Part shown: in pieces, positions 1 through 64,000 of the stretch
How the letters are laid out: every line of letters starts with the position of its first letter
Position numbering within the stretch: position 1 is the first letter of the stretch
NCBI GenBank assembly: GCA_964608175.1
Contig: CAZSMO010000008.1
Location: 10,291-74,290 of the forward strand
DNA: 64,000 bases
Direction: 5' to 3'
Origin: an uncultured Muribaculaceae bacterium
Lineage (GTDB): Bacteria; Bacteroidota; Bacteroidia; Bacteroidales; UBA932
The notes under the pieces: model-generated
Seen by the model: the letters and a program-made list of their open reading frames with translations, nothing else
Databases searched by the model: none
What the model was told of the DNA's origin: nothing
Position numbers and translations under genes: made by a program

Positions 1-1646
1 TAATCCTCGGAAAGTTCAGGTGCAGCCTTGGTGGGATCAGGGTTATTGTAGCCCTGGAGCACAGGATTTCCCTCCAGTTCGCTCTGAGGGATGCACCAGT
101 TCCACCATGGATAGATGCCACTCACATCGTAACGGTATCCGGCCTGTACATTGTTGCCACTCTGGTTGGTATGATAGCCTGCAGCAAGTCTCTTGAAGTC
201 GAACCAGATGATGCCCTCGCCCCAGAACTCAACTCTCTTCTGTCTGAATACTTCCTGCTGGAAAAGCGCCGCATCAGTAATGGAAGAGATATCGTAAGAC
301 GGATTTCGGGTGAGCATCAACTCGTTCAGGACGCTCATACCACCGGCCAAATCACCTGACATTGCCCTGGCCTCAGCTTCGATGAAATACATCTCCTCAA
401 CCCTCATTAGAGGCACATCGGACGCGCCGCCTACAGAATAAGTGTCGCAATCGCCCTGTGCCGGACGGAATTTGAGGGAAGTGTAGGCAGGGAGAGCTTG
501 GCGCCCAGTGAATACATTGCGGTTGAGCTTGTACGCATAGTAGTCATTCCCATTGGGATCAATCCATGAATGCTTTCTCCAGTCAGTGTCCGGGATGGAA
601 TTGTAGAGGGCTTTGTTGATCCCTCTTGCAACACTCCAGCCGTAGGCAGTCCATGTATTCTCGGCACTCATATGTGCATTGAAGTTGCAGAGGTTGCCCA
701 TGGTCTCGGCACTGTACTGCAGATTCCACATCCAAGAGTTGGAGTTGGCACTTGCATTGTTGAAGCCGGTCGTGGGATTTTCCCATTGATCCTGAGTAAG
801 AGGCGAGCCTCCGAAAGTATCGCGAGCCTTCTTGGCATATTCTGCGGCACTTGCGAAAGCCCCGGTGACTCCGGCAGACCCTCTCTGCAGATAAGCCCTT
901 GCTTTAAGTCCATACACTACAGCGAGGCCGGGAAGCAGAGTGGATGTGGACGTGTAATCCGCAAGATAGGTCTCGGCGGCATCAAGGTCGGCGAAAATCT
1001 TCTCATAGAGCTCGTCCACAGGCAACCTCGGGTTGGCTTTGCCCTCATCTTGAGTGGTAGCTTCGCTCACATAAGGGACAGTCAGTCCGGTGATGTCGTT
1101 TTCGGGAACATAGCTGGCGGATATGCTTGGATCGGTAGGCTGCTTGTATTCATAGATGCAGGCCATGTCAAGGTAGCAGAAAGCCCTGATTGCGAGAGCC
1201 TGGCCAAGGTACGCAAGCTGTGTGGCGTTCGCCGTCTCGGGATTGACTGCAGAGATGACATCATTGGCACTCTTGACGAACATATAGAATGTCCTCCAAG
1301 GAACATAGGCACGGGAAGAAGTCGGGCCGCAGGTATACTCATTGCTGGACCAGTATGAGTACCAGTCGTAACCGCTCTCTCCATTGTCCACAATCTCTCC
1401 GACATTGCTGTCGAGCATTATCATAATGCCCGGATATGCCATGTCGTATTCATAGGTCTGGGTGCCATAGATGAGATAGCCCTGAACCATCTGGGCTGGA
1501 ATAGCACTCACCATCGCTTCGAGAGCGGATGACGATTTGCCGATTTGCTCCGTAGTCGCCTCATTTGTAGGGAAAGTCTCTTTGATGCATCCCGTCAGAG
1601 CGACAAGAAGGGCAAGAGCTGCGGATATTGATTTGTATGTTTTCAT
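1..1646 (-). CDS. RagB/SusD family outer-membrane lipoprotein (~548 aa; the stop codon probably straddles the window edge)
   Basis: Not in the ORF track. My manual reading: ATG at 1646 (MKTYKSISAALALLVALTGC, a lipobox), directly downstream of SusC, ending ...WCIPQSELEGNPVLQGYNNPDPTKAAPELSED, a typical SusD C-terminus, with TA at positions 2-1. Only the ends of the frame were read in full. Confidence 0.9.
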   Translation of the reverse strand, partial: MKTYKSISAALALLVALTGCIKETFPTNEATTEQIGKSSSALEAMVSAIPAQMVQGYLIYGTQTYEYDMAYPGIMIMLDSNVGEIVDNGESGYDWYSYWSSNEYTCGPTSSRAYVPWRTFYMFVKSANDVISAVNPETANATQLAYLGQALAIRAFCYLDMACIYEYKQPTDPSISASYVPENDITGLTVPYVSEATTQDEGKANPRLPVDELYEKIFADLDAAETYLADYTSTSTLLPGLAVVYGLKARAYLQRGSAGVTGAFASAAEYAKKARDTFGGSPLTQDQWENPTTGFNNASANSNSWMWNLQYSAETMGNLCNFNAHMSAENTWTAYGWSVARGINKALYNSIPDTDWRKHSWIDPNGNDYYAYKLNRNVFTGRQALPAYTSLKFRPAQGDCDTYSVGGASDVPLMRVEEMYFIEAEARAMSGDLAGGMSVLNELMLTRNPSYDISSITDAALFQQEVFRQKRVEFWGEGIIWFDFKRLAAGYHTNQSGNNVQAGYRYDVSGIYPWWNWCIPQSELEGNPVLQGYNNPDPTKAAPELSED

Positions 1647-1662
1647 ATTTCTGTCCTCCTGT

Positions 1663-4600
1663 TTAGAATTTGAATGTGACACCACCGGAGACAGTTCTCA
1701 CCGGCACATAAGTCGAGTAGTTCGTGCTGCCGGTGAACGAGTACCTGGGATCGAATCCCTTACGGGCAGAAATATAACCCAAGTTCTCGGCTGCAATGTA
1801 GAGCCTTAAGGAGCTCACGCCAAGCGGCTTTGTCAATTTCTCGGGGAAGGTGTATCCAAGGTTGACATTTTCGATGTTGAGATAGCTCGCATCAGTGAGA
1901 AATCTGTCGGAAGATGCGGCTGAATAAAGATCACCATATCTGAAAGCAGGAATATTGGAAGATTTGTTCTCCGGAGTCCACGCATTCAGCAGGTCCTTGT
2001 GGAAGTTGGTTCCGGTGTCACCGGCACTTGGCGAAGACATGAAAGCGGCGTAGCCGGAATCATATGCCTTACCGCCGAGCTGATAGGAGCAGTTGATACT
2101 GAAGTCGAAACCGTGGAAGTAGAGACTCGTACCGATTCCGCCATAGAGTTCGGGGATAGGGCCGTCAGCGAGATAGTAGTCGGCCTCGGAATAGGTCGAG
2201 GTAGTCTCCTTGCCGGTAATATTGCCGTCCTCGTCTTTGATGTTCTTATACCAGAGTGAGACACCGGTCTCGGGGTCAACCCCGGCATACGACTTGAGGT
2301 AACGGGTGTACAGAGGCAGATTCTCACCAATGAAATAGCTGCCATCGGTATATCCGGCATGGTCTTCCATAGTGAGAGTCTTCACATCATCTGCAAGATA
2401 GGTTATTTCGTTGCGAAGTCTCGTGGCATTGAAATTGACGCTCCATTGGAAGTTTTTCTTTCTCACGAGATTGAGATTAACGGAAAGCTCACCGCCATAG
2501 TTGACCATATCACCGATATTGTCATAATAGGATGAATATCCAAGCGAAGGGGACACGCTGAATGCGAAGAGCATGTCAGTGGTCTTGCGATAGAACCCTT
2601 CAAGGGATCCGTCAATCAAACCGTTAAACAAAGTGAATTCCACTCCGGCATTGGTATTGGTATTGGTTTCCCAAGTGATATCCTTCTTTCCTTTACTGTT
2701 GAAGACAACGGAAACCTGACCGCCTGAAGGCGAAATCGAGTAGGTGTCTGTGTAGAGATAAGATCCGATGTTGTCATTACCCTGCGAACCGGTGGAGGCC
2801 TTAATCTTCAACAGGTCTACCCAAGCCACATCAAACCAGTCTTCCTTGCTGATAAGATATGCGGCACCGGCAGACCAGAAGTTACCCCAACGGTATTCGG
2901 GAGCGAATCTAGAAGAAGCATCGCGGCGGAACGAACCCGAGACGAAAATCTTGCTGTCGTAATCGTATTGAGCACGGGCGAAGTAACCTTCGTTGTTGTA
3001 CTCGCTTGTGTAAGAGTATGCGCTCTGCCCATCTATCACGGCACCGGCGAGTTCCTTGTTGTCCTGTGAGAACATGTTCTGCTTCGATGCATAGAGGTAT
3101 TTGTACTCATCGAGATAGTACTCGTGACCGAGCATGAGACTCACATTGTGCAGGCCAAAGGAACGGTTGAAGTTGAGGAGCTGCTGGAAGTTGAAGGCTT
3201 CGCTGCGGGAGTTGGACTTGCTGACAGTACCGCCCGAACCGGCAAACTGTCCGTAATAGGGATTCAGCACGGTCGTTCCTCTCGTCTCGTCAATGGTCTT
3301 GCTGGCATTGAGGGTAAACTTCAGGCCAGGAAGAATGGTAAAGTCGGCAATCCCGTTGGCGCTGAAGGCATTACCTTCGGAATTGCGGGTATTGAGGATA
3401 TTGTTGGACAAGGCGTTGGAGTTGGGCATGAAAGGACGGGTCAGTCCTGCGTTCATACCATCACCATAGTCGTACATCGTCAGGCCGTTTTCATCCTTGA
3501 GGATGTTCCCCTGTGCATCACGTACATACAGAGGGTAGATGGGGGCCATCTGCGAAGCGAATGCCCAGATGTTACCGGTTGAATTGGATGTCCCGTTATC
3601 CGACAGAGAGTTGTAGTTAAACTTGGTGTAGGACATGTTGCCGGTCACCTTGAGCCACTTCTTGGCTTGGTAATCCGCTTTCAGACGGGAAGTGAACCTC
3701 TGCATGTCGGAATTGTAGGTGATACCTTCGTTGTCGAGGTAACCGACTGATCCGTAGTAGTGCCCCTTGTCGTTTCCACCCGCAACGCTTACATTGTATT
3801 CCTGACGGATGGCGTTACGGTAAGACTCCTTCATCCAGTCATCAGGCGTGATCAGATAGTCTTCACCTTTGTAAGTCACCACATTGCCAAGTGTGGCATT
3901 GGGATTGATCTTACCATTGCGCCCGATGAAGAGCTCCCCATCCGGCACGGTATAAATCTGATATCCAAGACCGCCGGCATTGGCAGGACCGGTAATCACA
4001 GAGTTGGCCTGAACATTTGCAGCACCTGCACTGGCTCCGTTGAAAGTGTAACTGTTGACAAGCGCAGCATAGTGAGTCTCGTAGTACATTGCAGGGTCGG
4101 TAATGACATCGTAGCTCTGAAGGCCCTTGGAATTGACACCCACTTTGGCATCAACGGTCACGACCGCTTCCTGCTTCTTGGCACCTTTGGTGGTGATAAT
4201 GATTACACCATTAGCTCCACGAGCCCCATAAAGGGCATTGGAAGCCGCATCCTTAAGAACAGTGATGTTCTCCACATCGGAGGGGTTCAGATTGTTAATG
4301 TCTCCATCGTAAGGAGCGCCATCTACAATGAAGAGCGGCTCCTTGCCTGCGGAAATGGAACTGAATCCGCGGATACGAATACTCGGAGTCGAACCCGGAG
4401 CTCCGGAGGATTGGGTGAGCTGTACACCTGCCACCTGTCCGGCAAGAGCCGATGTGACTGCGCTCACCTGTGATTTTGCCAATTCGGTCTCCCCAACGAC
4501 TTTCGCCGATCCCGTGAAGGACTCCTTGGTGGAGGTTCCGAATGCCACAACGATGGTCTCATCGAGGACTTCCGAGTCAGGAGTAAGGGTAATGTTAACC

Positions 4601-4878
4601 ACCTTCCTCCCTGCTACGGGAATGGTGAGATCCTCATATCCCTGGCATGTGACGAGCAGTTCCGCGTCACCGGGTACGCTGATTGAGTATTTACCCTCTG
4701 CATCGGTAAAAGCGTACACCGTCAGGCTTCCTACCTGCTGGATGGCAACGCCCGGGACCGTGTCCCCAGTCACCGAATCGGTAACCGTGCCGCTGACCGT
4801 GGAGGCATTTTGCGCAAACGCAACTGCCCCTACCAGTAGGGCCAAAAAGGTTGTGATGATGATTTTAGCTTTTTTCAT
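1663..4878 (-). CDS. SusC/RagA family TonB-dependent receptor (left locus)
   Basis: ORF 1663..4890, likely start MKKAK at 4878. It has a carboxypeptidase-regulatory-like N-domain, the plug motif VLKDAASNALYGARGANGVIIITTK and a C-terminal ...GGVTFKF. Confidence 0.96.
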   Translation of the reverse strand: MKKAKIIITTFLALLVGAVAFAQNASTVSGTVTDSVTGDTVPGVAIQQVGSLTVYAFTDAEGKYSISVPGDAELLVTCQGYEDLTIPVAGRKVVNITLTPDSEVLDETIVVAFGTSTKESFTGSAKVVGETELAKSQVSAVTSALAGQVAGVQLTQSSGAPGSTPSIRIRGFSSISAGKEPLFIVDGAPYDGDINNLNPSDVENITVLKDAASNALYGARGANGVIIITTKGAKKQEAVVTVDAKVGVNSKGLQSYDVITDPAMYYETHYAALVNSYTFNGASAGAANVQANSVITGPANAGGLGYQIYTVPDGELFIGRNGKINPNATLGNVVTYKGEDYLITPDDWMKESYRNAIRQEYNVSVAGGNDKGHYYGSVGYLDNEGITYNSDMQRFTSRLKADYQAKKWLKVTGNMSYTKFNYNSLSDNGTSNSTGNIWAFASQMAPIYPLYVRDAQGNILKDENGLTMYDYGDGMNAGLTRPFMPNSNALSNNILNTRNSEGNAFSANGIADFTILPGLKFTLNASKTIDETRGTTVLNPYYGQFAGSGGTVSKSNSRSEAFNFQQLLNFNRSFGLHNVSLMLGHEYYLDEYKYLYASKQNMFSQDNKELAGAVIDGQSAYSYTSEYNNEGYFARAQYDYDSKIFVSGSFRRDASSRFAPEYRWGNFWSAGAAYLISKEDWFDVAWVDLLKIKASTGSQGNDNIGSYLYTDTYSISPSGGQVSVVFNSKGKKDITWETNTNTNAGVEFTLFNGLIDGSLEGFYRKTTDMLFAFSVSPSLGYSSYYDNIGDMVNYGGELSVNLNLVRKKNFQWSVNFNATRLRNEITYLADDVKTLTMEDHAGYTDGSYFIGENLPLYTRYLKSYAGVDPETGVSLWYKNIKDEDGNITGKETTSTYSEADYYLADGPIPELYGGIGTSLYFHGFDFSINCSYQLGGKAYDSGYAAFMSSPSAGDTGTNFHKDLLNAWTPENKSSNIPAFRYGDLYSAASSDRFLTDASYLNIENVNLGYTFPEKLTKPLGVSSLRLYIAAENLGYISARKGFDPRYSFTGSTNYSTYVPVRTVSGGVTFKF

Positions 4879-5091
4879 AAGCTGATACATTAATAAAACA
4901 AACTATACTAACTAAACTTTAGTTACTCACCTTTGTCTGACACCGCAGACTTCGCTCCTGCAATTACAGTTTTCCGTCACCGCCGCGTTGCCCGCTTTCT
5001 TTCTCTGCACCCTTCAGCCACTTCGAACCTCGTAATCTGAAACGTTTGGCTCGTTTCTTGCTGATATCAATTCTGTCTTTACGCACCATTT

Positions 5092-5112
5092 AACGAGGGT
5101 TTTTTGGTGCGA
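5092..5112. repeat. Left arm of a 21-bp perfect inverted repeat AACGAGGGTTTTTTGGTGCGA (candidate invertase crossover site)
   Basis: Exact reverse complement of 6098-6118. It is embedded in a 30-bp dyad, CGCACCA-N16-TGGTGCG (5082-5111). Confidence 0.85.
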
Positions 5113-5191
5113 ATGCCAAGGGGGGGGGAGGGAAGATTGAGGTGGAGCAATTGTAATTAATTTACAATTAGCGTATTATGTTCGATATACT

Positions 5192-5797
5192 ATGGTTTAC
5201 GCTTATGTGAGGGTCAGTACGGACCAGCAATCCTGCTCGAGTCAGGAATTCGAAATCAGGAATTGGGCTACAGCCCATAATATAGTCATAGACAGGTGGA
5301 TAAGGGAGTCTATTCACGGCACGGTCCCAGTTGCCCGGCGTAAGCTTGGGAAGTCCATAGGCAAAATGAGACCCGGGGATATGCTCGTCTGCACCGAGAT
5401 ATCCCGTCTTGGGCGAAATGTCCTTATGATTATGGGGGTACTGAATTACTGTTGCGAGAGGGAGATTGGGATACGGACGATTAAAGACAATTTTGATCTC
5501 AGCGAGAACCTGAATTCCAAGATAATCGCTTTCGCCTTTGGCTTATCGGCTGAGATTGAACGGAATCTGATTTCGCAACGCACGCGGGAAGCCCTTGCCG
5601 ACAAGAAGGCTTCAGGAGTGAAGCTGGGACGCCCTCGGGGAAGCCGGAAAAAATACGCCCAAATCAGTGCTGACGCTGAGAAGATTATAAGGGAACACGA
5701 CAGCGGAGTCAGTTACACCAGTATCGCTCACCGTTACAGTATCCACCCGAATACCCTCCGACGCTACCTGCGTCAGATTCAGGCTGACAGTATTTGA
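5192..5797 (+). CDS. mpi: Serine recombinase / DNA invertase, Mpi (multiple promoter invertase) family
   Basis: YVRVST catalytic Ser motif, SRLGRN, the Mpi-like stretch AFAFGLSAEIERNLISQRTREAL, LGRPRG and a C-terminal HTH; 201 aa. Confidence 0.88.
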   Translation: MVYAYVRVSTDQQSCSSQEFEIRNWATAHNIVIDRWIRESIHGTVPVARRKLGKSIGKMRPGDMLVCTEISRLGRNVLMIMGVLNYCCEREIGIRTIKDNFDLSENLNSKIIAFAFGLSAEIERNLISQRTREALADKKASGVKLGRPRGSRKKYAQISADAEKIIREHDSGVSYTSIAHRYSIHPNTLRRYLRQIQADSI

Positions 5798-6097
5798 GCC
5801 AAACCGCACTTGAAATGGCGCTGTGACTCAGTTTAAGTGAGAATAGGGCCAAAGCGGCAGGAACTCATGCGAGCCCCGCTGTTAACCTATAAGAGAAATT
5901 TTTTAAGAAATTTCGTAAAAATTTTTAATAACAAATTAAAACTTCACGCCTCTGATTTGTGTTAAATTCTAACTAAATCCCCGTAATACCCTATTAAACG
6001 CAGGGCAAATTAGGCCGAAATACAAGTTTTTAGGCAGAAAAGAAAGTTTTGGAGATATTTGGAAAGTTAAAATTTAATTGCGATATTGCACTCGAAA

Positions 6098-6118
6098 TCG
6101 CACCAAAAAACCCTCGTT
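6098..6118. repeat. Right arm of the 21-bp perfect inverted repeat, TCGCACCAAAAAACCCTCGTT
   Basis: Exact reverse complement of 5092-5112; the pair brackets a 1027-bp segment. Confidence 0.85.
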
Positions 6119-6344
6119 TTTCATACGACAAACGGGGAGAAGTAAAGAAGCCCTTACTGAATAAGAAGCGCTACAATCACTTTTTCGATAATAGAGTCTT
6201 TTCAATAAGCGTGCCTAATGAAACAAAGTAAGTAACAATTGTATTATATAATAGTTTTAGTGTATTCAAAAGTTCGCGGGAAAATCAGTTTCCGCTGATA
6301 ATAATCCGCATGCACAGAATGTATTCTTTAATTTATTAATGCTT

Positions 6345-9320
6345 ATGAAAAAAGCCAAATTTCTCATTGTGGCCATTGCAGCTATGCTGACAGGCAGCAG
6401 TGCTTTCGCGCAGAATAGTGTGGAAGTGAGTGGAACTGTCACGGATGCTGCAAGTGGCGAGCCGATTGCCGGAGCCGGAGTGGTAGTGAAAGGAACTTCG
6501 TCTGGAGTCGCAACAAATCCAGACGGCACCTACACCCTGACCGCATCATCCGGAGCAACCCTCGTATTTTCCGCAATCGGGTTTGTCTCTCAAGAAGTTA
6601 CGCTTGATGGCGATATGGTGGTTGATATCGCCCTCCAAACCGATGCAGAGCTCCTTGAAGGAACCGTAATCGTGGGCTATGGCTCTGCCCGTAAGGTTGG
6701 AAACATTGTAGGATCGGTAAGCACCGTATCCGCTGAAGAGATTTCCGAAAAGCCATCTGCCAATGTAGCAGACGCTCTCCAGGGCAAGGTCGCCGGTCTG
6801 CAGGTGTTTAACACTTCGGGAGAGCCTTCTTCCTCTGTCTCATTGAGGCTGCGGGGAGAATCCTCCATTAATCTCAGCACTGCACCTCTTTACATTTTGG
6901 ACGGAATCCCTGTCAGCAGTCTGGTCTTTTCGACGATAAACCCTTCGGACATTGAGAATATCTCCGTCCTCAAAGATGCCTCTTCTACAGCCATTTATGG
7001 CTCACGGGCCGCGAATGGAGTAATCTTCATTACCACGAAGAAAGGGCATGCAAGTGAGAAACCCTCCGTGTCTGTCAGGGCTCAGTATGGAGTATCCATG
7101 CTCACTACTTACAACTATGACATGATGTCGGCATCGGAACTGCTTGAATACGAGGAATTAATCAATCCATCGCTCAAAAATGACATCACACGTCAGGTTT
7201 TTAAGGACTACGTCAACGGCAACGGAATTAATTTCAATTGGACTGATTACCTCTTTGATAAGAGTGCTCCACTATATCAGGTAGATGCTACTGTCCGTGG
7301 AGCAACAGACAAGACCAGCTACTACCTTTCGGCAGGTTTCTACTCGGAAGAAGGCACTTCGAAAATCAACTCCAACAACAAACGCTTCAACATCCGCAGC
7401 AATGTGAGCACCAGGATTACCCCCTGGCTTGAGGTTGGAGAGAACATCGGGCTTTCGTTCAGCAAGTATAAGACAATCGTGACAGGTTGGTATAGTCAGT
7501 CGCCTATGCTCGTGGCAGTTACAGAAATTCCCTACTACACTCCCTACGAGCAGATTCTCAATGCAGATGGTACGGTAAGTTATGGCGAAAGGTATCTCCA
7601 GTATCCTTGGGACAGTCAAATGGATCTCATCGAGTACTATAAGTACAACACGAACGACAAACAGAATGCCCAAATTACGGGACAGGTCTATGTACAGCTG
7701 TCTCCTATCAATGGGCTGAAGATCCGTTCGGTAGCTGCCGCAGATGCTTACGACTATACCAACGAGTCCATCGCCAAACCATCATTTACTCCTTATTCCT
7801 ACAGGGGAAGCAATTCGCAGTATTTTGAGCGTTATTATCAGATATCAACCACCAACACTGCGGAATATGCAACCAATTTTGGCCTGCACAACCTGATTTT
7901 CCTGCTTGGACAGGAATCGATACTGAAACACCAGAAAATCCTCTCTGCCTATGGAACCGGTCTCACCGATGATCGCCTGACTGCCTTTTCAACTGCCACG
8001 AAAATCGAAGAGTGGTCCGGATACAATGAAGAAGCTGCGTTTAACTCCTTCTTTGCCAACACCAACTACAACTACGATGAGCGCTACTTTGCGGATGCTT
8101 CCGTGCGTATTGACGGCTCGTCAATCTTCGGAGCCAATAACAGGTACGCCACTTTCTGGTCCGCGGGTCTCATGTGGAAAGCAAAGCACGAGAATTTCCT
8201 TCGCGATGTATCTTGGCTCAACTGTCTCGATGTCAATCTGACATATGGAACTACAGGCAACTCGGGGATGATCTCCTGGTATCCATCTCTCGGGCTTGTC
8301 GGAGCAGGAGCCAAGTATAACAATGTCAGTGGCTGGGCTCTTTCTCAGGTTCCCAATGCCGATCTGTCATGGGAAACAGTATCTACCGCAAATGCGAGAA
8401 TCTCTGCACGAGTGCTTGGAAGATTCTCGGTGGACTTCCAGTTATACAACAAGTACTCAAGCGACCTGCTTATGGAGCTTCCATATTCGGCAACAACAGG
8501 GCATACCTCCGGATGGGGCAATGTCGCCGAACTCTCCAACAAAGGCATGGATTTGGAACTCTCGCTTGATCTCATACACAGCAAAGACTTTTATTGGAAT
8601 GTCAGCGCGAATGTCAATTACAACCGCAACCGCATAGAAAAACTCTATCAGGGATTGGATGAAATTACTTTTGAGGATTACGGCCTCAAGTATGAAGTCG
8701 GTCATGACCTCAACGAAGTTTATGTCCCGATTCGTGCAGGAGTCGATCCTGAAGACGGGTCTCCAATGTGGTATACCCGTGAGGGAGAGACCACCAAAGT
8801 GTACACCGATGATTTGTACCAGTTCTGGGAAGGAAAGAGTACGAATGCCCCCTGGTCGGGAGGGTTCTCGACAGCAGTCTCATGGAAGAATTTTGGGCTG
8901 AATGCTGATTTTTCTTGGATTGGAGACAGGTACATCTTCGTCAACGAGCGATACTACACAAGGAATACATACAATCTCCTCGGACAGAGCAATTTTGAAA
9001 AATGCATGTTTGACATCTGGACCGAGCCGGGACAAGTCACCGACATCCCAAAATACGGGACTCCGTTTTACTTTGACACTTCGTGGTATTCCAATGCCGC
9101 CTTCCTTCGCCTGAAAAATATCACCCTCTCCTATACTGTTCCGGCATCAGCACTCGGATGGAAGACAGTTTCCGGCGCAAAAGTTTATGTAACCGGAAGA
9201 AATCTGCTCACATTCACGAATTTCGAAGGCTACGACCCCGAGGTTGGCTATTCAAACGGTACTGTAGGACTATATCCCAATTCAAGACAAGTCGTCATCG
9301 GGGCAGAAATTACTTTCTAA
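6345..9320 (+). CDS. SusC/RagA family TonB-dependent receptor (right locus)
   Basis: ORF 6339..9320, likely start MKKAK at 6345. Plug motif VLKDASSTAIYGSRAANGVIFITTKKG and C-terminal ...GAEITF. Confidence 0.96.
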   Translation: MKKAKFLIVAIAAMLTGSSAFAQNSVEVSGTVTDAASGEPIAGAGVVVKGTSSGVATNPDGTYTLTASSGATLVFSAIGFVSQEVTLDGDMVVDIALQTDAELLEGTVIVGYGSARKVGNIVGSVSTVSAEEISEKPSANVADALQGKVAGLQVFNTSGEPSSSVSLRLRGESSINLSTAPLYILDGIPVSSLVFSTINPSDIENISVLKDASSTAIYGSRAANGVIFITTKKGHASEKPSVSVRAQYGVSMLTTYNYDMMSASELLEYEELINPSLKNDITRQVFKDYVNGNGINFNWTDYLFDKSAPLYQVDATVRGATDKTSYYLSAGFYSEEGTSKINSNNKRFNIRSNVSTRITPWLEVGENIGLSFSKYKTIVTGWYSQSPMLVAVTEIPYYTPYEQILNADGTVSYGERYLQYPWDSQMDLIEYYKYNTNDKQNAQITGQVYVQLSPINGLKIRSVAAADAYDYTNESIAKPSFTPYSYRGSNSQYFERYYQISTTNTAEYATNFGLHNLIFLLGQESILKHQKILSAYGTGLTDDRLTAFSTATKIEEWSGYNEEAAFNSFFANTNYNYDERYFADASVRIDGSSIFGANNRYATFWSAGLMWKAKHENFLRDVSWLNCLDVNLTYGTTGNSGMISWYPSLGLVGAGAKYNNVSGWALSQVPNADLSWETVSTANARISARVLGRFSVDFQLYNKYSSDLLMELPYSATTGHTSGWGNVAELSNKGMDLELSLDLIHSKDFYWNVSANVNYNRNRIEKLYQGLDEITFEDYGLKYEVGHDLNEVYVPIRAGVDPEDGSPMWYTREGETTKVYTDDLYQFWEGKSTNAPWSGGFSTAVSWKNFGLNADFSWIGDRYIFVNERYYTRNTYNLLGQSNFEKCMFDIWTEPGQVTDIPKYGTPFYFDTSWYSNAAFLRLKNITLSYTVPASALGWKTVSGAKVYVTGRNLLTFTNFEGYDPEVGYSNGTVGLYPNSRQVVIGAEITF

Positions 9321-9332
9321 TTAGACAGCCAT

Positions 9333-10859
9333 ATGAAGAAAATCTTAACTATATTATCCCTTGTGTCGGGAATTGTCTTAAGCACATCCTGCAATCTTGA
9401 CAAGTATCCCGAGACCGCAATCAATACGGATGAGGCGATGGAAAGTGCAGCCGACTGCTATAACTTCCTCACCGGGCTGCGAGCCAGCACCAAATCCCTG
9501 TATAGCGGATTCTACTGCTATGCAACGGACTTTATGACCGACAGTTACCATGCAATCAAGAATTACGGCAACTGGGACGGAGACTATCTCACATACAATA
9601 TTCAGGCATCCGACAGTAACATCGAGACGGTGTGGAACAATTTCTACGCCTATATCGGAAATGCCAATTTCCTGATAGCCGGAACCGGCAAACTCCTCGA
9701 AAGCGAAACTCTATCCGCTGACGATGAATCCTTAGTCAAGAGCTATTATGGGGAAGCCTGCTTCTTAAGGGCTCTGATGTACTTCAAACTCACGGAATAC
9801 TTCTGTGTGGCCTATGACAAGGAGACAGCCGCATCCGTCTTCGGGGTTCCCGTTGTCACAGTCTATGCTCCTACCGGGGATTCGGGCAAATACCCGCACA
9901 GAGGGACGCTCCAGGCCACCTACGACCAGATTGCCCTTGATATTGCTGAGGCAGAGGCAAATGTTGCCGCTGCCGGCTCGCAGAACAGTGGCTATGTCAC
10001 GGCCGATGTGGTCAAAGCCTTCAAAGCCAGGTTCTCACTCAGTGCACAGGACTACACCACGGCATTTTCGTGCGCAAAAGATATCATCGACAGCGAGACG
10101 TACACTTTCGCCGCATCGGCTTCAGAGTTTAAGTCCGGTTGGATAAATGACAATCTCAGCGAGACCATCTGGCAGCCCATTATCCTCGATGCCAGCGATG
10201 GTGGAAGTGCCAACTCCTATTTTATCTACAACACAAGTGGAGAAGACGGAGACGATGATCCTCAATATCTTCCTGAGGACTGGGTACTTATGCTTTACGA
10301 CCAAACCAACGACATGCGCTGGTCGGCTTACTTCGAGCAGAGGCATATTGACAAGAGAGGCAACAATGGAGACCTTACTCTCCTTATCAAATTCCCAGGG
10401 AATCCTGCCCTCAATTCAAGTTCGGCATCCCACTATATCAATCGCCCTAAGATATTCAGACTCGGCGAAATATACCTGATTGCGGCAGAAGCGGCATACG
10501 AATCGGGGGATGAGACTGCTGCGTCAAACTATCTCAACGAGCTTAAGAAGTATCGTATCGCCCATTGGTCAAGTGTCTCTTACAGTGGGGAGAGCCTCAA
10601 GCAGGAGATCCGCAATGAACGCGTAAGAGAGCTCTTCGGTGAGGGATTCCGCCTCAGTGACATCAAACGCTGGCATATCGGTTTCAGCCGCTCCGAAGGG
10701 CAGAACCCGGCTCTGCTCCAAACCGGTCCAAATTACACGGAGCTTTCAATGCCCGCTGACAGTCCCAGGTTCGTGTGGCCTATCCCTACCAGCGAAATGA
10801 GCGCAAATCCCCAGATGAAGGGAGAGCAAAATGAGGGTTATACACAAGATACGATATGA
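9333..10859 (+). CDS. RagB/SusD family outer-membrane lipoprotein
   Basis: Lipobox LSTSC, IFRLGEIYLIAAEA and ERVRELFGEGFRLSDIKRW; it follows SusC. Confidence 0.95.
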   Translation: MKKILTILSLVSGIVLSTSCNLDKYPETAINTDEAMESAADCYNFLTGLRASTKSLYSGFYCYATDFMTDSYHAIKNYGNWDGDYLTYNIQASDSNIETVWNNFYAYIGNANFLIAGTGKLLESETLSADDESLVKSYYGEACFLRALMYFKLTEYFCVAYDKETAASVFGVPVVTVYAPTGDSGKYPHRGTLQATYDQIALDIAEAEANVAAAGSQNSGYVTADVVKAFKARFSLSAQDYTTAFSCAKDIIDSETYTFAASASEFKSGWINDNLSETIWQPIILDASDGGSANSYFIYNTSGEDGDDDPQYLPEDWVLMLYDQTNDMRWSAYFEQRHIDKRGNNGDLTLLIKFPGNPALNSSSASHYINRPKIFRLGEIYLIAAEAAYESGDETAASNYLNELKKYRIAHWSSVSYSGESLKQEIRNERVRELFGEGFRLSDIKRWHIGFSRSEGQNPALLQTGPNYTELSMPADSPRFVWPIPTSEMSANPQMKGEQNEGYTQDTI

Positions 10860-11776
10860 AAAAGACAGTTTTACTTTTAATTGCGGTGGCCGGAGGGATC
10901 TTCGCCTCCTGCACAGATAATTCAGAACTTTCGCAGGCAAACAAGGGGAAGGAGAAACCTTCGGTCAGCGTAAGTTGTGTCGATTCCACCTTAACCGAGT
11001 TCTACCTCAACTTTCAGGCTTCTGAAGGAAGCAAATATGTAGCCTACGCTGTCTATGCAGGGGATGCTTATACCGAGCCGTCTGCATACGAGGTTCTTAC
11101 AAAAGATGTTAGCGGGACTATAGCCTCCAATGTCTACGAATGTGGCAGTGAGGCTTTTACGGATACCGTGCTCTGCATTCTCAAAGACGATTACCATGTC
11201 TATGCTGCTGCCATGACTGGAGATGGCCTGATTGGGGAGGTGACAAAGTATGATGTCACGATCGAAGGGGCTCATCCGGCAGTGACATTAAAACTGGGCA
11301 CTTACACCATTACACCCTCTGCCGAAGCAGTCGCACAGTTCGACCCGACCTATGAAAAATACACGGCGGAGCCTATGAGCATCACTCTCTCTCAGTTTTC
11401 TGACACCGAGTTCCTCGCATCGGGGTATTGGTTCAATCTGTTGAGTTTCGATTTTGTGGGGACATATGATTATTCAAAGAACCAGCTTGTATTCGATGGA
11501 ACGGTTTATTGGGGAGAAGAATACGGCACGGAGAATGACTTCGGCGGAGCTTTTTGGCTATCCAAGAGTGACGGCATTATATATGCTCTATGGGGAGCAG
11601 GCAGCGAAGGATATGACCCGATGATCTTCCAGTGTAAAGTTGCAGGCGAGGATGCAATTCCCACAAGCGTTGTCCAGGGCATCGACTTTGAAGCATACTA
11701 TTATCCAAGTTATGAGTGGATAAGCTCTTTAGCTTACTTTGAAGGAGGAGAGACAATTACGGCTGACGCTGAATAG
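10856..11776 (+). CDS. Uncharacterised surface lipoprotein co-transcribed with SusC/D
   Basis: Lipobox IFASC, ATGA overlap with the SusD stop, 306 aa, no recognisable catalytic motif. Confidence 0.75.
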   Translation: MKKTVLLLIAVAGGIFASCTDNSELSQANKGKEKPSVSVSCVDSTLTEFYLNFQASEGSKYVAYAVYAGDAYTEPSAYEVLTKDVSGTIASNVYECGSEAFTDTVLCILKDDYHVYAAAMTGDGLIGEVTKYDVTIEGAHPAVTLKLGTYTITPSAEAVAQFDPTYEKYTAEPMSITLSQFSDTEFLASGYWFNLLSFDFVGTYDYSKNQLVFDGTVYWGEEYGTENDFGGAFWLSKSDGIIYALWGAGSEGYDPMIFQCKVAGEDAIPTSVVQGIDFEAYYYPSYEWISSLAYFEGGETITADAE

Positions 11777-11795
11777 CCCTTTTCCCGTTATTGAT

Positions 11796-11855
11796 TAACC
11801 GGCCGGAAGCCAAGATTTGTGAACACAAAGTTTTGGTACTGTCCTCGGCCGGTTA
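11796..11855. repeat. 60-bp imperfect hairpin (TAACCGGCCG...CGGCCGGTTA with inner TTTGTG-AA-CACAAA)
   Basis: Read directly; it lies just after the lipoprotein stop and may be a terminator or REP-like element. Confidence 0.5.
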
Positions 11856-11942
11856 TATTGTATATTTCTGTCTTTTGCCAAGGAGGCCGCCCTCCTGTTT
11901 CCTATGCTCGCTACAGTGTCAGTGCAAAAACGGGCAGCCGCA

Positions 11943-12049
11943 TTTCCCAATAAACCACTAATATATAGATACTTACGCTTTTGCACCCTACCGCGCAGCG
12001 AGGGGGCGCGAAAATGTAATACCCTATATAACAATTGATTACAGGGAAA
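11943..12049. repeat. 107-bp palindromic REP/MITE-like element, solo copy
   Basis: CA-TTTCCC...GGGAAA-CG ends and GCGAGGGGGC at offset 55; same length and layout as 37751-37857 and 38844-38950. Confidence 0.75.
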
Positions 12050-12084
12050 CGCCCGAAGGCACCGAGATGCGCTACCCATTAAAA

Positions 12085-12114
12085 ATGCCGGACGAAGAGC
12101 TCTTCGTCCGGCAT
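12085..12114. terminator. 30-bp perfect palindrome ATGCCGGACGAAGAGCTCTTCGTCCGGCAT; likely intrinsic terminator of the minus-strand operon
   Basis: Perfect self-complementarity, a T-run on the minus strand (A-run at 12081-12085), and position between convergent operons. Confidence 0.7.
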
Positions 12115-12133
12115 AATTACAAAAAACACCATT

Positions 12134-12922
12134 TTACTGGATTTTCTCCCAGGTAAAGACTGTCTCAGTGTCTACATCCATGCCGGAGACATCGGTACCA
12201 TTCCAGACACCATAGTATTTGACTTCCTTGGTCACAACGCCATTGGCATCTTTCTCATACTCGTATACGGCAGTTTTGGCAGCATACTCATCCCCGTAGT
12301 TATGCCAGATGCAGCTTTCCATAAGATTCACTGAAGTATTGCCAAACAGACGAGCCTCCCATGCCCACCTTGAGAATCCGAGATCCTCGGAATAGTGAGT
12401 CTGGATGCAACCGAGGTTCTTGTCGGTAAGGTAAGTAGCCTCTTTCATTCTCCAGAAATCATGCTCCTTGTCGTAGCGGGTCCAATAGAGGACATTGCCA
12501 TCCTCGATGGATTGAGAAGTGCACTGCTCACCATCTTTCACGCCCTTGATGAGATACCCATTGGCATCATAAGTGATTTCCCATGTGTGATCGGCACTGA
12601 CAACCTTGGTAGCAAAACCGTCAGAGTTGAGGGTTATGGTGTACTCCAAGCTGCCGTTATCGGTAATAGTCAAGGTGTTGCCATCGTAGCTAAACACCCT
12701 GTTATCGGATGCGCTCACAACGGAAGCCACTCTGCCCTTGCTGTCATAGGAGAAGGTGTACGGCTCACTCCAGCTATCGCCCAGTGTCTTGATACGCCAT
12801 TCGCGGGTGATTTGGGTATCATCGTCCTTCGAATTGTCGTTACCGCCGTTGTCTTTTTTGCAACCCACCATGAGAGCTGCAAACGCAGTCAAAGCTGCGA
12901 GAAAGTAAATTCTTGTCTTCAT
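12134..12922 (-). CDS. Beta-rich surface lipoprotein (DUF4595-like)
   Basis: Lipobox LMVGC and YD-like repeats (FSYDSKGRV, ITYDANGYL, YEYEKDANG). Confidence 0.6.
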   Translation of the reverse strand: MKTRIYFLAALTAFAALMVGCKKDNGGNDNSKDDDTQITREWRIKTLGDSWSEPYTFSYDSKGRVASVVSASDNRVFSYDGNTLTITDNGSLEYTITLNSDGFATKVVSADHTWEITYDANGYLIKGVKDGEQCTSQSIEDGNVLYWTRYDKEHDFWRMKEATYLTDKNLGCIQTHYSEDLGFSRWAWEARLFGNTSVNLMESCIWHNYGDEYAAKTAVYEYEKDANGVVTKEVKYYGVWNGTDVSGMDVDTETVFTWEKIQ

Positions 12923-12938
12923 TTTGTTTGAATGTTGG

Positions 12939-14429
12939 TTAGTTATATGTCATATAAGAGTTTAGTAAACTTAACTGCCGAAGTCGGTCCTCCCGCGCAT
13001 TCCCACTATCCTGAATGACACGATATTCGAAATTAGCCCCACTTCGTTTGCAGGCAAGATAAAGTTCATCTGCAGCCAGATAGCCTGAACCGTCATCGGT
13101 GGTAGAGAAGAATATATTGTCTCCACTCTCCACCACAGGGTCGGAAAGCAACGGATTCGCCATGACAATGGATTTGAAGTCCTCCTTTCTTTGAAGCACA
13201 TCTTGCGCCGCATCTCCAAAAGCCACTGCATTCCAGCTGTCTATACTATATCTCTCCTCCCAATGCTTCTCCCAGTCTTCAATACCCTTTTCGTTAAGAT
13301 TGCAAGGCAAAAAGGCAAAGCGATACTTTGTATTGGACGACCACATCACGCCCATTGCCTCTTTGAGCTCTTCTTCGGAAAGCCCGCGATGACAGAATAG
13401 AACCCCTCTGTTTGAATCATTCATATCAAATGCAGAAGAAAGTACCACCCCGTCTTCTTTGAAATCAAGGCTGTTTATCGTATAAGATTTCAGTGCACAT
13501 TCAGGCCATTGAATGGTGCCATTCATATAATGGTCGAAGTAAGGGAGCACCTCGAAGAGTGCCTCCATCCAATAGGATGAAGTATGACCTCCGTTCCCAA
13601 CCCTATACTCGTGGGCATAGCCCCTGTCACGAAGCAACACATGCAGGGAATCTCCGGCTATAAGCAGGTTCTGCTCATCGTCACCGCAGGTAAAAAACCA
13701 ATTAACAGTGCCAAGTACAGCTTTATTCGCTTCATTAAACTGATAATACGGGCAATGCTCCTTATAATAATCCGTAAGGCGTTCTTCTCCTGACTTCCCT
13801 ATTCCCCCAAATATCTTACCCCACTGGTCGTCCCATCCGCTTTGAGATTCGGCCATATACTGGGCATCCGTGCGGAAAGACATGCTGAGAGGAGCACTGC
13901 AACTGAAGATTTCAGGGTGTTTTTCGGCAAGAACCATAGCCCCAAATCCTCCCATGGAATAGCCTGTAAGCGCTCTGTGCTCTCTGTCGGGGATAGTCCT
14001 GAAGGTCTTGTCGATGTAAGGGACCAGTTCATTGACAAACATGTCCATGTAGTTGTATTTCCCGGACCAGTAATTACAATAGTAGGTATTAAACCCATTT
14101 GGGAACACATAAATCATTTCCGAGAGGCCCTGCCCTTCGAGGGTCTGTATCCGCGTGTTGGCATGGAGGTAGCGTCCGTTCCAGGAGCGGTAGTTATCTC
14201 CGTAGCCGTGAAGCATATACACGACCGGATAGGTCTTATCCCCATCTGTTTCGTAAGATGAGGGAAGAAGTACCGCGAAGTTGATATCAGTGCCAAGTAT
14301 TTCGCTATGCATCACCAGACTGTCATTGTAACGCACAAACTCCGCTTGCTCCATGGAAGAGGATGAGCATTGGCAGGCCGAAATCAATGACAGCAGAATG
14401 GTGAAAAACACTGATAGAGGCTTCCTCAT
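12939..14429 (-). CDS. Secreted esterase (alpha/beta hydrolase, putative esterase family)
   Basis: YPVVYMLHG, nucleophile elbow GYSMGG, GGHTSSYW His motif and a signal peptide. Confidence 0.82.
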   Translation of the reverse strand: MRKPLSVFFTILLSLISACQCSSSSMEQAEFVRYNDSLVMHSEILGTDINFAVLLPSSYETDGDKTYPVVYMLHGYGDNYRSWNGRYLHANTRIQTLEGQGLSEMIYVFPNGFNTYYCNYWSGKYNYMDMFVNELVPYIDKTFRTIPDREHRALTGYSMGGFGAMVLAEKHPEIFSCSAPLSMSFRTDAQYMAESQSGWDDQWGKIFGGIGKSGEERLTDYYKEHCPYYQFNEANKAVLGTVNWFFTCGDDEQNLLIAGDSLHVLLRDRGYAHEYRVGNGGHTSSYWMEALFEVLPYFDHYMNGTIQWPECALKSYTINSLDFKEDGVVLSSAFDMNDSNRGVLFCHRGLSEEELKEAMGVMWSSNTKYRFAFLPCNLNEKGIEDWEKHWEERYSIDSWNAVAFGDAAQDVLQRKEDFKSIVMANPLLSDPVVESGDNIFFSTTDDGSGYLAADELYLACKRSGANFEYRVIQDSGNAREDRLRQLSLLNSYMTYN

Positions 14430-15946
14430 AATTTGTCGTATATAACCATTTCCTGCGCGTTCACGACAAAGTCGGGATCCGGATTAAGGAGACGTAGAGT
14501 GAGTGTATGCGAACCGCTTTCGAAACAATATTTCGAAAAGATTTCGTATTTGCGGGTAATATAGTCGTAGGGCATCTTAAATACCTCCACTTCCTCTCCA
14601 TCTAGCAGGGCCTGGATTGTAGCCACATAAGCCTTGTCACTGTGCCCTGTCCTGACTACGCTTCCCTCTACCACGATGGAGTTCCCAGTAAACTGAAGCA
14701 CAAGGTCATCCGTAGAGAACTGCTTCTTTAGCACTACTTTGTTCGTCGGGGTGATGCCCTCAAAGGACTGTTCATACGGAGCTTGAACCGGCCTGTTTAC
14801 AGACACGGAAAGCCCATTTTCAGACCATTGTGAAAGGTCGGTTGCAGCCTTTATCAGCTCAAGTGTCTTCACACAGGCTGTGTTAAGCGATATGGAGGTG
14901 TAAGGGAAGGGCAGGTCGGCGATGGCTTCCGCCCCTTTCCTGTAAGTATCGGGAATTGCTGAATAACCGATTATTACTCCTAAAACACCCGCAGCCGTGG
15001 CAGGATTACAATCTGAATCCTGACCACAGCGGGTCGCAATTTCCATTGTCTTTTCGAAGTCTCCTTCCCCATACAGGAGAGCGATAACCACATAAGCCGC
15101 ATTGATTTTTGCGTCTATATTGAAGCCGTTCCAAACCCCTTCCGGGCAACCTTTCTCGTAACTGTATTTCTGCTCGATTCCCATCCAGCAGCGTTTCCAA
15201 TCATTCGGATACTTGGCATTCAAGGCTATGACATCATCGATGCAGGCACGAAACCCCGTGCCACTGGGAATCACATTACTGGCAGCCTCCACGATGGAAG
15301 GTATGTCGTCACAGACATATGCGAAGGCATAGAGGGCACTGGTAAACACTCCCCCATACCAGCCATCCCCATAGTTCATAATGTGGCCGATGCGGTCGCA
15401 AAGATTCAGTGCCAATTCTACATTTCCGGGGCAAAGCATTCCAATGAAATCAGACTCGATTTGGAAATCTATGTCGTCAGCATGCGGGTTGTGTTTCCAA
15501 TCCCCGGACATAGGGGCAGGGATGCCGTTCAGGATATTGTAACGCGCAGCCTGGTTGGCATGCCACAGCTTGTAAGAAGCCTTTGCAAAGCGGTCTGCAT
15601 AAAGCTGCGTGGGGGCATCAAGGCCATTCTCTGACATTACTTCAAGGAAAGTGAGATCCATATACACATCGTCATAGAGTCCGGGATCCTCAACGAATGT
15701 CTCGGCTATATAGCCGTCATACCAGATAATTGGCTGGCAATCCGGAATAAGTCCCCCCTTATACTTAAATTCAGTGGGACCTCCATAGGTGCATCCGATA
15801 GTCTGTGCAAACCACCCACCCCGCACCTTATCCTCCAGCACGTCTTCTGCAATGGTAATGGTCTTGCCGTAAGGTACGCTTGAAGTCTTGGTGCAGGAAA
15901 CTGCAGCCAAGCCAAAGATAAGAAGTGTTGAGACGGAGGCTTTCAT
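14426..15946 (-). CDS. ADP-ribosylglycohydrolase-family lipoprotein
   Basis: Lipobox AAVSC, the family opening KVRGGWFAQTIGCTYG, and acidic motifs YDDVYMD and CGQDSDCN. Confidence 0.85.
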   Translation of the reverse strand: MKASVSTLLIFGLAAVSCTKTSSVPYGKTITIAEDVLEDKVRGGWFAQTIGCTYGGPTEFKYKGGLIPDCQPIIWYDGYIAETFVEDPGLYDDVYMDLTFLEVMSENGLDAPTQLYADRFAKASYKLWHANQAARYNILNGIPAPMSGDWKHNPHADDIDFQIESDFIGMLCPGNVELALNLCDRIGHIMNYGDGWYGGVFTSALYAFAYVCDDIPSIVEAASNVIPSGTGFRACIDDVIALNAKYPNDWKRCWMGIEQKYSYEKGCPEGVWNGFNIDAKINAAYVVIALLYGEGDFEKTMEIATRCGQDSDCNPATAAGVLGVIIGYSAIPDTYRKGAEAIADLPFPYTSISLNTACVKTLELIKAATDLSQWSENGLSVSVNRPVQAPYEQSFEGITPTNKVVLKKQFSTDDLVLQFTGNSIVVEGSVVRTGHSDKAYVATIQALLDGEEVEVFKMPYDYITRKYEIFSKYCFESGSHTLTLRLLNPDPDFVVNAQEMVIYDKL

Positions 15947-15948
15947 CG

Positions 15949-18900
15949 TTAATTGTGATAATAGGGGTCAGATTTCGCTTTCTGCGAATAATACTGTATA
16001 GCGTTGATCCTAAGCAGGTACTGTGAAGGATCCGGATTCTTCCATACCAGTTTTACAGTATGCTTTCCTTCGGGGAGCAGGTATTTCCATGCCGGCTCGA
16101 GTCTGCGGGATGTCCCCTCCATTGGCAATTTGACCGCCTGATCCAAAGCACCATCTATCCAGACCTCAATCTCAGCCACATACCTGTCTTTGGGCTCTGC
16201 CAGCGCAAAAACTTCAGACCCTACGTGCTTTTTGGACACACGGTCAGCGTAATCTGCAGTTATACCTCTCAGACACACAAGGTTACCCCAAATGCAAAAG
16301 CCATTTCCATCGAAATCAAAAGCGTACTCTTTAGACATCCAAGCGTCTTTCTGATCCCGATAAACTGGCACCATGCCGGTGAAATTCTGCTCCAAGGGCA
16401 GGGGCCTTATCTCGTGAAGGGGAATATCCAAATCCGTTTCCCCAACCCTGCCTCCTTCATCGGCGATGATTCGAAGGGCTTGGTCGTAGGAATATTCAGC
16501 TCCTTTGGCAAGGGAAACATCGGTACCTTCGAAATCGAGGTTCCAAATCTCTTCCAATGGCTCTTCCCAAAAAGCTGGGATACCGCTCTTGCCAAGCATC
16601 ACCCCGAGCACACCGCCTACAGTGGCGGGATTGCAGTCGGAGTCCTGTCCGCAGCGGGTGGCAATTTCGATTGACCTGGCGAAATCGCCTCCTCCATAAA
16701 GCAGTCCCATGGCTACGTATGCCGAATTAATCTTTGCGTCTATGTCAAAACTCAAAAACACTCCTTTGGGACAGCCAACATCCTCTCCCCAGCGCTTGAG
16801 AATCTCGAACCAGCAACTCTTCCAGTCATCGGGGTATTTGGCGTGCAACACACGCACATCATTGACACAACGCCAGAAAGAGCTTTGCTCCGGGATTCCC
16901 TCAAGGGCTATATCCACGATTTTGGAAGGGTCATTCTCATAGAAGGCTGCGGCGTAAAGTCCGGACACAAAGGCTCCTCCATAGAATCCATCCCCACTGT
17001 TCATGATATGCCCCACCGTATCGGCAATCTCGAGTGCCCTTGAGACCATTCCCGGGGCCATCAATCCTATAAAGTCGGCCTCTATCTGAAAATCCAAGTC
17101 ATCTGCATGGGGGTTATTGAGCCAATTCCCTGATTCCGGAGGGAGAATACCTTGACGTATATTGTAGCGCGCTGCCTGATTGGCATGGGCAAGGTGGTAG
17201 GGCGCATAGGCAAAGCGCATTGCGAGTTGCTCTGAAGTACAGTCCAGGCCGAGTTGCTGGAAAGCCTCCGCGAAAGTGAGATCATTGTAGACATCATCGA
17301 AGAGTCCGGGCTTCTTGTCCCACCAGTATTTCACATATCCTTTCCCCCAAGAAATAGGCTGATAATCAGGGATAATGGATCCCTGATACTTAAATTCAAC
17401 AGGAGCTCCGTATACCACGCCAATGGTCTGCCCTGCCCAACCGCCTTCAATCTTGTCCTTCAAATCAGCTCGTGATATGCTGAAAGTCTCCACTTGCGCT
17501 TCATACACCTGAATCTCGGTCAGATTGATGAAAGCAGATACGTTCTTGGTGTATTTGTGCCAATGGGACTCTACATGGTCATCTCCAATTACACGAATTC
17601 CCTTGGCAGTCACAGGCTTGAATCTAAAGAGATATTCTGCGAAGTGCGGCTGAATAAACACCGCATCACTTTCAGGGAGAGCAGGCGAAACTCTTGTCCT
17701 TATGCTACGCCAATTTCCGTTCTCATCCAGCACCTCGATATGCATATTGCTATACCAGCCTCCAAACTCTTCGAGACAACCATAGTGGAAGGAAAGGGCA
17801 TCAATGGTCTTGGGCTCGTCCCAAACATAGCCAAACCAGTCACTGCGAGGGGTGTTGGACTTTGAGGCTAAGGAGCAGAACACCGAACCGGGACCATCCA
17901 ACACGCCGTCATTGAGCACCGATATATCATCAGCGTAATAAGCCATAGAGTTGGTCATCCAGCAGGAGTCGAGGACATCGAAGTTGGTGTGCGCAGATGA
18001 GGCGATAATCTGAGCCTCGGGAGCTATGTTTCTCCCCCTGACGATGAGTGTGAAGTCCTTGGCGACAGTCTGCTTCCCATCGCTGAGGGACAGTGCAATA
18101 GTGTAGTCGCCTGCTTTCTTTGGAGTTCCGGTGAGCCGGCTTCCTTTGAGGCGTAGGCCTTCAGGGAGGCTTCCTCCTGCGAGGGTCCACTTGCAGGAAC
18201 GATTGGCAGCACAGGCAAAATCATAATCAACCCTCTCCCCGACCACCAGTCTCGCTTGGGGTCCTATGCAGAACTCAATGGGTGGGGTAAAAGTGGCTGA
18301 AGTATTGACTACCAGGTATTTCTTACCGTTCCGTTCAACAGTTCGACCCCCGTTGTCCTCCGCTATCCGTATGGCAAGGGCGGTCGTACGGTCTATGATA
18401 TCTTCGATGGAAGCATCCGGCAAATCATATCTTGTAACATTTATATATCTGTCATTGAAAGGTTTACTCCACGACGGGAATGGCATGGACCAAGTTGTGG
18501 GGACCTTTTCCCCTCCATTAATGACCCCCAACAGACCGCAGGCAGTTGCAGTCTGATTGTCACAGTCAAACCCAAGGGCACAGCCGATATTGAGTGTCTT
18601 CTCGATGTCACCCTCGCCATACAGGAGAGCCAGCATTCCAAGGGCTCCGTTGAGATTGGCGTTCCAGATGGTCTTTGTCATCGGGTCTTCAGCATCGTAG
18701 TACTTCTCCCTGATGAAACGTCTGGCCTCATGCCAATCTTCGGGGTTCTCATCGTGGAGTTTGATACACTCTCTAACGGTCTGGGCAAATCTGTCGTCTT
18801 TGGGCAGGCACTTGAGCGCATTTTCCATGAGTTTGCGGATGTCAGACTCAAAGAAGGCCCCTGCATACATGGCACCATAGACTACGGTGGGGGAAGTGGC

Positions 18901-19467
18901 CCATGAGTCACTGGTTATATGGGCAGCCCATTCCGATTTGGCAGCGGCGTAGGAGACCATTCCAGGGGCGGTGTACCCCCAAATCTCGTTTATAAGTTGA
19001 GGGTCTATCTGGAACCAGTGCGGATTATTTTGGCTGGCTCCGGTAAAAGGAGGAGTAAGTCCATAGTGCATCGCGCCTAATGCAGCCCTGTTTGCAAGCC
19101 ACACACGATCCCTTATGTGGTACATCCAGCCTTCGCGCATCTGAGCGTAGGTCGGGTGTATGCCGTACTTCTCCATCATGATGAGGTACATGTACTCCAC
19201 ATCCGTGTCATCATCGGAAAAAGCTCCATCCACTGCTGTCATTTTACGCATGGCCTTGTTCCACACGAACGGTCCCTCCCCAGGATCTTCGATGAATTTA
19301 TTTTCGTATTCAAGCCCGTAGATGTTGCCTACCATCTGTCCAAGCCAGGCACCGGCTATCTTGCTTCTCAAATCCTCGTAGGAAATCTCTTTCTCGGACT
19401 TGGAAGTCGAACAAGACAGGACGAACAGCCCCATAAGGGCAGACAGGAGTATATTTCTTACTTTCAT
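15949..19467 (-). CDS. Tandem double ADP-ribosylglycohydrolase lipoprotein with Ig-like and discoidin-like inserts (1172 aa)
   Basis: Likely start MKVRNILLS at 19467 (ATGA overlap with the SusD stop). ARH1 has SDDDTD and GFDCDNQ; an Ig-like GGSLPEGL...LTGTP segment follows; ARH2 has FDDVYND and CGQDSDCN. Confidence 0.85.
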   Translation of the reverse strand: MKVRNILLSALMGLFVLSCSTSKSEKEISYEDLRSKIAGAWLGQMVGNIYGLEYENKFIEDPGEGPFVWNKAMRKMTAVDGAFSDDDTDVEYMYLIMMEKYGIHPTYAQMREGWMYHIRDRVWLANRAALGAMHYGLTPPFTGASQNNPHWFQIDPQLINEIWGYTAPGMVSYAAAKSEWAAHITSDSWATSPTVVYGAMYAGAFFESDIRKLMENALKCLPKDDRFAQTVRECIKLHDENPEDWHEARRFIREKYYDAEDPMTKTIWNANLNGALGMLALLYGEGDIEKTLNIGCALGFDCDNQTATACGLLGVINGGEKVPTTWSMPFPSWSKPFNDRYINVTRYDLPDASIEDIIDRTTALAIRIAEDNGGRTVERNGKKYLVVNTSATFTPPIEFCIGPQARLVVGERVDYDFACAANRSCKWTLAGGSLPEGLRLKGSRLTGTPKKAGDYTIALSLSDGKQTVAKDFTLIVRGRNIAPEAQIIASSAHTNFDVLDSCWMTNSMAYYADDISVLNDGVLDGPGSVFCSLASKSNTPRSDWFGYVWDEPKTIDALSFHYGCLEEFGGWYSNMHIEVLDENGNWRSIRTRVSPALPESDAVFIQPHFAEYLFRFKPVTAKGIRVIGDDHVESHWHKYTKNVSAFINLTEIQVYEAQVETFSISRADLKDKIEGGWAGQTIGVVYGAPVEFKYQGSIIPDYQPISWGKGYVKYWWDKKPGLFDDVYNDLTFAEAFQQLGLDCTSEQLAMRFAYAPYHLAHANQAARYNIRQGILPPESGNWLNNPHADDLDFQIEADFIGLMAPGMVSRALEIADTVGHIMNSGDGFYGGAFVSGLYAAAFYENDPSKIVDIALEGIPEQSSFWRCVNDVRVLHAKYPDDWKSCWFEILKRWGEDVGCPKGVFLSFDIDAKINSAYVAMGLLYGGGDFARSIEIATRCGQDSDCNPATVGGVLGVMLGKSGIPAFWEEPLEEIWNLDFEGTDVSLAKGAEYSYDQALRIIADEGGRVGETDLDIPLHEIRPLPLEQNFTGMVPVYRDQKDAWMSKEYAFDFDGNGFCIWGNLVCLRGITADYADRVSKKHVGSEVFALAEPKDRYVAEIEVWIDGALDQAVKLPMEGTSRRLEPAWKYLLPEGKHTVKLVWKNPDPSQYLLRINAIQYYSQKAKSDPYYHN

Positions 19468-21023
19468 CAGTTGTACCCTTCGTTTTGTTTGAGTTTGGGA
19501 TTGTCTCCCATCCTTTCTGAAGGAATGGGAAGGAGTCTCATGTATGGCTGTCCGGCATCCTTTGCCCACCATGCATCGGTATATTTTCCGAAGCGGATGA
19601 GATCCTGCCTCGACCAGCCTTCCATTGCAAGCTCGTGTTGGCGTTCAAGAAGCAAGGCATCGAGGGTCAAGTCGGACTCGGCTATGGGGGCGAGCCCTGC
19701 ACGAGAGCGGATTTGGACAAATTCAGGTACGGCAGCGGCCTCGGAAGTGCGTCCTTGCCGCAAAAGGGCTTCCACATACATCAGCACCACATCGGAGTAG
19801 CGCATCAGGTAGAAGTCGTTCTCCATAGAAATCTTGTAACTTGTGAGAGTCCCATCCGTCTGGTAGGGCCATTTGATGATGCGTGCTCCTTCAAAACGCC
19901 CAATGCCTGAAGTATACTTACCCGCATCTATGGGAGAAGCCGTAAGGGTGTAATCTTTGGCAACTTTGCTGCCATCGCTTTGGAGTTCATCATACTGGAA
20001 TCTCGCTCCAGTGTAGTCGTATACGGGACCATAGAGCCAGGTATCATCCTTGCGAGTATCGCCATCTTCGTAAGAATCAAAGAAGTCCGGCTGCGCCATC
20101 ATGCTTCCGTTCCATGTCTCACCGATATTGAATGCCCGCTGCAAATCCTCGTTGAATGTCATCACATAGATATAGAAGGCATTATTGGTATATACAGAAC
20201 TGTGCGGGATGGCAAAAATGGCTTCACTCCCATTTTCGTTGTTGATTGCAAAGTTGGCTGAATAGGTGGATGAGAGACTGTAGTTGCCGCTATCCATTAT
20301 CTCCTTGCAGATGCTTTCTGCCTCATCGTAGCGGGGAGTACCTATCCACTCCTGCGAATTGAGATATATCTTTGCGAGAATAAACTGAGCCATTCCTTTG
20401 GTGACACGACCATAAGTGGAGGTGGACACGGTAGAGTCCAGCCTGTCTATATTCTCCTTGATTTCATTCTCTATAAAATCCAACATGAAAGCCCTGTCTT
20501 TTTGCTCTGGATAGTCGGTTTGAGCTTTGTCCACTGAATATGGGACATTCCCCCAACAGTCCACTGCCAGAAGGTAGTAGTAGGCTCGCAGAATTTTGAT
20601 TTCCGAAATACTCTTGAGTATCGTTTCAGTCTTGTTTTCGACATTCTGCAACTCGTAGATGGCATCGTTGCAGGCGGAGATGCCATCGAAGCAGAAGTCC
20701 CAGGCACATCTGACGAGTTTGTTGCTGGCGGGAATCACATGCGACTGAATTTCCCCATAGCGGGCTTCGCCCCAAGAGCCGTTGTAAGCCTTCGGGATTG
20801 CAACTTCATTGCTGAGCTGCATTATCAGGGTCAGCATACTCTGCTCCGAGCCCCAAGTCTGCAAGGATGTGTAGGGCCTTGAGGTATATAGAGGGATGTT
20901 GGCGTCATCGCTTAAAAACACATCCTTGGGGATCTGCGAGTAGATGTGTTCATCGAGATTGGTACAGGACGCGAGGGATAGAATTGAAAGCGTCCAAATC
21001 AATATGCTACTTGTCTTTTTCAT
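19467..21023 (-). CDS. RagB/SusD family lipoprotein
   Basis: Lipobox LASC, MRYSDVVLMYVEAL and ERQHELAMEGWSRQDLIRFG; start could be 21023 or 21029. Confidence 0.95.
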   Translation of the reverse strand: MKKTSSILIWTLSILSLASCTNLDEHIYSQIPKDVFLSDDANIPLYTSRPYTSLQTWGSEQSMLTLIMQLSNEVAIPKAYNGSWGEARYGEIQSHVIPASNKLVRCAWDFCFDGISACNDAIYELQNVENKTETILKSISEIKILRAYYYLLAVDCWGNVPYSVDKAQTDYPEQKDRAFMLDFIENEIKENIDRLDSTVSTSTYGRVTKGMAQFILAKIYLNSQEWIGTPRYDEAESICKEIMDSGNYSLSSTYSANFAINNENGSEAIFAIPHSSVYTNNAFYIYVMTFNEDLQRAFNIGETWNGSMMAQPDFFDSYEDGDTRKDDTWLYGPVYDYTGARFQYDELQSDGSKVAKDYTLTASPIDAGKYTSGIGRFEGARIIKWPYQTDGTLTSYKISMENDFYLMRYSDVVLMYVEALLRQGRTSEAAAVPEFVQIRSRAGLAPIAESDLTLDALLLERQHELAMEGWSRQDLIRFGKYTDAWWAKDAGQPYMRLLPIPSERMGDNPKLKQNEGYN

Positions 21024-21036
21024 CGCCATGAACAAT

Positions 21037-23949
21037 TTAGAATCTGATACTGGCTCCCAGCGTAAAGACCCTCGTCCTAGGGTAGTAGCTCAAGGACTCT
21101 ATGCCAGGAGTCAGACCTGTGAGACTCACTTCCGGGTCTACTCCCGTGTACCTTGTCAGGACAAAAAGGTTCTGCCCTGTGAGATAGAAGTTCAGTGACT
21201 TGACTGCTCCATCGCCTTTAATAGGGACATTGTAGTTTACCGTCAGGTTGTCAAGCTTCAGATACGAGGCATCTTCCAAATATTTGGAGCAGTACACAAC
21301 CTTGCCGGTGTATTCGGGCTCATCGAGCCAGGATGCAAGCACATTCTTAAGACCAAGCTCATTGATGCTGCCATAAACAGCTCTCATCTGATTGAAGACC
21401 TTGCCCCCGAGTGAAGCCCGAAGTGCAGCACTCACCGTGAAGTTCTTCCAAGTCAGCGCATTGCTCCAGCCTAATTCGCAGACCGGATAGGCGTTGCCAA
21501 GCTTGACCCAGTCTTCTTCTTTTGACTGTTTTACACGTATGGATCCGCTGCTGCGGATACCATCGTATTCAGGACCATAGAAAGTACCAATACTTTCTCC
21601 CTCTATCAACCTTTGGCTGTACACGCCAAGAGGGGTATTGAGCCAGCCTATGCGGTATTCCTGTCCGGAAAATTCGTCATTGGTAAAGGAAATCAGCTTG
21701 TTTTTGTTGTGCGAGGCGGTCAGGGTGGTCAGCCATGTGAGATTGTGAGTCTGCACGGGGATGGCGTTCAAAGTGAGTTCAAGGCCGGTGTTGCTGATTT
21801 TTCCTACATTCGTAAATAAGGTAGAATAATCATAGGGAGGCACTGGTACCGTGTAGTTGTAGAGCAGATTTGTGGTCTTCCTGTAATAGTAGTCCAACGT
21901 TCCTGAAATACGGCCCTTCAGTACAGAGAAGTCTGCGCCAACGTTAAATTCGGCTTTCTTCTCCCACTGCAAGTCGGGGTTTGCATTACTGGCTGGAGCA
22001 TAGGCCGTAGACCATGTCCCGTCATAGTAGAAGTTGCCACTGGTCTTGACGAGAAAGAGGGACTTGTAGTTGTCAAAGTCCTGGTTTCCGGTCATCCCAT
22101 AACCGGCTCTGAACTTGAGGTCGTCAAGCCAGCTTATGCCATCCATGAAATCTTCTTCCGATATCCTCCAGCCTGTACTTATGGCAGGGAACCAACCCCA
22201 TTTGTTGTTGGCTCCAAAACGGCTGGATCCGTCTCTACGCAAGGAAGCCGAGACAATGTAACGCTCGTTGCAGTTGTATATGATACGCCCGAAGAAAGCA
22301 ATGTATTTGCTGGATTCCCGATAGGAGTCCATTGTCGCTGTCCCAGACAGAAGAGCCTTACCGGCTCCGATATTATCCACAGTAAAATAGTCTGTGTCGA
22401 AGTTGTAATTGTAAAGATCTGAACTGTTGGAGTTCATCTCTTCGTAGGTGTAGCCGAGCAAACCTTGGATGGAGTGTTTCCCGAAGTGACGATTGTACTG
22501 AAGTGTGCTCTCATACTGCAAGTCGGTTTCTCTGCTGTTGCTTATCTCTGCAGAGCCGTTCAAGCCCCATTCCCCAGGGTAGTACTTCGTCTTGTAGTCG
22601 GTGAAGCGGGAGTCTTCACTCGAATAGGAGATGAAGTTGTCCCATTTCAGCCCCTGAATCGGAAGGATATTGAGGGTGCCGCGGGCATTAACTCCCACCT
22701 CGTTAACATCATAGACGCTCGATCGCTCATTGAGCATCGCGACCGGGTTGTAGTAGTCCATCGAAGTGATGGTGTAGTAGCCCCCGTGGGTTTCATCCGA
22801 GCTGTCATATACAGGTTCAGTGGGGTTGTGCAGGAAAGCCTGACGGAAGATTCCGCTGCGCGTGCCCTGGTATTTGCGCTTGGAATACAGCATGTTGTAA
22901 TCGAAGGTGAGCCAGCCCTTTATGGCCTCCTGATGAATATTGGTCTTGAAGAGGTATTTGTCGCGGTCGTTATTCTTGAGCATGCCCTCGTTCTGCTCCA
23001 CGTTGAGGGTCGTGCGATGCGAAAACTTCTCACTTCCTCCGGCAACGGCAACCGTATGCTTGTGCGAGACAGGCGTGCGGGTTACTTCCTTAAACCAATC
23101 CGTATCAGCGCCATATAGCGATGATGCTGCATCTGTCTTGTAATTCTCTATTGCGTAGGTAAATTCACTCGCACTCATTGGCTGTGCGCGGGAGAGGACC
23201 GTCTGCACGGAGACTTGCCCGTCGTATTGCACGGTTGTCACTCCGCTCTTGGCCCGTTTGGTGGTGATGATGATTACCCCGTTACTTCCCCGTGTGCCAT
23301 AAATGGCAGCGGCTGAACCATCCTTGAGCACATCCACGCTCTCTACATCCTGAAAATTGATATTCTGCAAGTCCGCTCCACTCACGCCATCTACGATAAT
23401 GAGAGGACCTTGGCCTGCAGAAAGGGTATTCGCCCCTCTTAACAGGATACTCATCGAACCGTTGGGATCGCCTCCATTGGCATTGGTGATGGACAGACCG
23501 GCCACCTTGCCCTGCAACATGGCAGTCGCATCCACATAGGCTCCTTTGTCGAAACTGTCAGATTTGAGCGAGGCCACAGACCCGGTTATCTCTTTCTTGG
23601 TCGTAGTACCATAACCGATGACCACGGTTTCGTCCAGCATGGTGGCCGCCGAAACCTGCATCTTAATTCGGTAAGTCGTGGCCTCTCCCACTTCGAGGAT
23701 ATAGTCATCATATCCGAAATAGGCCACAGTAACCCTTTCCCCCGAACTTGCCTTAAGAGTAAATGCCCCATCAACACCGGTGATGGCGTAGCTGCCCGAC
23801 CCTTCAACGAGCAAGGTCGCACCTGGAAGCGGAGAGTCGTTCTCGTCCACCACCAAACCGTTTATTTTGCCATTTTGCGCAGATGCTACCTGCTGCAGAG
23901 CTGCTATAAGAAGAATGGCTGATGCAAAACTTTTTAGAATGTACTTCAT
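21037..23949 (-). CDS. SusC/RagA family TonB-dependent receptor
   Basis: Likely start MKYILK at 23949; plug motif VLKDGSAAAIYGTRGSNGVIIITTK and C-terminal ...LGASIRF. Confidence 0.96.
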   Translation of the reverse strand: MKYILKSFASAILLIAALQQVASAQNGKINGLVVDENDSPLPGATLLVEGSGSYAITGVDGAFTLKASSGERVTVAYFGYDDYILEVGEATTYRIKMQVSAATMLDETVVIGYGTTTKKEITGSVASLKSDSFDKGAYVDATAMLQGKVAGLSITNANGGDPNGSMSILLRGANTLSAGQGPLIIVDGVSGADLQNINFQDVESVDVLKDGSAAAIYGTRGSNGVIIITTKRAKSGVTTVQYDGQVSVQTVLSRAQPMSASEFTYAIENYKTDAASSLYGADTDWFKEVTRTPVSHKHTVAVAGGSEKFSHRTTLNVEQNEGMLKNNDRDKYLFKTNIHQEAIKGWLTFDYNMLYSKRKYQGTRSGIFRQAFLHNPTEPVYDSSDETHGGYYTITSMDYYNPVAMLNERSSVYDVNEVGVNARGTLNILPIQGLKWDNFISYSSEDSRFTDYKTKYYPGEWGLNGSAEISNSRETDLQYESTLQYNRHFGKHSIQGLLGYTYEEMNSNSSDLYNYNFDTDYFTVDNIGAGKALLSGTATMDSYRESSKYIAFFGRIIYNCNERYIVSASLRRDGSSRFGANNKWGWFPAISTGWRISEEDFMDGISWLDDLKFRAGYGMTGNQDFDNYKSLFLVKTSGNFYYDGTWSTAYAPASNANPDLQWEKKAEFNVGADFSVLKGRISGTLDYYYRKTTNLLYNYTVPVPPYDYSTLFTNVGKISNTGLELTLNAIPVQTHNLTWLTTLTASHNKNKLISFTNDEFSGQEYRIGWLNTPLGVYSQRLIEGESIGTFYGPEYDGIRSSGSIRVKQSKEEDWVKLGNAYPVCELGWSNALTWKNFTVSAALRASLGGKVFNQMRAVYGSINELGLKNVLASWLDEPEYTGKVVYCSKYLEDASYLKLDNLTVNYNVPIKGDGAVKSLNFYLTGQNLFVLTRYTGVDPEVSLTGLTPGIESLSYYPRTRVFTLGASIRF

Positions 23950-23983
23950 TTTCCTTTTAAGGTTTAATGGGAGTTGGGAAGCA

Positions 23984-25006
23984 TCAGTTGCTGGCAGCAA
24001 TTATGAATGCAAGCCCTGCGATGAAGAGCAGGAACATGAGGGCAAGCAGTCCGTAGACTTTCTTCGATGCCCCTTTGAATTCCTTCCAGACGAATACACC
24101 CCAGATGGCGGCGATAAGCGGTGCCCCCTGCCCGAGTGCATACGAGACCGCTGCGCCTGCCTTGCCGGAAGCGATGTAGCTGAATGCCGTACCAAGGCAC
24201 CAGATGCAGCCTCCAAGCATGCCCACGAGGTGGGTTTTGGCGTTGCCTACAAAGTATTCCCTGTAGCTGACCGGTGCCCCGACAAAGGGCTTGCGCATCA
24301 CAAGGGTGTTGAAAAGGAAGTTACTCGCAAGTACTCCAAGGGAGAAGATTACGATGGCGGTGTAAGGAGTGGCCTTGCCGGGAGCAGGAACTGCGAAGTT
24401 TTCCAGATCCATCGCCCTTGCCACGAAGCTGTAGAAGAAGGACATCAGCACTCCTGCCGCTATGGCGAGCAGAATTCCTTTGCGCTGGTTGCGGGCGGAG
24501 ACTTCGTCTTTCTGGACCTTGCCGGAAGCGGCTCCGTTGCAGATAATGGCGAGGACAATAAGTCCGACTCCAATAAAGAGCAGCACGGGATTGGTCTTCG
24601 ACACTCCCTGGCCGAGCTCTACTATGTAGGTATTGACGGTCCCGAGCACGAGCGAAATGCCGACCCCGAGAGGAAATGCCACCGACATGCCGGCAATGGA
24701 GGTAGAGGCTGAGAGGAGGATGTTGGAGGCATTGAAAATGATGCCGCCCAGCAGAATCCAGCCCCAGTTGGCAGCACTGACCTGAGCTATGTTGCGAAGG
24801 AAAGGCACTCCCTCCCTGCCGATGCTTCCCATGGTGAAAGCAATCAGCAGAGCGAAAAGAAACATTCCTATGACATAGTCCCAATAGAAGAGCTCATACC
24901 GCCAGGTTTTGGCTGCGAGTTTCTGAGTGTTGCCCCACGAGCCCCAGCAGAGCATCGTGATGAAGCAGAATATTACTGCAAGAAGTTGGCTGTTTACTAT
25001 AAACAT
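23984..25006 (-). CDS. DMT-superfamily (GRP/RbsU-like) sugar permease, probably for ribose
   Basis: About 10 hydrophobic segments, MLCWGSWGNTQK, and position between ribokinase and SusC. Confidence 0.75.
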   Translation of the reverse strand: MFIVNSQLLAVIFCFITMLCWGSWGNTQKLAAKTWRYELFYWDYVIGMFLFALLIAFTMGSIGREGVPFLRNIAQVSAANWGWILLGGIIFNASNILLSASTSIAGMSVAFPLGVGISLVLGTVNTYIVELGQGVSKTNPVLLFIGVGLIVLAIICNGAASGKVQKDEVSARNQRKGILLAIAAGVLMSFFYSFVARAMDLENFAVPAPGKATPYTAIVIFSLGVLASNFLFNTLVMRKPFVGAPVSYREYFVGNAKTHLVGMLGGCIWCLGTAFSYIASGKAGAAVSYALGQGAPLIAAIWGVFVWKEFKGASKKVYGLLALMFLLFIAGLAFIIAASN

Positions 25007-25008
25007 GG

Positions 25009-25911
25009 TTATCGTAAATCGTTAATATGTGGAATGGAGTTTTGGGCTCCGACTTTACGAATGGTAAAAGATGATGCCAGGGTGGCGAAACCGACAGCTT
25101 CGAGAAGGCTTTTGCCTTCGGACAGGGCTACACAGAGAGCCCCGCAAAAGGTGTCTCCTGCTGCAGTAGTATCCACAGCTTCAACCTTTCGGGCCGGCAC
25201 TAATGTGAATCTACCCCCTTCACAGACCAGTGCCCCCTTGGAGCCCAAGGTTATGACTGTGTCTGCAATGCCCATCTTGCGGAAAGAGACGGCAGCCTTC
25301 CGTGCGGAAGCCTCATCTTCAATATGCACTCCCGTAAGGGTCTCGCTTTCGGTCTTATTCGGGACAATGAGCGAAACGCTCCGAAGCAGTTCGGCGGGCA
25401 GTTTTGCAGCCGGAGCAGGATTGAGGATGACGTAAATCCCGGCTTCATGGGCTATCTGAGCGGCTCTTACTACACTTGGCACCGGAATTTCGAGCTGAAG
25501 AATCAGGTAGTCTGCACTGCGAATCACAGGAGCAAGACCCTCAATGTCTTCCACCGTGAAATCCCCATTGGCTCCTGCGGCCACCGAGATTACATTCTCT
25601 CCCTTTGCGTCTACCATGATAAGGGCTACCCCAGAGGCCTCGTCCGAGCGCAAAACGTGGCTGATATCGATGCCCTCCCTGGCGTATCCCTTGAGGGATT
25701 CTTCTCCAAAGACATCTTTTCCTACCTTGCACACGAATTCCACATCCCCGCCAAGCCGTTTGGCAGCAACGGCCTGATTGGCTCCTTTGCCACCCTGACC
25801 CATACAGAATGTGCCGCCGAGAACCGTCTCCCCAGGCGAGGGAATTTTGGAGCCCTTGACTGTCATGTCGGTATTGCTACTGCCTATTACCAGAATTTTC
25901 TTTTTACTCAT
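25009..25911 (-). CDS. rbsK: Ribokinase (PfkB family)
   Basis: GSSNTDM, GGKGANQAVAA and DTTAAGDTFCGAL signatures. Confidence 0.93.
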   Translation of the reverse strand: MSKKKILVIGSSNTDMTVKGSKIPSPGETVLGGTFCMGQGGKGANQAVAAKRLGGDVEFVCKVGKDVFGEESLKGYAREGIDISHVLRSDEASGVALIMVDAKGENVISVAAGANGDFTVEDIEGLAPVIRSADYLILQLEIPVPSVVRAAQIAHEAGIYVILNPAPAAKLPAELLRSVSLIVPNKTESETLTGVHIEDEASARKAAVSFRKMGIADTVITLGSKGALVCEGGRFTLVPARKVEAVDTTAAGDTFCGALCVALSEGKSLLEAVGFATLASSFTIRKVGAQNSIPHINDLR

Positions 25912-26075
25912 TTTGGGTTATCAGTTTTTAGTTTCAGCCTTTTCGGTCATCCTGGATACCTTAAACAGGCTTCCGAATCCAAATTTAGGAGATATGAAGA
26001 CAGAGTAATGCATCCCACTGCGCAAAAATTGCTAAAAAGAAGGTAATTTTTTGCGAAAATTTGCACAATTTTGCA

Positions 26076-26083
26076 TAAATTTG
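26076..26083 (+). promoter_or_regulatory. Bacteroidetes -7 promoter element TAAATTTG upstream of lacI
   Basis: Exact TAnnTTTG match about 60 bp upstream of the ATG. Confidence 0.55.
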
Positions 26084-26144
26084 CGCGACAAAGAGCTGCC
26101 AATAGCGAGACATATATCTGTTGGCCAATAATTTACACACCAAT

Positions 26145-27164
26145 ATGAAGAAAAGACTCTCCGATTTGGCCGAAAAAACAGGCTATTCGATGGCTACGGT
26201 TTCCCGCGTACTCAACGGGAAAGCCTCAGAGACCAGAATTCCGGTCGAGACCGCAAACAGCATCATTAAGGCTGCCAGGGAAGGCGGCTACCTCCCCGAT
26301 ATCGTAGAGCAGAATCTGCGCATGCGGAAGGTGGACTCTATCGGCTTACTGGTTCCCTCAATCTCCAATCCCTTCTTCGCCGACATCGCGGCTTCCATCG
26401 TGGCATCTGCCCGCAAGAACCACTATACCACCATAGTAGTGGATTCGAATGAGAGTGAGGAGGAAGAAAAATACGCCCTATCTTCACTCATTTCGCGCAA
26501 TGTGAAAGGCATAATCGCCGTTCCTTCCGGCAAGGATTCTTCACTCTTCGAAGAAATCAGCCGCAAGTATATCCCCGTTGTACTCGTAGACAGATATTTC
26601 GTGGGCCCGGTCCTGCCCTATGTCACTACCAACAACTACACAGGAGCCGTTAATGCCACCAATCTCCTGATTTCCAACGGACATAAGAGGATAGTCTGCA
26701 TCCAGGGGGCACAGTCTTCGGCCCCCAATGTCCGCAGGGTCAAGGGCTATCTCGATGCGCTTGAAAAGGCCGGTTTGCAAGACAGGGCCTTGGTGGTGGG
26801 AGATGCCTTCTCTGTGCAGAATGGTTTTGTGGAGACCCAACTGCTGCTCAATATGCAACCCCGCCCTACCGCAATTTTCGCACTCAGCAACACTATTATG
26901 CTGGGAGCACTCAAGGCAATAGGAGAGTCGGGGCTTACCATTCCGGATGACCTTTCAATGGTGTGCTTCGATGACAATACCTATATGGATTATCTGACAC
27001 CGCCCATTACCCGCGTGGGGCAAAAGACCGAAGAAATGGGCAAACTTGCAGCCAAAATCCTCTTTGAAAGCCTTGAAACGGGGGTTCGCAGCCACACCCA
27101 GATAGAACTTGCATCATCCATACTTAACGGCAAGTCTGTCCGGCATATCTCTCAGGAAGACTAG
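26145..27164 (+). CDS. LacI-family transcriptional regulator (RbsR-like)
   Basis: HTH LAEKTGYSMATVSRVLNG plus a periplasmic-binding-protein-like domain; divergent from rbsK; likely start MKKRLS at 26145. Confidence 0.92.
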   Translation: MKKRLSDLAEKTGYSMATVSRVLNGKASETRIPVETANSIIKAAREGGYLPDIVEQNLRMRKVDSIGLLVPSISNPFFADIAASIVASARKNHYTTIVVDSNESEEEEKYALSSLISRNVKGIIAVPSGKDSSLFEEISRKYIPVVLVDRYFVGPVLPYVTTNNYTGAVNATNLLISNGHKRIVCIQGAQSSAPNVRRVKGYLDALEKAGLQDRALVVGDAFSVQNGFVETQLLLNMQPRPTAIFALSNTIMLGALKAIGESGLTIPDDLSMVCFDDNTYMDYLTPPITRVGQKTEEMGKLAAKILFESLETGVRSHTQIELASSILNGKSVRHISQED

Positions 27165-27667
27165 CCTTTTCCATTGAGGATGGGGTCAAGCCCCCTGTGC
27201 TGAAGACGGAAAGTGATGTCGGTCTTCTCTATCTGACCGGCTCCCTTGTGAGCGAGATGGTAGAGCCGCTGGTTGGTGCCAGGCTTGTTGAGAGGGCCTT
27301 TCCCGGCGATATACGGGCCGACCTTGACATAGTCAAAGGCAGCCCAAACTTCAGGCTCGACATCTTCGCGCCCCGAATAGAGGGCTACCTCGAGATTGTG
27401 AGCCGTTCGCACATAGTCCGCAAGGCGCAGCAGTGCCGCAGGGTCATCCCCCTCTCCGAGGAAGAGCACACAGTTAATCCCAAAATTCTCTTCCAGCAGT
27501 TTATCAATGACTTCCTCCGTCAGATTCTCCCCTATGTCTTCGCGAAGGAAAGGGGAATGACACCCCTCACACCTGCCCTTGCAACGGCTGATTTCGAGGG
27601 CGAGGGTGAGTCTGTCGGGGATTTCTTCTATGACCACAGAGGTCAGTTCGGGGATATACTTAATCAT
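27161..27667 (-). CDS. nrdG: Anaerobic ribonucleotide reductase activating radical-SAM protein
   Basis: CxxxCxxC (CKGRCEGC), NQRLY at the C-terminus, and overlap with the nrdD stop. Confidence 0.88.
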   Translation of the reverse strand: MIKYIPELTSVVIEEIPDRLTLALEISRCKGRCEGCHSPFLREDIGENLTEEVIDKLLEENFGINCVLFLGEGDDPAALLRLADYVRTAHNLEVALYSGREDVEPEVWAAFDYVKVGPYIAGKGPLNKPGTNQRLYHLAHKGAGQIEKTDITFRLQHRGLDPILNGKG

Positions 27668-29865
27668 GCGCGCTGTTCGATATTGTCATGGGCATAGTAA
27701 CGATGCTCTGCCTCAACCTGGCGCATTTCGCTGAACGAAGACACCCTCTTGAGGTAACCTATGACCCTTGTGAGATAATCCAGATTACGGCTTCCGCACT
27801 TCGGGCACACCGTCAGGGTATCCTTGCTGATATAGCCGCAGTCGTTGCAGACAGTGTTCCGACAGTTGAAAGTGAAGTAGTTGGTCCCATAGTGAGCTGC
27901 CACATTGAGAAGCTGCCTGTACTGCTCCTTGCTGAGATGCTCCTGGATATTCATATGAAGGGCTGACCCCCCGTCGAGGTACTTCACATACTCTTCACCA
28001 TGGAGCTTGAACTTGTCGAGTATCGAGAGGGAATCATCCTCAGGGTTATAGAAATAGGAACTGTACATATTGTGCTTGGGGGAGACAAAGAAGCCATCCC
28101 GCTTGTCCCATTTGTAGTTCTTGCCGGAGAGGTTCTCCCCAGGGACGAACTCCGTGTTGAACATGGTCTCGGGAGTACGGTCCTTGCGGTTGGAGATATT
28201 GATGGTCTCGAGCAGGCCGTTGACAAAGTGCTTGTAGTCCTCATTGGGAGAAATCTTAAGTCCCAGGAATTCGGCAGCATCGGTCATGCCGTTGACTCCT
28301 ACGGTAAGGTACTGGCGATTCATGGTGATATATCCGGCCTTGTACACATCGAGCATGTCGGCCTTGAGGAAGTCCTTGATAATCTCGTTGAAAGAAGTCT
28401 GGTACTTGTGTACCCGCTCGGTCATCTCCCGCACGTCAGCGTAGATGTACGAATAGAGGTCATCGCGGTCGTATTTGAGGCTCTGGTCAAGAGGCTCTGA
28501 AGGATTAATCTCAATTCCGAATTTATCCTTAAAGTAGCGCCTGGTTGCAAGCTGGATAACGCGGTTGAGGTTTATCGTCATAACCGACTTGGAGCCCGTT
28601 GAGACTGAAGCAGTTCCCATCGAGTACTGGTGCGTGGTGTGGTTGTGCTCCGTGTCCCCGAGGTCTCTGAGCGAGTTGCGAAGGCGGCAGCAGGAAGCCA
28701 GACTGTCCGGACTGTTGGAGATATAGCAGAAGAAGCTGTGCCCCTTGGACCACATCTCGGCGGTAAAGTCGGCGTATTCCTTGTCCATGTAGTTGTCTCC
28801 TCCATCGGTGAGAAGCGCCATGGTCTCCACGGGGAAGGTAAGCAGGTAGTGATTGCGCTCCTCGTTGAACCAGTTCATGAAATGCTTCTGCAGCCAGGAG
28901 AGGGTTTCCCACTTGGGTGCAGTCCCGTCGGGGAAGCGGAAGTCCCCGAAAACGCCTTTGAAATAGGGCTCGTCGAAGTAGCTGATATTCCAGAACACGG
29001 TCTGATAGCCGCGGTTGCCTGCAGGCATGTTCATCGAGTGGACTACCTGCTGGAAATAGTTATCGATGACCTTGACGAGGGTCCGCTGCTTGACATTGTT
29101 CTCCACCACGGTGTCGAGCCTGGTGAGGTAGTTGTCTCCGTAGTCCTTGCGGATGAAGTAGTCGAAGTACATCAGAAACTCCGGGGTAGCGACTGCTCCC
29201 ATGAACTGTGAGGAGATGGAATAGACCAGGTTGATAAACTCTCCGCAGAAAGACTTGAGGTCAGTGGGAGCAATGGAAACCCCGCCAAGAGCAGTCAGTC
29301 CGTTTTCGAGGAAGGGGTACATGGTGATGGCCACGCAGTAGGGATAGCCGGGGGTTCCGCTCTCATCGTGTTTGTACAGGACATGCGATTCGAGATCCCT
29401 GATGTACTGGTCGGCAAGTTCGTGCCCGTACATATGCTTGATCTTGTCCTGCATGATGTAGCGGTTTTGCTTGATGTTGTTCTCCTTGTAGAGCTCCTGG
29501 CCGAGGGTCACTATGTTCTTGCGGGTGACATTGGCGTTGGCATCGAACTTGGAACCGGTCGCCGCATTGGAGGCCTTGATGTAATCCCTGATAAAGTCGC
29601 GTTTCTTGCGAAGATCCATGCCGGCATCAAATTTCTCGATGTATTCGCGTGCCGCCTTCTTGTTGATGGACATGAGGGAGTCCACAACCTGACGGCGGAT
29701 TTCCTGACTGGAAATCTTGTCATAGATGTAAAGATTGTCAGTGATGGACACGACTACCTCTTCGGGGCATTTCTGTCCTGTCGCCTTGTATGCTTCCCTA
29801 ATACCGCGTTTGAGTTTCTCTACATCATAGTCCTCGAAGGACCCGTTGGTTTTCCTTACTTCCAT
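27664..29865 (-). CDS. nrdD: Class III anaerobic ribonucleoside-triphosphate reductase
   Basis: N-terminal ATP cone (VRKTNGSFEDYD), SCCRL, Zn site CNDC...CPKC and glycyl-radical motif TRVIGY. Confidence 0.93.
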   Translation of the reverse strand: MEVRKTNGSFEDYDVEKLKRGIREAYKATGQKCPEEVVVSITDNLYIYDKISSQEIRRQVVDSLMSINKKAAREYIEKFDAGMDLRKKRDFIRDYIKASNAATGSKFDANANVTRKNIVTLGQELYKENNIKQNRYIMQDKIKHMYGHELADQYIRDLESHVLYKHDESGTPGYPYCVAITMYPFLENGLTALGGVSIAPTDLKSFCGEFINLVYSISSQFMGAVATPEFLMYFDYFIRKDYGDNYLTRLDTVVENNVKQRTLVKVIDNYFQQVVHSMNMPAGNRGYQTVFWNISYFDEPYFKGVFGDFRFPDGTAPKWETLSWLQKHFMNWFNEERNHYLLTFPVETMALLTDGGDNYMDKEYADFTAEMWSKGHSFFCYISNSPDSLASCCRLRNSLRDLGDTEHNHTTHQYSMGTASVSTGSKSVMTINLNRVIQLATRRYFKDKFGIEINPSEPLDQSLKYDRDDLYSYIYADVREMTERVHKYQTSFNEIIKDFLKADMLDVYKAGYITMNRQYLTVGVNGMTDAAEFLGLKISPNEDYKHFVNGLLETINISNRKDRTPETMFNTEFVPGENLSGKNYKWDKRDGFFVSPKHNMYSSYFYNPEDDSLSILDKFKLHGEEYVKYLDGGSALHMNIQEHLSKEQYRQLLNVAAHYGTNYFTFNCRNTVCNDCGYISKDTLTVCPKCGSRNLDYLTRVIGYLKRVSSFSEMRQVEAEHRYYAHDNIEQRA

Positions 29866-30040
29866 AAGAATTCAGATTTTAGTGATCCTGTATATTTCCG
29901 TTGCCGAAAGTCCGGCATTTACTTCGCATAATACTTTCCTTTCAAGGCCTTGAATTACTGACAATTCCAGAAGCCAAGGCAGAGCGCATGAAAGAGAGTG
30001 TCAAAAATACTCGAGGCATTTCTACCCCGAGAGTCCATGA

Positions 30041-30108
30041 CAAAGTTATTCACTCTCCCAGGCAAAGAAAATACACCGGCCAAAAAGTTATCCACTTAAT
30101 TTTCCACA
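30041..30108 (-). promoter_or_regulatory. Putative nrdD promoter (-7 box TAACTTTG at 30041-30048) with three DnaA-box-like 9-mers
   Basis: TTATTCACT 30046-30054, TTATCCACT 30088-30096 and TTTTCCACA 30100-30108, compared with the consensus TTATCCACA. Confidence 0.45.
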
Positions 30109-30187
30109 AGCAACAGAAAGCCGTAGAAGGCAGGGGTCCCCGCACAAAAACATTCAGACGAGGATTCCCCGGCAAGGCAGTTTTTAT

Positions 30188-30811
30188 CTAGAAAAGTGTC
30201 GGTTCGAGCTCTTTAGGGTGAAAACTGCGCCGATGATAAGGGGTAAGGCCATACTCTTTGATAGCCTGGATATGCTCGGCGGTAGGATACCCCATGTTCC
30301 TGTCCCAACCATACTCGGGATAGAGGGTGGCGAGGCGGCGCATATACTCGTCCCTGTGGGTCTTGGCAAGTACGGAAGCCGCCGCGATGCTCGCATAGCC
30401 TGCATCTCCATGAATGATGGTGCGATAGCGGTCAGCGTCATATCTGCCGAAGGGAGTGAAACGATTGCCGTCAATGAGGAGAAAGTCGGGAGCGGGGGAG
30501 AGCCTTAACACGGCCCGTTGCATGCCCGCAATCGATGCACGGAGGATATTGATACGGTCTATCTCTTCGGCTGTCACTTCTTCAACGGCCCAGGCCACGG
30601 CCTCCTTCTCAATGATGGGCCGCAGGGTGTCCCTCGCCTTCCCGCTCATCTGCTTGGAGTCATTGAGAAGAGGATGAAAGAAATCTGCGGGCAAAATCAC
30701 CGCAGCGGCAAACACGCTTCCGGCAAGAGGGCCGCGTCCGGCTTCATCGCACCCCGCCTCAAGTCGTCCCCGCTCGAGATAAGGAAGAAGATGGATGTCT
30801 TTGTACAGCAT
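30188..30811 (-). CDS. rnhB: Ribonuclease HII
   Basis: GCDEAGRGPLAG, LNDSKQ, LLIDGN and SIAAASVLAKTHRD; likely start 30811 (alternatively 30826), not the TTG at 30982, which overlaps the tRNA. Confidence 0.93.
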   Translation of the reverse strand: MLYKDIHLLPYLERGRLEAGCDEAGRGPLAGSVFAAAVILPADFFHPLLNDSKQMSGKARDTLRPIIEKEAVAWAVEEVTAEEIDRINILRASIAGMQRAVLRLSPAPDFLLIDGNRFTPFGRYDADRYRTIIHGDAGYASIAAASVLAKTHRDEYMRRLATLYPEYGWDRNMGYPTAEHIQAIKEYGLTPYHRRSFHPKELEPTLF

Positions 30812-30885
30812 ATTTTCGTCACGCATATGAGAGACCGGACTCTCAAAAATAATCCCCCGCAGTGTGCTCTGCAGGGGAAAATGAG

Positions 30886-30970
30886 TGCCCAAAGCCGGGC
30901 TCGAACCGGCACGTCTTTTAAGGACACAGGATTTTGAGTCCAGCGCGTCTACCAATTCCGCCATTCGGGC
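30886..30970 (-). tRNA. tRNA-Leu(CAA)
   Basis: Minus strand reads GCCCGAATGGCGGAATTGGTAGACGCGCTGGACTCAAAATCC...GGTTCGAGCCCGGCTTTGGGCA: long variable arm, CAA anticodon, one T-T mismatch in the anticodon stem, no encoded CCA. A TAAATTTG box lies at 30980-30987. Confidence 0.93.
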
Positions 30971-31185
30971 TACGGGGAGCAAATTTAAGGCAAAATTTGC
31001 AAATAGTCAAGAGAAAGGGGTGAAACATAAGTGCCTTATTTTCAATAATTGCCTATTTTTTCCTTGTCCCCTGGACGGGACAAGGAAAAAGGGTATATAA
31101 TTGAAAGCCAAACATTTGATAAAACAGAGAAAAACATAGAGAAGGTTTGGCGAAAAAAAGGATTATGCGTAATTTCGCAAGTCAA

Positions 31186-32211
31186 ATGAAGCGCGTATAC
31201 ATCATCTATGACTCCAATGTGGATAAATTCGCCCGCAGGATAGAAGATATCTGGGAGAAGGAAGGGAAAACCAATGTCTGCGGACGGCTTTCAATTATTG
31301 CTGACGAAGAGCACAAAACGCTCTCATCCGTAGAAAGGATTTGCTCCTTTTTGCTTGCAAACGGGGCAGACAGGGATGACAGCATAGTTGCAATCGGAGG
31401 CGGTGTTACAAGCGATATATGCGGACTTGCGGCAGGCATATACAAGCGGGGCATAAGCGTTATCAATGTCCCCACCACCTTTCTCGCCCAGGTAGATGCC
31501 GCATTTGGAGGCAAAAACGGCGTCAATCTGGATTCTGTCAAGAATGCCTTGGGACTTATCAGGCTCCCGGATGCCGTCTGCTCCTATCCGGAACCGCTTC
31601 GCACTCTCTCACCTGCGCAATTCAGAAGCGGTCTGGCTGAAATGCTCAAGACTTTCATAATCTTCGACAGGACAGCTTACGGGAAGGCGATAGAGGTTTT
31701 TACGAAACTTCAGGAGGCGGGCTATAGAGGGGATATCCTCGAAACCGAACTTACAGAAATATTCGAATTGGGCAAGGAAGCGGCTGCATACAAGGAAGCC
31801 ATAGTCAGAGAAGACCTCAATGACCATGGCAGAAGGCATCTGCTCAACCTCGGGCACACTTTCGCTCACGCAATTGAATGGTATCAGAGCAGAAACTGTA
31901 TCCGGCACTTCTCCCATGGCGAAGCAGTGGCAATCGGGATGGTGGCCGCAGCAAAGATTGCTGTTTACCTGGGACTTTCGCAGGAAGGGTTCCCTCTCCG
32001 TCTGGAGGATGATTTCAGGCACTGCGGTCTGCCCGTAGAATTGCCATGCGATGTCAGAAACCTCCTACCGGCCATCACCAAGGATAAAAAAATCGAAGGG
32101 GGAGAAATTGATTTCGTACTGCCGGAAGACATCGGCAAGGTGGAACTTCGACGTTTCCCCATGGATGAGTTCTCAACAGTTTCAACTGCTGCACTAGGTA
32201 TTGGAAAATGA
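31186..32211 (+). CDS. aroB: 3-dehydroquinate synthase
   Basis: AIGGGVTSDICG, VPTTFLAQVDAAFGGKNGVN and LLNLGHTFAHAIE; likely ATG at 31186. Confidence 0.93.
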   Translation: MKRVYIIYDSNVDKFARRIEDIWEKEGKTNVCGRLSIIADEEHKTLSSVERICSFLLANGADRDDSIVAIGGGVTSDICGLAAGIYKRGISVINVPTTFLAQVDAAFGGKNGVNLDSVKNALGLIRLPDAVCSYPEPLRTLSPAQFRSGLAEMLKTFIIFDRTAYGKAIEVFTKLQEAGYRGDILETELTEIFELGKEAAAYKEAIVREDLNDHGRRHLLNLGHTFAHAIEWYQSRNCIRHFSHGEAVAIGMVAAAKIAVYLGLSQEGFPLRLEDDFRHCGLPVELPCDVRNLLPAITKDKKIEGGEIDFVLPEDIGKVELRRFPMDEFSTVSTAALGIGK

Positions 32212-34190
32212 TTTGCACAAGTATTCAGCACAAAAGCATAGAAGAAATTTGGGCCGCTCTCGATGACCCATATGTGGAATTGGCCGAAATCCGCCTCGAC
32301 CTTTGTCCCCTATCCGACAAGGAGATAGAGGAACTTTTTTCAGAATGCGAGAAGCCTCTGATTGCCACCTGCAGGGTTTCATGTACAGGCCCTGAATGTT
32401 GTGTCGGCAAGGCCTGGGACGAGGCGTATCACAAATTGGAACTCGCATCTTCCTCCGGTTCGCGCTACATCGATCTCGACCTTGGAGCTCCAGTCGAAAT
32501 CAGCCAGAAGGTGCGGAAACTCTGCCGCAGGACGGGTTCCGAACTGATTCGTTCCTGGCATGACTGCAAGGGCACTCCAGACAGGGATTACCTGCTGCAG
32601 ATTCTTGCAAGGTGCTATCGCTACGGAGCCGACATCGCCAAAATTGTTACTTTCGCCGCCTCAGCCGCTGACTGCAGGAGGGTACTCTCCCTCTACGGTG
32701 AGGAAGGCATTACCGCAAGTACTCTCGTTGCATTTGCAATGGGAGAAAAGGGTTCGCAAAGCCGCGTGGACTGCCTCTCCAAGGGGGCTCCTTTCTCGTA
32801 TTGTGCCTATGATGAGCCTACTGCTTCGGGGCAGCTGGGCCTTGACGAAATGCACCGCGAGGTGTACGGAGATTTCCTTGGAATTTTCCGTACGGATTTC
32901 AATGTCCCCTCGTCCAAAAGTTTTGCCCAGAGGGCGATTCTCGCCGCTGCAATTGCCGAAGGCACTTCACACCTGAGGGGCTATACCCCTTGCGATGACA
33001 GTGAAGCGGCCATTGCCATAGCCAAAAGCATGGGAGCAAAAGTATACCGCAGGGACAGTACCCTCACAATCAAGGGAGTCGGAGGCAAGCCGAATCCACA
33101 GCCTCTTGTTGATGTGGGAGAATCGGGTCTCCTTGCCAGGCTGTCTGCCCCACTGTTTGCCGCCCTTGAATCCAAACCGTTTACCATCGCGGGGCGTGGA
33201 ACCCTGCCTTCCAGACCTCTCAAAGATGCGGCAGGGATTATGGCAGCATTTGGGGTTATGCTCCAGAATACCGTTCTTCAGGCAGATAAGTCAGTCCATG
33301 TCCCTTTCTCGGTTTCGGGACGGTTGATGCCTGGCAGGGCCTCCGTCTCAGGGAATGGCGGATCGCAGCTCATCTCCGGCCTTCTGATGGCACTGCCGCT
33401 TACTTCTGGGGACTCCCAGCTCGAAGTCACGGAGCCCAAAAGTATCCCGTATATGTTTATAACCCTTGATGTACTTCGCCGCTTCGGGATAGAAATTGAT
33501 GCCCGCATGGAGGGAGATTCCGAAATGCTTGAAGCCCAGGACTGGAGCGCATGCAGTGGGATTCAGTTTGTCATCAGGGGAGAGCAGCGCTACTCCGCCT
33601 GCGACATATATCTCGAAGCTGACTGGAGTGCAGCGGCGAATTTCCTCGTAGCAGGAGCTCTGTATGGAGGAGTCGAAATCGACGGGCTCGATACCTCCTC
33701 GCTTCAGGCGGATATCTCGATAATGGATGTGCTCGTGGAGGCCGGGGCGGCTGTTGCAAGTGGAGAAGATACGGTGAGTGTGCGCAAAGCCCCGCTTGAG
33801 GCCTTTGACTTCGACCTTTCCCAAGCTCCTGACATCATCCCGATTGTGAGTCTGCTTGCAGCCTTCTGTGCCGGCAAGAGCACTATTGCCGGTATTTCAA
33901 GGCTTCGCGGCAAGGAATCGGACAGGGCATCTGCAATCGTCAGAACCCTCACTCAGATGGGAGTAAGTGCCTCTATTGAGGGAGATATCCTCGAGATTGA
34001 GGGAGAGTCCCTTTGCTCCCGCCTCCTTAACGGACGCCTGCTCCATGGCGGTGAATATACTTGCTTCCACGATCACAGGATGGCGATGATGCTTAGGGTT
34101 GCATCCATTGGTGCCGATTCTCCCATCGTAATAGACAATCCAAGCTGCGTAAGCAAGTCCTTCCCCGAATTCTTCGAGGAATTTAAGTAA
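32208..34190 (+). CDS. aroA: Fused type I 3-dehydroquinate dehydratase (AroD) and EPSP synthase (AroA)
   Basis: N-terminal ~215 aa: AEIRLD, IRSWHD, ADIAKIV, AFAMGEKG. Remainder: PSSKSFAQR, SQLISGLL, LRGKESDR, DHRMAM, VSKSFPEF. Confidence 0.88.
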   Translation: MICTSIQHKSIEEIWAALDDPYVELAEIRLDLCPLSDKEIEELFSECEKPLIATCRVSCTGPECCVGKAWDEAYHKLELASSSGSRYIDLDLGAPVEISQKVRKLCRRTGSELIRSWHDCKGTPDRDYLLQILARCYRYGADIAKIVTFAASAADCRRVLSLYGEEGITASTLVAFAMGEKGSQSRVDCLSKGAPFSYCAYDEPTASGQLGLDEMHREVYGDFLGIFRTDFNVPSSKSFAQRAILAAAIAEGTSHLRGYTPCDDSEAAIAIAKSMGAKVYRRDSTLTIKGVGGKPNPQPLVDVGESGLLARLSAPLFAALESKPFTIAGRGTLPSRPLKDAAGIMAAFGVMLQNTVLQADKSVHVPFSVSGRLMPGRASVSGNGGSQLISGLLMALPLTSGDSQLEVTEPKSIPYMFITLDVLRRFGIEIDARMEGDSEMLEAQDWSACSGIQFVIRGEQRYSACDIYLEADWSAAANFLVAGALYGGVEIDGLDTSSLQADISIMDVLVEAGAAVASGEDTVSVRKAPLEAFDFDLSQAPDIIPIVSLLAAFCAGKSTIAGISRLRGKESDRASAIVRTLTQMGVSASIEGDILEIEGESLCSRLLNGRLLHGGEYTCFHDHRMAMMLRVASIGADSPIVIDNPSCVSKSFPEFFEEFK

Positions 34191-34446
34191 GCTATCAAGT
34201 TCAATGCGCTCCACCCAAGGATGACGAAATTCGTTTAGAGCACCTATCCGATTTCTACATGTGCGTAAGCCATAATGGTGCTCTAAATCAAACCAAATTG
34301 CCGTGATTTAGTACAGCCGACTGCCCTCTGTAGTGCTGTAAGGCCATCCCCTGCACTAAACGTATTTCACGAGTCTTGATGAGCGGAACAGGCAATCACA
34401 AGAGACACTGCAACAAGGTTGCAGACTCGTCAATAGGCTTCCGTCA

Positions 34447-37344
34447 TCAATACCCGAAGATGTCTTCGAGAGTGAGGACTTTGACAGGCCCAAGGGTCTT
34501 GAGATAGCTCAAATCAAGGTCTGTGGGGTCGCCCAGAATGCCATAGCTGTAGGTCCGCCCGCTGATCCACTTGTCGTGAAAAGAATGGAGATCGGCAAGT
34601 GTCAGCCCCTCAAGGCTTTCAAACACGGTTTTGTCAAGCGGCTCATTGAGACCAAGTTCGCGGCAGCTTAAATACGAGTTCAGTACAGCCATCCCATTGG
34701 TCCGCGAGGTCCGAAGATCGGTATCCAGATTTGCCTTAGCAATATCGAAAGCTTTGTCGGACTCGGGCATATTCCCGATAATCTCGGCAAAGGCTTCAAC
34801 GGCTTTGGACAGTTTGTCGTTCTGCGAGCCGATATACGCCGCGAAAGAATAGCTGTCCGAGGCAAACGAAGGAGAGCTCAAATATGCCCCTGCACTGTAG
34901 GCAAGAGCACGGGATTCGCGCATCTCCTGGAAAACAACCGTATTCATGCCTCCTCCGAAATAGCTGTTGAAGAGCCGGACGGATGCCGCTGCATCTTTAT
35001 TGAAAGCTTCTCCCCTATTGGAATACTGCACATAATTGAACTGCCTTGCGGCATAAGGAGCCAGGAACACCTTGGAAGAAGTCACAACCTGTTTGGCGGG
35101 GTATTTCTTTTCCAAAGGGACAGGCTCCTCCGGTACAGAATGGTGACTCGAAAGCATTGCTTCGACCTCCTGCTGCGAAGCCGGCCCGTAATAGAGAATA
35201 CTGTGAGAGTATCCCTTCAGGGCCTTGACCTTATTTATAAGGGAAGTGGCCTCAAGCGAACTCAATGCGGCATTGGAGAGAGTGGTTCGCCTGATGTAAT
35301 CAGGTCCGTAGACCACATAGTCGCGAAGGGCACTGTTGCAGGCGCGCTGACTGAGCTTGGTATCGCTGCGGGATTGGAACTCATCGGCTTTGAGATTTTC
35401 GAGCACGGCCTCGTCAGCTGTAGCATTTGAGAGTAAATCCTCCACAATGTCCAGGGCAGCGGGGATATTCTCCGAAAGGCCGCTGACGCGAATGGTAAGG
35501 GTATTGTCATCTGCCACTGCCCCGAAACTGCAGGCGAGTTCGTACAGTTCCAGAGCCCTCTTTCCGGCAGAAGCTGCGGGCGTGCCAAGATAGTCGAGGT
35601 ATTCGAGTGCAGTTGAAAGCGAAGCATCGTCAAGCAGGCCGAGGTCGTAGCGAAATTGGAGATTGGCTATGTCATTGAGTGTATTCCTCTTGTAGAGCAA
35701 TTCCTGCCCTTTGATTTCCCCCTTGGACATATCCTTCGAAAAATCCACAAAGACCGGTTCAATGGGCTTAACTTTACTTTCTTGAATTTCAGTAAGAAAC
35801 GCACTTTGCTTGTCGCGGTTGGTCAGGATTGGGGTGATTGCGGGAGCATCTATCTTCCGAATAGACTTATCCTCCCCATGGTGCTTATACACAGCCGCAT
35901 AATTCTCATCCCCGAGGTATTTGTCCGCCCACGTCACGATGTCTTCTTTAGTCAGTTTCTCAATCCGGGAAGGTATTGCTACCTGATTTTTCCACGAAAT
36001 CCCATTCACGAAGGCCTCCACGAAACTCATCGCCCTCATCTCGTTCCTCTCAAGGGAACGCATCTGACTGAGTTTATAATTGTTGACGGCTCCCCTCAGA
36101 AGCGAATCGCTGAACTCGCCATGGCGAAGGCGGGCAATCTCTGCAAGGAGGACATCCCTTACTTCATCAAGACTCTGACCATATTTGGGGAAAGCCCCAA
36201 GTATGAATTCCCCGTAATCGGTTCTGTCATAGTTCTCGGCAAAGGCAGCGATGGCCGACTGGGTCTGATTGACATCGAGATCAATAAGTCCGGCAAGTCC
36301 GTTACTGAGAATGGAGGAGACGATGCCGGCAATTTGAGCATCCTCATTCGCAGCCCCCGGGTAACGCCATGCAAGGAAGGCGAATTCCCCTTCGGTACCG
36401 TATACATCCTTTATCTTGGGAGTTGTTATCGGGGTTTCCGAAACCGTCTTAAACTCCGGCAGAGAATCGTTTGCTTTCCAATCCCCGAAGTATTTCTCAA
36501 TAATCCCGACAAACTCGTCGGGGTCAAAGTCTCCGGAGACGCAGATTGCACAATTGTTGGGCACGTAATAGACCTCTTTCTGGTGCTTGATTGCGGTGAT
36601 TGAAGGGTTCTTGAGGTGCTCCTGGGTACCGATAACGGTCTGTGTTCCATAGGGATGATGAGGGAAGAGCATCGAGTCAAGGGCTTCCACGGCCTTGTTG
36701 CTGTCGTTGTTGAGCCCACGGTTCTTCTCCTCATACACTGCCTCAAGTTCGGTATGGAAGCCCCTCACTACCATATTCTTGAAGCGGTCCGACTGGACCT
36801 TCGCCCATTCTTCGATACGGTTCGAGGGGATATTTTCCTGATAGCAAGTCACATCATTCGAGGTGAAAGCGTTAGACCCCTGAGCTCCAATGAGGGACAT
36901 AGCCTTGTCGTATTCATTGGGAATGGCATATTTGGAAGCTTCATAACTCAGGGAGTCGATGATATGATATTGCGCTGCCCTTTGCTTAGGGTCAGTAAGT
37001 GTGCGATATACATTGTACTCCTGCTCAATCCTGTCAAGGAGGGGCTTTTCAGCCTCGTAGTCCGCTGTCCCGATCAGCTCCGTTCCCTTGAACATAATGT
37101 GCTCAAGATAGTGTGCAAGGCCGGTGTTATCGGAAGGATCATTCTTTCCGCCAACCCGTACGGCAATGTAGGTCTGAATCCGCGGCTCTTCCTTATTGAC
37201 AGACATATACACTTTAAGCCCGTTGTCCAAGGTATAGATCTTGGCATCCAGCGGATCGCCTTTCACGCTCTCATACTTTGAGCAGGACACAAGCGCGGCG
37301 CCCATTACAAGGACGGCTGCCGCATATAATAGGAACTTTCTCAT
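34447..37344 (-). CDS. M16 family zinc peptidase (insulinase/PqqL-like) lipoprotein
   Basis: Inverted zinc motif HYLEH (GLAHYLEHIMFKGT), NAFTS and VFQEMRESRALAYS. A TATCTTTG promoter box lies at 37366-37373. Confidence 0.92.
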   Translation of the reverse strand: MRKFLLYAAAVLVMGAALVSCSKYESVKGDPLDAKIYTLDNGLKVYMSVNKEEPRIQTYIAVRVGGKNDPSDNTGLAHYLEHIMFKGTELIGTADYEAEKPLLDRIEQEYNVYRTLTDPKQRAAQYHIIDSLSYEASKYAIPNEYDKAMSLIGAQGSNAFTSNDVTCYQENIPSNRIEEWAKVQSDRFKNMVVRGFHTELEAVYEEKNRGLNNDSNKAVEALDSMLFPHHPYGTQTVIGTQEHLKNPSITAIKHQKEVYYVPNNCAICVSGDFDPDEFVGIIEKYFGDWKANDSLPEFKTVSETPITTPKIKDVYGTEGEFAFLAWRYPGAANEDAQIAGIVSSILSNGLAGLIDLDVNQTQSAIAAFAENYDRTDYGEFILGAFPKYGQSLDEVRDVLLAEIARLRHGEFSDSLLRGAVNNYKLSQMRSLERNEMRAMSFVEAFVNGISWKNQVAIPSRIEKLTKEDIVTWADKYLGDENYAAVYKHHGEDKSIRKIDAPAITPILTNRDKQSAFLTEIQESKVKPIEPVFVDFSKDMSKGEIKGQELLYKRNTLNDIANLQFRYDLGLLDDASLSTALEYLDYLGTPAASAGKRALELYELACSFGAVADDNTLTIRVSGLSENIPAALDIVEDLLSNATADEAVLENLKADEFQSRSDTKLSQRACNSALRDYVVYGPDYIRRTTLSNAALSSLEATSLINKVKALKGYSHSILYYGPASQQEVEAMLSSHHSVPEEPVPLEKKYPAKQVVTSSKVFLAPYAARQFNYVQYSNRGEAFNKDAAASVRLFNSYFGGGMNTVVFQEMRESRALAYSAGAYLSSPSFASDSYSFAAYIGSQNDKLSKAVEAFAEIIGNMPESDKAFDIAKANLDTDLRTSRTNGMAVLNSYLSCRELGLNEPLDKTVFESLEGLTLADLHSFHDKWISGRTYSYGILGDPTDLDLSYLKTLGPVKVLTLEDIFGY

Positions 37345-37403
37345 GTTAACACTGATTTAACTACGCAAAGATAGCATTTTTACTCTGCTATACCTTACTC
37401 AAG

Positions 37404-37456
37404 TTTCGCATGTGATAAGGTCATTGCTATTCAAAGTTTTACGCGCACATGCGAAA
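37404..37456. repeat. 53-bp REP-like hairpin (TTTCGCATGTG...TATTCAAA...CACATGCGAAA), copy A
   Basis: 11-bp terminal inverted repeat; related copies at 39906-39958, 40060-40112 and ~44976-45026. Confidence 0.65.
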
Positions 37457-37498
37457 ACCTTATTGAATTCATCAGCAGAACCTTATTTCTTGAGATTA

Positions 37499-37772
37499 TT
37501 TCCCAATAACACCCTTTCCCTGCTTCCTGAACCGTTTCCCAATAATATACTCTCCCTGCTTCCTGAACCATTTCCCAATAACATACTCTCCCTGCTTCCT
37601 GAACCGTTTCCCAATAACATACTCTCCCTGCTTCTTGAACCATTTCCCAATAACATACTCTCCCTGCTTCCTGAACCGTTTCCCAATAACATACTCTCCC
37701 TGCTTCCTGAACCGTTTCCCAATAACACGCTTTCCCTGCTTCCTGAACCATTTCCCAATAACATACTCTCCC
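37499..37772 (+). repeat. 36-bp tandem array (~7.6 units, TTTCCCAATAACATACTCTCCCTGCTTCCTGAACC[A/G])
   Basis: TTTCCCAATAA recurs at 37499, 37535, 37571, 37607, 37643, 37679, 37715 and 37751 with no spacers. Confidence 0.95.
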
Positions 37773-37857
37773 ACAGATACTTAACACTTTCAGCCCCCTA
37801 TTGCCGCGAGGGGGCTGAAAAGCTTAATATGCTATGTATCAATACCATGCAGGGAAA
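37751..37857. repeat. 107-bp palindromic element, copy at the 3' end of the HUH transposase
   Basis: TTTCCC...GGGAAA ends and inner stem TTTCAGCCCCCT / AGGGGGCTGAAA. Confidence 0.75.
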
Positions 37858-38786
37858 CGAATTATCTCTTTCACTTTGTCATATGGTACATGGAGGAATC
37901 TGGAGATGTATGTGTAGCCAGCTCGAACTCGGGAATTGATTTTAAGTATCCACCTTCGTACCTGTTTATCTGAAAGCCTATACGGATTCCACTCTGAAAG
38001 AGGCATTTCCTCTTTTACCAATTCAAGCATTTGATAATACGGGGAGTATGAATCCCTGTCATCCGGAAGTTCGAATTCACCTCCCATATTGCTGTCCGGA
38101 GCTGTAAGCATGTTGTCAAGACCACCGAAATAGTTTGCAGATGCTCCATAATCAATAACATTGTATATACCTATGATATAATCGACCAATCTCTTCCAGT
38201 GCTCCGCTGTCAAGTTGGATTTGAATAGGTAGAGTCGTGAAATTGACAAATGTTTCCCCTTTTCATAGGTTCTGCGAATCAATCTCATATATATTGGCAA
38301 GCGGTCATTGTGATGATGTTCAAGCCTTTTGGGAGAAAACGGCCGGTCCGAGATGGAATAGGCAAGGAGATTCCATTGGTATTGTACCGCTCTTTCGACT
38401 ATCTTCTTCTCCGGAGCATTGTTGGCTATGTAGTTGTGACAAGAGCGAAAAGCCTTGGGAGAATTTTTGGGGACATATTCTTCTGAAGGGGCAAAGACCG
38501 CTCCTTCTCTTTGGAACCATGCGTTATATTCATGAGCGAAAGCGGAACTCGTATTGCCAAGAAAAATACGAAGAGACTCAATCGATTGAGATTCACATAA
38601 TTTGTGCAAATGAGTCAGCATATAGCATAGCGCATAGACGCGAATCGAATACCTGAGTGCGTTGGTACACAATATTGTGAAATGACTGAGGATGATGACA
38701 TCATCGTAGAACAGGGGTGCCTTGTCGATGGTGATTTGGCAAGTGTGGAGCGGGGTGTCCGCTACAAATAAATGGAGGTTTTTCAT
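37839..38786 (-). mobile_element. HUH/Y1 tyrosine transposase (RAYT / IS200-TnpA-like) with C-terminal extension
   Basis: YALCYMLTHLHKL (HUH), REGAVF, CHNYIANN (catalytic Tyr) and YQWN; flanked by two 107-bp hairpins. Confidence 0.72.
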
Positions 38787-38843
38787 ATTTGTAAGTTTTG
38801 TTAAACGCCTGCAATGTACGGAATAAATCTGGATTATGAAGCA

Positions 38844-38950
38844 TTTCCCTGTAAATAATTAACACACAATACATTAGCATTTCTCGCCCTACTCTGCTGC
38901 GAGGGGGCTTGAAATGCTAATTAATTATATATCATTGGATTACCGGGAAA
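38844..38950. repeat. 107-bp palindromic element, copy upstream of the HUH transposase
   Basis: CA-TTTCCC...GGGAAA-CG ends, TTAGCATTTC / GAAATGCTAA stem and GCGAGGGGGC at offset 55. Confidence 0.75.
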
Positions 38951-39021
38951 CGCGCAGGATGCAGCCGTCGTCACCAGACTGAAACTATGGAGAAACTCAC
39001 AGGAGTTCCTTTACGGAAGCT

Positions 39022-39873
39022 TTAAATCTGGAGAGTGTGATATTTGATGAGGCTGTCCATGGGGGCCTTGATGATTGTCCCCACCCTCATACCAAAGGCT
39101 GACGCGGCCTGTGAAAGCAGGTCCTGATAGTAGTAGGCAACACTGCCAACGCAGTTGAATTCATACTTCCGGTAGTCAGGATAATGGCTCACTATATTTT
39201 GGAAGAAATCCCTGAATGAACCCAACATCAAACCATGATAGTACGGATTACTGTGACGGTGATCCCCAACCCACTTACAGAATTGGGCACAATAGCGGTT
39301 TGGCTTGGGCTTGCAGTAAATCTGATCAAGAAGTTCTTCGCCCTCCTTCCCGATGAGTCCTTTCACCTCAGCAAAGACATCCGCAGGCATATCTCCACGC
39401 ATATAATCCACGATGAGCTTCTTCCCGATGTATGCACCGCTCCCCTCATCGCCGAGGATAAAGCCGAGCGAGTCAATATTAAGTGTAATTTCCTCACCAT
39501 CAAATAGGCAGGAATTGGTCCCAGTCCCGAGTATCGCGGCGAAACCGGCCTTGTGACCGAGCAGAGCCCTTGCCGAAGCCAGCAAATCCATGGCCACAAA
39601 CACTGTCCCAACGGAAGGGAATACCGCTCTGAATATCTCCTCCATCATGGGATAATGCATCGGGGTCACGCCCGCACCATAGAAATACACCTCCTCCACC
39701 TCACCCAGGGGAAAGCCCGAGGGAAGACTCTTCGTGATATCATCCCTAATCTCCTCTTTAGACATGTAGTTGGGATTGTAGCCCAGACTTTGGAATCTCA
39801 CTACTTTCTCACTTTTTCTGGAGCATGCGCCCCAATCGGTCTTGGTGGCACCGGAATCAGCTATCAGTATCAT
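39022..39873 (-). CDS. N-acetylhexosamine kinase-like (BadF/BadG/BcrA/BcrD ATPase family)
   Basis: LIADSGATKTDW, ILGTGTNS, GFILGDEGSGA and CVGSVA. Confidence 0.85.
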   Translation of the reverse strand: MILIADSGATKTDWGACSRKSEKVVRFQSLGYNPNYMSKEEIRDDITKSLPSGFPLGEVEEVYFYGAGVTPMHYPMMEEIFRAVFPSVGTVFVAMDLLASARALLGHKAGFAAILGTGTNSCLFDGEEITLNIDSLGFILGDEGSGAYIGKKLIVDYMRGDMPADVFAEVKGLIGKEGEELLDQIYCKPKPNRYCAQFCKWVGDHRHSNPYYHGLMLGSFRDFFQNIVSHYPDYRKYEFNCVGSVAYYYQDLLSQAASAFGMRVGTIIKAPMDSLIKYHTLQI

Positions 39874-39905
39874 TGTATCTATGTTTTTAAAACGCTATTC
39901 TCATG

Positions 39906-39958
39906 TTTCGCATGTTATAAAGTTATTGTTATTCAAAGATTCGTGCGCACATGCGAAA
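39906..39958. repeat. 53-bp REP-like hairpin, copy B (degenerate copy C at 40060-40112)
   Basis: TTTCGCATGT...TATTCAAAG...ACATGCGAAA; same length as copy A. Confidence 0.65.
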
Positions 39959-40121
39959 CTCTCCCACGCACAATCTTTTTGTTCCCTTCCTCCGTTGCCC
40001 CTCACCTAAATCCTCTCCCTCTGGGAGAGGCCTTACCATCGGCCTTACGGCCTCCAAGGCTTCGCATGTAATAAGGTTATGATTATTCAAAGATGCACGC
40101 ATACGTACAAAAATTGCATGA

Positions 40122-41489
40122 CTAATACGACAAATTCCATGCGGGAATGGGCTTGGGACGCATACTTAAGCACCTCTGCTGCTCGGGGCTCAGGTATTTG
40201 CGGGGTACAGCCATGCGCAGCATGTACCTTTCGAACCAGTGGGCTGACATCACGCAGTAGCCCCCGAAGCCCCTTTCGTAGCCGAAACTATTCTCAACCA
40301 CCCAGCTAATAGGCTTGCCTGATGAGGAAAGCCGTACGCCAGTCATAGCGAGGGCATGGGCGGAGGTAATTTCCCCGCTTAATATGAGCTCATCCTTTGA
40401 CATTGCAGAACGAATGCCAAGAAGTGAATCCACCGGATAAAGTCCCGTATCGTAGATCCCCTGATCCTGCAACGCATCCTTGTAGGTGTCGCAGGTAAAA
40501 TAAAACATATCTCCTCCACGCAGCGATGCCACTCCAAGTGCCTCAATCTCCTCAACAGGCAGATTAAGGAAGGTCCAGTCGGGGTATTCATAGCTATTGC
40601 GGGATTCCCGTACAGTATACATCCTGTGATAGGGGCGAGAGGAATCATTCATAATAACGGCATAATCCGCAAGGAGATTGGTCTTAACGAAAGTATCTCT
40701 AAACGAGAGAGGAGTGTATGTGCCAGTGGAAACGCTGTCCCCTTTGCGGTCACAGAGGCTGTACTGAAACTGCGATGGCGGAGTCCCAAGATTGAGACAA
40801 AGCAGTTTCCACACATCCTCCAAAATCTGCCTTTTGATCGAATCAGTCTCGGCAGGGCGACATTCCCGCAAATGGAGCCCGCCTCGACGAAGAAGAGTGC
40901 GGAGTTCACTCATAAGATGGAGATTATTTGCGGCCGCGTAGGTATCCGGCATCACTTCGTATGGGACAAGCCCATATTTGTCTGTAAGATAAGCGGCATT
41001 GAGGAAATGCCCACCATCTCCAACCGGCTTGCGAAAAAGCCATTCGTTGGTCTGGGAGGAGAGCTTTTCATCTCTTGCTGCAATAACCTCTTCGAGAAAA
41101 TGATTGGATTTTTCGAGCAAATCCCAAAACTGAGCGTAACATTCGGAAAACTCAAACCCATCAAGGTCATAATCGCTTATCATCCGCTGCCGTAGAATAT
41201 TCATCACCGAGAAATACCAGCAGCGTCCGGAATTGCCCTGATTTGTAATCCCACGGGAATGCACAAAATAAGTGCATGCAGTATCCAAGGCATCAGCGCA
41301 GGAGCTGTCAAGGGCAGCCATCAGAAAATCCTCCCCCGAAAGTCTTTTCTGAAGGGCCGTATCCACAGGGATGGAGCGAAACGAGGCTATCTCTTGCCCA
41401 GTCAAAGCCCCAGCCCTACGCTGCGAGCAGGAGCAAAAACAGATGACAAGGGCAGTCAGGCTGAATGCTGTGGACAATAATCTATTCAT
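40122..41489 (-). CDS. pepC: Aminopeptidase C / bleomycin hydrolase (peptidase C1B) lipoprotein
   Basis: TNQGNSGRCW (catalytic Cys), SAHALAMTG (His) and WVVENSFG (Asn); likely start MNRLLS at 41489. Confidence 0.88.
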   Translation of the reverse strand: MNRLLSTAFSLTALVICFCSCSQRRAGALTGQEIASFRSIPVDTALQKRLSGEDFLMAALDSSCADALDTACTYFVHSRGITNQGNSGRCWYFSVMNILRQRMISDYDLDGFEFSECYAQFWDLLEKSNHFLEEVIAARDEKLSSQTNEWLFRKPVGDGGHFLNAAYLTDKYGLVPYEVMPDTYAAANNLHLMSELRTLLRRGGLHLRECRPAETDSIKRQILEDVWKLLCLNLGTPPSQFQYSLCDRKGDSVSTGTYTPLSFRDTFVKTNLLADYAVIMNDSSRPYHRMYTVRESRNSYEYPDWTFLNLPVEEIEALGVASLRGGDMFYFTCDTYKDALQDQGIYDTGLYPVDSLLGIRSAMSKDELILSGEITSAHALAMTGVRLSSSGKPISWVVENSFGYERGFGGYCVMSAHWFERYMLRMAVPRKYLSPEQQRCLSMRPKPIPAWNLSY

Positions 41490-41499
41490 ATCTCTCCGC

Positions 41500-42669
41500 T
41501 TAAAGCAGCTTCCGCATCTGCAAGTCAAACCGGTGAAATCTCTCAAACGACTCCGCATTGTACTTCCTGACAGAGTCGATATCAATGCCATAGGAACGGA
41601 ATATCTTATCAAGGCTACATCCGTGGCGGAACTCCTCCATCTCATAGCGTCTGACTGCGGGAAGGATTTCCTTACGAAGAAGACGCATGTCCAAATACAT
41701 TTCCCCACCATTAAACTTGTCCCAATAGGGATGAACTATATGCAGCAAACTATCCGCAAGGGCATTCGCACCGGCAATACCGTTTCCCGATGCGGTGAGT
41801 TGCGAGGGAATTTCATCGCCCGCTGCAAGCCATACCGGTACGGCATAGCAGCAGGGAGTATAGCCGATTGCAGTCCAAATGACGGACGAATTTGCTCTGT
41901 CTCCATCCCCTACTCCCTCTATTACAAGGGAAGAGATGGTGGTGGTACGCGGAATATAATCGAGGTCATATACCATATCCCCAGAGGCTTCCTTACCTGT
42001 CAAGGCATTGTAGAACGACCTTCCTGCCTTATCCAAAAGCCAGGCGGGGGAGAATCCGCTTTCCGCCTGCCTTGTCATCAAGGCACCTATGGTGGCGTAG
42101 CGTGCATAGCCCTGCCCCTTGCCATCCTGGCCGGAAAGAGAAAAATTAGTCCTGTACAGATACCCTCCTTCAGGCACATCATAGCGGGTATATCCCCCGT
42201 CCCAGGCCTCAAAATAGGCTGCTCCGCCATGTGCATCCATTACGGCGAAGTTTGCAGCAATCTCCCATTCCCCTTCCGAAAGCATCCTCTCAAAATCATC
42301 AACACTTTTGCATGAGGCTAGGGCAAGAGACATTACCCTGCCGGCACAGGTGTGCAGGCCGAGCGAATCGGGGCGGATATTGTAAGAGAGATTGTTGGCA
42401 ATCGCAAAGCCTGCATCATTGACTCCGGCATATGCGCTGAGGCGCAGGGTGTCATCTGAATTAAACACTGCTGTGTAGGAGTGGAATTCACTGCTGACAT
42501 GAGCAAGCACATTGTAAGTATCTGCCGCATCCCGCTGCTTCCAGAGCAGAGGTCTCCCCGTCCTGCTTGCTCCCGCTGAAACAATGGCCGTCGTACAGGC
42601 ATATGCCCTGACACAGACAACTGCGACAAAGCAGGTGCATACAGTTCTAATCAGTCCGGATATTCTCAT
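41500..42669 (-). CDS. Secreted Ntn-hydrolase (C45 / acyl-amidase-like)
   Basis: Signal peptide followed by the N-terminal nucleophile CTTAIV, GRPLLWKQRD and RTNFS; likely start 42669. Confidence 0.75.
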   Translation of the reverse strand: MRISGLIRTVCTCFVAVVCVRAYACTTAIVSAGASRTGRPLLWKQRDAADTYNVLAHVSSEFHSYTAVFNSDDTLRLSAYAGVNDAGFAIANNLSYNIRPDSLGLHTCAGRVMSLALASCKSVDDFERMLSEGEWEIAANFAVMDAHGGAAYFEAWDGGYTRYDVPEGGYLYRTNFSLSGQDGKGQGYARYATIGALMTRQAESGFSPAWLLDKAGRSFYNALTGKEASGDMVYDLDYIPRTTTISSLVIEGVGDGDRANSSVIWTAIGYTPCCYAVPVWLAAGDEIPSQLTASGNGIAGANALADSLLHIVHPYWDKFNGGEMYLDMRLLRKEILPAVRRYEMEEFRHGCSLDKIFRSYGIDIDSVRKYNAESFERFHRFDLQMRKLL

Positions 42670-42688
42670 TGACAACCTCAAATGACTA

Positions 42689-43882
42689 TCACTTGCGTAT
42701 CCTGTATCCCTTATAGGCATAATAGAAGATGAACAGATAGCAAGGCAGGCAAATCCAGTATGCAGCCTGATTGCCTATCACGTCTTTAAGGAAGCCGAAT
42801 ATCAGCGGGATAAGGGCTCCACCGCCAATGGAAGCTACCAAAAGCGAAGATCCCACCTTGGTAAAGCGTCCCAGATCCACAATCGCAAGGGGCCAGATTG
42901 CCGGATTCATAAGAGAGCAGGACAGACCAAGGAAAGCCACACACCACACGGAAAGCTTCGGCGGAGTAAGCACAATGAGCAGTGACCCCACGAGAGCAAC
43001 CCAGCAACAGATTCGAAGGGCTCTGACCTGGGACAAACACTTGGGAATGAGGATAATCCCAGCCACATAGCCGATTGCCATGCCCACCGAAGGCCAGATG
43101 GCGTAGGTCTGCGGATTTCGAAGTCCGAGCCAGGCCGCATAATCTACAACGGAAGAGAGAGCAAGAGTCTCAACCCCTGTGTAGAAAAAGAGGGCAAGTG
43201 CCCCAAGCACGAGATGAGGGAACTGCCATATTGATTTTTTTCCTGCCGCATAGGGGCAATCTTCCGGATCTGCCTCACCTGCGGCCTTAACCTCTTCCAA
43301 TGGGGCAAACAGAACAAGGATGCCGAGGGCAATGAAGATACAGATTATAATGATAAAAGGCTTCTGCGTATCGGCAAGAGTAGCATCTCCCAATTGTTTC
43401 CCTATCACTGCTGCAAGAAAGATGGGAGCCACAGCCCAAGCAAGAGAGTTGCAGATTCCCATTATACTCATCCTTCTGGCGGCACTGTCGATGGGTCCGA
43501 GAATGGTGACATAGGGATTTATAGCTGCCTGAAGGACCGTGTTTGCTACTCCGCTGAGAAAGGAAGCAAGGATAAAAAGAACGAGACTGCCGAGCTTTGC
43601 TGAAGGGATAAAAAGAAGGAACGCTATGGCGAACATGAAGAAAGACAAGGACATAGTTCGCTTATAACCAATCCGCCCGATTATTTTGGCAGCAGGGTAA
43701 CTGCATAGCAGGAACGCGCAGAAAGTAGAAGCCACAAGCAGATACGATTCCCCCGAAGAAATCGCAAGGGTAGACTGGAGCAAGGGAATCAGATAGGAAT
43801 TGATCCCCATTGCAAAGCCAACAGTGAAAAACATTACCCCGATACAAGCCAGGGGCAAGGCATACGATCTTCGTATCGTCAT
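42689..43882 (-). CDS. MFS sugar transporter (GluP/FucP/NagP-like)
   Basis: About 12 TM segments, LQAAINPYVTILGP and FFYTGVE; likely start MTIRRS at 43882. Confidence 0.87.
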   Translation of the reverse strand: MTIRRSYALPLACIGVMFFTVGFAMGINSYLIPLLQSTLAISSGESYLLVASTFCAFLLCSYPAAKIIGRIGYKRTMSLSFFMFAIAFLLFIPSAKLGSLVLFILASFLSGVANTVLQAAINPYVTILGPIDSAARRMSIMGICNSLAWAVAPIFLAAVIGKQLGDATLADTQKPFIIIICIFIALGILVLFAPLEEVKAAGEADPEDCPYAAGKKSIWQFPHLVLGALALFFYTGVETLALSSVVDYAAWLGLRNPQTYAIWPSVGMAIGYVAGIILIPKCLSQVRALRICCWVALVGSLLIVLTPPKLSVWCVAFLGLSCSLMNPAIWPLAIVDLGRFTKVGSSLLVASIGGGALIPLIFGFLKDVIGNQAAYWICLPCYLFIFYYAYKGYRIRK

Positions 43883-43908
43883 CTTATGCAGAATAACATC
43901 AGTCTTAC

Positions 43909-44967
43909 TCAAAAAGGAAGGGATGAATAGAGGCCGTTGAAAGTCTGCATACCCTTCCAAGTAGGAGTGCCGAAGGTGGCACTGTTGTTGGAGGCATCAC
44001 AAATCACCCACTGCCCATCAACATAAATCTCCGAGATGACATGGCCGATGACCCTTCCGCCGGAGAAATAGCACTGTCCGTGAATATACCTGGCAGGGAT
44101 TCCAGCTGCTCTTGACATCGCTACAATCGCATGCGAAAGGTCACAACAGTTGCCGCCAAGAGCCTCAATCGTACCTACAGCTCCTTTACGGGTATTGCTG
44201 TAGTCCTCCCACTCCCATTTGTCGCGGGCATATTCGAAAATGGCTACAGCCTTGTCGTGATTTGTGGTCAACCCCTCGGTTGCAGTCTGCATCGTGGACA
44301 CCACAAGCGGGTCGTCAATCGGGCAGTTGGAAGAGCTGCGCAGAAAATCCGACCACCAGGCGGAAACCTTGTCGGGGAGGACAAGGTTGTTCCTGTAGTA
44401 ATTCATGATTCTCGCCATGATCACAACGGCGGCTGGGAAAATCAGCTTTCCAACGTATTCTTCGCTGTAATTGTACTCCACAGTAGATTCACCGCTGAAG
44501 TCGCTTTTCCATGTCCTCGTGCCGAAATTGCAGTAATTGGGATAGGCATTGTGCTCTGCGGCATAGTCTTTCACCTTCCCTATCATCCACTTGACGGCAT
44601 CGAGAGAGATGGAATCCTGCTCAAAGGTATTGTTCTGCATCACGGAACCGCCGGCGTACTTGGGAATCTCGACCTCGCTCTGTTCCTGCCAGGTATCAGG
44701 GTAGGCTTCAATGAGTTCAAGCAATCCGACCGCAGCAGAGAAGCAGTCGGAACGGGTGTAGTTAATCCCTTCCACATTAACCATGGACGGCATCTCATCG
44801 GTCTTCACGAATTCATCGTAGGCATCGGAGATTGCCTGGAGAAATTCCCCGTTCCATGAAGTGGCGGTGAAGACTTCAGGCTCCTGCGGAGTTGGATTCT
44901 CGGAGCGGCAGGAGCAGCACAACAGCATAGAGCCAGCTGCAAGAGCAATAACAAGATTTTTATTCAT
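43909..44967 (-). CDS. Lipoprotein with pseudomurein-binding-repeat-like region and transglutaminase-like (Cys-His-Asp) peptidase domain
   Basis: GGNCCDLSH, AAGIPARYIHG, GHV and WVICDAS triad; N-terminal KVKDYAAEHNAYPNY and ARIMNYYRNNLVLPDKV resemble PMBR units; C-terminal YSSLPF. Confidence 0.8.
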   Translation of the reverse strand: MNKNLVIALAAGSMLLCCSCRSENPTPQEPEVFTATSWNGEFLQAISDAYDEFVKTDEMPSMVNVEGINYTRSDCFSAAVGLLELIEAYPDTWQEQSEVEIPKYAGGSVMQNNTFEQDSISLDAVKWMIGKVKDYAAEHNAYPNYCNFGTRTWKSDFSGESTVEYNYSEEYVGKLIFPAAVVIMARIMNYYRNNLVLPDKVSAWWSDFLRSSSNCPIDDPLVVSTMQTATEGLTTNHDKAVAIFEYARDKWEWEDYSNTRKGAVGTIEALGGNCCDLSHAIVAMSRAAGIPARYIHGQCYFSGGRVIGHVISEIYVDGQWVICDASNNSATFGTPTWKGMQTFNGLYSSLPF

Positions 44968-45071
44968 AACTCAGGTTCACATGCATTCAGGTTATTGTAT
45001 TCAAATACCTGCGCGCACAGGCGAAATAGGAGACGGGGGAGCGGTCAGGCTCCACCCATCCAAAATAATAT

Positions 45072-47957
45072 TTACAGAAGAGTAGCATCAATCTTGACAT
45101 CCGCAAGAGCGGTAGGAATATCGGAAGTAATGTTGTTATCAAGCATATACTTGAATGTCCTCGCAAGAATGAGATTGAAGCGCTCGGCGCAGCAGTAGCC
45201 GGAGTAGCCCTTCATGTTGTCAGTGAGGTTGTAGAAGTTGGCAACTCTTTTGCTATCGCCTGAATGTGAGGCAATCCTGTCAACCCACGTCTTGGAAAGG
45301 GTGTTAATCAGATTGTAGTCGGCCTGATTGGCTTCATAACCGTCAAGCTTGCAGGTATAAGGGTCGTTGCTCGGCTGACCTTCAACCCAGCCATTGGGTG
45401 CCCAGACATCAGTCCTGGCCTCGGGAGCGACATCACTTGTCTTGCCACCGGCTACAAGAGCCTGGAAGGCCTGCATGGCGATATCGTTCATGGCAGCCTT
45501 GCTGAGGGTAGTCCCATTGAAGGTGATTGTGAAATCATTGGGCACAATTCTGCCTTCCTGGGTGTAATCGGCTCCTGTAGGTTTGACGGAACCCTTGTTG
45601 CTCTCCCATTTGTCGAGATAAGTTACAAACTGCTTTGCAAAATCGGCAATGGTATTCTCACTCTTGGCAACATCCACACCGAAGAGGTCGGAGTTAAAGG
45701 TCTGATCTTCGGAAACCTCTGCGAGATTGTCGAGACTGTTGTCAAGAACATACTTAAAGACTCTTGCATAGGTGATGAGCCCGCGCTTTGCGGAGAACAT
45801 CCCATAGTAGTTGGTGATAGGACCGCGAGGATAACCCGACCCGTTACTGATTTGATCGTCTTTGTTGTTGGCCCAGTTCATGTTACGCTCCATCCAGTTG
45901 TCAAGGATGTCGAGTTTCACGGTATTGGCGAGGGCATGATCAGGATCTGCAGGATCTCCCAACATCAGAGGTCCGCCATTGCCGACTGTGGTGCTGTCTG
46001 TCCTGGTGTAACCGCCCTCGTTGTAAGGGAGCGAACCCCACGATGAGCCGTGAGTTGCAGGCAGAGCACTTGCAAGCGTGCCGGGGGCATCGAGCTTGGG
46101 AGTTGAACCTACTCCATATTTCTCGGTGTAGTTGCCATCGTAGCCGCGAAGGATTGCATAGCAGCGAAGAGCAAGCTCAAGCATGTCAGCGGTCGTATAC
46201 TCCTGCTCAAGAATGGTGCTCTTGGTGTCATCCGGCACATAGTGGGCATTCTCAACATTGTTGGCGGCATCGTAGTCGCTTCCACTGAAATTCAGTCCGG
46301 TAACCTTATTAATCGTGGTGGTATTAGCGGACCATATATCAATCAGCTTGACATACTGCTCAGCAAAATCGCGAATTGTAGCGACAGCCGCAGCCGACTG
46401 GGTCACCACGATGGTGACAGTGGTAGAACCGGCAGTCAGACCAACGTTCGCAATGCGCTCTGCACCGGTATTGACCTCGGCAGTAACGGTAATGACAGAA
46501 CCGCTTGCTGCTACGCCGGAAGCGGGAGAAACGGTAAGCCAAGCCTGATCGGAGCTTGCAGTCCAATCCTTGCCTGCATTGAAACGAATCTCCTGTGAGC
46601 CGCCATCTGCTATGATTGTGTACTCGGTCTTGCTGACTTCAAGGTCAGGAGCCTCAACTCCATAGAGGTCACAGGTAAAGCTGACATCCTTCACAGCCTC
46701 ATACACATTCTCGCTAATGTTGTTGTCGAGGATGTACTTGTAGAAGTTGGCAAGGGTGAGGAACATACGCATTGCAGACACATAACCGCGATAATTTCCT
46801 TCGGCAAGCTGATTGTCGGGATCGGTAGGATTGAAACCGAGGAAGTTTCCAATGTGTCCAAGTTGCTCGGCCCTCACGAGGAACCAGGCGGCATTGCGGA
46901 CGATGAACGAAGCATTGCATGGATTCTCAGCAGAAATGTTGATAGCTCCGAGTTCATCGGACTTCTCATACCAGGGATAGCTTCCCCAGGTAGCCCAGGC
47001 ATCAGCAGTAGGGATAGACTCCGAGAGAGCCTTTCCGCCACCGAGCGTGTGGTTGGGGGTATTGCGCTGCTCCTGTTTCACCGCAGAACCTTCCTTGGTG
47101 AGGATATCCAGCGCACCCTTTGCCGCCACAACGAAGCACTGTGCAGCATCGTAGGTCTGACCGGCCACGGTAATAGTGTGATAAGGCTGATACTGAGGGT
47201 CGTACTGATCCTTACCATCGGCATAGACACCGCCGCTCCAAGGGATAGGGACGAAGTGCACATTCTCCCAAGCTGTCCCGTTGTCCGTGCAGTGTGAGCC
47301 GTCTGCACTCACTGTACCAACGGTATTCTGCCAGATATCGAGATAGCCGACGAACTGGCGGGCAAAGCCCTTCAAAGTCGCCTCGGCAGACAGATAAGAA
47401 GTGGACACGGTGGCAGGGAGCTTCCCGTCGCTCTTGTACGCGGCAAGGGTTCTCAACATAGTGACAGTGGCCCTGTTGGTGGAGAAGGCGATGGCACCGC
47501 TGGTGCGCTGGAACACGGTCTGATTGGGAACCTGTCCGCGCTCGGCCATCTTGTCTATCAAAGAGTTTGCAATTCCGACAACACTCTCATCTCCTCCGCT
47601 GACAGCAATTTCTTCGGCATCATAACTATCCCTGTCCGGGTGATCGGCAGCCTTGTAATTGAGCACATCGACATCGCCGCCAGTCGTTCCCGCGCCGAGG
47701 TTGGAGACCACTTTGCAAAGAGCATATTGATACTGAGGAAGCGTAAGGGTAGTACTTCCAACAGTAACGGACTCCGGAATGGTGGTGGTGTTTTCCCATT
47801 CCGCATAAGCAGACGCAAATGCGTCAACAAGATCTGACTGGGAAAGAGTCGCGATGCTGTTGACATCGTCATTCTTGTCCTCTTTCTCCTTGGTGCAGGA
47901 GGACATAATCCCCACAAGAGCCAAGGCAGTCAGCAAAATTGACCAAAATTTTTTCAT
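45072..47957 (-). CDS. 961-aa surface lipoprotein: PMBR-like N-terminus, three internal repeats and a BACON domain
   Basis: Lipobox MSSC. Repeats start T(L/I)xxFAxQ(F/Y)V and end KYxLDN. BACON-like WTASSDQAWLTVSPASG. Confidence 0.7.
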   Translation of the reverse strand: MKKFWSILLTALALVGIMSSCTKEKEDKNDDVNSIATLSQSDLVDAFASAYAEWENTTTIPESVTVGSTTLTLPQYQYALCKVVSNLGAGTTGGDVDVLNYKAADHPDRDSYDAEEIAVSGGDESVVGIANSLIDKMAERGQVPNQTVFQRTSGAIAFSTNRATVTMLRTLAAYKSDGKLPATVSTSYLSAEATLKGFARQFVGYLDIWQNTVGTVSADGSHCTDNGTAWENVHFVPIPWSGGVYADGKDQYDPQYQPYHTITVAGQTYDAAQCFVVAAKGALDILTKEGSAVKQEQRNTPNHTLGGGKALSESIPTADAWATWGSYPWYEKSDELGAINISAENPCNASFIVRNAAWFLVRAEQLGHIGNFLGFNPTDPDNQLAEGNYRGYVSAMRMFLTLANFYKYILDNNISENVYEAVKDVSFTCDLYGVEAPDLEVSKTEYTIIADGGSQEIRFNAGKDWTASSDQAWLTVSPASGVAASGSVITVTAEVNTGAERIANVGLTAGSTTVTIVVTQSAAAVATIRDFAEQYVKLIDIWSANTTTINKVTGLNFSGSDYDAANNVENAHYVPDDTKSTILEQEYTTADMLELALRCYAILRGYDGNYTEKYGVGSTPKLDAPGTLASALPATHGSSWGSLPYNEGGYTRTDSTTVGNGGPLMLGDPADPDHALANTVKLDILDNWMERNMNWANNKDDQISNGSGYPRGPITNYYGMFSAKRGLITYARVFKYVLDNSLDNLAEVSEDQTFNSDLFGVDVAKSENTIADFAKQFVTYLDKWESNKGSVKPTGADYTQEGRIVPNDFTITFNGTTLSKAAMNDIAMQAFQALVAGGKTSDVAPEARTDVWAPNGWVEGQPSNDPYTCKLDGYEANQADYNLINTLSKTWVDRIASHSGDSKRVANFYNLTDNMKGYSGYCCAERFNLILARTFKYMLDNNITSDIPTALADVKIDATLL

Positions 47958-47986
47958 AAAAATAGTGTTATTGGTGTTATTAAGTT

Positions 47987-49351
47987 TTATTTACTGTTCC
48001 ACAAATCGCTCACATCGGGAAAATCTCCGAGCGGATAACGGAAAAGAACCACTCCAGAAGCATTGGAAGACGCAATGAGCTGACAGTCAGAAAGAAGTTC
48101 TTCCGTTGAGAGAGGAGTCACATTGTCGTCCCCCTGATAGGTCTGAATGCCGCTCCAGCATGGTTTTTTGTGGGTATTGGCGGCAAAATAATTGGACATC
48201 GACACCATCCAGCTGTTTCCTGCATTGTAGTTTCCTTTGTAAACCATTGGAATGAGAATGTCGAGATATTCGCTCATCATATCCTTGTCCTGCCCGTAGG
48301 CATAGGTCGTATTACGCTCCGGCATCATGGCAGCCGAGAGCACAATCCCCTCGTCATAGGCATCCACGGCCTCCCTAATCTGACGGCAGAACTCCGTCAC
48401 CGCCGTATAGTTATATATCCCCGCCTCGGGGTAGGCGTGCTTGGACGCAGTTCCAGGAAAACGGATGTAATCAAGATGCAGTCCCTTAACCCCGTAGTCT
48501 TCGAGGTAAGACTTTGCCCTCGCGATGATTCTGTCGAAAAGATCCTGTTTGAGAGTTTTGGAATCATCATCCACGGGGCAGACCCAGCCACCCTCATAGA
48601 AACACTGTACCCAGGCGTGGACCGTGATGTCATTCGCCTGCGCAGCCTCGATAAACTCCAGCGTTGTCTTACGGGCACTTTCATTAAAGGCAGCAGAATT
48701 GAGAAATACATGGTCGTAGCCCTTTGACTTCATCTCCTTCATCACAGCGCAGTCATTTTCAAGCCATTGCGCCCGGTGACTGCTCCAAAGCCAGATGCCG
48801 TTGGGTCTGGTCCCTTCGATAGTCATTACCTCGTTTTCCTTCCCCTTGCTGGAATAGGTCAGAGATTGCCACTGCCCTTCCCCATCGGGAATCCTCTGGT
48901 AAGAGCCTCTTGCAGAAAGAGCCACGGGGTCTGCAAAAGCAGTGCTTCTGGTAACTTCATCTATAGGCGCGCCGTCAGAGCTGAGAGCGAGCTTCAAGCT
49001 AAATTCACTGTCCGAAGCTATGCCGGTCGAAAGGCTCTCATCAGAAGTGGAAATGACAATGCGTTCGCCCTCACTTAAAGAAGTGCCCTCAGGAGCCGTC
49101 CACACATTTCTGCGATTGAAATACTGATCGGAAAGATACAGTCCAACTCCCGAAAGGTCCACAGAGGAAGATGACGTATTGAGCAATTCTACCCATGAAT
49201 CAGCATCCACAGTCTCATCGTGAGCCGAAATCTCATTGATAACAATCCCCTTGTACTTAGCGGCGGATTCCCCTTCGGCTGCATTTTTTCCGCAGGAGGC
49301 AAACGCAGCCAAAGCGAGCAGGGCAAGTATGGTATGATATGTCGTGTTCAT
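47987..49351 (-). CDS. Lipoprotein: lamin-tail-like domain plus TIM-barrel putative glycoside hydrolase
   Basis: IVINEI...DSWVELLN (LTD); GH-like VHAWVQCFY, GLHLDYIRFPG, YGQD, LDILIPMVYKGNY and GVVLFRY. Confidence 0.8.
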   Translation of the reverse strand: MNTTYHTILALLALAAFASCGKNAAEGESAAKYKGIVINEISAHDETVDADSWVELLNTSSSSVDLSGVGLYLSDQYFNRRNVWTAPEGTSLSEGERIVISTSDESLSTGIASDSEFSLKLALSSDGAPIDEVTRSTAFADPVALSARGSYQRIPDGEGQWQSLTYSSKGKENEVMTIEGTRPNGIWLWSSHRAQWLENDCAVMKEMKSKGYDHVFLNSAAFNESARKTTLEFIEAAQANDITVHAWVQCFYEGGWVCPVDDDSKTLKQDLFDRIIARAKSYLEDYGVKGLHLDYIRFPGTASKHAYPEAGIYNYTAVTEFCRQIREAVDAYDEGIVLSAAMMPERNTTYAYGQDKDMMSEYLDILIPMVYKGNYNAGNSWMVSMSNYFAANTHKKPCWSGIQTYQGDDNVTPLSTEELLSDCQLIASSNASGVVLFRYPLGDFPDVSDLWNSK

Positions 49352-49355
49352 GAGC

Positions 49356-50204
49356 CTAATTTATCTCGTGGGGTTGTTCTTTAAGCACTCCGGTCGAGAG
49401 AAGGTAATCTTCAGCCTCTGTAAGTCCGCCGCATTTCTTGATGGCAGTCTCGCAGGTAGCATAATCCAGGGTTGGATTGCGCTCCACCATGGTACGGGTC
49501 AGACGGTCAACCACCTTGTTGTTAATAAGGTGGGCGTGTACCATACGGTTACCCTGAACCCTGCCGAGACGGCACATGACGGTAGTGCTAATCATATCAC
49601 AGATGAGTTTCTGCGAAGTGCCGGACTTCATGCGGGTGGAGCCGGTGATAAACTCCGGTCCGGTAATGACCTCAACGGGGTAATCGGAATACCGGGAAAT
49701 TGGGGAATTGGGGTTATTGACAAATGAGCCGGTAGGGATTCCATGCTCTTTGCATGCTTTTAGCGCAGCCAGCACATAGGGAGTATTTCCGCTCGCAGAG
49801 ATTCCTACCACGATATCCTTTGGTGAAATGTGCTTTTCCTGCAAAGTCCTCCAACCTTCTTCGGTATCATCCTCAGCCTCTTCGAGATCCTGTACGAGAT
49901 TCTCTACCCCTCCTGCCAGCACGCACTGAAACATGTCGGGATCCACCCCGTAGGTATTAGGAATTTCGAGGATGTCGAGCACCGCCAGTTTGCCACCGGT
50001 CCCGCAACCGAGATAAAACATTCGTCCCCCGCCCCTTATCTGATGATCAATCGCGCAGACGAGCTTCTCAAGGTCAGGAAGGACCTTCTCGATAGCCAGA
50101 GGGACCTTCTTGTCCTCCTCATTGATTTCACGCAGCAGTTCCGCCACACTCTTCTTCTCCAAATTGTCGTGCAGAGAAGGCTGTTCAGTCATTCTTAATG
50201 CCAT
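49356..50204 (-). CDS. murQ: MurQ-like sugar-phosphate etherase (SIS domain), divergent
   Basis: EAEDD, GISASGNTPYV, TGPEFITGSTRMKSGTSQK; the canonical [15 protein letters not shown] is replaced by GCGTGGKLAVLDILE. Confidence 0.8.
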   Translation of the reverse strand: MALRMTEQPSLHDNLEKKSVAELLREINEEDKKVPLAIEKVLPDLEKLVCAIDHQIRGGGRMFYLGCGTGGKLAVLDILEIPNTYGVDPDMFQCVLAGGVENLVQDLEEAEDDTEEGWRTLQEKHISPKDIVVGISASGNTPYVLAALKACKEHGIPTGSFVNNPNSPISRYSDYPVEVITGPEFITGSTRMKSGTSQKLICDMISTTVMCRLGRVQGNRMVHAHLINNKVVDRLTRTMVERNPTLDYATCETAIKKCGGLTEAEDYLLSTGVLKEQPHEIN

Positions 50205-50216
50205 AGTATAAATTAT

Positions 50217-52064
50217 TTAATCAATCCATTTTTTTGTCTTCACATCCCCTATTCTCTTCCCGTCCCGAAAAGCCGCCGCGCTGACGACTTGCGAGCGGTT
50301 TATGGTGAAGGGAAGCTCATACACAGGAGACTGAGCCGTGGGTTCCGATCCATCGAGAGTATAATGTATCTGCGAATCAGGAGCGTCCACACTCATAGTT
50401 ACCACCTTGTCGTATTTCGTGTCGGGATTAAACTTAATGTAGGGAGCGAAGAAATTGCGGCAGTAAGCCACATGCAGGGCATCAAGCCGTTTAAGATGCC
50501 TCTCCAACCTTCTCGTGAAGCCGTCCCAGTCCTTGGGTGAAGTACTCCAGCCGGATTCCGCGATGGCGCACATCCTCGGCCAGGCCATATATTCGACCCT
50601 TGCAGGGGTTGGCATATATTCGGTCCAGACGCAGCCCTCAACGCCGATGATATAGCGTCTTTCTTCAGAAGTAAGCACAGCGGGCACAGGGTCGTAGTCA
50701 TAAACGGTCTTTAGCAGAGTGGGGCCATCCATGGCAAGGGGTTCACTGTCAGGGTCGCCCTGCCAGTAATCCAAATAATATTTGGGATAAGGAGCCATCA
50801 CGGCCTCATGGTGCATCTGCGCTGCCTTTATCCCGCCTTCCTCTCCAAGCCAGGACATCACCTTGGCATTGGGAGCGAGACCTCCCTGGAGGATTTCGTC
50901 CCAACCGATAATCTCATGCCCCTTGGAATTGATATACCGCTCCATCCTAGTGATGAACCAGCTCTGAAGCTCGTATTCATCCTTTAGGCCTAGCTTTCGG
51001 ATAAGGGCCTGACAATGCGGGCATTGTCTCCATGCCGCCTTGGGACACTCGTCCCCGCCAATGTGCACGAGTTTAGAGGGGAAGAGTTCAAAGACCTCAT
51101 CCATCACATTCTCAAGGAAGTGGAAAGTAGTGTCCTTAGGGCAGAAAACCTGCTTGAACACTCCCCATTTCGTGGCAGTCTCGTACACACTGTCAAGTCC
51201 ACAGCTCAGCTCGGGGTAGCAGGCAATTGCTGCAAGGGCGTGTCCGGGCATTTCGATTTCGGGAATTATGGTCACATATCTCTGTGCGGCATACTCCACA
51301 AGTTCCCTGACCTGCTCCTGGGTGTAATACCCGCCATAAGGCTCGCCGTCATAGATTCCGGATTTCAAGGACCCTATCACGGTCTCCTTACGCCACTGCC
51401 CCTTCTCCGTAAGAAGAGGGTAGCGTTTGATCTCGAGCCTCCAGCCCTGATCCTCCGTGAGATGCCAGTGAAAACGGTTCACCTTATGCAGAGCCATGAG
51501 GTCGATATATCTCTTGAGAAAGCCGATATCGTAGTAGTGCAGGCAGCAGTCGAGATGCATCCCCCTGTACTTAAAGCGGGGCGCATCATCAATGGAGCAG
51601 CACGGCACTTCCCAGCGCACTCCCCTCTGACGGCTGTCAGCGAAAATCTCAACGGGAAGCAGCTGCAGTAGGGTCTGGAGGGCGTAGAAAGCTCCAGCAG
51701 GGTCACCATAGTCTATCACTATCCGGTGTGGCTGGACATTAATTCCATAAGCCTCGGAAGGAAGGCCCGCATTCATGAAGAAAATCCCTTCATCTGCAGA
51801 GAGGTCATCCGTGAGAACAAGCGTAAATCCAGCCGCCTTTTCCAAATGGTCGTTGAGAAACTCTGCCGTACGGATAATGGTGGAATCCCACTCGTGCAAG
51901 ACGATGGGGACTTTCCGAGTGATGGCAAAGCTGCCCTCATCCAAGCGCACATGTGCAGGCTGCGGGATGACGCTCACTTCAAGCGGGGTCTTCGGGCTCG
52001 AAGCGCACCCTGCCGCAAGCACGGCGATGAAGGATATGAATATGTATCTTAAGCCTTTCACCAT
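50217..52064 (-). CDS. GH20 beta-N-acetylhexosaminidase with C-terminal chitobiase/FN3-like domain
   Basis: HWHLTEDQGWR, PEIEMPGH, HIGGDE, GWDE and IHYTLDGSEP. Confidence 0.94.
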   Translation of the reverse strand: MVKGLRYIFISFIAVLAAGCASSPKTPLEVSVIPQPAHVRLDEGSFAITRKVPIVLHEWDSTIIRTAEFLNDHLEKAAGFTLVLTDDLSADEGIFFMNAGLPSEAYGINVQPHRIVIDYGDPAGAFYALQTLLQLLPVEIFADSRQRGVRWEVPCCSIDDAPRFKYRGMHLDCCLHYYDIGFLKRYIDLMALHKVNRFHWHLTEDQGWRLEIKRYPLLTEKGQWRKETVIGSLKSGIYDGEPYGGYYTQEQVRELVEYAAQRYVTIIPEIEMPGHALAAIACYPELSCGLDSVYETATKWGVFKQVFCPKDTTFHFLENVMDEVFELFPSKLVHIGGDECPKAAWRQCPHCQALIRKLGLKDEYELQSWFITRMERYINSKGHEIIGWDEILQGGLAPNAKVMSWLGEEGGIKAAQMHHEAVMAPYPKYYLDYWQGDPDSEPLAMDGPTLLKTVYDYDPVPAVLTSEERRYIIGVEGCVWTEYMPTPARVEYMAWPRMCAIAESGWSTSPKDWDGFTRRLERHLKRLDALHVAYCRNFFAPYIKFNPDTKYDKVVTMSVDAPDSQIHYTLDGSEPTAQSPVYELPFTINRSQVVSAAAFRDGKRIGDVKTKKWID

Positions 52065-53887
52065 CAGAACTGTTTTTGTACCGCCTTCCCAACCGGCTTC
52101 CCACTGGGAGTGAATCCCTGGGCCCGGACAAGGGTCCCTGGAAGGGGAGTGAATACTTCAGTAAATACCGGGGACAAAGCTGTAGGAGCACTCCCATCGA
52201 GGGTATAATGGATTACAGCATCAGGATACGAGAGACGGAGATCGGCCTCATCCGGACGCTTCCTGGTAATGCTGTCGTAATTGAATATCACATTCCAGTA
52301 GGCACTGCTGTACCCCACTCCAAGGGCATCGAGTCTTTGGAAGGACTTTTCAAGACGGGAGCGGAAAGAATCCCAGTCCTTACTCTCGCGAGCCGTCCAG
52401 CCATCTTCGGCAAGGGCTATGGCGCGGGGAAATGCGAGATATTCCGCTCTATCGGAATTCTCACAATACTCACCCCAGATGCAGCCCTCAACCCCGATTA
52501 TATACTTTTCTGAAAGTTCCTGCAGAGAGTCCACACATGGGTAGTAGGAATATACCTTTTCGAGAGGGAGGAAGAGCGACTGGCTCTTGTGCTCGGTTTC
52601 GGGGTCTTCCTGATAGTAATCCAGGTAGCACCAACGGTTCGGAGCGAGGACTACCCTATTGCCGCGCCTGATACCCCGAGCTGCCGGGGCGTGTCCGCGA
52701 TAAGATTCGGCTATCATCCCAGGGACAGCTCCTCCATCGAGAATCTCATCCCACCCCATGACTGTCTTTCCATTGGCACTAAGGAAATTACCTATACGGT
52801 TCACAAAGAAAGTCTGCAAATCGTCATAACTGTCTATTCCGAGCACCGTCATCAGATTGCGGCAGTAGCTGCTGTTTTTCCATGCTGTCTTGGGACATTC
52901 GTCTCCTCCAATGTGGTAAACCGGTGAAGGGAAGAGTTCAAAAAGCTCCCTGAATACATCCTCCAGGAAAGTGAAAGTCGCGGCACTGGGGCAATACACA
53001 TCTTCCTTGACTCCCCAGCTCGTGGCTACGCTATAGGTCTTCGCAGTATCGCAGGAGAGTTCCGGGTAGGCGGCCAAAGCCGCAGTGGAATGTCCCGGGA
53101 GCTCAATCTCGGGGATAACAGTCACCATCCGGCGACGGGCATACTCCACGACCTCCCTCACATCATCTTGGGTATAATAGCCCTCAACTGGTTTTCCATC
53201 GGGATTTTCCCCGTGATAATCAGCGGTAAACGGCCTCTTGGAACCCACCTCGGTAAGACGGGGATATTTCTTAATCTCAATCCTCCAGCCCGAATCCTCG
53301 GTAAGATGCCAGTGAAAGATATTCTGCTTGTACCCTGACATCACATCGATGAACTTCAGAATGGTCTCCTTGGGGATAAAATATCTCCCGCAATCCAGCA
53401 TCAGCCCCCTATACTCAAATTGCGGAGCATCTTCGATATAGCAGCAGGCAGCCTTCCACTTCACTCCCCTGACCTTGGTCGGGGAGCAGATGGAGGCGGG
53501 GAAAAGTTGAAGCAGCGACTGCGCTCCATAAAATGCCCCGGCAGGAGCAGATGCCTCAATCAGGACCGCATCCCGACTGACTGTAAGGCGGTATTCTTCA
53601 TCCCCAAGTCCATCAACTCGCACAAAGGAGATACCTGCGCTCCCAGCGGTGTTCACCTTGATACGATAGCCGGTGGAGGCACTTACCCTTACAGCGAAAT
53701 CTTCCGCCACTTCGGCAAACAGCGGGTCTACAGAAATACCCGTCCTAGCTGTAAGGGTGAATTCCCCTTGCCTCTGCTCCAAAGACTTCGGGGCGGGGAT
53801 GATGTCATAGCGTCCCGGGGCAGCATGCAGAGCCGTCGCGAAGACAAGCGGCAGTATCACCGCGAAAAGTGTCCTAATCCGATTCAT
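52064..53887 (-). CDS. GH20 beta-N-acetylhexosaminidase (second paralog)
   Basis: HWHLTEDSGWR, PEIELPGH, HIGGDE and GWDE. Confidence 0.94.
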   Translation of the reverse strand: MNRIRTLFAVILPLVFATALHAAPGRYDIIPAPKSLEQRQGEFTLTARTGISVDPLFAEVAEDFAVRVSASTGYRIKVNTAGSAGISFVRVDGLGDEEYRLTVSRDAVLIEASAPAGAFYGAQSLLQLFPASICSPTKVRGVKWKAACCYIEDAPQFEYRGLMLDCGRYFIPKETILKFIDVMSGYKQNIFHWHLTEDSGWRIEIKKYPRLTEVGSKRPFTADYHGENPDGKPVEGYYTQDDVREVVEYARRRMVTVIPEIELPGHSTAALAAYPELSCDTAKTYSVATSWGVKEDVYCPSAATFTFLEDVFRELFELFPSPVYHIGGDECPKTAWKNSSYCRNLMTVLGIDSYDDLQTFFVNRIGNFLSANGKTVMGWDEILDGGAVPGMIAESYRGHAPAARGIRRGNRVVLAPNRWCYLDYYQEDPETEHKSQSLFLPLEKVYSYYPCVDSLQELSEKYIIGVEGCIWGEYCENSDRAEYLAFPRAIALAEDGWTARESKDWDSFRSRLEKSFQRLDALGVGYSSAYWNVIFNYDSITRKRPDEADLRLSYPDAVIHYTLDGSAPTALSPVFTEVFTPLPGTLVRAQGFTPSGKPVGKAVQKQF

Positions 53888-55269
53888 AACGAAGGTTCCT
53901 GCTGAATTGCATCGGCTATAGTTTTCTCCACACCATGCAGATAACTGTCCGGCATCGTTGAGGAAAGAGGATACGGGGCCTTGATATAGATATGCATCTG
54001 TTCAGTCTCATACTCATAGCCTTTATGTACCTGATAGGCCCGTTTCGAGGGGAGATAGGAATTTTGTCCGTTGGTGTAGCCGGCAAAGAAAATTGTCCTG
54101 TCAGGGAAGGCGGCACGGGTTTCCATCTGATACTCACAGAAAGGCTCTCCATCGGAGAAGAAGAAAAGCACCCCGTTGACATCAAGGGCATGGAGGTGAT
54201 AACGGAGTTTGGATGGGACTTCTCCATGTGTGAACCTGTCCAAAATCTCCTTCTCCCATCTTCTCACATCATCTCCAAACGAAGCCGACACCTTGGAGGC
54301 CGTAGCCGCAAGCGAATCAGCGTGGTGCATTACCGCCTCAGGGGTTATGGAGTCAATCTGATACGGCAAATCAACCGTCTCATTCACAAGGTTCAGATAG
54401 CCTGCGTCCGGGATTTTTCTAAAAGACATTCCGACAAGGGAATCCGCGAGAGACTTACCGCATTGCCCTGCATAAGTGCTGTCGCGAGGTCCGAGAACAG
54501 GATCCATATTGCCGGCAGCTCCAGTGAGTTGGAACACCTCCCCTCCCCAAGCCTTCGAAAGGTATCTTGCCGCAACTCCGGGATAGTCAGAGGACAGGGC
54601 GAGGCTCTTCGGTCCCATGCAGACAGGGTGACAGGCGAGGTTGACGATAGAGACTCTGACCCTTCCTTTTTGGAGAAATCTTGCCACATATACATCGTGG
54701 TCCACGGGGCCGCCCTTCTCGCAACGATTGGCATTGATGGAGGTATGCGCTTTACCAACTTCCATGGTAAAGGGAGCAAAGGCGCGCTCATCAGTAATGG
54801 CCTGCACAGCATTTGACACAACGGTCTCCACCATCCTAATCTTCCATGCACGGTTCGTTCCACCTTCCTGTATGGAAGGCCCGCCAGAGCGCGGTGCCGA
54901 ATGGGTGTGGATGCAATGCATCAGGATTCTGTCTTTGGGAAAGCCAGCCCTCTCGGAAATCATTGTCCTTATCGTGTCCGAAATTGCGGGAGAAAGTTCC
55001 ATGAGGTCATTTGAGATAAGGCATACCTGCTCTCCACCGGGCTCTTTCAGCACGAGACAGTGGGTATAGATTTTCTGATGTATTCCATCCGACAGCTTGT
55101 TTCGCGCCGCAAAACCAGCGAGGATAGTGTGCTCCTCGGGAGTTGTGGAAATGTCAGCCGAGCGGTAACTCATCTCAAGCGAGGGCTTCCCGCTGCAACT
55201 GAAAAGCCCGGTCAGCAGGGCGATACAGAGACAATATCCGATAAGTCTTTTCATCACTGAATGTTGCAA
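53884..55269 (-). CDS. Neutral/alkaline ceramidase-like amidohydrolase lipoprotein
   Basis: LAGFAAR, HCIHTHSAP, ACHPV, SSDYPG, GEPF and AGYTNG...YLP; lipobox LFSC. Confidence 0.72.
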   Translation of the reverse strand: MQHSVMKRLIGYCLCIALLTGLFSCSGKPSLEMSYRSADISTTPEEHTILAGFAARNKLSDGIHQKIYTHCLVLKEPGGEQVCLISNDLMELSPAISDTIRTMISERAGFPKDRILMHCIHTHSAPRSGGPSIQEGGTNRAWKIRMVETVVSNAVQAITDERAFAPFTMEVGKAHTSINANRCEKGGPVDHDVYVARFLQKGRVRVSIVNLACHPVCMGPKSLALSSDYPGVAARYLSKAWGGEVFQLTGAAGNMDPVLGPRDSTYAGQCGKSLADSLVGMSFRKIPDAGYLNLVNETVDLPYQIDSITPEAVMHHADSLAATASKVSASFGDDVRRWEKEILDRFTHGEVPSKLRYHLHALDVNGVLFFFSDGEPFCEYQMETRAAFPDRTIFFAGYTNGQNSYLPSKRAYQVHKGYEYETEQMHIYIKAPYPLSSTMPDSYLHGVEKTIADAIQQEPSL

Positions 55270-55285
55270 ACAGAAAGAATAGAAC

Positions 55286-57292
55286 CTAGTATCCCGGATT
55301 CTGGACTATTGTGCCGCCTGCCTTTGAAATCTCATTTGCGGGAATCGGCATCAGGTAATTGGGCCATTCTCCGTCCACCTTGTAGAAATGCTTCTGCGTA
55401 GGAGGGACCGTCAGGCAGCAGTCACCATAGTCAACCCAATAGTCCTTGCCGAGCCAGTGGTACTTGATGCACGAGCCGTCAATTTCGACTGCCCCATCCG
55501 AATCATCATGTGCAGCTTGGAAAATGTCCTTGCCGTTAGCCTCTATATAGGTGGTTCGTTGTGAGCTATTTGGCCAATAGTAGCAGCTGTGAGTGAGTGC
55601 CTCATCATATGGGTGCGCGACCCTGTAGACGGTGTCGACCCCTACTCCGTTGGAATCCTGGAACACCATCGTTCTCATACCGGCAACGGGGATATTCTCA
55701 TAGAATGGAGCAGTTTTCCACCTGCGCACATCAAAATACCTGAAATACTCGAAAGCGAACTCAACCCTGCGCTCGTTCACCAACCTGTCCCAAAGGGATT
55801 CTCCGGATTCAGTAACTGCAGGCATCTGCACATCCTCACGGGCGCGTACCTTATTGATATATTCGCGGCAAAGGGCCTCATTGCCAGTCATATATGCGCA
55901 CTCGGCATAGTTGAGGTAAATCTCCGCAAGACGGAACCAAGGATATAGCACGCTCCCGGTCTGTGCCTCGGTAATGGGCTCGGTGGGGATATACCACTTC
56001 ATTAGATTGAGTCCGAGGTGATTGGTCGCATTCCACATGTGCTTGGACTTTGAGGAGAAGTCCGGCTCGGTCTTGCCTTCGGCAAAGTCATCCCTTGTCA
56101 CACCCTGATAATAGAGGGAGAGGTCCAGGACATTGTCGTGATAGCCGCTGTTGTCGGTATTGGGGTAGTTGCACCAGGGAGAGGCAATCGTCTTGTAGAA
56201 TCGGGGATCCCTGCCTTCGTAGGGTTTGGTTGGATCATATCCCGAACCTTCTTCGAATATCTTCTTCCCGTTTGCCATCTCATAGTCGATGACCATTGAC
56301 TGTGAGGGGAAAATTGCATCCCAGCCGTTGAAATATGTCACGCTGTAGAGAAGTTGGGCCTTCTTCGTGGAATTGTCATTGGCATCCGAATTGAGAATGA
56401 AATACTTGGCCCATATAATCTCTGGAGAGTCTTCGTCCTTCCAGAAACCATCATAAGTATCGTCTAACTGATATGCTCCATCTACATCTGCCCTGTCAAC
56501 CATCCGTTTGGACGCATTAAGGGCACGAGTCCATTTGTCCGCACTATACTGCCCGCGAAAGATATTCCCTTCGGGACGTGTCGGATCGTTGAATAGCGGG
56601 GATGCTGCTACAAGGGTAATACGGCTTCTGAGAGCCAGGGCGACATCCTTGTTGGCACGCCCTTGCACGGCATTCGCCTTGTCCGGAAGCAAACTCTCGG
56701 CCTGATCAAGGTCGGATAGAATGAAGTCTATACAGTCATCAAAAGTATCGCGGGTGGCATTGAAAGTATCCGAAAGCTTGTAAGCTTTGGAGACAATAGG
56801 AACTCCCCCATAGCGCTGTACGAGATTTGAGTATGCCCAAGCCCTCAGGAAATAAACTTCGCCCTTGAGCCGGCTGATGTCCTCGGTGGAAATCGAAGTA
56901 CCGTTCTCATCCACATACTCAAGAAAGTAATTCATCTTGTAGATGAACTCGTAAGTCCTGTTCCAGATATTCAGAATGGTTGTACGGGTGCTGTGGGCAG
57001 GGCCTCCTTCACTTTGGTACATAACATTGTCGGGGGTCATCGTTCCCGAAGCAATGTAACGCGTAGAAGTGCCTCCATAGCGGAAATACCCTTCATCAGT
57101 GATGCATGACAGATTTCCCTCCTGGAAGGGATCGGGAAGCACAGAGTACAAAGCATTGATATAGCTCTCCGCCAATGCCTCACTGTTGAACACATCCTTT
57201 TCGGAAAGTCTGTCAAGTGGCTGCTTGTCAAGCACATCGGTACAGGAGGCAAGGAGCACAAGAGTCGAAAGTATAGCTAATATCTTTTTCAT
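55286..57292 (-). CDS. RagB/SusD family lipoprotein
   Basis: Lipobox LASC, FRLAEIYLNYAE and NERRVEFAFEYFRYFDVRRW; likely start 57292. Confidence 0.95.
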   Translation of the reverse strand: MKKILAILSTLVLLASCTDVLDKQPLDRLSEKDVFNSEALAESYINALYSVLPDPFQEGNLSCITDEGYFRYGGTSTRYIASGTMTPDNVMYQSEGGPAHSTRTTILNIWNRTYEFIYKMNYFLEYVDENGTSISTEDISRLKGEVYFLRAWAYSNLVQRYGGVPIVSKAYKLSDTFNATRDTFDDCIDFILSDLDQAESLLPDKANAVQGRANKDVALALRSRITLVAASPLFNDPTRPEGNIFRGQYSADKWTRALNASKRMVDRADVDGAYQLDDTYDGFWKDEDSPEIIWAKYFILNSDANDNSTKKAQLLYSVTYFNGWDAIFPSQSMVIDYEMANGKKIFEEGSGYDPTKPYEGRDPRFYKTIASPWCNYPNTDNSGYHDNVLDLSLYYQGVTRDDFAEGKTEPDFSSKSKHMWNATNHLGLNLMKWYIPTEPITEAQTGSVLYPWFRLAEIYLNYAECAYMTGNEALCREYINKVRAREDVQMPAVTESGESLWDRLVNERRVEFAFEYFRYFDVRRWKTAPFYENIPVAGMRTMVFQDSNGVGVDTVYRVAHPYDEALTHSCYYWPNSSQRTTYIEANGKDIFQAAHDDSDGAVEIDGSCIKYHWLGKDYWVDYGDCCLTVPPTQKHFYKVDGEWPNYLMPIPANEISKAGGTIVQNPGY

Positions 57293-57299
57293 GGTGATT

Positions 57300-60200
57300 C
57301 TAGAATGAAAGTTTGACACCTGCGTTAAAAATCTTCATCTGGGGGTAAGTCTGGTACGACTCGTCAGAAGTCTCAGGGTCGACATTCTTAAGACCGGAGA
57401 AGGTCAAAAGGTTGTATCCTGCGATGTAGACTCTCAAAGATGATACTTTTAGTCTCTCAAAGACTGGATTGCGGGGGACGGTATAGCCGAGTTCGACATT
57501 TTTGAGACGAAGGAAGGAGGCATCCCTGTAGTAGAACGATGAGCGGTTCACGCCTCCGTTGGAAACATTCGAGCCAAGTCGAGGATAATTGGAAGCCGTG
57601 TTGTCTAGAGTCCAAGCCTTTTCCGCGGCTTCTCTCTCTACATTTCCAGAAACCGGATCCATCAGGGGCGCGTAGTAGAATCTGGCTCTCCCCTGCCCTT
57701 GAAGCAGCATCGTGAAGTCAAAATTCTTCCACTGCGCTTCCATATTGAGTCCGAACACAATCTCGGGCACTGCCGTCAGGTCACATCTCTTGCGGTCGTA
57801 AGAGGTAATCTTCCCATCTCCATCCAAGTCCTTGAAGATGAAGTCTCCGAGGGTCGCACCGGACATCTGGGGATAGTTGTCGAGGTCCTCCTGGGTCTTG
57901 TTGATGCCAATTACTTGATAGTAAAGGCCGGCTCCCATCGGATGGCCTGTCCTGTTCATATACTCATGGCCCTCACCCCAGGGAGTCTCGTCCATGTAGT
58001 CAATAGTGTTCTTAACATACATGAAGTTACCGGTGACGTGATACCTCAACTGATTCCCTACTACACTGAGATTGTTCTCGTGATTGAGCTGAAGTTCGAT
58101 ACCTCTGTTGCTGACCTTACCGATATTCTCATCTGGCAGATTGTTGGTAAGGCCTGTATAATAAGGGATAGAGGCGTTCAGTGTCATAAGGATATTGGAC
58201 CGTTTCGTGCTGAATGCTTCGAGTTCCCAGCCGAACAAGCCGTTGTTGATGCTGCCGTCAAGTCCAATATTGACCGTTTTGGCGACTTCCCAGGTGACAT
58301 TCTCGTTGGGGACGGTTCCCGGAATTATGAAGCTGACGTCTTTGCCTCCAAAACGCATCCTGTAAGAAGACCTGCCGGTGTACAGATAGGTTGTCATGTA
58401 CTGGAAAGCATCGATGGAATCATTTCCTTGCTCGCCATACGAAGCCCTGAGTTTCAGGTTGGTAAGCCAGGGAAGAGCATCCTTCACGAAGGGTTCTTCC
58501 GAGATTCTCCAGCCTGCGGAGACTCCGGGGAAGAATCCCCATTTGTGCCCTGGGGCGAATTTCTCGGAGCCATCGAACCTGCCGATAAACTGCACCATAT
58601 ACTTGCTATTGTAGTCGTAGCCGAATCTGCCGAACCAGCTCTCACGCCCCGTTTCAGCCGCTTGCCCCGTTATTGAGTAATAATCCTTGTCTGCACTTCC
58701 GGCATAGAATTCATCCCTCAAATCCGAATCGTATTGATTGATTCCTGCGGTGAAATAGTCTCTGCGGTCACTCGCCCTTTCATAACCAACGAGGCCTGTC
58801 AGATGATGGCCGTTAAAAGTCCTGTCATAATTGACGGTGGCGTTGACTGTGGTGTTGTGGTAATTGGTCTGGTACTCGTGGAGCACGGGAGTAGGCCAAT
58901 ACGACATGGTTCTTTCTTCATAGAGTTCGGTAACCTCATCGTAGGACCAATAGTGCCAGTTCTTCTGCCAATTCTTGCGGAAAGTTCCAACGACATCGTA
59001 AGCGAGCGTCCCGTTAACCGAGAGTCCCTTGGTGATGGAACTGAGATCCCAGTCGGCGGTAAAGGTAGTATTGACAGTGTTGTATGTAGTGCGGTCGTAA
59101 CCGGTCAGATCCTGTACGAGGACGACGGGGTTGGTGCCGCCTCTGATGTAGCCGTTGGGATAGTAAGGAGCTCCGGTAGGCTTCAGTCTCGTGGCGATAT
59201 AGAAAATCCCATAGCTGTCGGAAGGAAAGGCGGAGTAGTTCTTGTGCTGCTGGCGTGCATTGAGTCCAATCCCAAGCTTTAGGGTCTTGGTGACATTGAT
59301 GTCTATGTTGGAGCGGATGTTGTACTGATTGTAATTGGTGGCACTCTTGTGATAGATACCATCCTGATACTGACCGTTCAACTCCACGAAGTAAGCCACC
59401 CTGTCACTTCCTCCCGAGATGGTCACCCCGTAGCGATGCTGGGAGGAAACCTTCTTAATGGTCTCTTCAAACCAGTCTGTATTGGGATAGTTGATAAGGT
59501 CGTCCCCATCCTCATAATGCTTCAGCTGTGTCTCATTGTACATGGGAGAGGCTCCCGTGATGGCCAATTCGGCATTGTAGGCATGGGTATAAAGCACGGC
59601 ATCAGCCATATCCACAAGGCGAGTGGGGGTCTGAAGTCCAAGGTCGTAACTGAAAGTCACTTTGGGAGCCTCTCCGAGCTTCCCTCTCTTGGTGGTCACA
59701 AGGATAACACCATTTGCCGAGCGGGAGCCGTAGATGGCACCGGATGCATCTTTCAGGACATTGACACTCTCAATCTCATCTGCTGAAAGCCGGCTGAACT
59801 CATCGGAGCGTCCGGGAATCCCATCAATGATGATTAGAGGAGTATTGTCCCCAGTGGTGCTGCGACCTCTGATAAACATCACGGCATCATCCTTTCCCGG
59901 CTCTCCAGAGCGGTTATTAATGATAACCCCTGAAAGACGGCCTGCAAGTCCCTGGGACAGGTTGACGGAAGAGTTTTTGGTAAGTTCCCGTCCGGAAGTC
60001 TGTGCTACGGAACCGGTGATAGTCAGTTTGCTCTGTGTACCATAGCCCATAACCACAACCTCATCGAGCACCCTGTTGTCGGGCTCGAGTATAAAATCTA
60101 TTTTGCCTCGCCCGTTTACGCCAGTCTCCTGTTCCTTGAAGCCGAGGAGACTTACGACCAGGACTGCATTGGAAGGGACCTTGATTGAATAGATGCCATA

Positions 60201-60392
60201 AGCATCGGACATGGCGGTTGCAGAGGAGCTTGTAGTCCCCTTTACATAAACCACTGCCCCGACCTGCGGCTCTCCGTCTTCAGCAGATGTGACCGTGCCT
60301 GTGACGGTGATAGTCTTGCCGCCCTGAGCTGACGCGACCGTAGAGCCCAGGATGAGCGCAAAGACAGTAAGGAACTTCCCGATAGTTTTCAT
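57300..60392 (-). CDS. SusC/RagA family TonB-dependent receptor
   Basis: [26 protein letters not shown] and C-terminal ...GVKLSF. A TATGTTTG promoter box lies at 60446-60453. Confidence 0.96.
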   Translation of the reverse strand: [1030 protein letters not shown]

Positions 60393-60445
60393 ATAAAATC
60401 AGTATTAGTTGATGTTCGATTTGCGGTTGTCATCACATTATGCTG

Positions 60446-60599
60446 CAAACATAAGAAAAAATTTCGTTAGTGAAAGCTTTTTAGGCAAAAATTTTTTCGT
60501 TTTCCCGATTTTTTTGTTTCGTTCACAACCTAAAACGAAACATTTTCGAAATATGCAGGGGTTAAACGAAACTTTTCGTATCTTGCAGAAAATTTCGTT
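60446..60599. promoter_or_regulatory. Divergent promoter region with repeated TTTCGTT/AACGAAA operator-like heptamers
   Basis: TTTCGTT at 60462, 60495, 60517 and 60593; AACGAAA at 60534 and 60565; near matches at 60544 and 60574. Confidence 0.6.
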
Positions 60600-60637
60600 T
60601 GCTACCTGCCATGGCAGGTGGAGGTCTAAAATATATT

Positions 60638-61402
60638 ATGGGAGCAATTTTAGAGAGGAGAAAATACATCCTCGATGCAATCGTAGATCAGGGCTTTGTT
60701 AAAGTCTCATCCCTCGCCACCAAGTTCGGCGTCACTCAAACCACAATCCGTAAGGACCTTAATTATCTTGAGAGTCAAGGACTTCTATACAGGGCATACG
60801 GCAGTGCCCTCCCGACCGCAGCTCCCATAAAAGATATCAGTCTGGAGACCAAGAAAAGGATCAATTATGAAAAGAAGCAGAAAATCGCCGAGGCCGCCTG
60901 CTCCCTGATTGAGCCAAACGACTCAATCATCATTGCTTCAGGGTCCACAATGGCTGTCTTTGCCGATCATATCAAGCCCAAGGACAGGCTCAATGTGGTG
61001 ACCTCCGCAGTGAACATCTCGGCCAGCCTTGGGGAGACTGACAATGTCACAGTCATGCAGGTAGGCGGCATACTCTATTCCAACACACTCTCTGTCTCTG
61101 GAAACGATGCAATAGAGTTTATCCGTAACATCTTCTGCAACAAACTCTTCTTTGGCGGGGACGGGCTGGACCCGCAGTACGGCGTGACCTGCGCGGTGAG
61201 GGAGGAGGCGGAACTCACCAAACAGATGATGCAGTCCTCCAAGACTCACATCCTTCTGTGCGATTCCACCAAACTAGGCAGGAAAGGCTTTGCCCGCATC
61301 TGCCCAATTGAGGATATCGACATCCTAATCACCGATGATGAACTCCCGGCCGAGGGTAAAGAGCATATTGAAGCGGCTGGCGTTAAGGTAATTATAGCAT
61401 AG
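60638..61402 (+). CDS. DeoR/GlpR (AgaR-like) transcriptional regulator
   Basis: HTH VTQTTIRKDLNYLE...RAYG, IIIASGST and LLCDSTKLG; divergent from SusC; likely start 60638. Confidence 0.92.
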   Translation: MGAILERRKYILDAIVDQGFVKVSSLATKFGVTQTTIRKDLNYLESQGLLYRAYGSALPTAAPIKDISLETKKRINYEKKQKIAEAACSLIEPNDSIIIASGSTMAVFADHIKPKDRLNVVTSAVNISASLGETDNVTVMQVGGILYSNTLSVSGNDAIEFIRNIFCNKLFFGGDGLDPQYGVTCAVREEAELTKQMMQSSKTHILLCDSTKLGRKGFARICPIEDIDILITDDELPAEGKEHIEAAGVKVIIA

Positions 61403-61560
61403 CTGGCACAAGCGGTGCACTTGCCAGCAGAGCTTTGAATGCAGACACTAGGCTGTTCTTTAGCTGATTATAGCATAGCTGGCACTAGCCCCGCACTTGC
61501 TTGCAGAGCATTAAGCGATGGCACTTAACTAACATTTAGTTGATTACTGCATAGCTCGCT
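61391..61560 (+). repeat. Degenerate 76-bp-period repeat (~2.2 units) carrying a hairpin
   Basis: ATTA(TA/CT)GCATAGCT at 61391, 61467 and 61543; unit 1 has a GCTGGCA...TGCCAGC stem. Confidence 0.6.
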
Positions 61561-61609
61561 CAAATATTGCTCTCGTTTACAGAACATTCAGTGTCGGCAC
61601 TCCGAATGG

Positions 61610-63301
61610 CTACAGATTTTCGTCCGTAAACTCCACCGCAAGATGGGCGGGCAGGGCACGATTTTCGGGGAACACATGGGAAATCCCGTCAAGGCCGAAA
61701 TACCTGATGTTTTTCAGGTACCTGCAATACAGAAGTGCGTCTTTTTGAAGGGCTTTGGAATCTTTAAGCCCCTGAATGACAATCACCGGTCCCTTATAGC
61801 GCGAGGTCCTGCCGTACACATCCAACTCTCTGGCTCCGTCCGCATACGCCTTGCCAAGCATTTTTCCCTCCCAGAACTTTATGGAATCCGGCATGTCAGG
61901 GCCAATGTCGTAACCGAACAATTTTCCTTTGAGGGCCATGGAGTGAATACAGGCAGCTGGAGCCAGCAGGATTAGGCATTTGATTTTGCGCGCACCCTTA
62001 TCTCCGGCATATACCCCTGCAACGAGTCCGCCCTGGGAGTGTCCGGCAAGGCCTATTCTGTCCTTTTCCACCCAATCGAGTCCCCGAACATAGCTATAAA
62101 CTCTGTCAAGGTCCTCAATTTCGTTTTGGACCGTCATCTTGGAAAAAGCTCCATCGCTGTTTCCATGCCCGTTGAAGTCGAAGCGCACGGTGGCAACCCC
62201 GTGAGAAAGAAGCGAATCCTTTAGAGCCAAGAGCTGGGGCTCATTCTGATGGCCGGTCAGACCATGGCAGATTATGACAAGAGGAGAGGGGCCTTTGTCG
62301 GGGCGTTCTATCGTGCAGGCGAGCCTGCCCTGGGAGCCTTCTATATACAGTGAGTCCACACTCGCAAATTCGGCTTCCATGTTTTCGCGGGGAGTCTTGC
62401 CAAAAGATACAACGCACCCGATGCCACATAACAGGGCGAGAGCGAAGGTAGCCTTGACAAGCAGGGGCAGAAAGGGGTCGAGCCTTCCGCCGCTATGTGT
62501 CCACACTCCGCGAAGATGTTTAATATAAAGGGGCAAAGTGAGCAGGCAAAGCAGGGCAAAATACTTTTTCGAAATCACAATGAAGCAAAGCAGCAGGGCC
62601 CAGGCTGTGCAGATAAGTATAGTCTGGTAAATCTTTGCTCTCTTTTCTCCAAGCCTGAGTGCCACTGTCACCCTCGTCCCAGCATCGCTTGACATATCGC
62701 GGATATTGTTGATATTCAACACTCCAACGCTAAAAAAACCTATTGCACAGGCGGGGAGGATATTGAGTGGGGCGAGAGTGTGAGTCAGTACAAAGGCAGC
62801 ACCCAGTACCGATACAAGACCGAAGAATATAAACACGAAAATATCTCCAAGCCCCCTATAGCCATAAGGTTTGTGCCCGAGAGTATAGCGCACGGCTGCA
62901 ACTGTCGCTGCTGCTCCGAGCAGGATTAGTGCTAATTGTACCCATCCAAGCAGGGTTCCAAAGGAAAACCGGATCATCAGCAGGCCGAAAACACAGCAGA
63001 GAATCGCCATCAGGGCGATGAATTTCTTAATCTGTGATATGCTGATTTCTCCGTCTTGAAGGGAGTACCGGATGCCTTCCCGCCCGTCAGAATCAGTGCC
63101 GTGAAGGGTATCCCCGAGTTCGTTGGAGAGATTCGAGAGGACCTGAAGACTAATGGTGGTAAGTAACAGGAATAAAATGCATAAGCAGAGGTTCCACCCC
63201 ATCGGGACTGCATTCTGAATACCGAGGAAAGTACCGAGAACAACTCCCGAAAGTGAGAGAGGGATGGTTCGCAGGCGCATTGATCTGATATACGGATTCA
63301 T
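61610..63301 (-). CDS. menA: 1,4-dihydroxy-2-naphthoate prenyltransferase (MenA) in frame with a C-terminal alpha/beta hydrolase
   Basis: RLRTIPLS, NLSNELGD and NINNIRD (UbiA family); then ICHG, RFDFNGHGNSDG and GHSQGG. Confidence 0.82.
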   Translation of the reverse strand: MNPYIRSMRLRTIPLSLSGVVLGTFLGIQNAVPMGWNLCLCILFLLLTTISLQVLSNLSNELGDTLHGTDSDGREGIRYSLQDGEISISQIKKFIALMAILCCVFGLLMIRFSFGTLLGWVQLALILLGAAATVAAVRYTLGHKPYGYRGLGDIFVFIFFGLVSVLGAAFVLTHTLAPLNILPACAIGFFSVGVLNINNIRDMSSDAGTRVTVALRLGEKRAKIYQTILICTAWALLLCFIVISKKYFALLCLLTLPLYIKHLRGVWTHSGGRLDPFLPLLVKATFALALLCGIGCVVSFGKTPRENMEAEFASVDSLYIEGSQGRLACTIERPDKGPSPLVIICHGLTGHQNEPQLLALKDSLLSHGVATVRFDFNGHGNSDGAFSKMTVQNEIEDLDRVYSYVRGLDWVEKDRIGLAGHSQGGLVAGVYAGDKGARKIKCLILLAPAACIHSMALKGKLFGYDIGPDMPDSIKFWEGKMLGKAYADGARELDVYGRTSRYKGPVIVIQGLKDSKALQKDALLYCRYLKNIRYFGLDGISHVFPENRALPAHLAVEFTDENL

Positions 63302-63306
63302 GATTA

Positions 63307-64000
63307 TTAAGTTTCGCGAGTAACTGAATTATTGTTATTGAATGATTTGAGAGCTTTTTCGCCGGGGAGAGACTTATACCCTACATACAACCTGCAGAGT
63401 CCGCAGGTATATGCTTTGTGAAGCACTCCCTTATACCCGCATTCCTCCATAATGGATATCCATTGCTTGCGTGGAGGAAAAGCCAGGACAGAAGCAGGCA
63501 AATATTTGTATGCCGCCTTGTCTCCTGAAATCGCGCCCCCAATCTTGGGCACAATACCTTTGAAGTATATTTTATACAGGGAGAGGAGAAATCGGTTTTC
63601 GGGGACGGAAAGTTCGAGAATTACAAGGGCTCCGCCGGGTTTGAGTACGCGAAGTATTTCCCTTAATGCAGCCTTTCGGTCAGAGAAATTACGGATTCCA
63701 AAGGCTATTGTGACCCTGTCGAAGGTATCATCATCAAAAGGGAGACTTTCGGCATCGCATTGCAGAAGCTTTATTTCAACTGCGGCATTATTTTTAGCCT
63801 CCTCCAGCGGGGAGTCGGCAAGTCTATACTTTTTGGGGTCTGCCCTGGCTATTTTAGCCTTCATTACGGCAAGCATTCCTTCCGAAAGGTCGATGCCGGT
63901 GAGACTTCCGCCTGAAGCCATTCTGCGGGCGATTGCGATGCTATAATCTCCGGTACCGCAGGCCACATCGAGAATTTTCTGCGGCACTGAACTGTCAATC
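63307..64000 (-). CDS. menG: Demethylmenaquinone methyltransferase (MenG/UbiE), 5'-truncated by the window
   Basis: ILDVACGTGD, DRVTIAFGIRNF, LRVLKPGG-like and YKYLPASV; the frame continues past 64000. Confidence 0.9.
   Translation of the reverse strand, partial: IDSSVPQKILDVACGTGDYSIAIARRMASGGSLTGIDLSEGMLAVMKAKIARADPKKYRLADSPLEEAKNNAAVEIKLLQCDAESLPFDDDTFDRVTIAFGIRNFSDRKAALREILRVLKPGGALVILELSVPENRFLLSLYKIYFKGIVPKIGGAISGDKAAYKYLPASVLAFPPRKQWISIMEECGYKGVLHKAYTCGLCRLYVGYKSLPGEKALKSFNNNNSVTRET

What the first reader, a model, noticed from the sequence alone, without database searches (positions are those of the whole stretch)
5092..6118. Self-contained invertase cassette that could flip expression between two divergent SusC/SusD operons
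Seen: a perfect 21-bp inverted repeat brackets a 1027-bp segment holding an Mpi-family serine recombinase gene plus ~300 bp of AT-rich DNA, and a SusC start lies 200-250 bp outside each arm, pointing away. The left arm sits in a 30-bp dyad (CGCACCA-N16-TGGTGCG) with an asymmetric AG centre. Known: B. fragilis Mpi inverts promoters in trans, serine-invertase sites are ~26-30-bp dyads, and phase-variable SusC/D loci exist in Bacteroides. Inference: this is a locally encoded either/or switch in which the recombinase inverts its own gene together with a promoter. The only candidate I found is GATATTTG at 6054-6061, one mismatch from TAnnTTTG.
Basis: partly seen in the sequence, partly recalled or inferred. 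Interest (0 to 1): 0.72.

Follow-up and report, generated by a model that had tools for sequence, protein, structure and literature searches.

The report
Self-flipping promoter cassette between two SusC/D operons
A 1-kb DNA segment carrying its own serine recombinase gene and an outward-facing promoter sits between two back-to-back nutrient-transporter operons of a gut Bacteroidales bacterium, and related cassettes are found flipped in public assemblies, so it most likely switches expression from one transporter pair to the other.

Summary
A perfect 21-bp inverted repeat (5092-5112 / 6098-6118) brackets 1027 bp. That segment holds an intact 201-aa Mpi-like serine recombinase gene and about 300 bp of AT-rich DNA. 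Divergent susC/susD operons start 201 and 220 bp outside the arms.

The same layout recurs in at least nine recombinase lineages (48-81% identity). Each repeat lies in a hix-like dyad of about 28 bp. Its central dinucleotide differs between lineages but is always reverse-complementary between the two arms of one locus.

In two homologous groups (62% and 68% identity), public assemblies hold the cassette in both orientations between flanks that are 99-100% identical. The breakpoints fall inside the dyad centre. Two single-sample assemblies carry both junction types.

A conserved promoter-like block (TTTG-N20-GATATTGC, 6058-6089) points outward through the right arm.

Not shown: inversion in this organism, the transcription start, and that the local enzyme does the flipping. 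The element combines Hin-type architecture with SusC/D phase variation, which is known only with tyrosine recombinases. I found no published description.

The parts
3..1646 (-). Left susD (lipoprotein, runs off the window start), second gene of the left operon
   Evidence: Pfam SusD-like_3 and SusD_RagB. Start at 1646 with signal MKTYKSISAALALLVALTGC.
1663..4890 (-). Left susC (1075 aa), transcribed away from the cassette
   Evidence: TIGR04056 743.9 bits. Pfam Plug and CarboxypepD_reg. Only 27.5% identical to the right susC.
4891..5091 (-). Left 201-nt leader between the site and the susC start. No TAnnTTTG-like box (1 mismatch or fewer) on the minus strand.
   Evidence: The proximal ~50 nt is an imperfect inverted repeat of the right leader (I1 and I3).
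5083..5110 (.). Left recombination site: GCACCATTTAACG-AG-GGTTTTTTGGTGC (13+2+13), predicted crossover dinucleotide AG at 5096-5097. The 21-bp repeat arm is 5092-5112.
   Evidence: Family-wide dyad and core covariation. Breakpoints in homologues map to this centre.
5113..5191 (+). Region upstream of the recombinase gene, with a G9 run at 5120-5128
5192..5797 (+). Serine recombinase / DNA invertase, 201 aa, nucleophile Ser9 in YVRVSTDQQ, C-terminal helix-turn-helix region
   Evidence: Pfam PF00239 at 1.6e-29. NF009949 254.8 bits. Closest solved structures are Gin invertase 4m6f/3uj3 and Tn3 resolvase, E about 1e-11. All family-invariant residues are present.
5798..6097 (+). AT-rich spacer (GC 0.30-0.37) holding the outward promoter-like block
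6058..6089 (+). Promoter-like block TTTG(6058-6061)-N20-GATATTGC(6082-6089), reading rightward. The predicted start lies at about 6094-6100, at the inner edge of the right arm.
   Evidence: Invariant ATTTGG and CGA..TTGC columns in 6 relatives. The same TTTG-N18-22-nAnnTT(T/G)(G/C) position in 17 of the 28 loci scanned, with canonical TAnnTTTG in L003, L005, L007, L009, L015, L043 and L045.
6100..6127 (.). Right recombination site: GCACCAAAAAACC-CT-CGTTTTTCATACG, core CT at 6113-6114. The repeat arm is 6098-6118. The outer half is degenerate (6 of 13 dyad matches).
6119..6338 (+). Right 220-nt leader
   Evidence: only TAGTTTTA at 6252-6259, 1 mismatch.
6339..11776 (+). Right operon: susC 6339-9320, susD 9333-10859, and an unknown 306-aa ORF 10856-11776. 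This is the side the promoter block faces in the sequenced orientation.

Best explanation
This is a Hin-type invertible cassette. The small serine recombinase encoded at 5192-5797 is proposed to bind the two ~28-bp dyad sites, cut at the central AG/CT dinucleotides (5096-5097 and 6113-6114), and invert the 1016 bp between them, including its own gene (inferred). At the recombinase-distal end the cassette carries an outward promoter-like block (6058-6089) whose transcripts would cross the right site and a ~220-nt leader. As sequenced, that block faces the right susC/susD/ORF operon. After inversion it would face the left susC/susD operon. That would give a heritable, reversible choice between two very different transporter pairs (27.5% identity between the susC genes, about 24% between the susD genes). 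Shown here: the anatomy, an intact enzyme, conservation of sites and layout across the family, and natural inversion at these sites in homologues. Inferred: activity in this genome, the transcription start, dependence of both operons on the cassette promoter, and that the local enzyme is the one that acts.
For: (1) The perfect 21-bp repeat is unique in the window and absent from shuffles. (2) The recombinase is intact, with the Ser nucleophile and all family-invariant residues. (3) The same layout, susC<- leader, site, recombinase->, AT-rich block, site, leader ->susC, with 836-1108 nt between arms, occurs in the window, L020, L007, L009, L012, L014, L033-37, L043 and L053-58. Their recombinases are 55-81% identical to the window's. 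L018 (48% identical) shares the repeat-bracketed cassette and the dyad site but has no flanking susC. (4) The sites form one dyad family (W-tract, C(C/G), 2-bp core, (C/G)G, W-tract). The core differs between lineages: AG in the window, L020, L033, L014, L043 and L054; GG in L007; AC in L018. It is always reverse-complementary between the arms of one locus. (5) Inversion is seen in nature. In the P0104 group, L055/L059 and L058/L060/L061 carry the identical recombinase between the same two susC flanks in opposite orientation. The B flank is 99.8-99.9% identical over 3.3 kb in L060/L061 and 99.0% in L058. The C flank, on much shorter or more diverged stretches, is 99.0% over 203 nt in L061, 94% over 241 nt in L060 and 87% in L058. 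The swap is confined to AAAAGGAG around the predicted AG core. In the P0011 group, L043/44/48 and L046/47/49/50 have the two leaders exchanged exactly at the 22-bp repeat. Contigs L051 and L052 carry one leader's 8-mer at both cassette ends or branch at the repeat, so both states occur in one sample. (6) The promoter-like block is conserved and positionally equal to canonical Bacteroidetes TTTG-N19-TAnnTTTG promoters in L007 and L009, each about 23 nt from the core. (7) Neither leader has a canonical -7 box, and no terminator-like site lies on the + strand between the recombinase stop and the right susC. (8) No regulator gene lies next to either operon.
Against: There is no read-level or assembly-level evidence for this organism, because no run holding the window was found. 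The outer half of the right site matches the dyad at only 6 of 13 positions. The closest relatives (L001, L024, L025; 81-83% identity) have only the promoter-side site, so the switch may be decaying in part of this clade. The -7-like box GATATTGC matches TAnnTTTG at only 3 of 6 specified positions. In the P0110 group, all eight contigs that span a site, out of ten examined, show one orientation. Logan contigs of three runs span the inner sites of L007 in the reference orientation only.
Confidence: 0.72

Rival explanations
1. The cassette inverts but is not an either/or transcriptional toggle. Each susC operon has its own, non-canonical promoter in its leader. Inversion then only modulates one side, or recombinase expression, or adds read-through.
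For: The -7-like box in the window clade is weak. One 1-mismatch box, TAGTTTTA at 6252-6259, lies in the right leader. Leaders and first codons are conserved among unrelated susC genes, which could reflect their own regulatory signals.
Against: The conserved promoter-like block sits at the same place in 17 of the 28 loci scanned, and seven of those 17 carry a fully canonical TAnnTTTG box. No -7-like box lies on the minus strand in the left leader. Divergent susC genes flank both sides in nine lineages, which is hard to explain if only one side is controlled.
Confidence: 0.14
2. A fossil or locked switch. The architecture is inherited from an active family, but in this genome inversion no longer happens, so the right operon is permanently on.
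For: The right outer half-site is degenerate. The nearest relatives lack the left site altogether. L020's right site carries a C-to-A change and an extra T.
Against: The 21 bp covering the core and the inner half are still perfectly identical, while the sequence on both sides of them has diverged completely. The recombinase ORF is intact with all invariant residues. In my recollection the natural hix sites also have one poor half-site.
Confidence: 0.1
3. An insertion-sequence-like mobile element with terminal inverted repeats that happened to land between two susC genes.
For: It is about 1 kb, has terminal inverted repeats and holds a single recombinase gene. The recombinase family also occurs in non-susC contexts (L026-L032).
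Against: The position between divergent susC genes is conserved across lineages down to 55% identity. The two states in the P0104 and P0011 groups are in-place inversions between the same flanks, not insertions. The repeats are dyad crossover sites with an asymmetric core. No second copy exists in the 64-kb window.
Confidence: 0.03
4. The inverted repeat is a chance match or a simple operator, and the recombinase acts elsewhere in trans, like Mpi.
For: Mpi itself acts on 13 distant regions (PMC4747536).
Against: No match in any of 100 shuffles. The repeats covary and are conserved across the family. Breakpoints of natural inversions lie in the homologous repeats.
Confidence: 0.01

Closest known systems
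Hin / H-segment flagellar phase switch of Salmonella, and the Gin/Cin/Pin invertases
   Same: A small serine recombinase of about 190-200 aa. The recombinase gene lies inside an invertible segment of about 1 kb together with an outward promoter. The segment is bounded by dyad sites with a 2-bp asymmetric core and an A-tract-CC half-site. As I recall it, the symmetric hixC site is TTATCAAAAACC-AT-GGTTTTTGATAA, against GCACCAAAAAACC-CT-... here. The closest solved structure is Gin.
   Different: Only distant sequence similarity (E about 1e-11). Genes lie on both sides, so the switch would be direct either/or rather than on/off plus a repressor. The host is Bacteroidales, and I recall no Fis homologue being known there, so the Fis/enhancer dependence of Hin and Gin probably does not apply (not testable here). 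The cargo is SusC/D transporters rather than flagellin or tail fibres.
Mpi, the master DNA invertase of Bacteroides fragilis
   Same: The best family match is NF009949 at 5.4e-76 over the full length. Its target repeats, ARACGTTCGTN in B. fragilis and GTTCGTTTAA in B. intestinalis (PMC8375218), share the (T)TAAACG-NN-CGT pattern with sites of this family, for example L007 TTAAACG-GG-CGT and the window's TTTAACG-AG-GGT.
   Different: The score is below the equivalog cut-off (254.8 against 272). Mpi lies outside its targets and flips 13 short promoter segments in trans (PMC4747536; one such family of invertible promoters measures 183-186 bp in B. intestinalis, PMC8375218). Here the gene rides inside a single ~1-kb segment, and no other site exists in the 64 kb. 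The targets are susC/D rather than capsule loci.
Phase-variable SusC/SusD loci of Bacteroides (Tsr0667 shufflon in B. fragilis; BT1041/BT1042 shufflon in B. thetaiotaomicron)
   Same: Alternative SusC/SusD pairs are expressed through programmed DNA inversion, probably for nutrient choice or phage and immune evasion (PMC4747536; bioRxiv 10.1101/521070; PMC9881135).
   Different: Those systems use tyrosine recombinases. They recombine inside the 5' coding ends of susC genes, moving a promoter-linked 5' end onto alternative gene bodies. The recombinase gene is not part of a self-contained promoter cassette.

Membership tests
Small serine recombinases (resolvase/invertase family) | N-terminal catalytic domain with the Ser nucleophile and conserved Arg residues | tested here: met
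   PF00239 at 1.6e-29 over residues 2-143. YVRVSTDQQ aligns with Gin YVRVSTNDQ. R7, S9, R72 and R75 are invariant in the family alignment.
Small serine recombinases (resolvase/invertase family) | C-terminal helix-turn-helix DNA-binding domain; total length about 180-210 aa | tested here: met
   201 aa. The alignment to Tn3 resolvase runs through residues 2-197, including its HTH. Homologues carry precomputed HTH_23/HTH_7 hits.
Hin/Gin-type DNA invertase systems | Two inverted crossover sites, each a ~26-bp dyad around a 2-bp asymmetric core | tested here: met
   The left site is 13+2+13 with 9 of 13 dyad matches. The right site has 6 of 13. The core is AG/CT. Core covariation holds across lineages.
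Hin/Gin-type DNA invertase systems | The segment between the sites actually inverts | tested here: inconclusive
   Not testable for the window, since no runs were found. It is shown for two homologous groups from public assemblies, with breakpoints in the dyad centre.
Hin/Gin-type DNA invertase systems | Dependence on Fis and a recombinational enhancer | not testable with these tools
Mpi family (NCBIfam NF009949 equivalog) | Whole-protein score at or above the curated cut-off | tested here: not met
   254.8 bits against a cut-off of 272. It is a near miss and the best-matching family.
Mpi family (NCBIfam NF009949 equivalog) | Acts in trans on many short promoter segments flanked by ARACGTWCGT-type repeats | tested here: not met
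   Only two sites exist in 64 kb, and both flank its own gene. The window repeat does not contain the Mpi consensus, though the half-site pattern is related (PMC8375218).
Invertible promoters of Bacteroidales | A Bacteroidetes-type promoter (-33 TTTG, -7 TAnnTTTG) between the repeats, reading out | tested here: inconclusive
   TTTG-N20-GATATTGC is conserved and correctly placed, but the -7 is non-canonical in this clade. It is canonical in L003, L005, L007, L009, L015, L043 and L045. There are no transcription start data.
SusC/SusD shufflons (tyrosine-recombinase type) | Tyrosine recombinase; recombination within susC 5' coding sequence | tested here: not met
   The enzyme is a serine recombinase. 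The sites lie 201 and 220 nt upstream of the start codons.

The most novel reading that the evidence does not exclude
This would be one member of a large, undescribed class of self-contained serine-invertase promoter cassettes spread across uncultured gut Bacteroidales. More than 8000 related proteins were found, and many sit on cassette-length contigs. Beyond a two-way toggle, the conserved 'portable' leader and first codons shared by unrelated susC genes would let one promoter cassette be coupled to more than two SusC/D operons. Three different partners are seen with one identical recombinase in the P0104 group and three in the P0110 group. That would make it a promoter-sharing network for surface transporters.
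Probability: 0.25. Interest if true: 0.75.

Novelty: new variant of a known kind. Interest (0 to 1): 0.62.

Why it matters
SusC/D pairs are the main nutrient gates of gut Bacteroidota and frequent phage and antibody targets. A heritable, reversible either/or choice between two very different pairs would create subpopulations with different diets and different phage or immune exposure. That bears on strain persistence, phage therapy and the reading of metagenomic expression data. The mechanism joins two known themes in a way I did not find described: Hin-type self-encoded inversion and SusC/D phase variation. It occurs in Muribaculaceae-like and other mostly uncultured lineages. The cassettes also break assemblies, because many homologues sit on contigs of about 1 kb. 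From my own recollection, which I could not check here, common inverton finders limit the distance between repeats, so cassettes of about 1 kb may be systematically missed.

Tried and rejected
1. Read evidence for the window. The look-up of sequencing runs on 4700-6500 and on 20000-29000 listed no run. The exact recombinase protein is not on record.

2. Read laying on relative L007 in 8 runs.
   - Logan contigs break at a 51-nt outer repeat, which is longer than what I understand Logan's assembly word size to be (31), so they give no orientation information there.
   - The inner sites are spanned only in the reference orientation.
   - One opposite-strand joint in run X5 passes through the 51-nt repeat in a low-coverage sample. 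I treat it as a possible graph artefact, not as evidence.

3. An RNA run search for L007 returned nothing, so there is no transcript evidence.

4. Genome and metagenome scans found no near-identical locus (best 81%), so orientation polymorphism could not be tested in this species.

5. A sigma-70 promoter scan is not informative for Bacteroidetes. An Rfam scan of the leaders gave only sub-threshold snoRNA noise.

6. I compared susC orthology between L009 and L020. L009-left is 64% identical to L020-right, which suggests a flipped cassette between species. The divergence is too great to count as evidence.

7. The contig ends of L024 and L025 at the site could mean graph branching, but low coverage explains them equally well.

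8. I considered an ECF-sigma-type reading of the conserved block (GGAAT-N15-CGAC) and dropped it, because Pfam found no STN-type N-terminal signalling domain in either susC.

9. Five literature searches found no description of this architecture. Three key older papers could not be opened.

Full report
**1. The observation**

- The arms 5092-5112 (AACGAGGGTTTTTTGGTGCGA) and 6098-6118 are 21 nt and perfectly complementary.
- They are the only two matches in the 64-kb window even with three mismatches allowed. None of 100 dinucleotide-preserving shuffles gave a single match.
- Between them lies ORF 5192-5797(+), 201 aa. It hits Pfam Resolvase at 1.6e-29. Its best NCBIfam hit is the Mpi-family model NF009949, at 254.8 bits against a cut-off of 272.
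- After the ORF come about 300 bp with GC 0.30-0.37, against about 0.50 around it.
- Outside the arms, susC genes at 1663-4890(-) and 6339-9320(+) point away. They start 201 and 220 nt from the arms. Each is followed by a susD.
- The left-arm dyad CGCACCA-N16-TGGTGCG with centre A5096/G5097 is correct.

**2. The enzyme**

It is a small serine recombinase. The nucleophile motif YVRVSTDQQ aligns with that of Gin, and the closest solved structures are Gin invertase and Tn3/gamma-delta resolvase, at E about 1e-11. In an alignment with seven relatives, all 66 invariant positions are present in the window protein. The family is very large: 7996 of 8000 scored candidates had E <= 1e-20. Many of them sit on contigs of only 0.9-1.4 kb, which is about the length of the cassette.

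**3. The architecture is a conserved module**

The same order recurs in many loci: susC pointing left, leader, site, recombinase pointing right, AT-rich block, site, leader, susC pointing right. There are 836-1108 nt between the arms.

| Locus or group | Recombinase identity to the window's |
|---|---|
| L020 | 80% (39-nt repeat) |
| L007, L009 | 55-56% |
| L012, L014 | 63-65% |
| P0110 group, L033-L037 | 63% |
| P0011 group, L043 | 68% |
| P0104 group, L053-L058 | 62% |

A tblastn survey confirms divergent susC starts on both sides in these nine lineages. Some members sit elsewhere, for example next to a T9SS peptidase in L026-L032.

**4. The sites**

Aligned on their centres, the repeats form one dyad family.
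- L001 right: GCACCAAAAAACC-CT-CGTTTTTTAGTGC
- L007: GCTTAAACG-GG-CGT... and TTTTTAAACG-CC-CGTTTAAGC
- L018: TTTAAACG-AC-CGTTTAAA and TTTTAAACG-GT-CGTTTAAA
- L033: CAAAAAAACG-AG-GGTTTATTTG
- L043: CCAATAAAGG-AG-GGTTTAATGG
- L054: CCAATAAAAGG-AG-GGTTTATTT

The central dinucleotide differs between lineages (AG, GG, AC). Within every locus the two arms carry reverse-complementary centres. That is what a serine-recombinase 2-bp overlap requires, and an asymmetric overlap fixes the outcome as inversion.

In the window:
- Left site: GCACCATTTAACG-AG-GGTTTTTTGGTGC.
- Right site, read as its reverse complement: CGTATGAAAAACG-AG-GGTTTTTTGGTGC.
- The inner halves and core are identical. The left outer half matches the dyad at 9 of 13 positions and the right outer half at only 6 of 13.

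As I recall the hix sequences, the half-site (A-tract followed by CC next to the core) resembles hix. The (T)TAAACG-NN-CGT pattern resembles the Mpi-type repeats quoted in PMC8375218.

**5. Natural inversion in homologues**

This is the key evidence.

(a) P0104 group. The recombinase protein is identical in 19 contigs.
- In L055 and L059, susC-B (1067 aa) lies on the recombinase-5' side and susC-C on the promoter side.
- In L058, L060 and L061, C lies on the 5' side and B on the promoter side.
- The B flank is 99.8-99.9% identical over 3.3 kb in L060 and L061 and 99.0% over 2.0 kb in L058. The C flank rests on less: 99.0% over 203 nt in L061, 94% over 241 nt in L060 and 87% over 2.6 kb in L058. 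The cassette is 99.1-99.8% identical.
- At nucleotide level, the outer halves TTCCAAAAAAAGG (B) and TTCCAATAAAAGG (C) exchange partners between the inner halves GGTTTATTTATG and CGTTATTTTG. This confines the breakpoint to AAAAGGAG, which contains the predicted AG core.

(b) P0011 group.
- L043, L044 and L048 have one arrangement. L046, L047, L049 and L050 have the two leader-specific sequences exchanged exactly at the 22-bp repeat CACCAATAAAGGAGGGTTTAAT.
- Both states occur in run accessions of the same series.

(c) Single-sample mixtures.
- In L051 (SRR17704083), the same leader 8-mer TTGCGCGT is joined to both ends of the cassette.
- L052 (SRR6824202) branches at the repeat.
- So both orientations coexist within single samples.

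These are in-place flips of the whole cassette, recombinase gene included.

**6. The promoter**

No perfect TAnnTTTG exists anywhere in 4891-6338. An alignment of the AT-rich segment with five relatives shows two invariant blocks, ATTTGG and CGA..TTGC, 20 nt apart.

Of the 28 loci scanned, 17 carry TTTG-N18-22-nAnnTT(T/G)(G/C) at the same place. Canonical TAnnTTTG boxes occur in L003, L005, L007, L009, L015, L043 and L045. In L007, L009 and the window, the box ends about 23-24 nt from the core.

I therefore read TTTG 6058-6061 as the -33 element and GATATTGC 6082-6089 as a diverged -7 element. The start would fall near the inner edge of the right arm.

Three further points fit the model:
- No terminator-like site lies on the + strand between the recombinase stop and the right susC.
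- The left leader has no -7-like box on its coding strand.
- No regulator gene adjoins either operon.

All of this is inference. No RNA data could be found.

**7. Mechanism proposed**

Recombinase dimers bind the two dyads, synapse, cut at AG/CT, rotate and religate. That inverts 1016 bp. As sequenced, the promoter faces the right operon (susC 6339-9320, susD 9333-10859, ORF 10856-11776). After inversion it would face the left operon (susC 1663-4890, susD 3-1646). The two susC genes are 27.5% identical and the susD genes about 24% identical. The two states would therefore differ strongly in substrate and surface properties.

**8. Weak points**
- There are no data from this organism.
- The right outer half-site is degenerate.
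- The nearest relatives L001, L024 and L025 keep only the promoter-side site, with a different gene and a terminator upstream. Part of the clade may therefore be losing the switch.
- The P0110 group shows one orientation only, in all eight contigs that span a site.
- The L007 contigs show only the reference orientation at the inner sites. One joint through its 51-nt outer repeat is ambiguous.

**9. Comparison with what is known**
- In function and anatomy it is closest to the Salmonella H segment: recombinase gene and promoter inside a segment of about 1 kb bounded by dyad sites. This comparison is from established knowledge and was not tested here.
- By sequence it is an Mpi-like protein, just under the equivalog cut-off. 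Unlike Mpi, it is not a trans-acting master invertase of short promoter segments (PMC4747536, PMC8375218).
- SusC/D phase variation is known, but through tyrosine recombinases acting inside susC 5' ends. Examples are Tsr0667 in B. fragilis (PMC4747536), the BT1041 shufflon in B. thetaiotaomicron (bioRxiv 10.1101/521070) and the survey in PMC9881135.
- Five full-text searches found no description of a serine-recombinase promoter cassette between divergent susC/D operons. Absence from the searchable library is not proof of novelty.

**10. Verdict**

The feature is real. It is a new variant of a known kind, and its mechanism is well supported at family level. I put 0.72 on the full model for this locus and rate interest at 0.62.

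Noticed in passing
window 5120-5128: A G9 homopolymer (then A, then GGG) lies just inside the left arm, 64 nt upstream of the recombinase ATG. It is absent from relative L020. It could add slipped-strand variation of recombinase expression.
   Followed up: no
L033-L037 (left flank about 1-3420); L053-L062: With an identical recombinase and an identical leader plus first codons, the susC on the recombinase-5' side differs between assemblies. It is 1062, 1081 or 1005 aa in the P0110 group. In the P0104 group it is A (1063 aa) or C (1047 aa). This suggests modular replacement of susC/D bodies downstream of a conserved 'portable' leader, or further recombination partners.
   Followed up: partly
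L034 about 4317-4352 and L039 (promoter-side site): A 36-nt insertion lies exactly at the core of the promoter-side site, bounded by CT...CT. It creates two tandem half-site pairs (AAATAAACC-CT-CATTTATTT ... ATGAATG-CT-CGTTTTG).
   Followed up: no
L001 1-1175; L024; L025: The closest relatives of the window recombinase (81-83% identity) have the promoter block and the promoter-side site facing a susC. They have no site upstream of the recombinase. Instead there is the end of another gene and a perfect 18-bp hairpin (L001 94-139). This is either a single-site or locked variant, or the partner site lies far away.
   Followed up: partly
L007 4839-4889 / 5962-6012; L009, L012, L014, L033 equivalents: The susC 5' UTR and first codons on the two sides form long outer inverted repeats (30-51 nt perfect, up to 375 nt at 70%). 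These break k=31 assemblies. In run X5 they give an opposite-strand joint that may be an artefact or homologous recombination.
   Followed up: partly
L026-L032: A recombinase of the same family (69% identity) sits between a T9SS-tailed S8 peptidase gene and an AAA_14/DUF4143 ATPase gene. No susC and no recognisable dyad site are present.
   Followed up: no
window 14426-24000: Another susC/susD pair (21037-24000, 19467-21035, minus strand) is followed by two proteins with ADP-ribosylglycohydrolase domains (15949-19572, 1207 aa, with an Ig-like domain; and 14426-15946) and an esterase (12939-14429). This is an unusual gene set for a polysaccharide utilisation locus.
   Followed up: no
L005 5677-5742 and L015: In these relatives a 30-nt near-palindrome (ATTCCAAAAATTAGCGTAATTTTTGGAAT) overlaps the canonical promoter downstream of the recombinase, and the next susC lies about 2 kb away.
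   Followed up: no

Follow-up and report, generated by a model that had tools for sequence, protein, structure and literature searches.

A predicted lipoprotein with PMBR-like units and a transglutaminase fold in a conserved SusC/SusD locus of Bacteroidales and its possible role in cell-wall foraging

The gene at positions 43909..44967 (minus strand) of the window, the whole 64,000-nucleotide stretch of DNA analysed here, encodes a 352-aa protein with PMBR-like units in its N-terminal half and a transglutaminase-like domain in its C-terminal half. We propose, with a probability of roughly 0.45, that this protein is a surface endopeptidase of a cell-wall-foraging locus and that bacterial murein is its likeliest substrate. 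It is a component of a Sus-like PUL that is kept across rumen and gut Bacteroidales, and the locus as a whole appears to digest microbial cell walls.

The gene and the two halves of its product

The ORF starts with ATG and is a real gene, far beyond chance: a search at E <= 1e-3 returned 211 homologues of a length similar to that of the 352-aa protein, and the Pfam model Transglut_core matches the product at E 4.6e-19. Among the matches listed (120 of the 211), just two family proteins carry a source name, which is 'Bacteroidales bacterium' in both cases. All peptide strings quoted in the initial annotation were recovered by re-translation, in the order given there. The AF2 model of the protein has a mean pLDDT of 93. 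An NCBIfam search with the protein gave no match, and a weak vRNAP_dom match as well as Achromobacter phage tblastn matches (E about 8) were set aside as noise.

The product is predicted to be a bacterial lipoprotein that is probably exposed on the cell surface. The lipobox proposed for it is plausible: the signal peptide (44914..44967, minus strand) reads MNKNLVIALAAGSMLLC-C18, with the lipobox-like LLC-C, and the Cys18 column is kept in most relatives in a 61-sequence alignment. LPAM_1 matches were obtained in 3 of the 61 relatives scanned. In many relatives K-D-D/E stands shortly behind the lipobox Cys, where the window protein has SCRSENP instead.

The best explanation of the N-terminal half is that it consists of three degenerate PMBR-type units, which would form a wall-glycan-binding module. 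Unit 1 (residues 38-71; 44755..44856, minus strand) aligns in hhalign with PMBR 1 of ORF35 from Methanobacterium virus Drs3 and is modelled as a helix (residues 38-56) that is followed by strands (residues 62-71), with MPSMVNVEG as the strand sequence. Unit 2 (residues 119-147, ...KVKDYAAEHNAYPNY; 44527..44613, minus strand) aligns with Drs3 PMBR 2 and is the sole unit recognised by the Pfam PMBR model, PF09373, which gives 15.5 bits for residues 119-145 alone and stays below its gathering threshold of 24.9. Unit 3 (residues 175-202, ...ARIMNYYRNNLVLPDKV; 44362..44445, minus strand), which is separated from unit 2 by a beta insertion of roughly 27 residues, aligns with Drs3 residues 113-137, and an HMM of the archaeal N-domain matches residues 157-201. 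The PMBR units claimed in the initial annotation are therefore weak when the single protein is considered, but at the level of the family they hold. PF09373 is matched at E <= 0.1 by 43 of the 61 relatives (best 1.5e-10), and the profile-profile comparison (hhalign) of residues 30-200 with the archaeal Drs3-like PMBR region gives a probability of 96.9% and an E of 1.3e-10, with 125 colinear columns spanning all three Drs3 PMBRs.

The linker NCPIDD (44311..44328, minus strand) follows a pattern, NC[QPE]xxD, that is kept in archaeal, viral and bacterial members. Its N214 and C215 are nearly invariant in the 61-sequence family alignment, and N22 and C23 (alignment numbering) of the linker are invariant in the cross-domain alignment A2. 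The transglutaminase-like core (residues 227-325; 43993..44289, minus strand) scores 69.1 bits with PF01841, well above the gathering threshold of 23, and the same model is matched by all 61 relatives tested; the core is further matched by 3isr in sequence and by 3isr, 8jx4 and 8z4f in Foldseek. The Cys-His-Asp triad had been described as intact, and it is: the predicted nucleophile Cys274 (GNC274CD; codon 44146..44148), which aligns with GVCRD of 3isr and INCTD of PeiP, His309 (IGH309V; 44041..44043) and Asp324 (ICD324AS; 43996..43998), all on the minus strand, are invariant in both the family and the cross-domain alignment. Cys275, Asp276, L350 and F352 are likewise invariant in the family alignment. 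The C-terminal half is best explained as a transglutaminase-fold cysteine hydrolase acting through Cys274, His309 and Asp324, for which we infer hydrolase and not transferase chemistry.

The protein ends in LPF-COOH (43912..43920, minus strand), which can be considered a signature of the subfamily, since LPF also closes about 54 of the 59 sequences that were taken from the genome scan. The variants (about seven) comprise five LEF plus LDF and LTF, all from Bacteroidales, and one archaeal LAF. A search of representatives yielded 461 clusters at E <= 1e-10, and in most of them the domain stops at the last residue of the protein.

Relatives in archaea, viruses and other bacteria

Over its full length the 352-aa protein is homologous to archaeal PMBR-transglutaminase proteins, and in hhalign (E 8.8e-59) it is colinear with proteins of Methanobacteriales and with the PMBR-transglutaminase encoded by Methanobacterium virus Drs3. 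Drs3 ORF35 (AXN53416.1, 'pseudomurein-binding repeat protein'), in which three PMBR stretches are found (E 2.7e-17), was compared along with chromosomal proteins of Methanobacterium, Methanothermobacter and Methanosphaera. These proteins and the window protein have in common three PMBR units, the NC[QP]xxD linker, the GNCCD...GH...D core and the C-terminal (E/S)LPF, and the identity between ORF35 and the window protein is 39.5% across the catalytic half. The linker, the triad spacing and the xLPF end, which the initial annotation had pointed out, were all found in Methanobacteriales and Drs3 proteins. We use the name Drs3-ORF35-type subfamily (NC[QP]xxD ... GNCCD ... (E/S)LPF-COOH) for an informal group defined in the present analysis, to which the window protein belongs by its full-length colinearity, its linker motif and its extreme C-terminal catalytic domain ending in LPF. 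It differs from the Drs3-type proteins in its bacterial lipoprotein signal, in PMBR units that lie under the Pfam threshold and in insertions at residues ~89-118 and 148-174. Moreover, its gene is located in a SusC/D locus, whereas the Drs3-type domains occur in a virus lysis module or in a multidomain archaeal surface protein. Candidatus Rifleibacterium and an uncultured bacterium (L088, L079) also have PG_binding_1-transglutaminase proteins of the same catalytic subfamily, with an NCQ linker and an LPF end, and P0148-P0150 are of this kind too; in all of these the murein-binding PG_binding_1 replaces PMBR, and they are not PUL lipoproteins.

The description of the protein as 'Pei-like' stands for fold and domain architecture alone and does not extend to membership in C71/PF12386. 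On the one hand, full-length PeiP (8z4f_A) is the top structural match of the AF2 model in the PDB (Foldseek, E 5.6e-10, 328 columns), PeiP (Q77WJ4) is also the top match in BFVD, and the catalytic domain of PeiW (8jx4) is matched with a TM of 0.65, normalised by the PeiW chain length. In PeiP and PeiW (MEROPS C71), as in the window protein, N-terminal PMBR units precede a C-terminal Cys-His-Asp transglutaminase-fold domain. On the other hand, PF12386 (Peptidase_C71) gives no match to the 352-aa protein at E <= 1, BLASTP against PeiP gives E 0.38, and no chain of PeiP or PeiW came up when the PDB was searched by sequence at E <= 1. For these reasons we do not place the protein in the PeiW/PeiP family. 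PF12386 scores 20.7 bits with Drs3 ORF35 (threshold 22) and 25.7 bits with L079. Identity to PeiP and PeiW is 14-17% in structural alignments, and the two fall into another subfamily of the fold; in PeiP there are four PMBRs, and neither an NCxxxD linker nor an LPF end is present. The PMBR match that was looked for was obtained at the profile level, and the structural match was obtained with full-length PeiP. By sequence, the closest solved catalytic domain is 3isr, a putative cysteine protease of Cytophaga hutchinsonii (E 8.5e-8). It aligns structurally at 26-27% identity and an rmsd of 2.7-4.2 A over 132-142 columns, but the similarity covers the catalytic core alone (91 residues by sequence), and its motif is GVCRD where the window protein has GNCCD.

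The Bacteroidales relatives in the genome scan, mostly rumen and gut MAGs, form one clade (93% bootstrap), the best species-representative match being 68% identical over the catalytic domain. Every Bacteroidales carrier found comes from a methanogenic habitat (rumen, gut, digesters), and the family is missing from most Bacteroidota. The nearest relatives outside this clade belong to Clostridia and Methanobacteriales; in the genome scan, the protein's own clade is followed by Methanobacteriales, one Clostridia MAG, Rifleibacterium and one uncultured bacterium. In a rooted NJ tree, whose deep nodes are weak and whose outgroups are very distant, the Bacteroidales clade falls inside Methanobacteriales diversity. 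We rejected a placement of the protein within generic bacterial transglutaminase-like proteins, and because the closest outside relatives are Methanobacteriales, Drs3 and a few other bacteria, the sharing across domains that had been put forward as interdomain gene transfer is real. However, it is not an isolated transfer, considering the large Bacteroidales family, the PUL synteny and the host-like GC content. A recent transfer or phage origin was also rejected because the GC content of the gene (0.50-0.53) agrees with that of the rest of the window, no phage genes were found near the ORF, and synteny is kept across the species loci examined (51).

Composition of the SusC/SusD locus

All genes from SusC through the kinase, including that of the 352-aa lipoprotein, are located on one strand (minus), and a DeoR-family regulator (60599..61402, plus strand; Pfam DeoRC, HTH_DeoR) is divergently transcribed. 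The SusC-like TonB-dependent transporter (57300-60392) and the SusD-like protein (55286-57319), both identified by Pfam, are followed by a neutral-ceramidase-like amidohydrolase candidate (53884..55269; PF04734 E 1.3e-10), which is joined to GH20 as a fusion in the homologous locus L004, and by two GH20 beta-N-acetylhexosaminidases (52064-53887 and 50217-52064; PF00728 E 1e-108 and 3.5e-118). The next gene encodes a MurQ-family N-acetylmuramic acid 6-phosphate etherase (49356..50204), which reaches 298 bits with NF003915 (cutoff 168), remains under the TIGR00274 equivalog cutoff and gives strongly conserved alignments (E 4e-57 to 9e-55) with MurQ proteins of solved structure.

Three lipoprotein genes are adjacent. 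The first encodes a 454-aa protein with an LTD and a DUF4015 glycosidase-like TIM barrel (47987..49351; Pfam), the second a 961-aa BACON protein (45072..47957; BACON and BACON_2 in Pfam), and the third is the 352-aa gene itself. The 961-aa protein, a candidate surface glycan-binding protein, is syntenic in nearly all loci examined, and its residues 41-190 form a PMBR-like module that was recognised both by an HMM of the N-domain of the transglutaminase family (i-E 5e-10) and by one of the archaeal PMBR region (i-E 5e-7). Beyond the lipoproteins lie a NagP/GluP-type MFS sugar transporter (42689..43882, its start likely being the ATG at 43882; NF046060 E 9e-79, TIGR01272 above cutoff), a C45/AAT-like Ntn hydrolase (41500-42720) and aminopeptidase C (PepC, 40122-41711), the latter two assigned by Pfam and NCBIfam. 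The MurK/K1058-family (BadF/BcrA-type) amino-sugar kinase (39022..39873) matches PDB 1zxo at E 2e-68 and T. forsythia MurK (8ow9) at E 4.5e-57; its pocket motif is D-S-L (Asp-Ser-Leu/Cys), whereas the lactyl pocket of MurK is Ser-Pro-Leu (S-P-L). A 315-aa ORF at 37839-38786 matched no family. Lysozyme/GH73, Amidase_2/3, NlpC/P60, LD-carboxypeptidase and NamZ families were all absent among the locus proteins scanned.

The gene order is the same around homologues at 47-65% identity, and the same neighbours are present within 10 kb in most of 51 Bacteroidales species loci, with gaps mainly where the flanking DNA is short. The DUF4015 lipoprotein is 30-43% identical to the GHL10/DUF4015 domain of Methanobacterium, which shares one ORF with a PMBR-transglutaminase. 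As strong evidence for pseudomurein this fusion was downgraded, because relatives at 43-44% identity are also labelled Methanomicrobiales and Actinobacteria, and both groups are without pseudomurein.

The MurNAc pathway described for Bacteroidetes is murTKQ (PMC5790795). As in murTKQ of Tannerella forsythia (PMC5790795, PMC10465942), a sugar transporter, a BcrAD/BadFG-type MurK/K1058 kinase and MurQ are encoded together in the window. Unlike in T. forsythia, a SusC/D locus that also encodes surface lipoproteins, GH20s and peptidases surrounds the trio, the kinase pocket reads D-S-L/C and not S-P-L, and the transporter belongs to the NagP/GluP type.

Murein or pseudomurein as the substrate

We suggest that fragments of microbial sacculi would be bound at the cell surface by the 352-aa enzyme together with the 961-aa BACON/PMBR-like protein, that the DUF4015 lipoprotein would cut the glycan strands, and that the 352-aa enzyme would open the mesh by hydrolysing amide bonds in the peptide part. 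The bonds in question could be cross-link or isopeptide bonds, as for PeiW and PeiP, or the amide between peptide and glycan, as for the PNGases that share the fold. The fragments would be imported by SusC/SusD, and in the periplasm the ceramidase-like amidase would trim them along with the GH20 enzymes. Amino sugars would reach glycolysis by way of the MFS transporter, the MurK-family kinase and MurQ, and PepC and the C45-like peptidase would use up the peptides.

Murein is the likeliest substrate because MurQ acts specifically on the lactyl ether of MurNAc-6-phosphate; together, MurQ and the MurK-family kinase indicate murein rather than methanogen walls. Further support comes from the score of MurQ above the NF003915 subfamily cutoff and its strong alignment with MurQ structures, from the resemblance of transporter, kinase and MurQ to murTKQ, with a kinase of the T. 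forsythia MurK family, from the fusion of the catalytic subfamily to murein-binding PG_binding_1 in Rifleibacterium and another bacterium, and from the finding that published PMB domains bind lysozyme-treated bacterial wall fragments too (PMC3124540). Several observations count against murein. Both the binding module and the catalytic domain have their closest counterparts in archaea with pseudomurein walls, and the DUF4015 partner has close relatives there as well; the usual murein enzyme families were not found among the locus proteins scanned; the kinase pocket is unlike that of MurK, MurQ is below the TIGR00274 cutoff, and the carriers all come from methanogenic habitats.

It is possible, although we consider it the less likely case, that the protein is a pseudomurein-directed endoisopeptidase and that the locus forages on or attacks Methanobacteriales walls with a binding module, a peptidase and a glycosidase-like enzyme obtained from methanogens or their viruses. 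The bonds cut may then be Ala-epsilon-Lys or Glu-gamma-Ala, the GH20s would take off beta-1,3-GlcNAc/GalNAc, and, as a speculation, the MurK/MurQ-like pair would act on 3-O-substituted GlcNAc (TalNAcA-1,3-GlcNAc-6-P) by beta-elimination, as for the 3-O-lactyl group of MurNAc. Slightly more doubtful still is the fuller proposal of a pseudomurein utilisation locus, the first bacterial system that would bind, cut and eat the Methanobacteriales wall, in which rumen and gut Bacteroidales would have captured PMBR, isopeptidase and DUF4015 from methanogens or methanogen viruses and wired them to SusC/D, with the MurK/MurQ-like pair re-tuned to 3-O-substituted GlcNAc. The PepC and C45-like peptidase families are not known to be specific for D-amino acids, which agrees with pseudomurein, as do the kinase pocket motif, the missing murein hydrolase families and the habitat that the carriers share with Methanobrevibacter and Methanosphaera. 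The colinearity with Drs3 ORF35 and Methanobacterium proteins and the position of the Bacteroidales clade in the tree point in the same direction; in addition, the second PMBR-like lipoprotein and the DUF4015 enzyme mirror the Methanobacterium GHL-PMBR-transglutaminase architecture, and three PMBR-type units are kept, the number required for pseudomurein binding (PMC3124540). However, these units have diverged so far that they stay under the Pfam threshold, and they contain insertions; the weak deep nodes of the tree and the very distant outgroups behind its root weigh against the phylogenetic argument, the DUF4015 relatives extend beyond pseudomurein-walled groups, and the function of the archaeal relatives is itself predicted. 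Finally, pseudomurein is without MurNAc, and we know of no role for MurQ beyond MurNAc-6-P.

It is improbable that the enzyme is a peptide-glycan amidase and not a cross-link endopeptidase, a variant of either the murein or the pseudomurein reading in which it would cut the MurNAc-lactyl-L-Ala or the TalNAcA-Glu amide, strip off the whole peptide and leave naked glycan to SusC/D. The PNGase structures 2f4m and 3esw are among the further Foldseek matches, and no Amidase_2/3 family amidase was seen among the locus proteins scanned, but the ceramidase-like protein could serve as the amidase, and the only enzymes characterised so far with PMBR-transglutaminase architecture cut an isopeptide bond that lies within the peptide (PMC2989375). 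We give equally little weight to a role other than wall hydrolysis, be it that of a true transglutaminase (cross-linking or deamidating), a surface protease on proteins or glycoproteins, or a housekeeping autolysin of the cell's own wall: Transglut_core families contain transferases as well as proteases, and their substrates vary widely (PMC10318531); TgpA, LapG and TGase 2/3 are found among the fold matches, yet the gene has a strictly conserved position in a catabolic SusC/D operon amid glycosidases, etherase, transporters and peptidases, the N-terminal module is of the wall-binding type, and housekeeping is disfavoured because most Bacteroidota do not have the family.

The Bacteroidales family, uncharacterised as a whole, provides a clear case of wall-degrading modules that are common to archaea, archaeal viruses and bacteria, and it places the PMBR-transglutaminase architecture in many rumen and gut Bacteroidales species, within a nutrient-harvesting locus. 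Pseudomurein-opening enzymes are known solely from methanogen viruses and prophages (PeiW, PeiP, PeiR). Such enzymes are of practical interest for the lysis of methanogens and the reduction of ruminant methane (PMC6189367, PMC8963448). If pseudomurein is the target, the carriers would naturally feed on methanogens or antagonise them and would supply methanogen-lytic enzymes of mesophilic origin, and the enzyme could lyse living rumen methanogens or weaken them. We looked in the literature for a peptidoglycan PUL, for PMBR-transglutaminases in Bacteroidetes and for the paper behind 8z4f/8jx4, and found nothing relevant. If murein is the target, as we prefer, this would be a Sus-type locus for eating bacterial peptidoglycan, undescribed in the literature found, with a non-canonical endopeptidase and a wall-binding module, and it would bear on the recycling of carbon and nitrogen in the rumen.

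The lipoprotein gene, its catalytic domain and its repeats

The open reading frame at 43909..44967 on the minus strand, which in translation begins with ATG and encodes 352 amino acids, is a real gene, since its product matches Pfam Transglut_core (E 4.6e-19, residues 227-325), has 211 homologues at E <= 1e-3, gives an AlphaFold model with a mean pLDDT of 93 (from 61 relatives) and carries positions invariant in the family alignment (Cys274, Cys275, Asp276, His309, Asp324 and the terminal Leu350/Phe352). All the peptide segments quoted in the initial annotation are present in it. Among the 120 matches listed of the 211, lengths are mostly 323-382 amino acids, with a few fragments. A putative lipoprotein signal occupies the N terminus, MNKNLVIALAAGSMLLC-C18, and Cys at this position is common to most relatives in the family alignment.

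The N-terminal half contains three units resembling the pseudomurein-binding repeat (PMBR, PF09373), at residues 38-71, 119-147 and 175-202, separated by insertions at approximately residues 89-118 and 148-174. The repeats proposed in the initial annotation remain below threshold when this protein is searched alone (15.5 bits against 24.9, residues 119-145 only), whereas the assignment, as judged from sequence profiles, is solid at the level of the family: PF09373 is matched at E <= 0.1 by 43 of 61 relatives (best 1.5e-10), and in hhalign the N-terminal profile (residues 30-200) and that of the PMBR region from Drs3-like archaeal proteins are colinear over 125 columns (probability 96.9%, E 1.3e-10).

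Relationship to viral, archaeal and Pei proteins

Within the phage collection, Methanobacterium virus Drs3 supplies the top match: its ORF35, annotated as 'pseudomurein-binding repeat protein', combines three PMBRs with Transglut_core and is 39.5% identical to the lipoprotein over residues 197-352 (tblastn E 2e-23, pairwise E 2e-31). The GNCCDLSH motif and the positions of GH and D are common to the two proteins, and the ELPF that ends ORF35 corresponds to SLPF in the lipoprotein; the linker is NCQVND in ORF35 and NCPIDD in the lipoprotein. The family and archaeal profiles align over their full length (E 8.8e-59).

The resemblance to the pseudomurein endoisopeptidases PeiP and PeiW holds for fold and architecture and not for family. 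Membership of the Pei family is rejected, as the Pfam search gave no match to PF12386 (Peptidase_C71), BLASTP against PeiP gave E 0.38, and neither PeiP nor PeiW is among the PDB sequence-search matches. The PDB structure search, however, ranks full-length PeiP (8z4f) at the top (E 5.6e-10, 328 columns spanning both halves), with 3isr, a transglutaminase-like protease from Cytophaga, next and the PeiW catalytic domain 8jx4 lower in the ranking (TM 0.65 normalised by PeiW chain length); PeiP is again the top match in the viral-model structure search. The lipoprotein therefore has the fold and architecture of Pei enzymes, yet is part of a separate subfamily of the transglutaminase fold.

When residues 197-352 were used in a full HMMER scan of cluster representatives, 2196 reached E <= 1e-3, and 461 of them the stricter E <= 1e-10; in most of these the domain extends to the final residue, with protein lengths running from 125 to 1326 aa. 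Those with a name include Methanobacterium formicicum, a Clostridia MAG and a 'Transglutaminase/GH18/PMBR' protein. One genome per GTDB species was also searched by pattern, and 80 of the 106 relatives so found were kept, approximately 51 of them from Bacteroidales MAGs. These carriers are mostly from rumen or ruminant gut and include some Candidatus Cryptobacteroides, one Alistipes and a few digester MAGs. Relatives at 39-55% identity are found in Methanobacterium, Methanothermobacter, Methanosphaera and unclassified Methanobacteriota MAGs, and on the bacterial side in one Clostridia MAG, Candidatus Rifleibacterium and one uncultured bacterium. The C-terminal end is LPF in 54 of 59 sequences taken from the scanned loci; LEF, LDF or LTF occurs in seven Bacteroidales variants and LAF in one archaeal sequence.

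The wall-binding module differs by host across the subfamily. Methanobacterium has GHL10/DUF4015, three PMBRs and transglutaminase, and the Clostridia MAG has a dockerin, a PMBR-like region and transglutaminase, while PG_binding_1, a murein-binding domain, takes the place of PMBR ahead of transglutaminase in Ca. Rifleibacterium (L088 6854-7762), an uncultured bacterium (L079 9545-10447) and the relatives P0148-P0150. The L079 protein exceeds the Peptidase_C71 gathering threshold (25.7 versus 22). The Dockerin_1 of the Clostridia protein (L063 8525-10465, MAG from goat colon) makes it putatively cellulosome-attached.

Neighbour joining of 76 catalytic-domain sequences over 164 columns (200 bootstraps; outgroups PeiP and vir080) groups the Bacteroidales, including Alistipes, in a single clade with 93% support, to which the Clostridia sequences, that of L063 included, are sister. 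Both fall within Methanobacteriales diversity in this tree, whose deep nodes are weak and outgroups distant. The interdomain transfer proposed in the initial annotation agrees with this placement, but because of those nodes and outgroups a direction from archaea or viruses to bacteria is only the simplest reading. The surroundings of the gene do not differ in GC content from the window as a whole, so any transfer would be old.

The surrounding Sus-like locus

Pfam and NCBIfam scans place the gene in a cluster running in one direction, with a divergent DeoR regulator (60599-61402). The cluster comprises SusC-like (57300-60392) and SusD-like (55286-57319) genes, a ceramidase-like protein (53884-55269, minus strand), two GH20 hexosaminidases (52064-53887 and 50217-52064), MurQ (49356-50204), an LTD+DUF4015 lipoprotein (47987-49351), a 961-aa BACON lipoprotein (45072-47957), the transglutaminase-fold lipoprotein, a NagP/GluP-type MFS transporter (to ~43882), a C45-like hydrolase (41500-42720), aminopeptidase C (40122-41711) and a BadF/BcrA-type kinase (39022-39873, minus strand). 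The mechanical call starts the transporter at TTG 43960, overlapping the 3' end of the transglutaminase gene; ATG 43882, 27 nt downstream of that gene's stop, is the likelier start and would give tight operon spacing.

Gene order is kept around homologues only 47-65% identical, where an extra DUF4015 gene, a glutamate symporter, an M20+C1 peptidase and a GHL10 gene are often added. By tblastn, MurQ, both GH20s, LTD-DUF4015, BACON, MFS, kinase, C45 and PepC lie <= 10 kb from the transglutaminase gene in most of 51 Bacteroidales loci, absences being chiefly where flanking DNA is short. On contig JAFRSW010000022.1 of a goat-omasum Bacteroidales MAG, two copies of the gene (L039 and L053) lie ~17.6 kb apart, each accompanied by parts of the locus, which looks like a duplicated or tandem PUL. 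Three further SusC-like genes occur elsewhere in the window (1663-4890, 6339-10859, 14426-24000), and two have a SusD-like partner (6339-10859 and 19467-24000). Unusually for a PUL, the second of these pairs adjoins an esterase as well as two ADP-ribosylglycohydrolase-family proteins (506 and 1207 aa). The window also encodes an anaerobic ribonucleotide reductase, NrdD (27664-29865), which would fit an anaerobic way of life, and a type I dehydroquinase-EPSP synthase fusion (32208-34190, 660 aa).

With 298 bits, MurQ clears the NF003915 cutoff of 168 and falls under the TIGR00274 equivalog cutoff; its alignments with solved MurQ structures (E 4e-57 to 9e-55) are strongly conserved, and two conserved acidic positions presumably correspond to the catalytic glutamates of E. 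coli MurQ. Along its whole length the kinase aligns with the T. forsythia MurK/K1058 family (8ow9 E 4.5e-57, 1zxo E 2e-68). At the positions of MurK Ser133-Pro134-Leu135, the lactyl pocket (PMC10465942), it has Asp-Ser-Leu, so its sugar specificity may differ from MurNAc; in related loci the motif reads Asp-Ser-Cys for 43 of 45 orthologues.

The ceramidase-like protein, directly after SusD, resembles neutral ceramidase and has no match in PDB or NCBIfam. In L004 (431-3565), the closest related locus, it and a GH20 hexosaminidase form one protein of 1044 aa, which suggests that it acts on the substrate of GH20, with amidase or deacetylase as possible activities. In the BACON lipoprotein, a candidate for surface glycan binding, a PMBR-like module at residues 41-190 is recognised both by the family N-domain HMM (i-E 5e-10) and by that of the archaeal PMBR region (i-E 5e-7), and the C-terminal part of the module recurs more weakly near residues 714-741 and 911-942. 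Between the 454-aa lipoprotein and Methanobacteriales loci the DUF4015 domain, GHL10/DUF4015 in the latter, is 30-43% identical (E down to 7e-45). In all matched archaeal loci except L071 and L067 a copy shares a reading frame with PMBR-transglutaminase; in most it lies N-terminal to three PMBRs and transglutaminase, as in L082 (8279-10465) and L062 (7625-10447).

Which cell wall is the probable substrate?

The gene content is what would be expected of a Sus-like system acting on a polymer composed of both amino sugars and peptides, i.e. a microbial cell wall. Because the transglutaminase-fold protein is the sole candidate peptide-bond hydrolase among the three lipoproteins and carries a wall-binding-type module, it is probably the outer endopeptidase or amidase, which would open sacculus fragments ahead of SusC/D import. 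We favour murein as the target, at a probability of about 0.45. The bond cleaved by MurQ is the lactyl ether of MurNAc-6-P, and the same catalytic subfamily is joined to PG_binding_1 in other bacteria. The transporter, kinase and MurQ also parallel the Bacteroidetes murTKQ pathway (PMC5790795), and PMB domains attach to lysozyme-treated bacterial wall fragments (PMC3124540).

A locus directed at pseudomurein, the wall of Methanobacteriales, is a less probable though serious alternative. On the one hand, the binding module and the peptidase are closest to Methanobacteriales proteins, the DUF4015 partner has close relatives there, the usual murein hydrolase and amidase families were not found among the scanned locus proteins, the kinase departs from the MurK lactyl pocket, and all carriers were found in methanogenic habitats. 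On the other hand, relatives of the archaeal DUF4015 domain at 43-44% identity are also labelled Methanomicrobiales and Actinobacteria. That the lipoprotein is a peptide-glycan amidase variant is improbable, and a non-wall or housekeeping function is equally so.

The combination of a wall-binding repeat with a transglutaminase-fold cysteine hydrolase is of a kind already known, and PMBRs had been recorded in a few bacterial proteins by 2010 (PMC2989375). According to database and literature searches, what appears to be new is a large, unannotated family of predicted Bacteroidales lipoproteins with this architecture, the constant position of that family within a SusC/D locus that also encodes MurQ, a MurK-like kinase, GH20s and peptidases, and the two or three modules that the locus has in common with Methanobacteriales surface proteins. 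The alternatives at stake are a peptidoglycan-eating locus and what would be the first bacterial pseudomurein-degrading system.

Follow-up and report, generated by a model that had tools for sequence, protein, structure and literature searches.

What does the 961-amino-acid lipoprotein encoded in the window (the whole stretch of 64,000 nucleotides analyzed here, from an uncultured Muribaculaceae bacterium) hold at the surface of its cell, given that most of it consists of repeats matching no known family and that its gene belongs to a SusC/SusD locus? We give about even chances to the following answer: the protein would be a multivalent, non-catalytic peptidoglycan-binding surface protein, similar to a surface glycan-binding protein (SGBP), and would serve as the capture arm of a conserved Bacteroidales SusC/SusD peptidoglycan-scavenging locus. 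This reading is built from the architecture of the protein, the homology and conservation of its modules, the synteny of its locus, and the identities of the downstream enzymes.

The gene occupies 45072..47957 on the minus strand, starts with ATG, and encodes 961 amino acids. A preliminary description, made from the sequence by eye, had proposed this reading frame, and all eight motif strings that it quoted are present (at aa 43, 168, 193, 526, 768, 394, 722, and 923). The exact protein had no match in public assemblies, nor did the gene in sequencing runs. The protein is divided as follows:

47895..47957, minus strand, lipoprotein signal peptide and lipobox, aa 1-21 with Cys21 (MKKFWSILLTALALVGIMSSC, then the acidic TKEKEDKNDD; direct sequence reading)
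47382..47894, minus strand, head-type module, aa 22-192, with a folded core at aa ~33-190 (alignment, model, and hhalign)
46650..47381, minus strand, Repeat 1, long type, aa 193-436 (BLASTP, profile, and AF2 model)
46392..46643, minus strand, BACON domain, aa 439-522 (Pfam BACON_2, E 2.4e-12; BACON, E 1.4e-10; BACON region of PDB 8va4, E 4e-8)
45663..46391, minus strand, Repeat 2, second subtype, aa 523-765 (BLASTP and profile)
45075..45662, minus strand, Repeat 3, short subtype, aa 766-961 (BLASTP and profile)

The N-terminus reads as a lipoprotein signal ending in GIMSSC, with Cys21 followed by acidic residues, and the heads of homologues likewise begin with C and continue into K/D/E-rich stretches. 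The acidic stretch may act as a Bacteroidetes surface-export signal, and the lipoprotein is probably displayed on the cell surface.

The three repeats proposed earlier are real. When the segments aa 189-436, 522-765, and 764-961 (248, 244, and 198 aa) were compared pairwise by BLASTP, the E values were 1e-14 for Repeats 1 and 2, 8e-12 for Repeats 1 and 3, and 1e-8 for Repeats 2 and 3. The repeats were visible only after the protein had been cut into segments; self-BLAST of the uncut 961-aa protein gave the identity match alone. Full-length alignment of the repeats gave an identity of ~24%, with similarity far above chance. The domain that separates Repeats 1 and 2 is a BACON domain, as had been suggested, scoring 41.4 and 47 bits against PF13004 and PF19190 (cut-off, 25). 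"Unrecognised" was likewise an accurate word for the repeats: Pfam returned nothing but BACON, NCBIfam gave nothing above its cut-offs, and neither database placed a known family on the head or repeats. PDB sequence searches with the whole protein, with the head, repeat, and head-type profiles, and with P0250 returned the BACON match or noise.

The head and repeat profiles are homologous (hhalign probability 69%, E 4e-5), and the helices and hairpins follow the same order in the head and repeat models, which bears out the earlier view of the repeats as expanded forms of the head. By these comparisons, the protein consists of four copies of one previously undescribed module: one compact head of ~170 aa and three expanded repeats of 200-250 aa.

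Conservation within the module is concentrated in a small set of residues. In Repeat 1, these are W209, H234, P237, E331, N371, Y389, G391, and R397; Repeat 2 keeps the corresponding W542, H572, P575, E647, N705, Y717, and R725, and Repeat 3 keeps W784, P806, E859, N907, Y918, and R926, with Arg803 at the histidine position. Across 431 repeat copies, W209, P237, E331, N371, G391, and R397 are conserved in ~100%, H234 in 99%, and Y389 in 89%. The conserved residues of the head are W54, P61, P107, D110, Y112, N145, R162, R169, and Y174 in the alignment; an Asp stands in place of the Glu, within a different local motif.

Repeat 1 was modeled with high confidence by AF2 (pLDDT 95, pTM 0.93) as an alpha/beta domain, and the head had pLDDT values mostly >90 in a model of the head with Repeat 1. 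A Foldseek search of the PDB and BFVD with the Repeat 1 model found no neighbor at E ≤ 0.001; the fold itself therefore offers no functional hint.

The module is rare: of 1.84 billion protein clusters, just 158 contain it. Homologues carry from 2 to 5 or more copies with no fixed order of subtypes, a variability typical of tandem binding modules. The head profile also finds tandem copies in other proteins. Single modules are joined to unrelated domains of enzymatic or surface type (Metallophos, Big_2/Lcl_C, a BamB-like propeller, and DUF4988/BACON), and head-type modules are joined to transglutaminase cores, in one case as four head-type modules in a protein directly after SusC/SusD. Fusion to a transglutaminase core also occurs in the gene adjoining the target, where the N-terminus of the product matches the head profile (hhalign probability 78%, E 2e-5), and in P0006, a homologue of the target is fused in frame to this transglutaminase-like neighbor. 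The genes surrounding the target are as follows:

39022..39873, minus strand, BadF-type sugar kinase of the MurK family (matches 8oqw and 8ow9; syntenic)
40122-41711, minus strand, C1-like aminopeptidase of the PepC type (listed open reading frame; the real start is probably later, given that the frame overlaps the next gene)
41500-42720, minus strand, C45/AAT-like Ntn hydrolase
42689..43960, minus strand, MFS sugar transporter of the NagP/GluP family, candidate MurNAc/GlcNAc importer (Pfam/NCBIfam; syntenic)
43909..44967, minus strand, partner lipoprotein with a head-type module (aa ~20-210) and a transglutaminase-like cysteine-peptidase core (Cys274/275, His309, Asp324; Pfam Transglut_core, E 4.6e-19)
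47987..49351, minus strand, upstream lipoprotein with a lamin-tail domain and a DUF4015 glycoside-hydrolase-like domain (LTD/GHL; Pfam)
49356..50204, minus strand, MurQ-family N-acetylmuramic acid 6-phosphate etherase (NCBIfam NF003915)
50217-52064 and 52064-53887, minus strand, two GH20 beta-N-acetylhexosaminidases (Pfam, E 3.5e-118 and 1.4e-108)
53884..55269, minus strand, 461-aa protein with a neutral-ceramidase-like N-terminal domain, candidate amidase (Pfam Ceramidase_alk, E 1.3e-10)
55286-57319, minus strand, SusD-like protein (part of 55286..60392)
57300-60392, minus strand, SusC-like TonB-dependent transporter (part of 55286..60392)
60599..61402, plus strand, divergent DeoR-family regulator

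The gene order SusC-SusD-(ceramidase-like)-GH20-GH20-MurQ-LTD/GHL-target-transglutaminase-MFS-kinase recurs in 13 species-level Bacteroidales genomes, and the related genomes come mostly from rumen or gut. The target gene lies on the same strand as its SusC/SusD locus, with synteny conserved across the 13 loci. The LTD/GHL gene lies immediately upstream of the target in 10 of these, and the ceramidase-like gene is syntenic and apparently fused to the first GH20 gene in some. MurQ is present in 12 of the 13 loci, where its gene lies within the operon, flanked by GH20 and LTD/GHL. Further peptidases (C1, C45, and M20) accompany the locus, together with a Glt symporter in one case (L014). No recognizable endo-acting muramidase was found in the locus.

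Three of these genes together make up a MurNAc catabolic trio of etherase, kinase, and inner-membrane sugar transporter. The etherase scores 298 bits against the NF003915 subfamily model (cut-off, 168) and 249 bits against the equivalog TIGR00274, under its cut-off of 302. The kinase matches the MurK structures of Tannerella forsythia over its full length (8oqw and 8ow9, E ~1e-57), and it matches MurK and relatives named as GlcNAc kinases almost equally well. The equivalog score and the near-equal kinase matches are points against peptidoglycan capture. MurNAc is a component of bacterial murein and is absent from pseudomurein; the MurQ, MurK-type kinase, and MFS transporter genes in the locus thus point to bacterial murein rather than pseudomurein.

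The preliminary description had taken the protein for a multivalent surface glycan-binding protein or adhesin that possibly tethers the cell to methanogens. The target is a lipoprotein of a SusC/SusD locus, and repeated, non-enzymatic-looking modules make up its chain together with a BACON domain; it is thus best read as a multivalent surface glycan-binding protein, and this part of the proposal is supported, whereas the tethering to methanogens is not. The ligand would be a MurNAc-containing glycan or a muropeptide, as the gene neighborhood suggests, and the modules would bind it rather than cleave it. In each copy, the conserved Trp, His, Glu, Asn, Tyr, and Arg may form a putative pocket for an anionic amino-sugar ligand, with BACON acting as a spacer after the first expanded repeat. 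Several pockets on one tether could provide avidity for insoluble wall fragments, which would be held at the surface while neighboring lipoproteins cut them: the transglutaminase-like cysteine peptidase, itself bearing a head module, the LTD/GH-like protein, and the two GH20 enzymes. After import of the products by SusC/SusD, MurNAc would be converted to GlcNAc-6-P through the MFS transporter, the MurK-type kinase, and MurQ.

One alternative, which we regard as unlikely, is that the modules bind another amino-sugar-rich glycan (host mucin or N-glycan, chitin, capsule, or a teichoic-type polymer) or act mainly as a rigid spacer, with MurQ and the kinase serving general amino-sugar catabolism. 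Loci for host glycans and chitin do often contain GH20 pairs, BACON domains, and NagP-like transporters. Moreover, single-module relatives also occur outside SusC/SusD-MurQ loci, for example beside a phosphoesterase or pectinesterase-like gene, and in the locus L006, the target is present but MurQ, the transglutaminase-like gene, the MFS transporter, and the kinase are all missing; both observations also count against the peptidoglycan reading. However, the position of MurQ inside the operon in nearly all loci is not what this alternative would favor, and the cysteine peptidase-like partner and the C1, C45, and M20 peptidases, with the Glt symporter, fit a glycan that bears peptides. The strict conservation of residues in every copy speaks against a pure spacer.

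A second alternative, to which we assign a low probability, is that all the modules belong to a new family of catalytic domains (glycosidases, lyases, or amidases) that cut a wall polymer, which would make the protein a multi-headed surface enzyme. The preliminary description had seen no catalytic motif. That agrees with the lack of any catalytic family in the Pfam, NCBIfam, and PDB sequence searches; however, the Glu, Asn, and Arg, which essentially all 431 copies retain at ~25% overall identity, could also belong to an active site, and His, Tyr, and Trp are conserved almost as strictly. The lack of a recognizable endo-acting muramidase in the locus leaves room for such an enzyme, and a new fold sets no precedent against catalysis. 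Against this, tandem arrays of 2 to 5 or more copies, freely shuffled in number and order, are unusual for catalytic domains, and the attachment of single modules to genuine enzymes (Metallophos and transglutaminase cores) is the usual pattern for targeting domains. Lysozyme-like and glycosidase folds are well represented in the PDB, yet none was detected, and the head form carries Asp for Glu in a different local motif.

The third alternative derives from the preliminary description, which had called the head PMBR-like: PMBR-derived modules would bind pseudomurein and attach the cell to methanogens of the Methanobrevibacter type, whether for syntrophy, predation, or foraging, and the neighbor would act like a Pei endoisopeptidase. 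PMBR (PF09373) matched 3 of 21 heads and 5 of 21 head-type modules, and no other Pfam family recurred among the latter. These relatives score 23.0-24.6 bits (gathering cut-off, 24.9; best module, E 3.1e-5), whereas the target's own head has no PMBR match even at E ≤ 10 and the whole protein none at E ≤ 0.1. By hhalign, PeiP matched the head-type profile with a probability of 2.5%, which is not significant, and its match to the repeat profile was not significant either. A PMBR profile built from 10 Pei motifs (PeiP, PeiW, and PhiF3) scored ≤6.2 bits in 456 family and locus proteins and 1.8 bits on shuffled sequences, giving no signal above shuffled or reversed controls. A word-indexed search with the head-type profile returned 21 proteins, none labeled archaeal.

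Comparison with PMBR structures, which the preliminary description had suggested, gave a divided result. Repeat 1 alone had no Pei match in the PDB or BFVD, whereas the model of the head with Repeat 1 ranked PeiP first in the PDB (8z4f_A, E 8.2e-3, probability 0.92), with nothing at E ≤ 1e-3; 8z4f_B gave E 0.36 (101 columns, rmsd 4.9 Å), and PeiR was listed, more weakly. Overall, the PMBR likeness is weak. That the sole structural and Pfam echoes are of a pseudomurein-binding rather than a murein-binding domain is a point against peptidoglycan capture.

The order of a head module and a transglutaminase-like core in the neighbor mirrors the PMBR-plus-C71 layout of PeiP and PeiW (PMC2989375). 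Its match to PMBR in Pfam is below threshold (E 0.018). As a candidate Pei orthologue, the neighbor was rejected: it matches Transglut_core alone, with no Peptidase_C71 (PF12386) match, and BLASTP against PeiP gave E 0.38-0.64. Rumen and gut are the habitat of such methanogens, and the pseudomurein glycan, containing GlcNAc or GalNAc, could in principle be a GH20 target; nothing relevant to bacterial degradation of pseudomurein was found in the literature searched. Tethering to methanogens is not supported, and we consider it unlikely: pseudomurein lacks MurNAc, and MurQ, a kinase of the MurK type, and the transporter are integral components of the locus in 12 of the 13 genomes.

Peptidoglycan is among the most abundant polymers of gut and rumen contents, and no SusC/SusD-type locus for it was described in the literature we searched. 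If peptidoglycan capture is correct, the modules constitute a new family of wall-binding domains whose fold is predicted with confidence and has no PDB neighbor, and the protein would offer a handle on the ways in which uncultured Bacteroidales recycle bacterial necromass or attack their neighbors. The modules could also become cell-wall probes or targeting domains. The faint PMBR link raises the question of whether methanogen viruses and gut bacteria have exchanged wall-binding modules during evolution. More tentatively, and with more doubt than confidence, we propose that gut and rumen Bacteroidales carry a dedicated SusC/SusD locus for feeding on the walls of neighbors. Its capture arm would be a new wall-binding family, a globular descendant or relative of archaeal and viral PMBR, reused as tandem arrays, as a peptidase targeting domain, and on other surface enzymes; the Repeat 1-, 2-, and 3-like subtypes could recognize different wall chemistries, possibly including pseudomurein.

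Among known systems, the PMBRs of PeiP, PeiW, and MTH719 are similar in being wall-targeting elements N-terminal to a transglutaminase-like or papain-like cysteine peptidase, as proposed here, and a helix followed by a G-x-x-P-x-x-V pattern recurs in both. However, PMBR is a motif of 30-35 aa in contiguous arrays of two to four (PeiP has four within aa 5-155), whereas the module described here is globular, spans 170-250 aa, and shows at most one Pfam-visible motif, with no contiguous array. The two also differ in having no significant sequence link, in the bacterial host, and in a locus that points to murein. LysM, SPOR, and PGRP-type modules are functional analogues only, in the proposed avidity for murein glycan through repeated small domains; they have no sequence or fold similarity to the module and were absent from the Pfam, PDB, and Foldseek results.

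SusE/SusF-type SGBPs are likewise lipoproteins of SusC/SusD operons, with tandem modules, a BACON-type spacer, and variable copy number. In contrast to these, the target gene does not directly follow susD, its modules are alpha/beta without a fold neighbor rather than Ig-like or beta-sandwich CBMs, and the presumed substrate is cell wall rather than dietary or host polysaccharide. The murT-murK-murQ genes of T. forsythia are a characterized MurNAc scavenging operon (PMC5790795, PMC7670621), and MurT-MurK-MurQ are clustered there with AmpG (PMC5790795, PMC7670621, PMC10465942). That cluster shares with the present locus an MFS transporter, a MurK-family kinase, a MurQ etherase, and a Bacteroidota genome. 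SusC/SusD, GH20 pairs, and a transglutaminase-like or repeat lipoprotein are not described for it in the literature surveyed, whereas the trio described here lies within a complete locus for capture and import at the outer membrane.

The 961-aa lipoprotein ORF (45072-47957, minus strand) is present as the preliminary description had it, and all eight peptide strings quoted there were located in the protein (aa 43, 168, 193, 526, 768, 394, 722, and 923). The protein begins with MKKFWSILLTALALVGIMSSC-TKEKEDKNDD, a lipoprotein signal in which an acidic segment follows the lipidated cysteine. Segments of this kind are linked to surface export in Bacteroidota, which predicts a surface location for this protein. 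For comparison, we split the protein into a compact N-terminal module, the head (aa 22-192), and three repeats, R1 (aa 189-436), R2 (aa 522-765), and R3 (aa 764-961). The repeats aligned with one another over their full length at ~24% identity (BLASTP E values of 1e-14, 8e-12, and 1e-8) and are therefore true internal duplications. As proposed, a BACON domain separates repeats 1 and 2: the Pfam BACON/BACON_2 match at aa 439-522 falls precisely in the interval from R1 to R2. Pfam identified no other family in the protein, NCBIfam yielded nothing above its cut-offs, and the sole match in a PDB sequence search was to a GH16 enzyme, in its BACON region.

The view of the repeats as expanded head modules also held. 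A 21-sequence head alignment matched a 40-sequence repeat alignment in hhalign with 69% probability (E = 4.3e-5), pairing the head motifs IP, HPxRDSYD, PNQ, and FSTNR with the repeat motifs VP, WGxxPWYE, IGN, and SAMR, respectively, and placing the TVxGxxxT hairpin in line. Judged by these profiles, the head is the same module as the repeats in a compact form. The N-terminal ~190 aa of the neighboring transglutaminase-like protein (TGase, 43909-44967) matched the head profile with 78% probability (E = 1.9e-5), and the head HMM matched the corresponding domain of TGase neighbors in related loci (E = 1e-9 to 2e-4). This HMM also revealed tandem head-type modules, with four copies and a transglutaminase core in P0228, whose gene lies directly after a SusC/SusD pair, and three copies in P0250. 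In P0006 (loci L014 and L015), a homolog of the 961-aa protein and the TGase are fused in frame as one 1336-aa polypeptide; this locus additionally encodes a glutamate symporter and an M20 peptidase.

A word-indexed search returned 217 relatives, with lengths of 659 to 1677 aa among the 120 listed; the few that were named among the matches listed came from Bacteroidales MAGs and were entered as "BACON domain-containing protein" or "hypothetical protein". The three-repeat profile recovered a single fixed architecture of lipoprotein signal, head, R1-type repeat, BACON, and one to four or more further repeats, and the order of repeat subtypes (R1-like, R2-like, and short R3-like) was highly varied. 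Because only 158 of 1.84 billion cluster representatives carried the module in an exhaustive profile search, the family is rare and narrow. In single-module proteins, the module is joined to a calcineurin-like phosphoesterase, Big_2/Lcl_C, a BamB-like propeller, DUF4988/BACON, or Glug. One of these, P0151 (locus L017), carries the module N-terminal to a calcineurin-like phosphoesterase with MetallophosN/C domains, a fusion indicating that the module also serves as an add-on domain of other enzymes. The P0151 gene adjoins a paralogous phosphoesterase and lies outside any SusC/D locus.

The gene for the 961-aa protein belongs to an operon-like block on the minus strand, preceded by a divergently oriented DeoR regulator. 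The block is ordered as follows:
SusC and SusD
53884-55269, minus strand, 461-aa ceramidase-like protein
two GH20 hexosaminidases
MurQ
47987-49351, minus strand, lamin-tail and DUF4015 lipoprotein (LTD/GHL)
45072-47957, minus strand, the 961-aa protein
43909-44967, TGase-like lipoprotein with catalytic Cys274/275, His309, and Asp324 present
MFS sugar transporter
C45-like hydrolase and C1-like aminopeptidase
one unannotated ORF, then a BadF-type kinase

MurQ passed the NCBIfam subfamily model (298 bits; cut-off, 168) and did not reach the equivalog cut-off. The BadF-type kinase matched solved Tannerella forsythia MurK-family structures over its full length (E about 1e-57). The order SusC-SusD-GH20(s)-MurQ-LTD/GHL-961-aa protein-TGase-MFS-kinase is conserved in 13 species-representative genomes, which are Bacteroidales MAGs whose sources include human gut, goat rumen, and yak omasum, with MurQ in 12 of the loci. 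The contig of L008 (CAVKLO010000034.1), which carries a full Bacteroidales-type locus, is assigned to a bin labeled "Bulleidia sp." (Firmicutes), probably through a binning error.

Elsewhere in the window, a second minus-strand SusC/SusD pair (SusC, 21037-24000; SusD, 19467-21035) lies within the region 12939-24000. This SusD is followed by a 1207-aa protein with two ADP-ribosylglycohydrolase-domain stretches (15949-19572), a second protein with this domain (14426-15946), and an esterase (12939-14429), all on the minus strand. These three genes are unusual PUL content. Two more SusC-like genes, one with a SusD partner, are also present in the regions 1663-4890 and 6339-10859; the 64-kb window encodes at least four SusC-type TonB-dependent transporters. 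Multiple transporters of this type are typical of a Bacteroidales genome.

Two neighbors are candidates for cutting the cell wall. The only recognizable feature of the ceramidase-like protein is a neutral/alkaline-ceramidase N-terminal domain (E = 1.3e-10); its gene is conserved immediately after SusD, and it is a candidate amidase of a wall-degrading locus. In L003, L005, L007, and L012, this slot holds a single ORF of 1035-1044 aa with GH20a as its best match, which may be a GH20a and ceramidase-like fusion. The LTD/GHL lipoprotein, whose DUF4015 is a glycoside-hydrolase-like TIM barrel, is encoded directly upstream of the 961-aa protein in 10 of 13 related loci, and more distant loci have extra DUF4015 paralogs. 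It is a candidate for the endo-acting wall glycosidase that is otherwise missing.

The best-supported reading, which we hold with roughly even confidence, is that the 961-aa protein captures peptidoglycan fragments in a multivalent, non-catalytic manner. It would operate at the cell surface alongside the neighboring wall-cutting lipoproteins, supplying SusC/D and the MurNAc pathway. It is unlikely that the modules instead bind another amino-sugar glycan or act as a spacer.

Across 431 repeat copies (R1 numbering within the protein), W209, P237, E331, N371, G391, and R397 were kept in about 100%, H234, A278, and P328 in 98-99%, K407, L410, D411, and N412 in 93-97%, and W324, G325, and Y389 in 89-92%. 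Residues kept in every copy would allow the modules to be catalytic domains of a new family, but their tandem, shuffled, and appended nature makes this quite unlikely.

The R1 model, built from the 40-repeat alignment, was very confident (pLDDT 95, pTM 0.93). Foldseek searches of this model against 350,542 PDB chains and BFVD returned nothing at E ≤ 0.001 (best E, 2 to 5). The module represents a new domain family without a detectable fold neighbor in either database. The head+R1 model had a pLDDT of 88.6 (head mostly >90); its pTM of 0.67 suggests that head and R1 are linked by a flexible joint. In head and R1 alike, the core elements follow the order helix, hairpin, helix, helix, hairpin, helix, and R1 has long loop insertions. 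No PDB chain matched head+R1 at E ≤ 1e-3; the first-ranked chain was the pseudomurein endoisopeptidase PeiP (8z4f_A; E = 8.2e-3, probability 0.92), followed by 8z4f_B (E = 0.36, probability 0.84, 101 columns, rmsd 4.9 Å), with PeiR (8z4h, 8z4n) further down the list. This signal must stem from the head, since R1 alone never matched any Pei enzyme. PeiP and PeiR share pseudomurein-binding repeats (PMBRs) and differ in peptidase family, C71 versus C39 (PMC6189367); the region matched by the head+R1 model is therefore probably the PMBR part.

The preliminary description had called the head PMBR-like, and borderline matches of relatives, together with the rank of PeiP, speak for this likeness. PMBR was the only Pfam family repeatedly matched by head-type modules (3/21 heads, best E = 0.014; 5/21 head-type modules, best E = 3.1e-5). 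P0250, P0253, and P0006 scored 24.6, 23.9, and 23.0 bits against a cut-off of 24.9, one relative has a precomputed annotation as PMBR, and the TGase in the window matched at E = 0.018. Against it, the protein's own head did not match Pfam PMBR even at E ≤ 10, and a profile of ten genuine PMBR motifs (PeiP, PeiW, and PhiF3) reached at most 6.2 bits across 456 family and locus proteins. The PeiP sequence gave a probability of 2.5% against the head-type profile and did not match the repeat profile. PMBR proper consists of 30-35-aa motifs in contiguous arrays (PMC2989375), whereas the globular unit in this family spans 170-250 aa. It may be an elaborated and distant relative of PMBR, but its membership is not established. 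The earlier view of the protein as a pseudomurein or methanogen adhesin, possibly tethering the cell to methanogens, is the least likely alternative: the PMBR echoes in its favor are weak, and it is contradicted by MurQ, the MurK-family kinase, and the MFS transporter, which point to MurNAc, a sugar found only in bacterial murein and not in pseudomurein.

In the literature searched, no paper described the protein family, the module, or a peptidoglycan locus of the SusC/D type; this kind of locus appears to be new to the literature. The role of the protein is of a known kind, with counterparts among PUL surface binding proteins and wall-binding repeats. With its MFS transporter, MurK-family kinase, and MurQ, the locus resembles the characterized MurNAc-scavenging route of T. 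forsythia, which consists of an MFS transporter, MurK, and MurQ (PMC5790795, PMC7670621).
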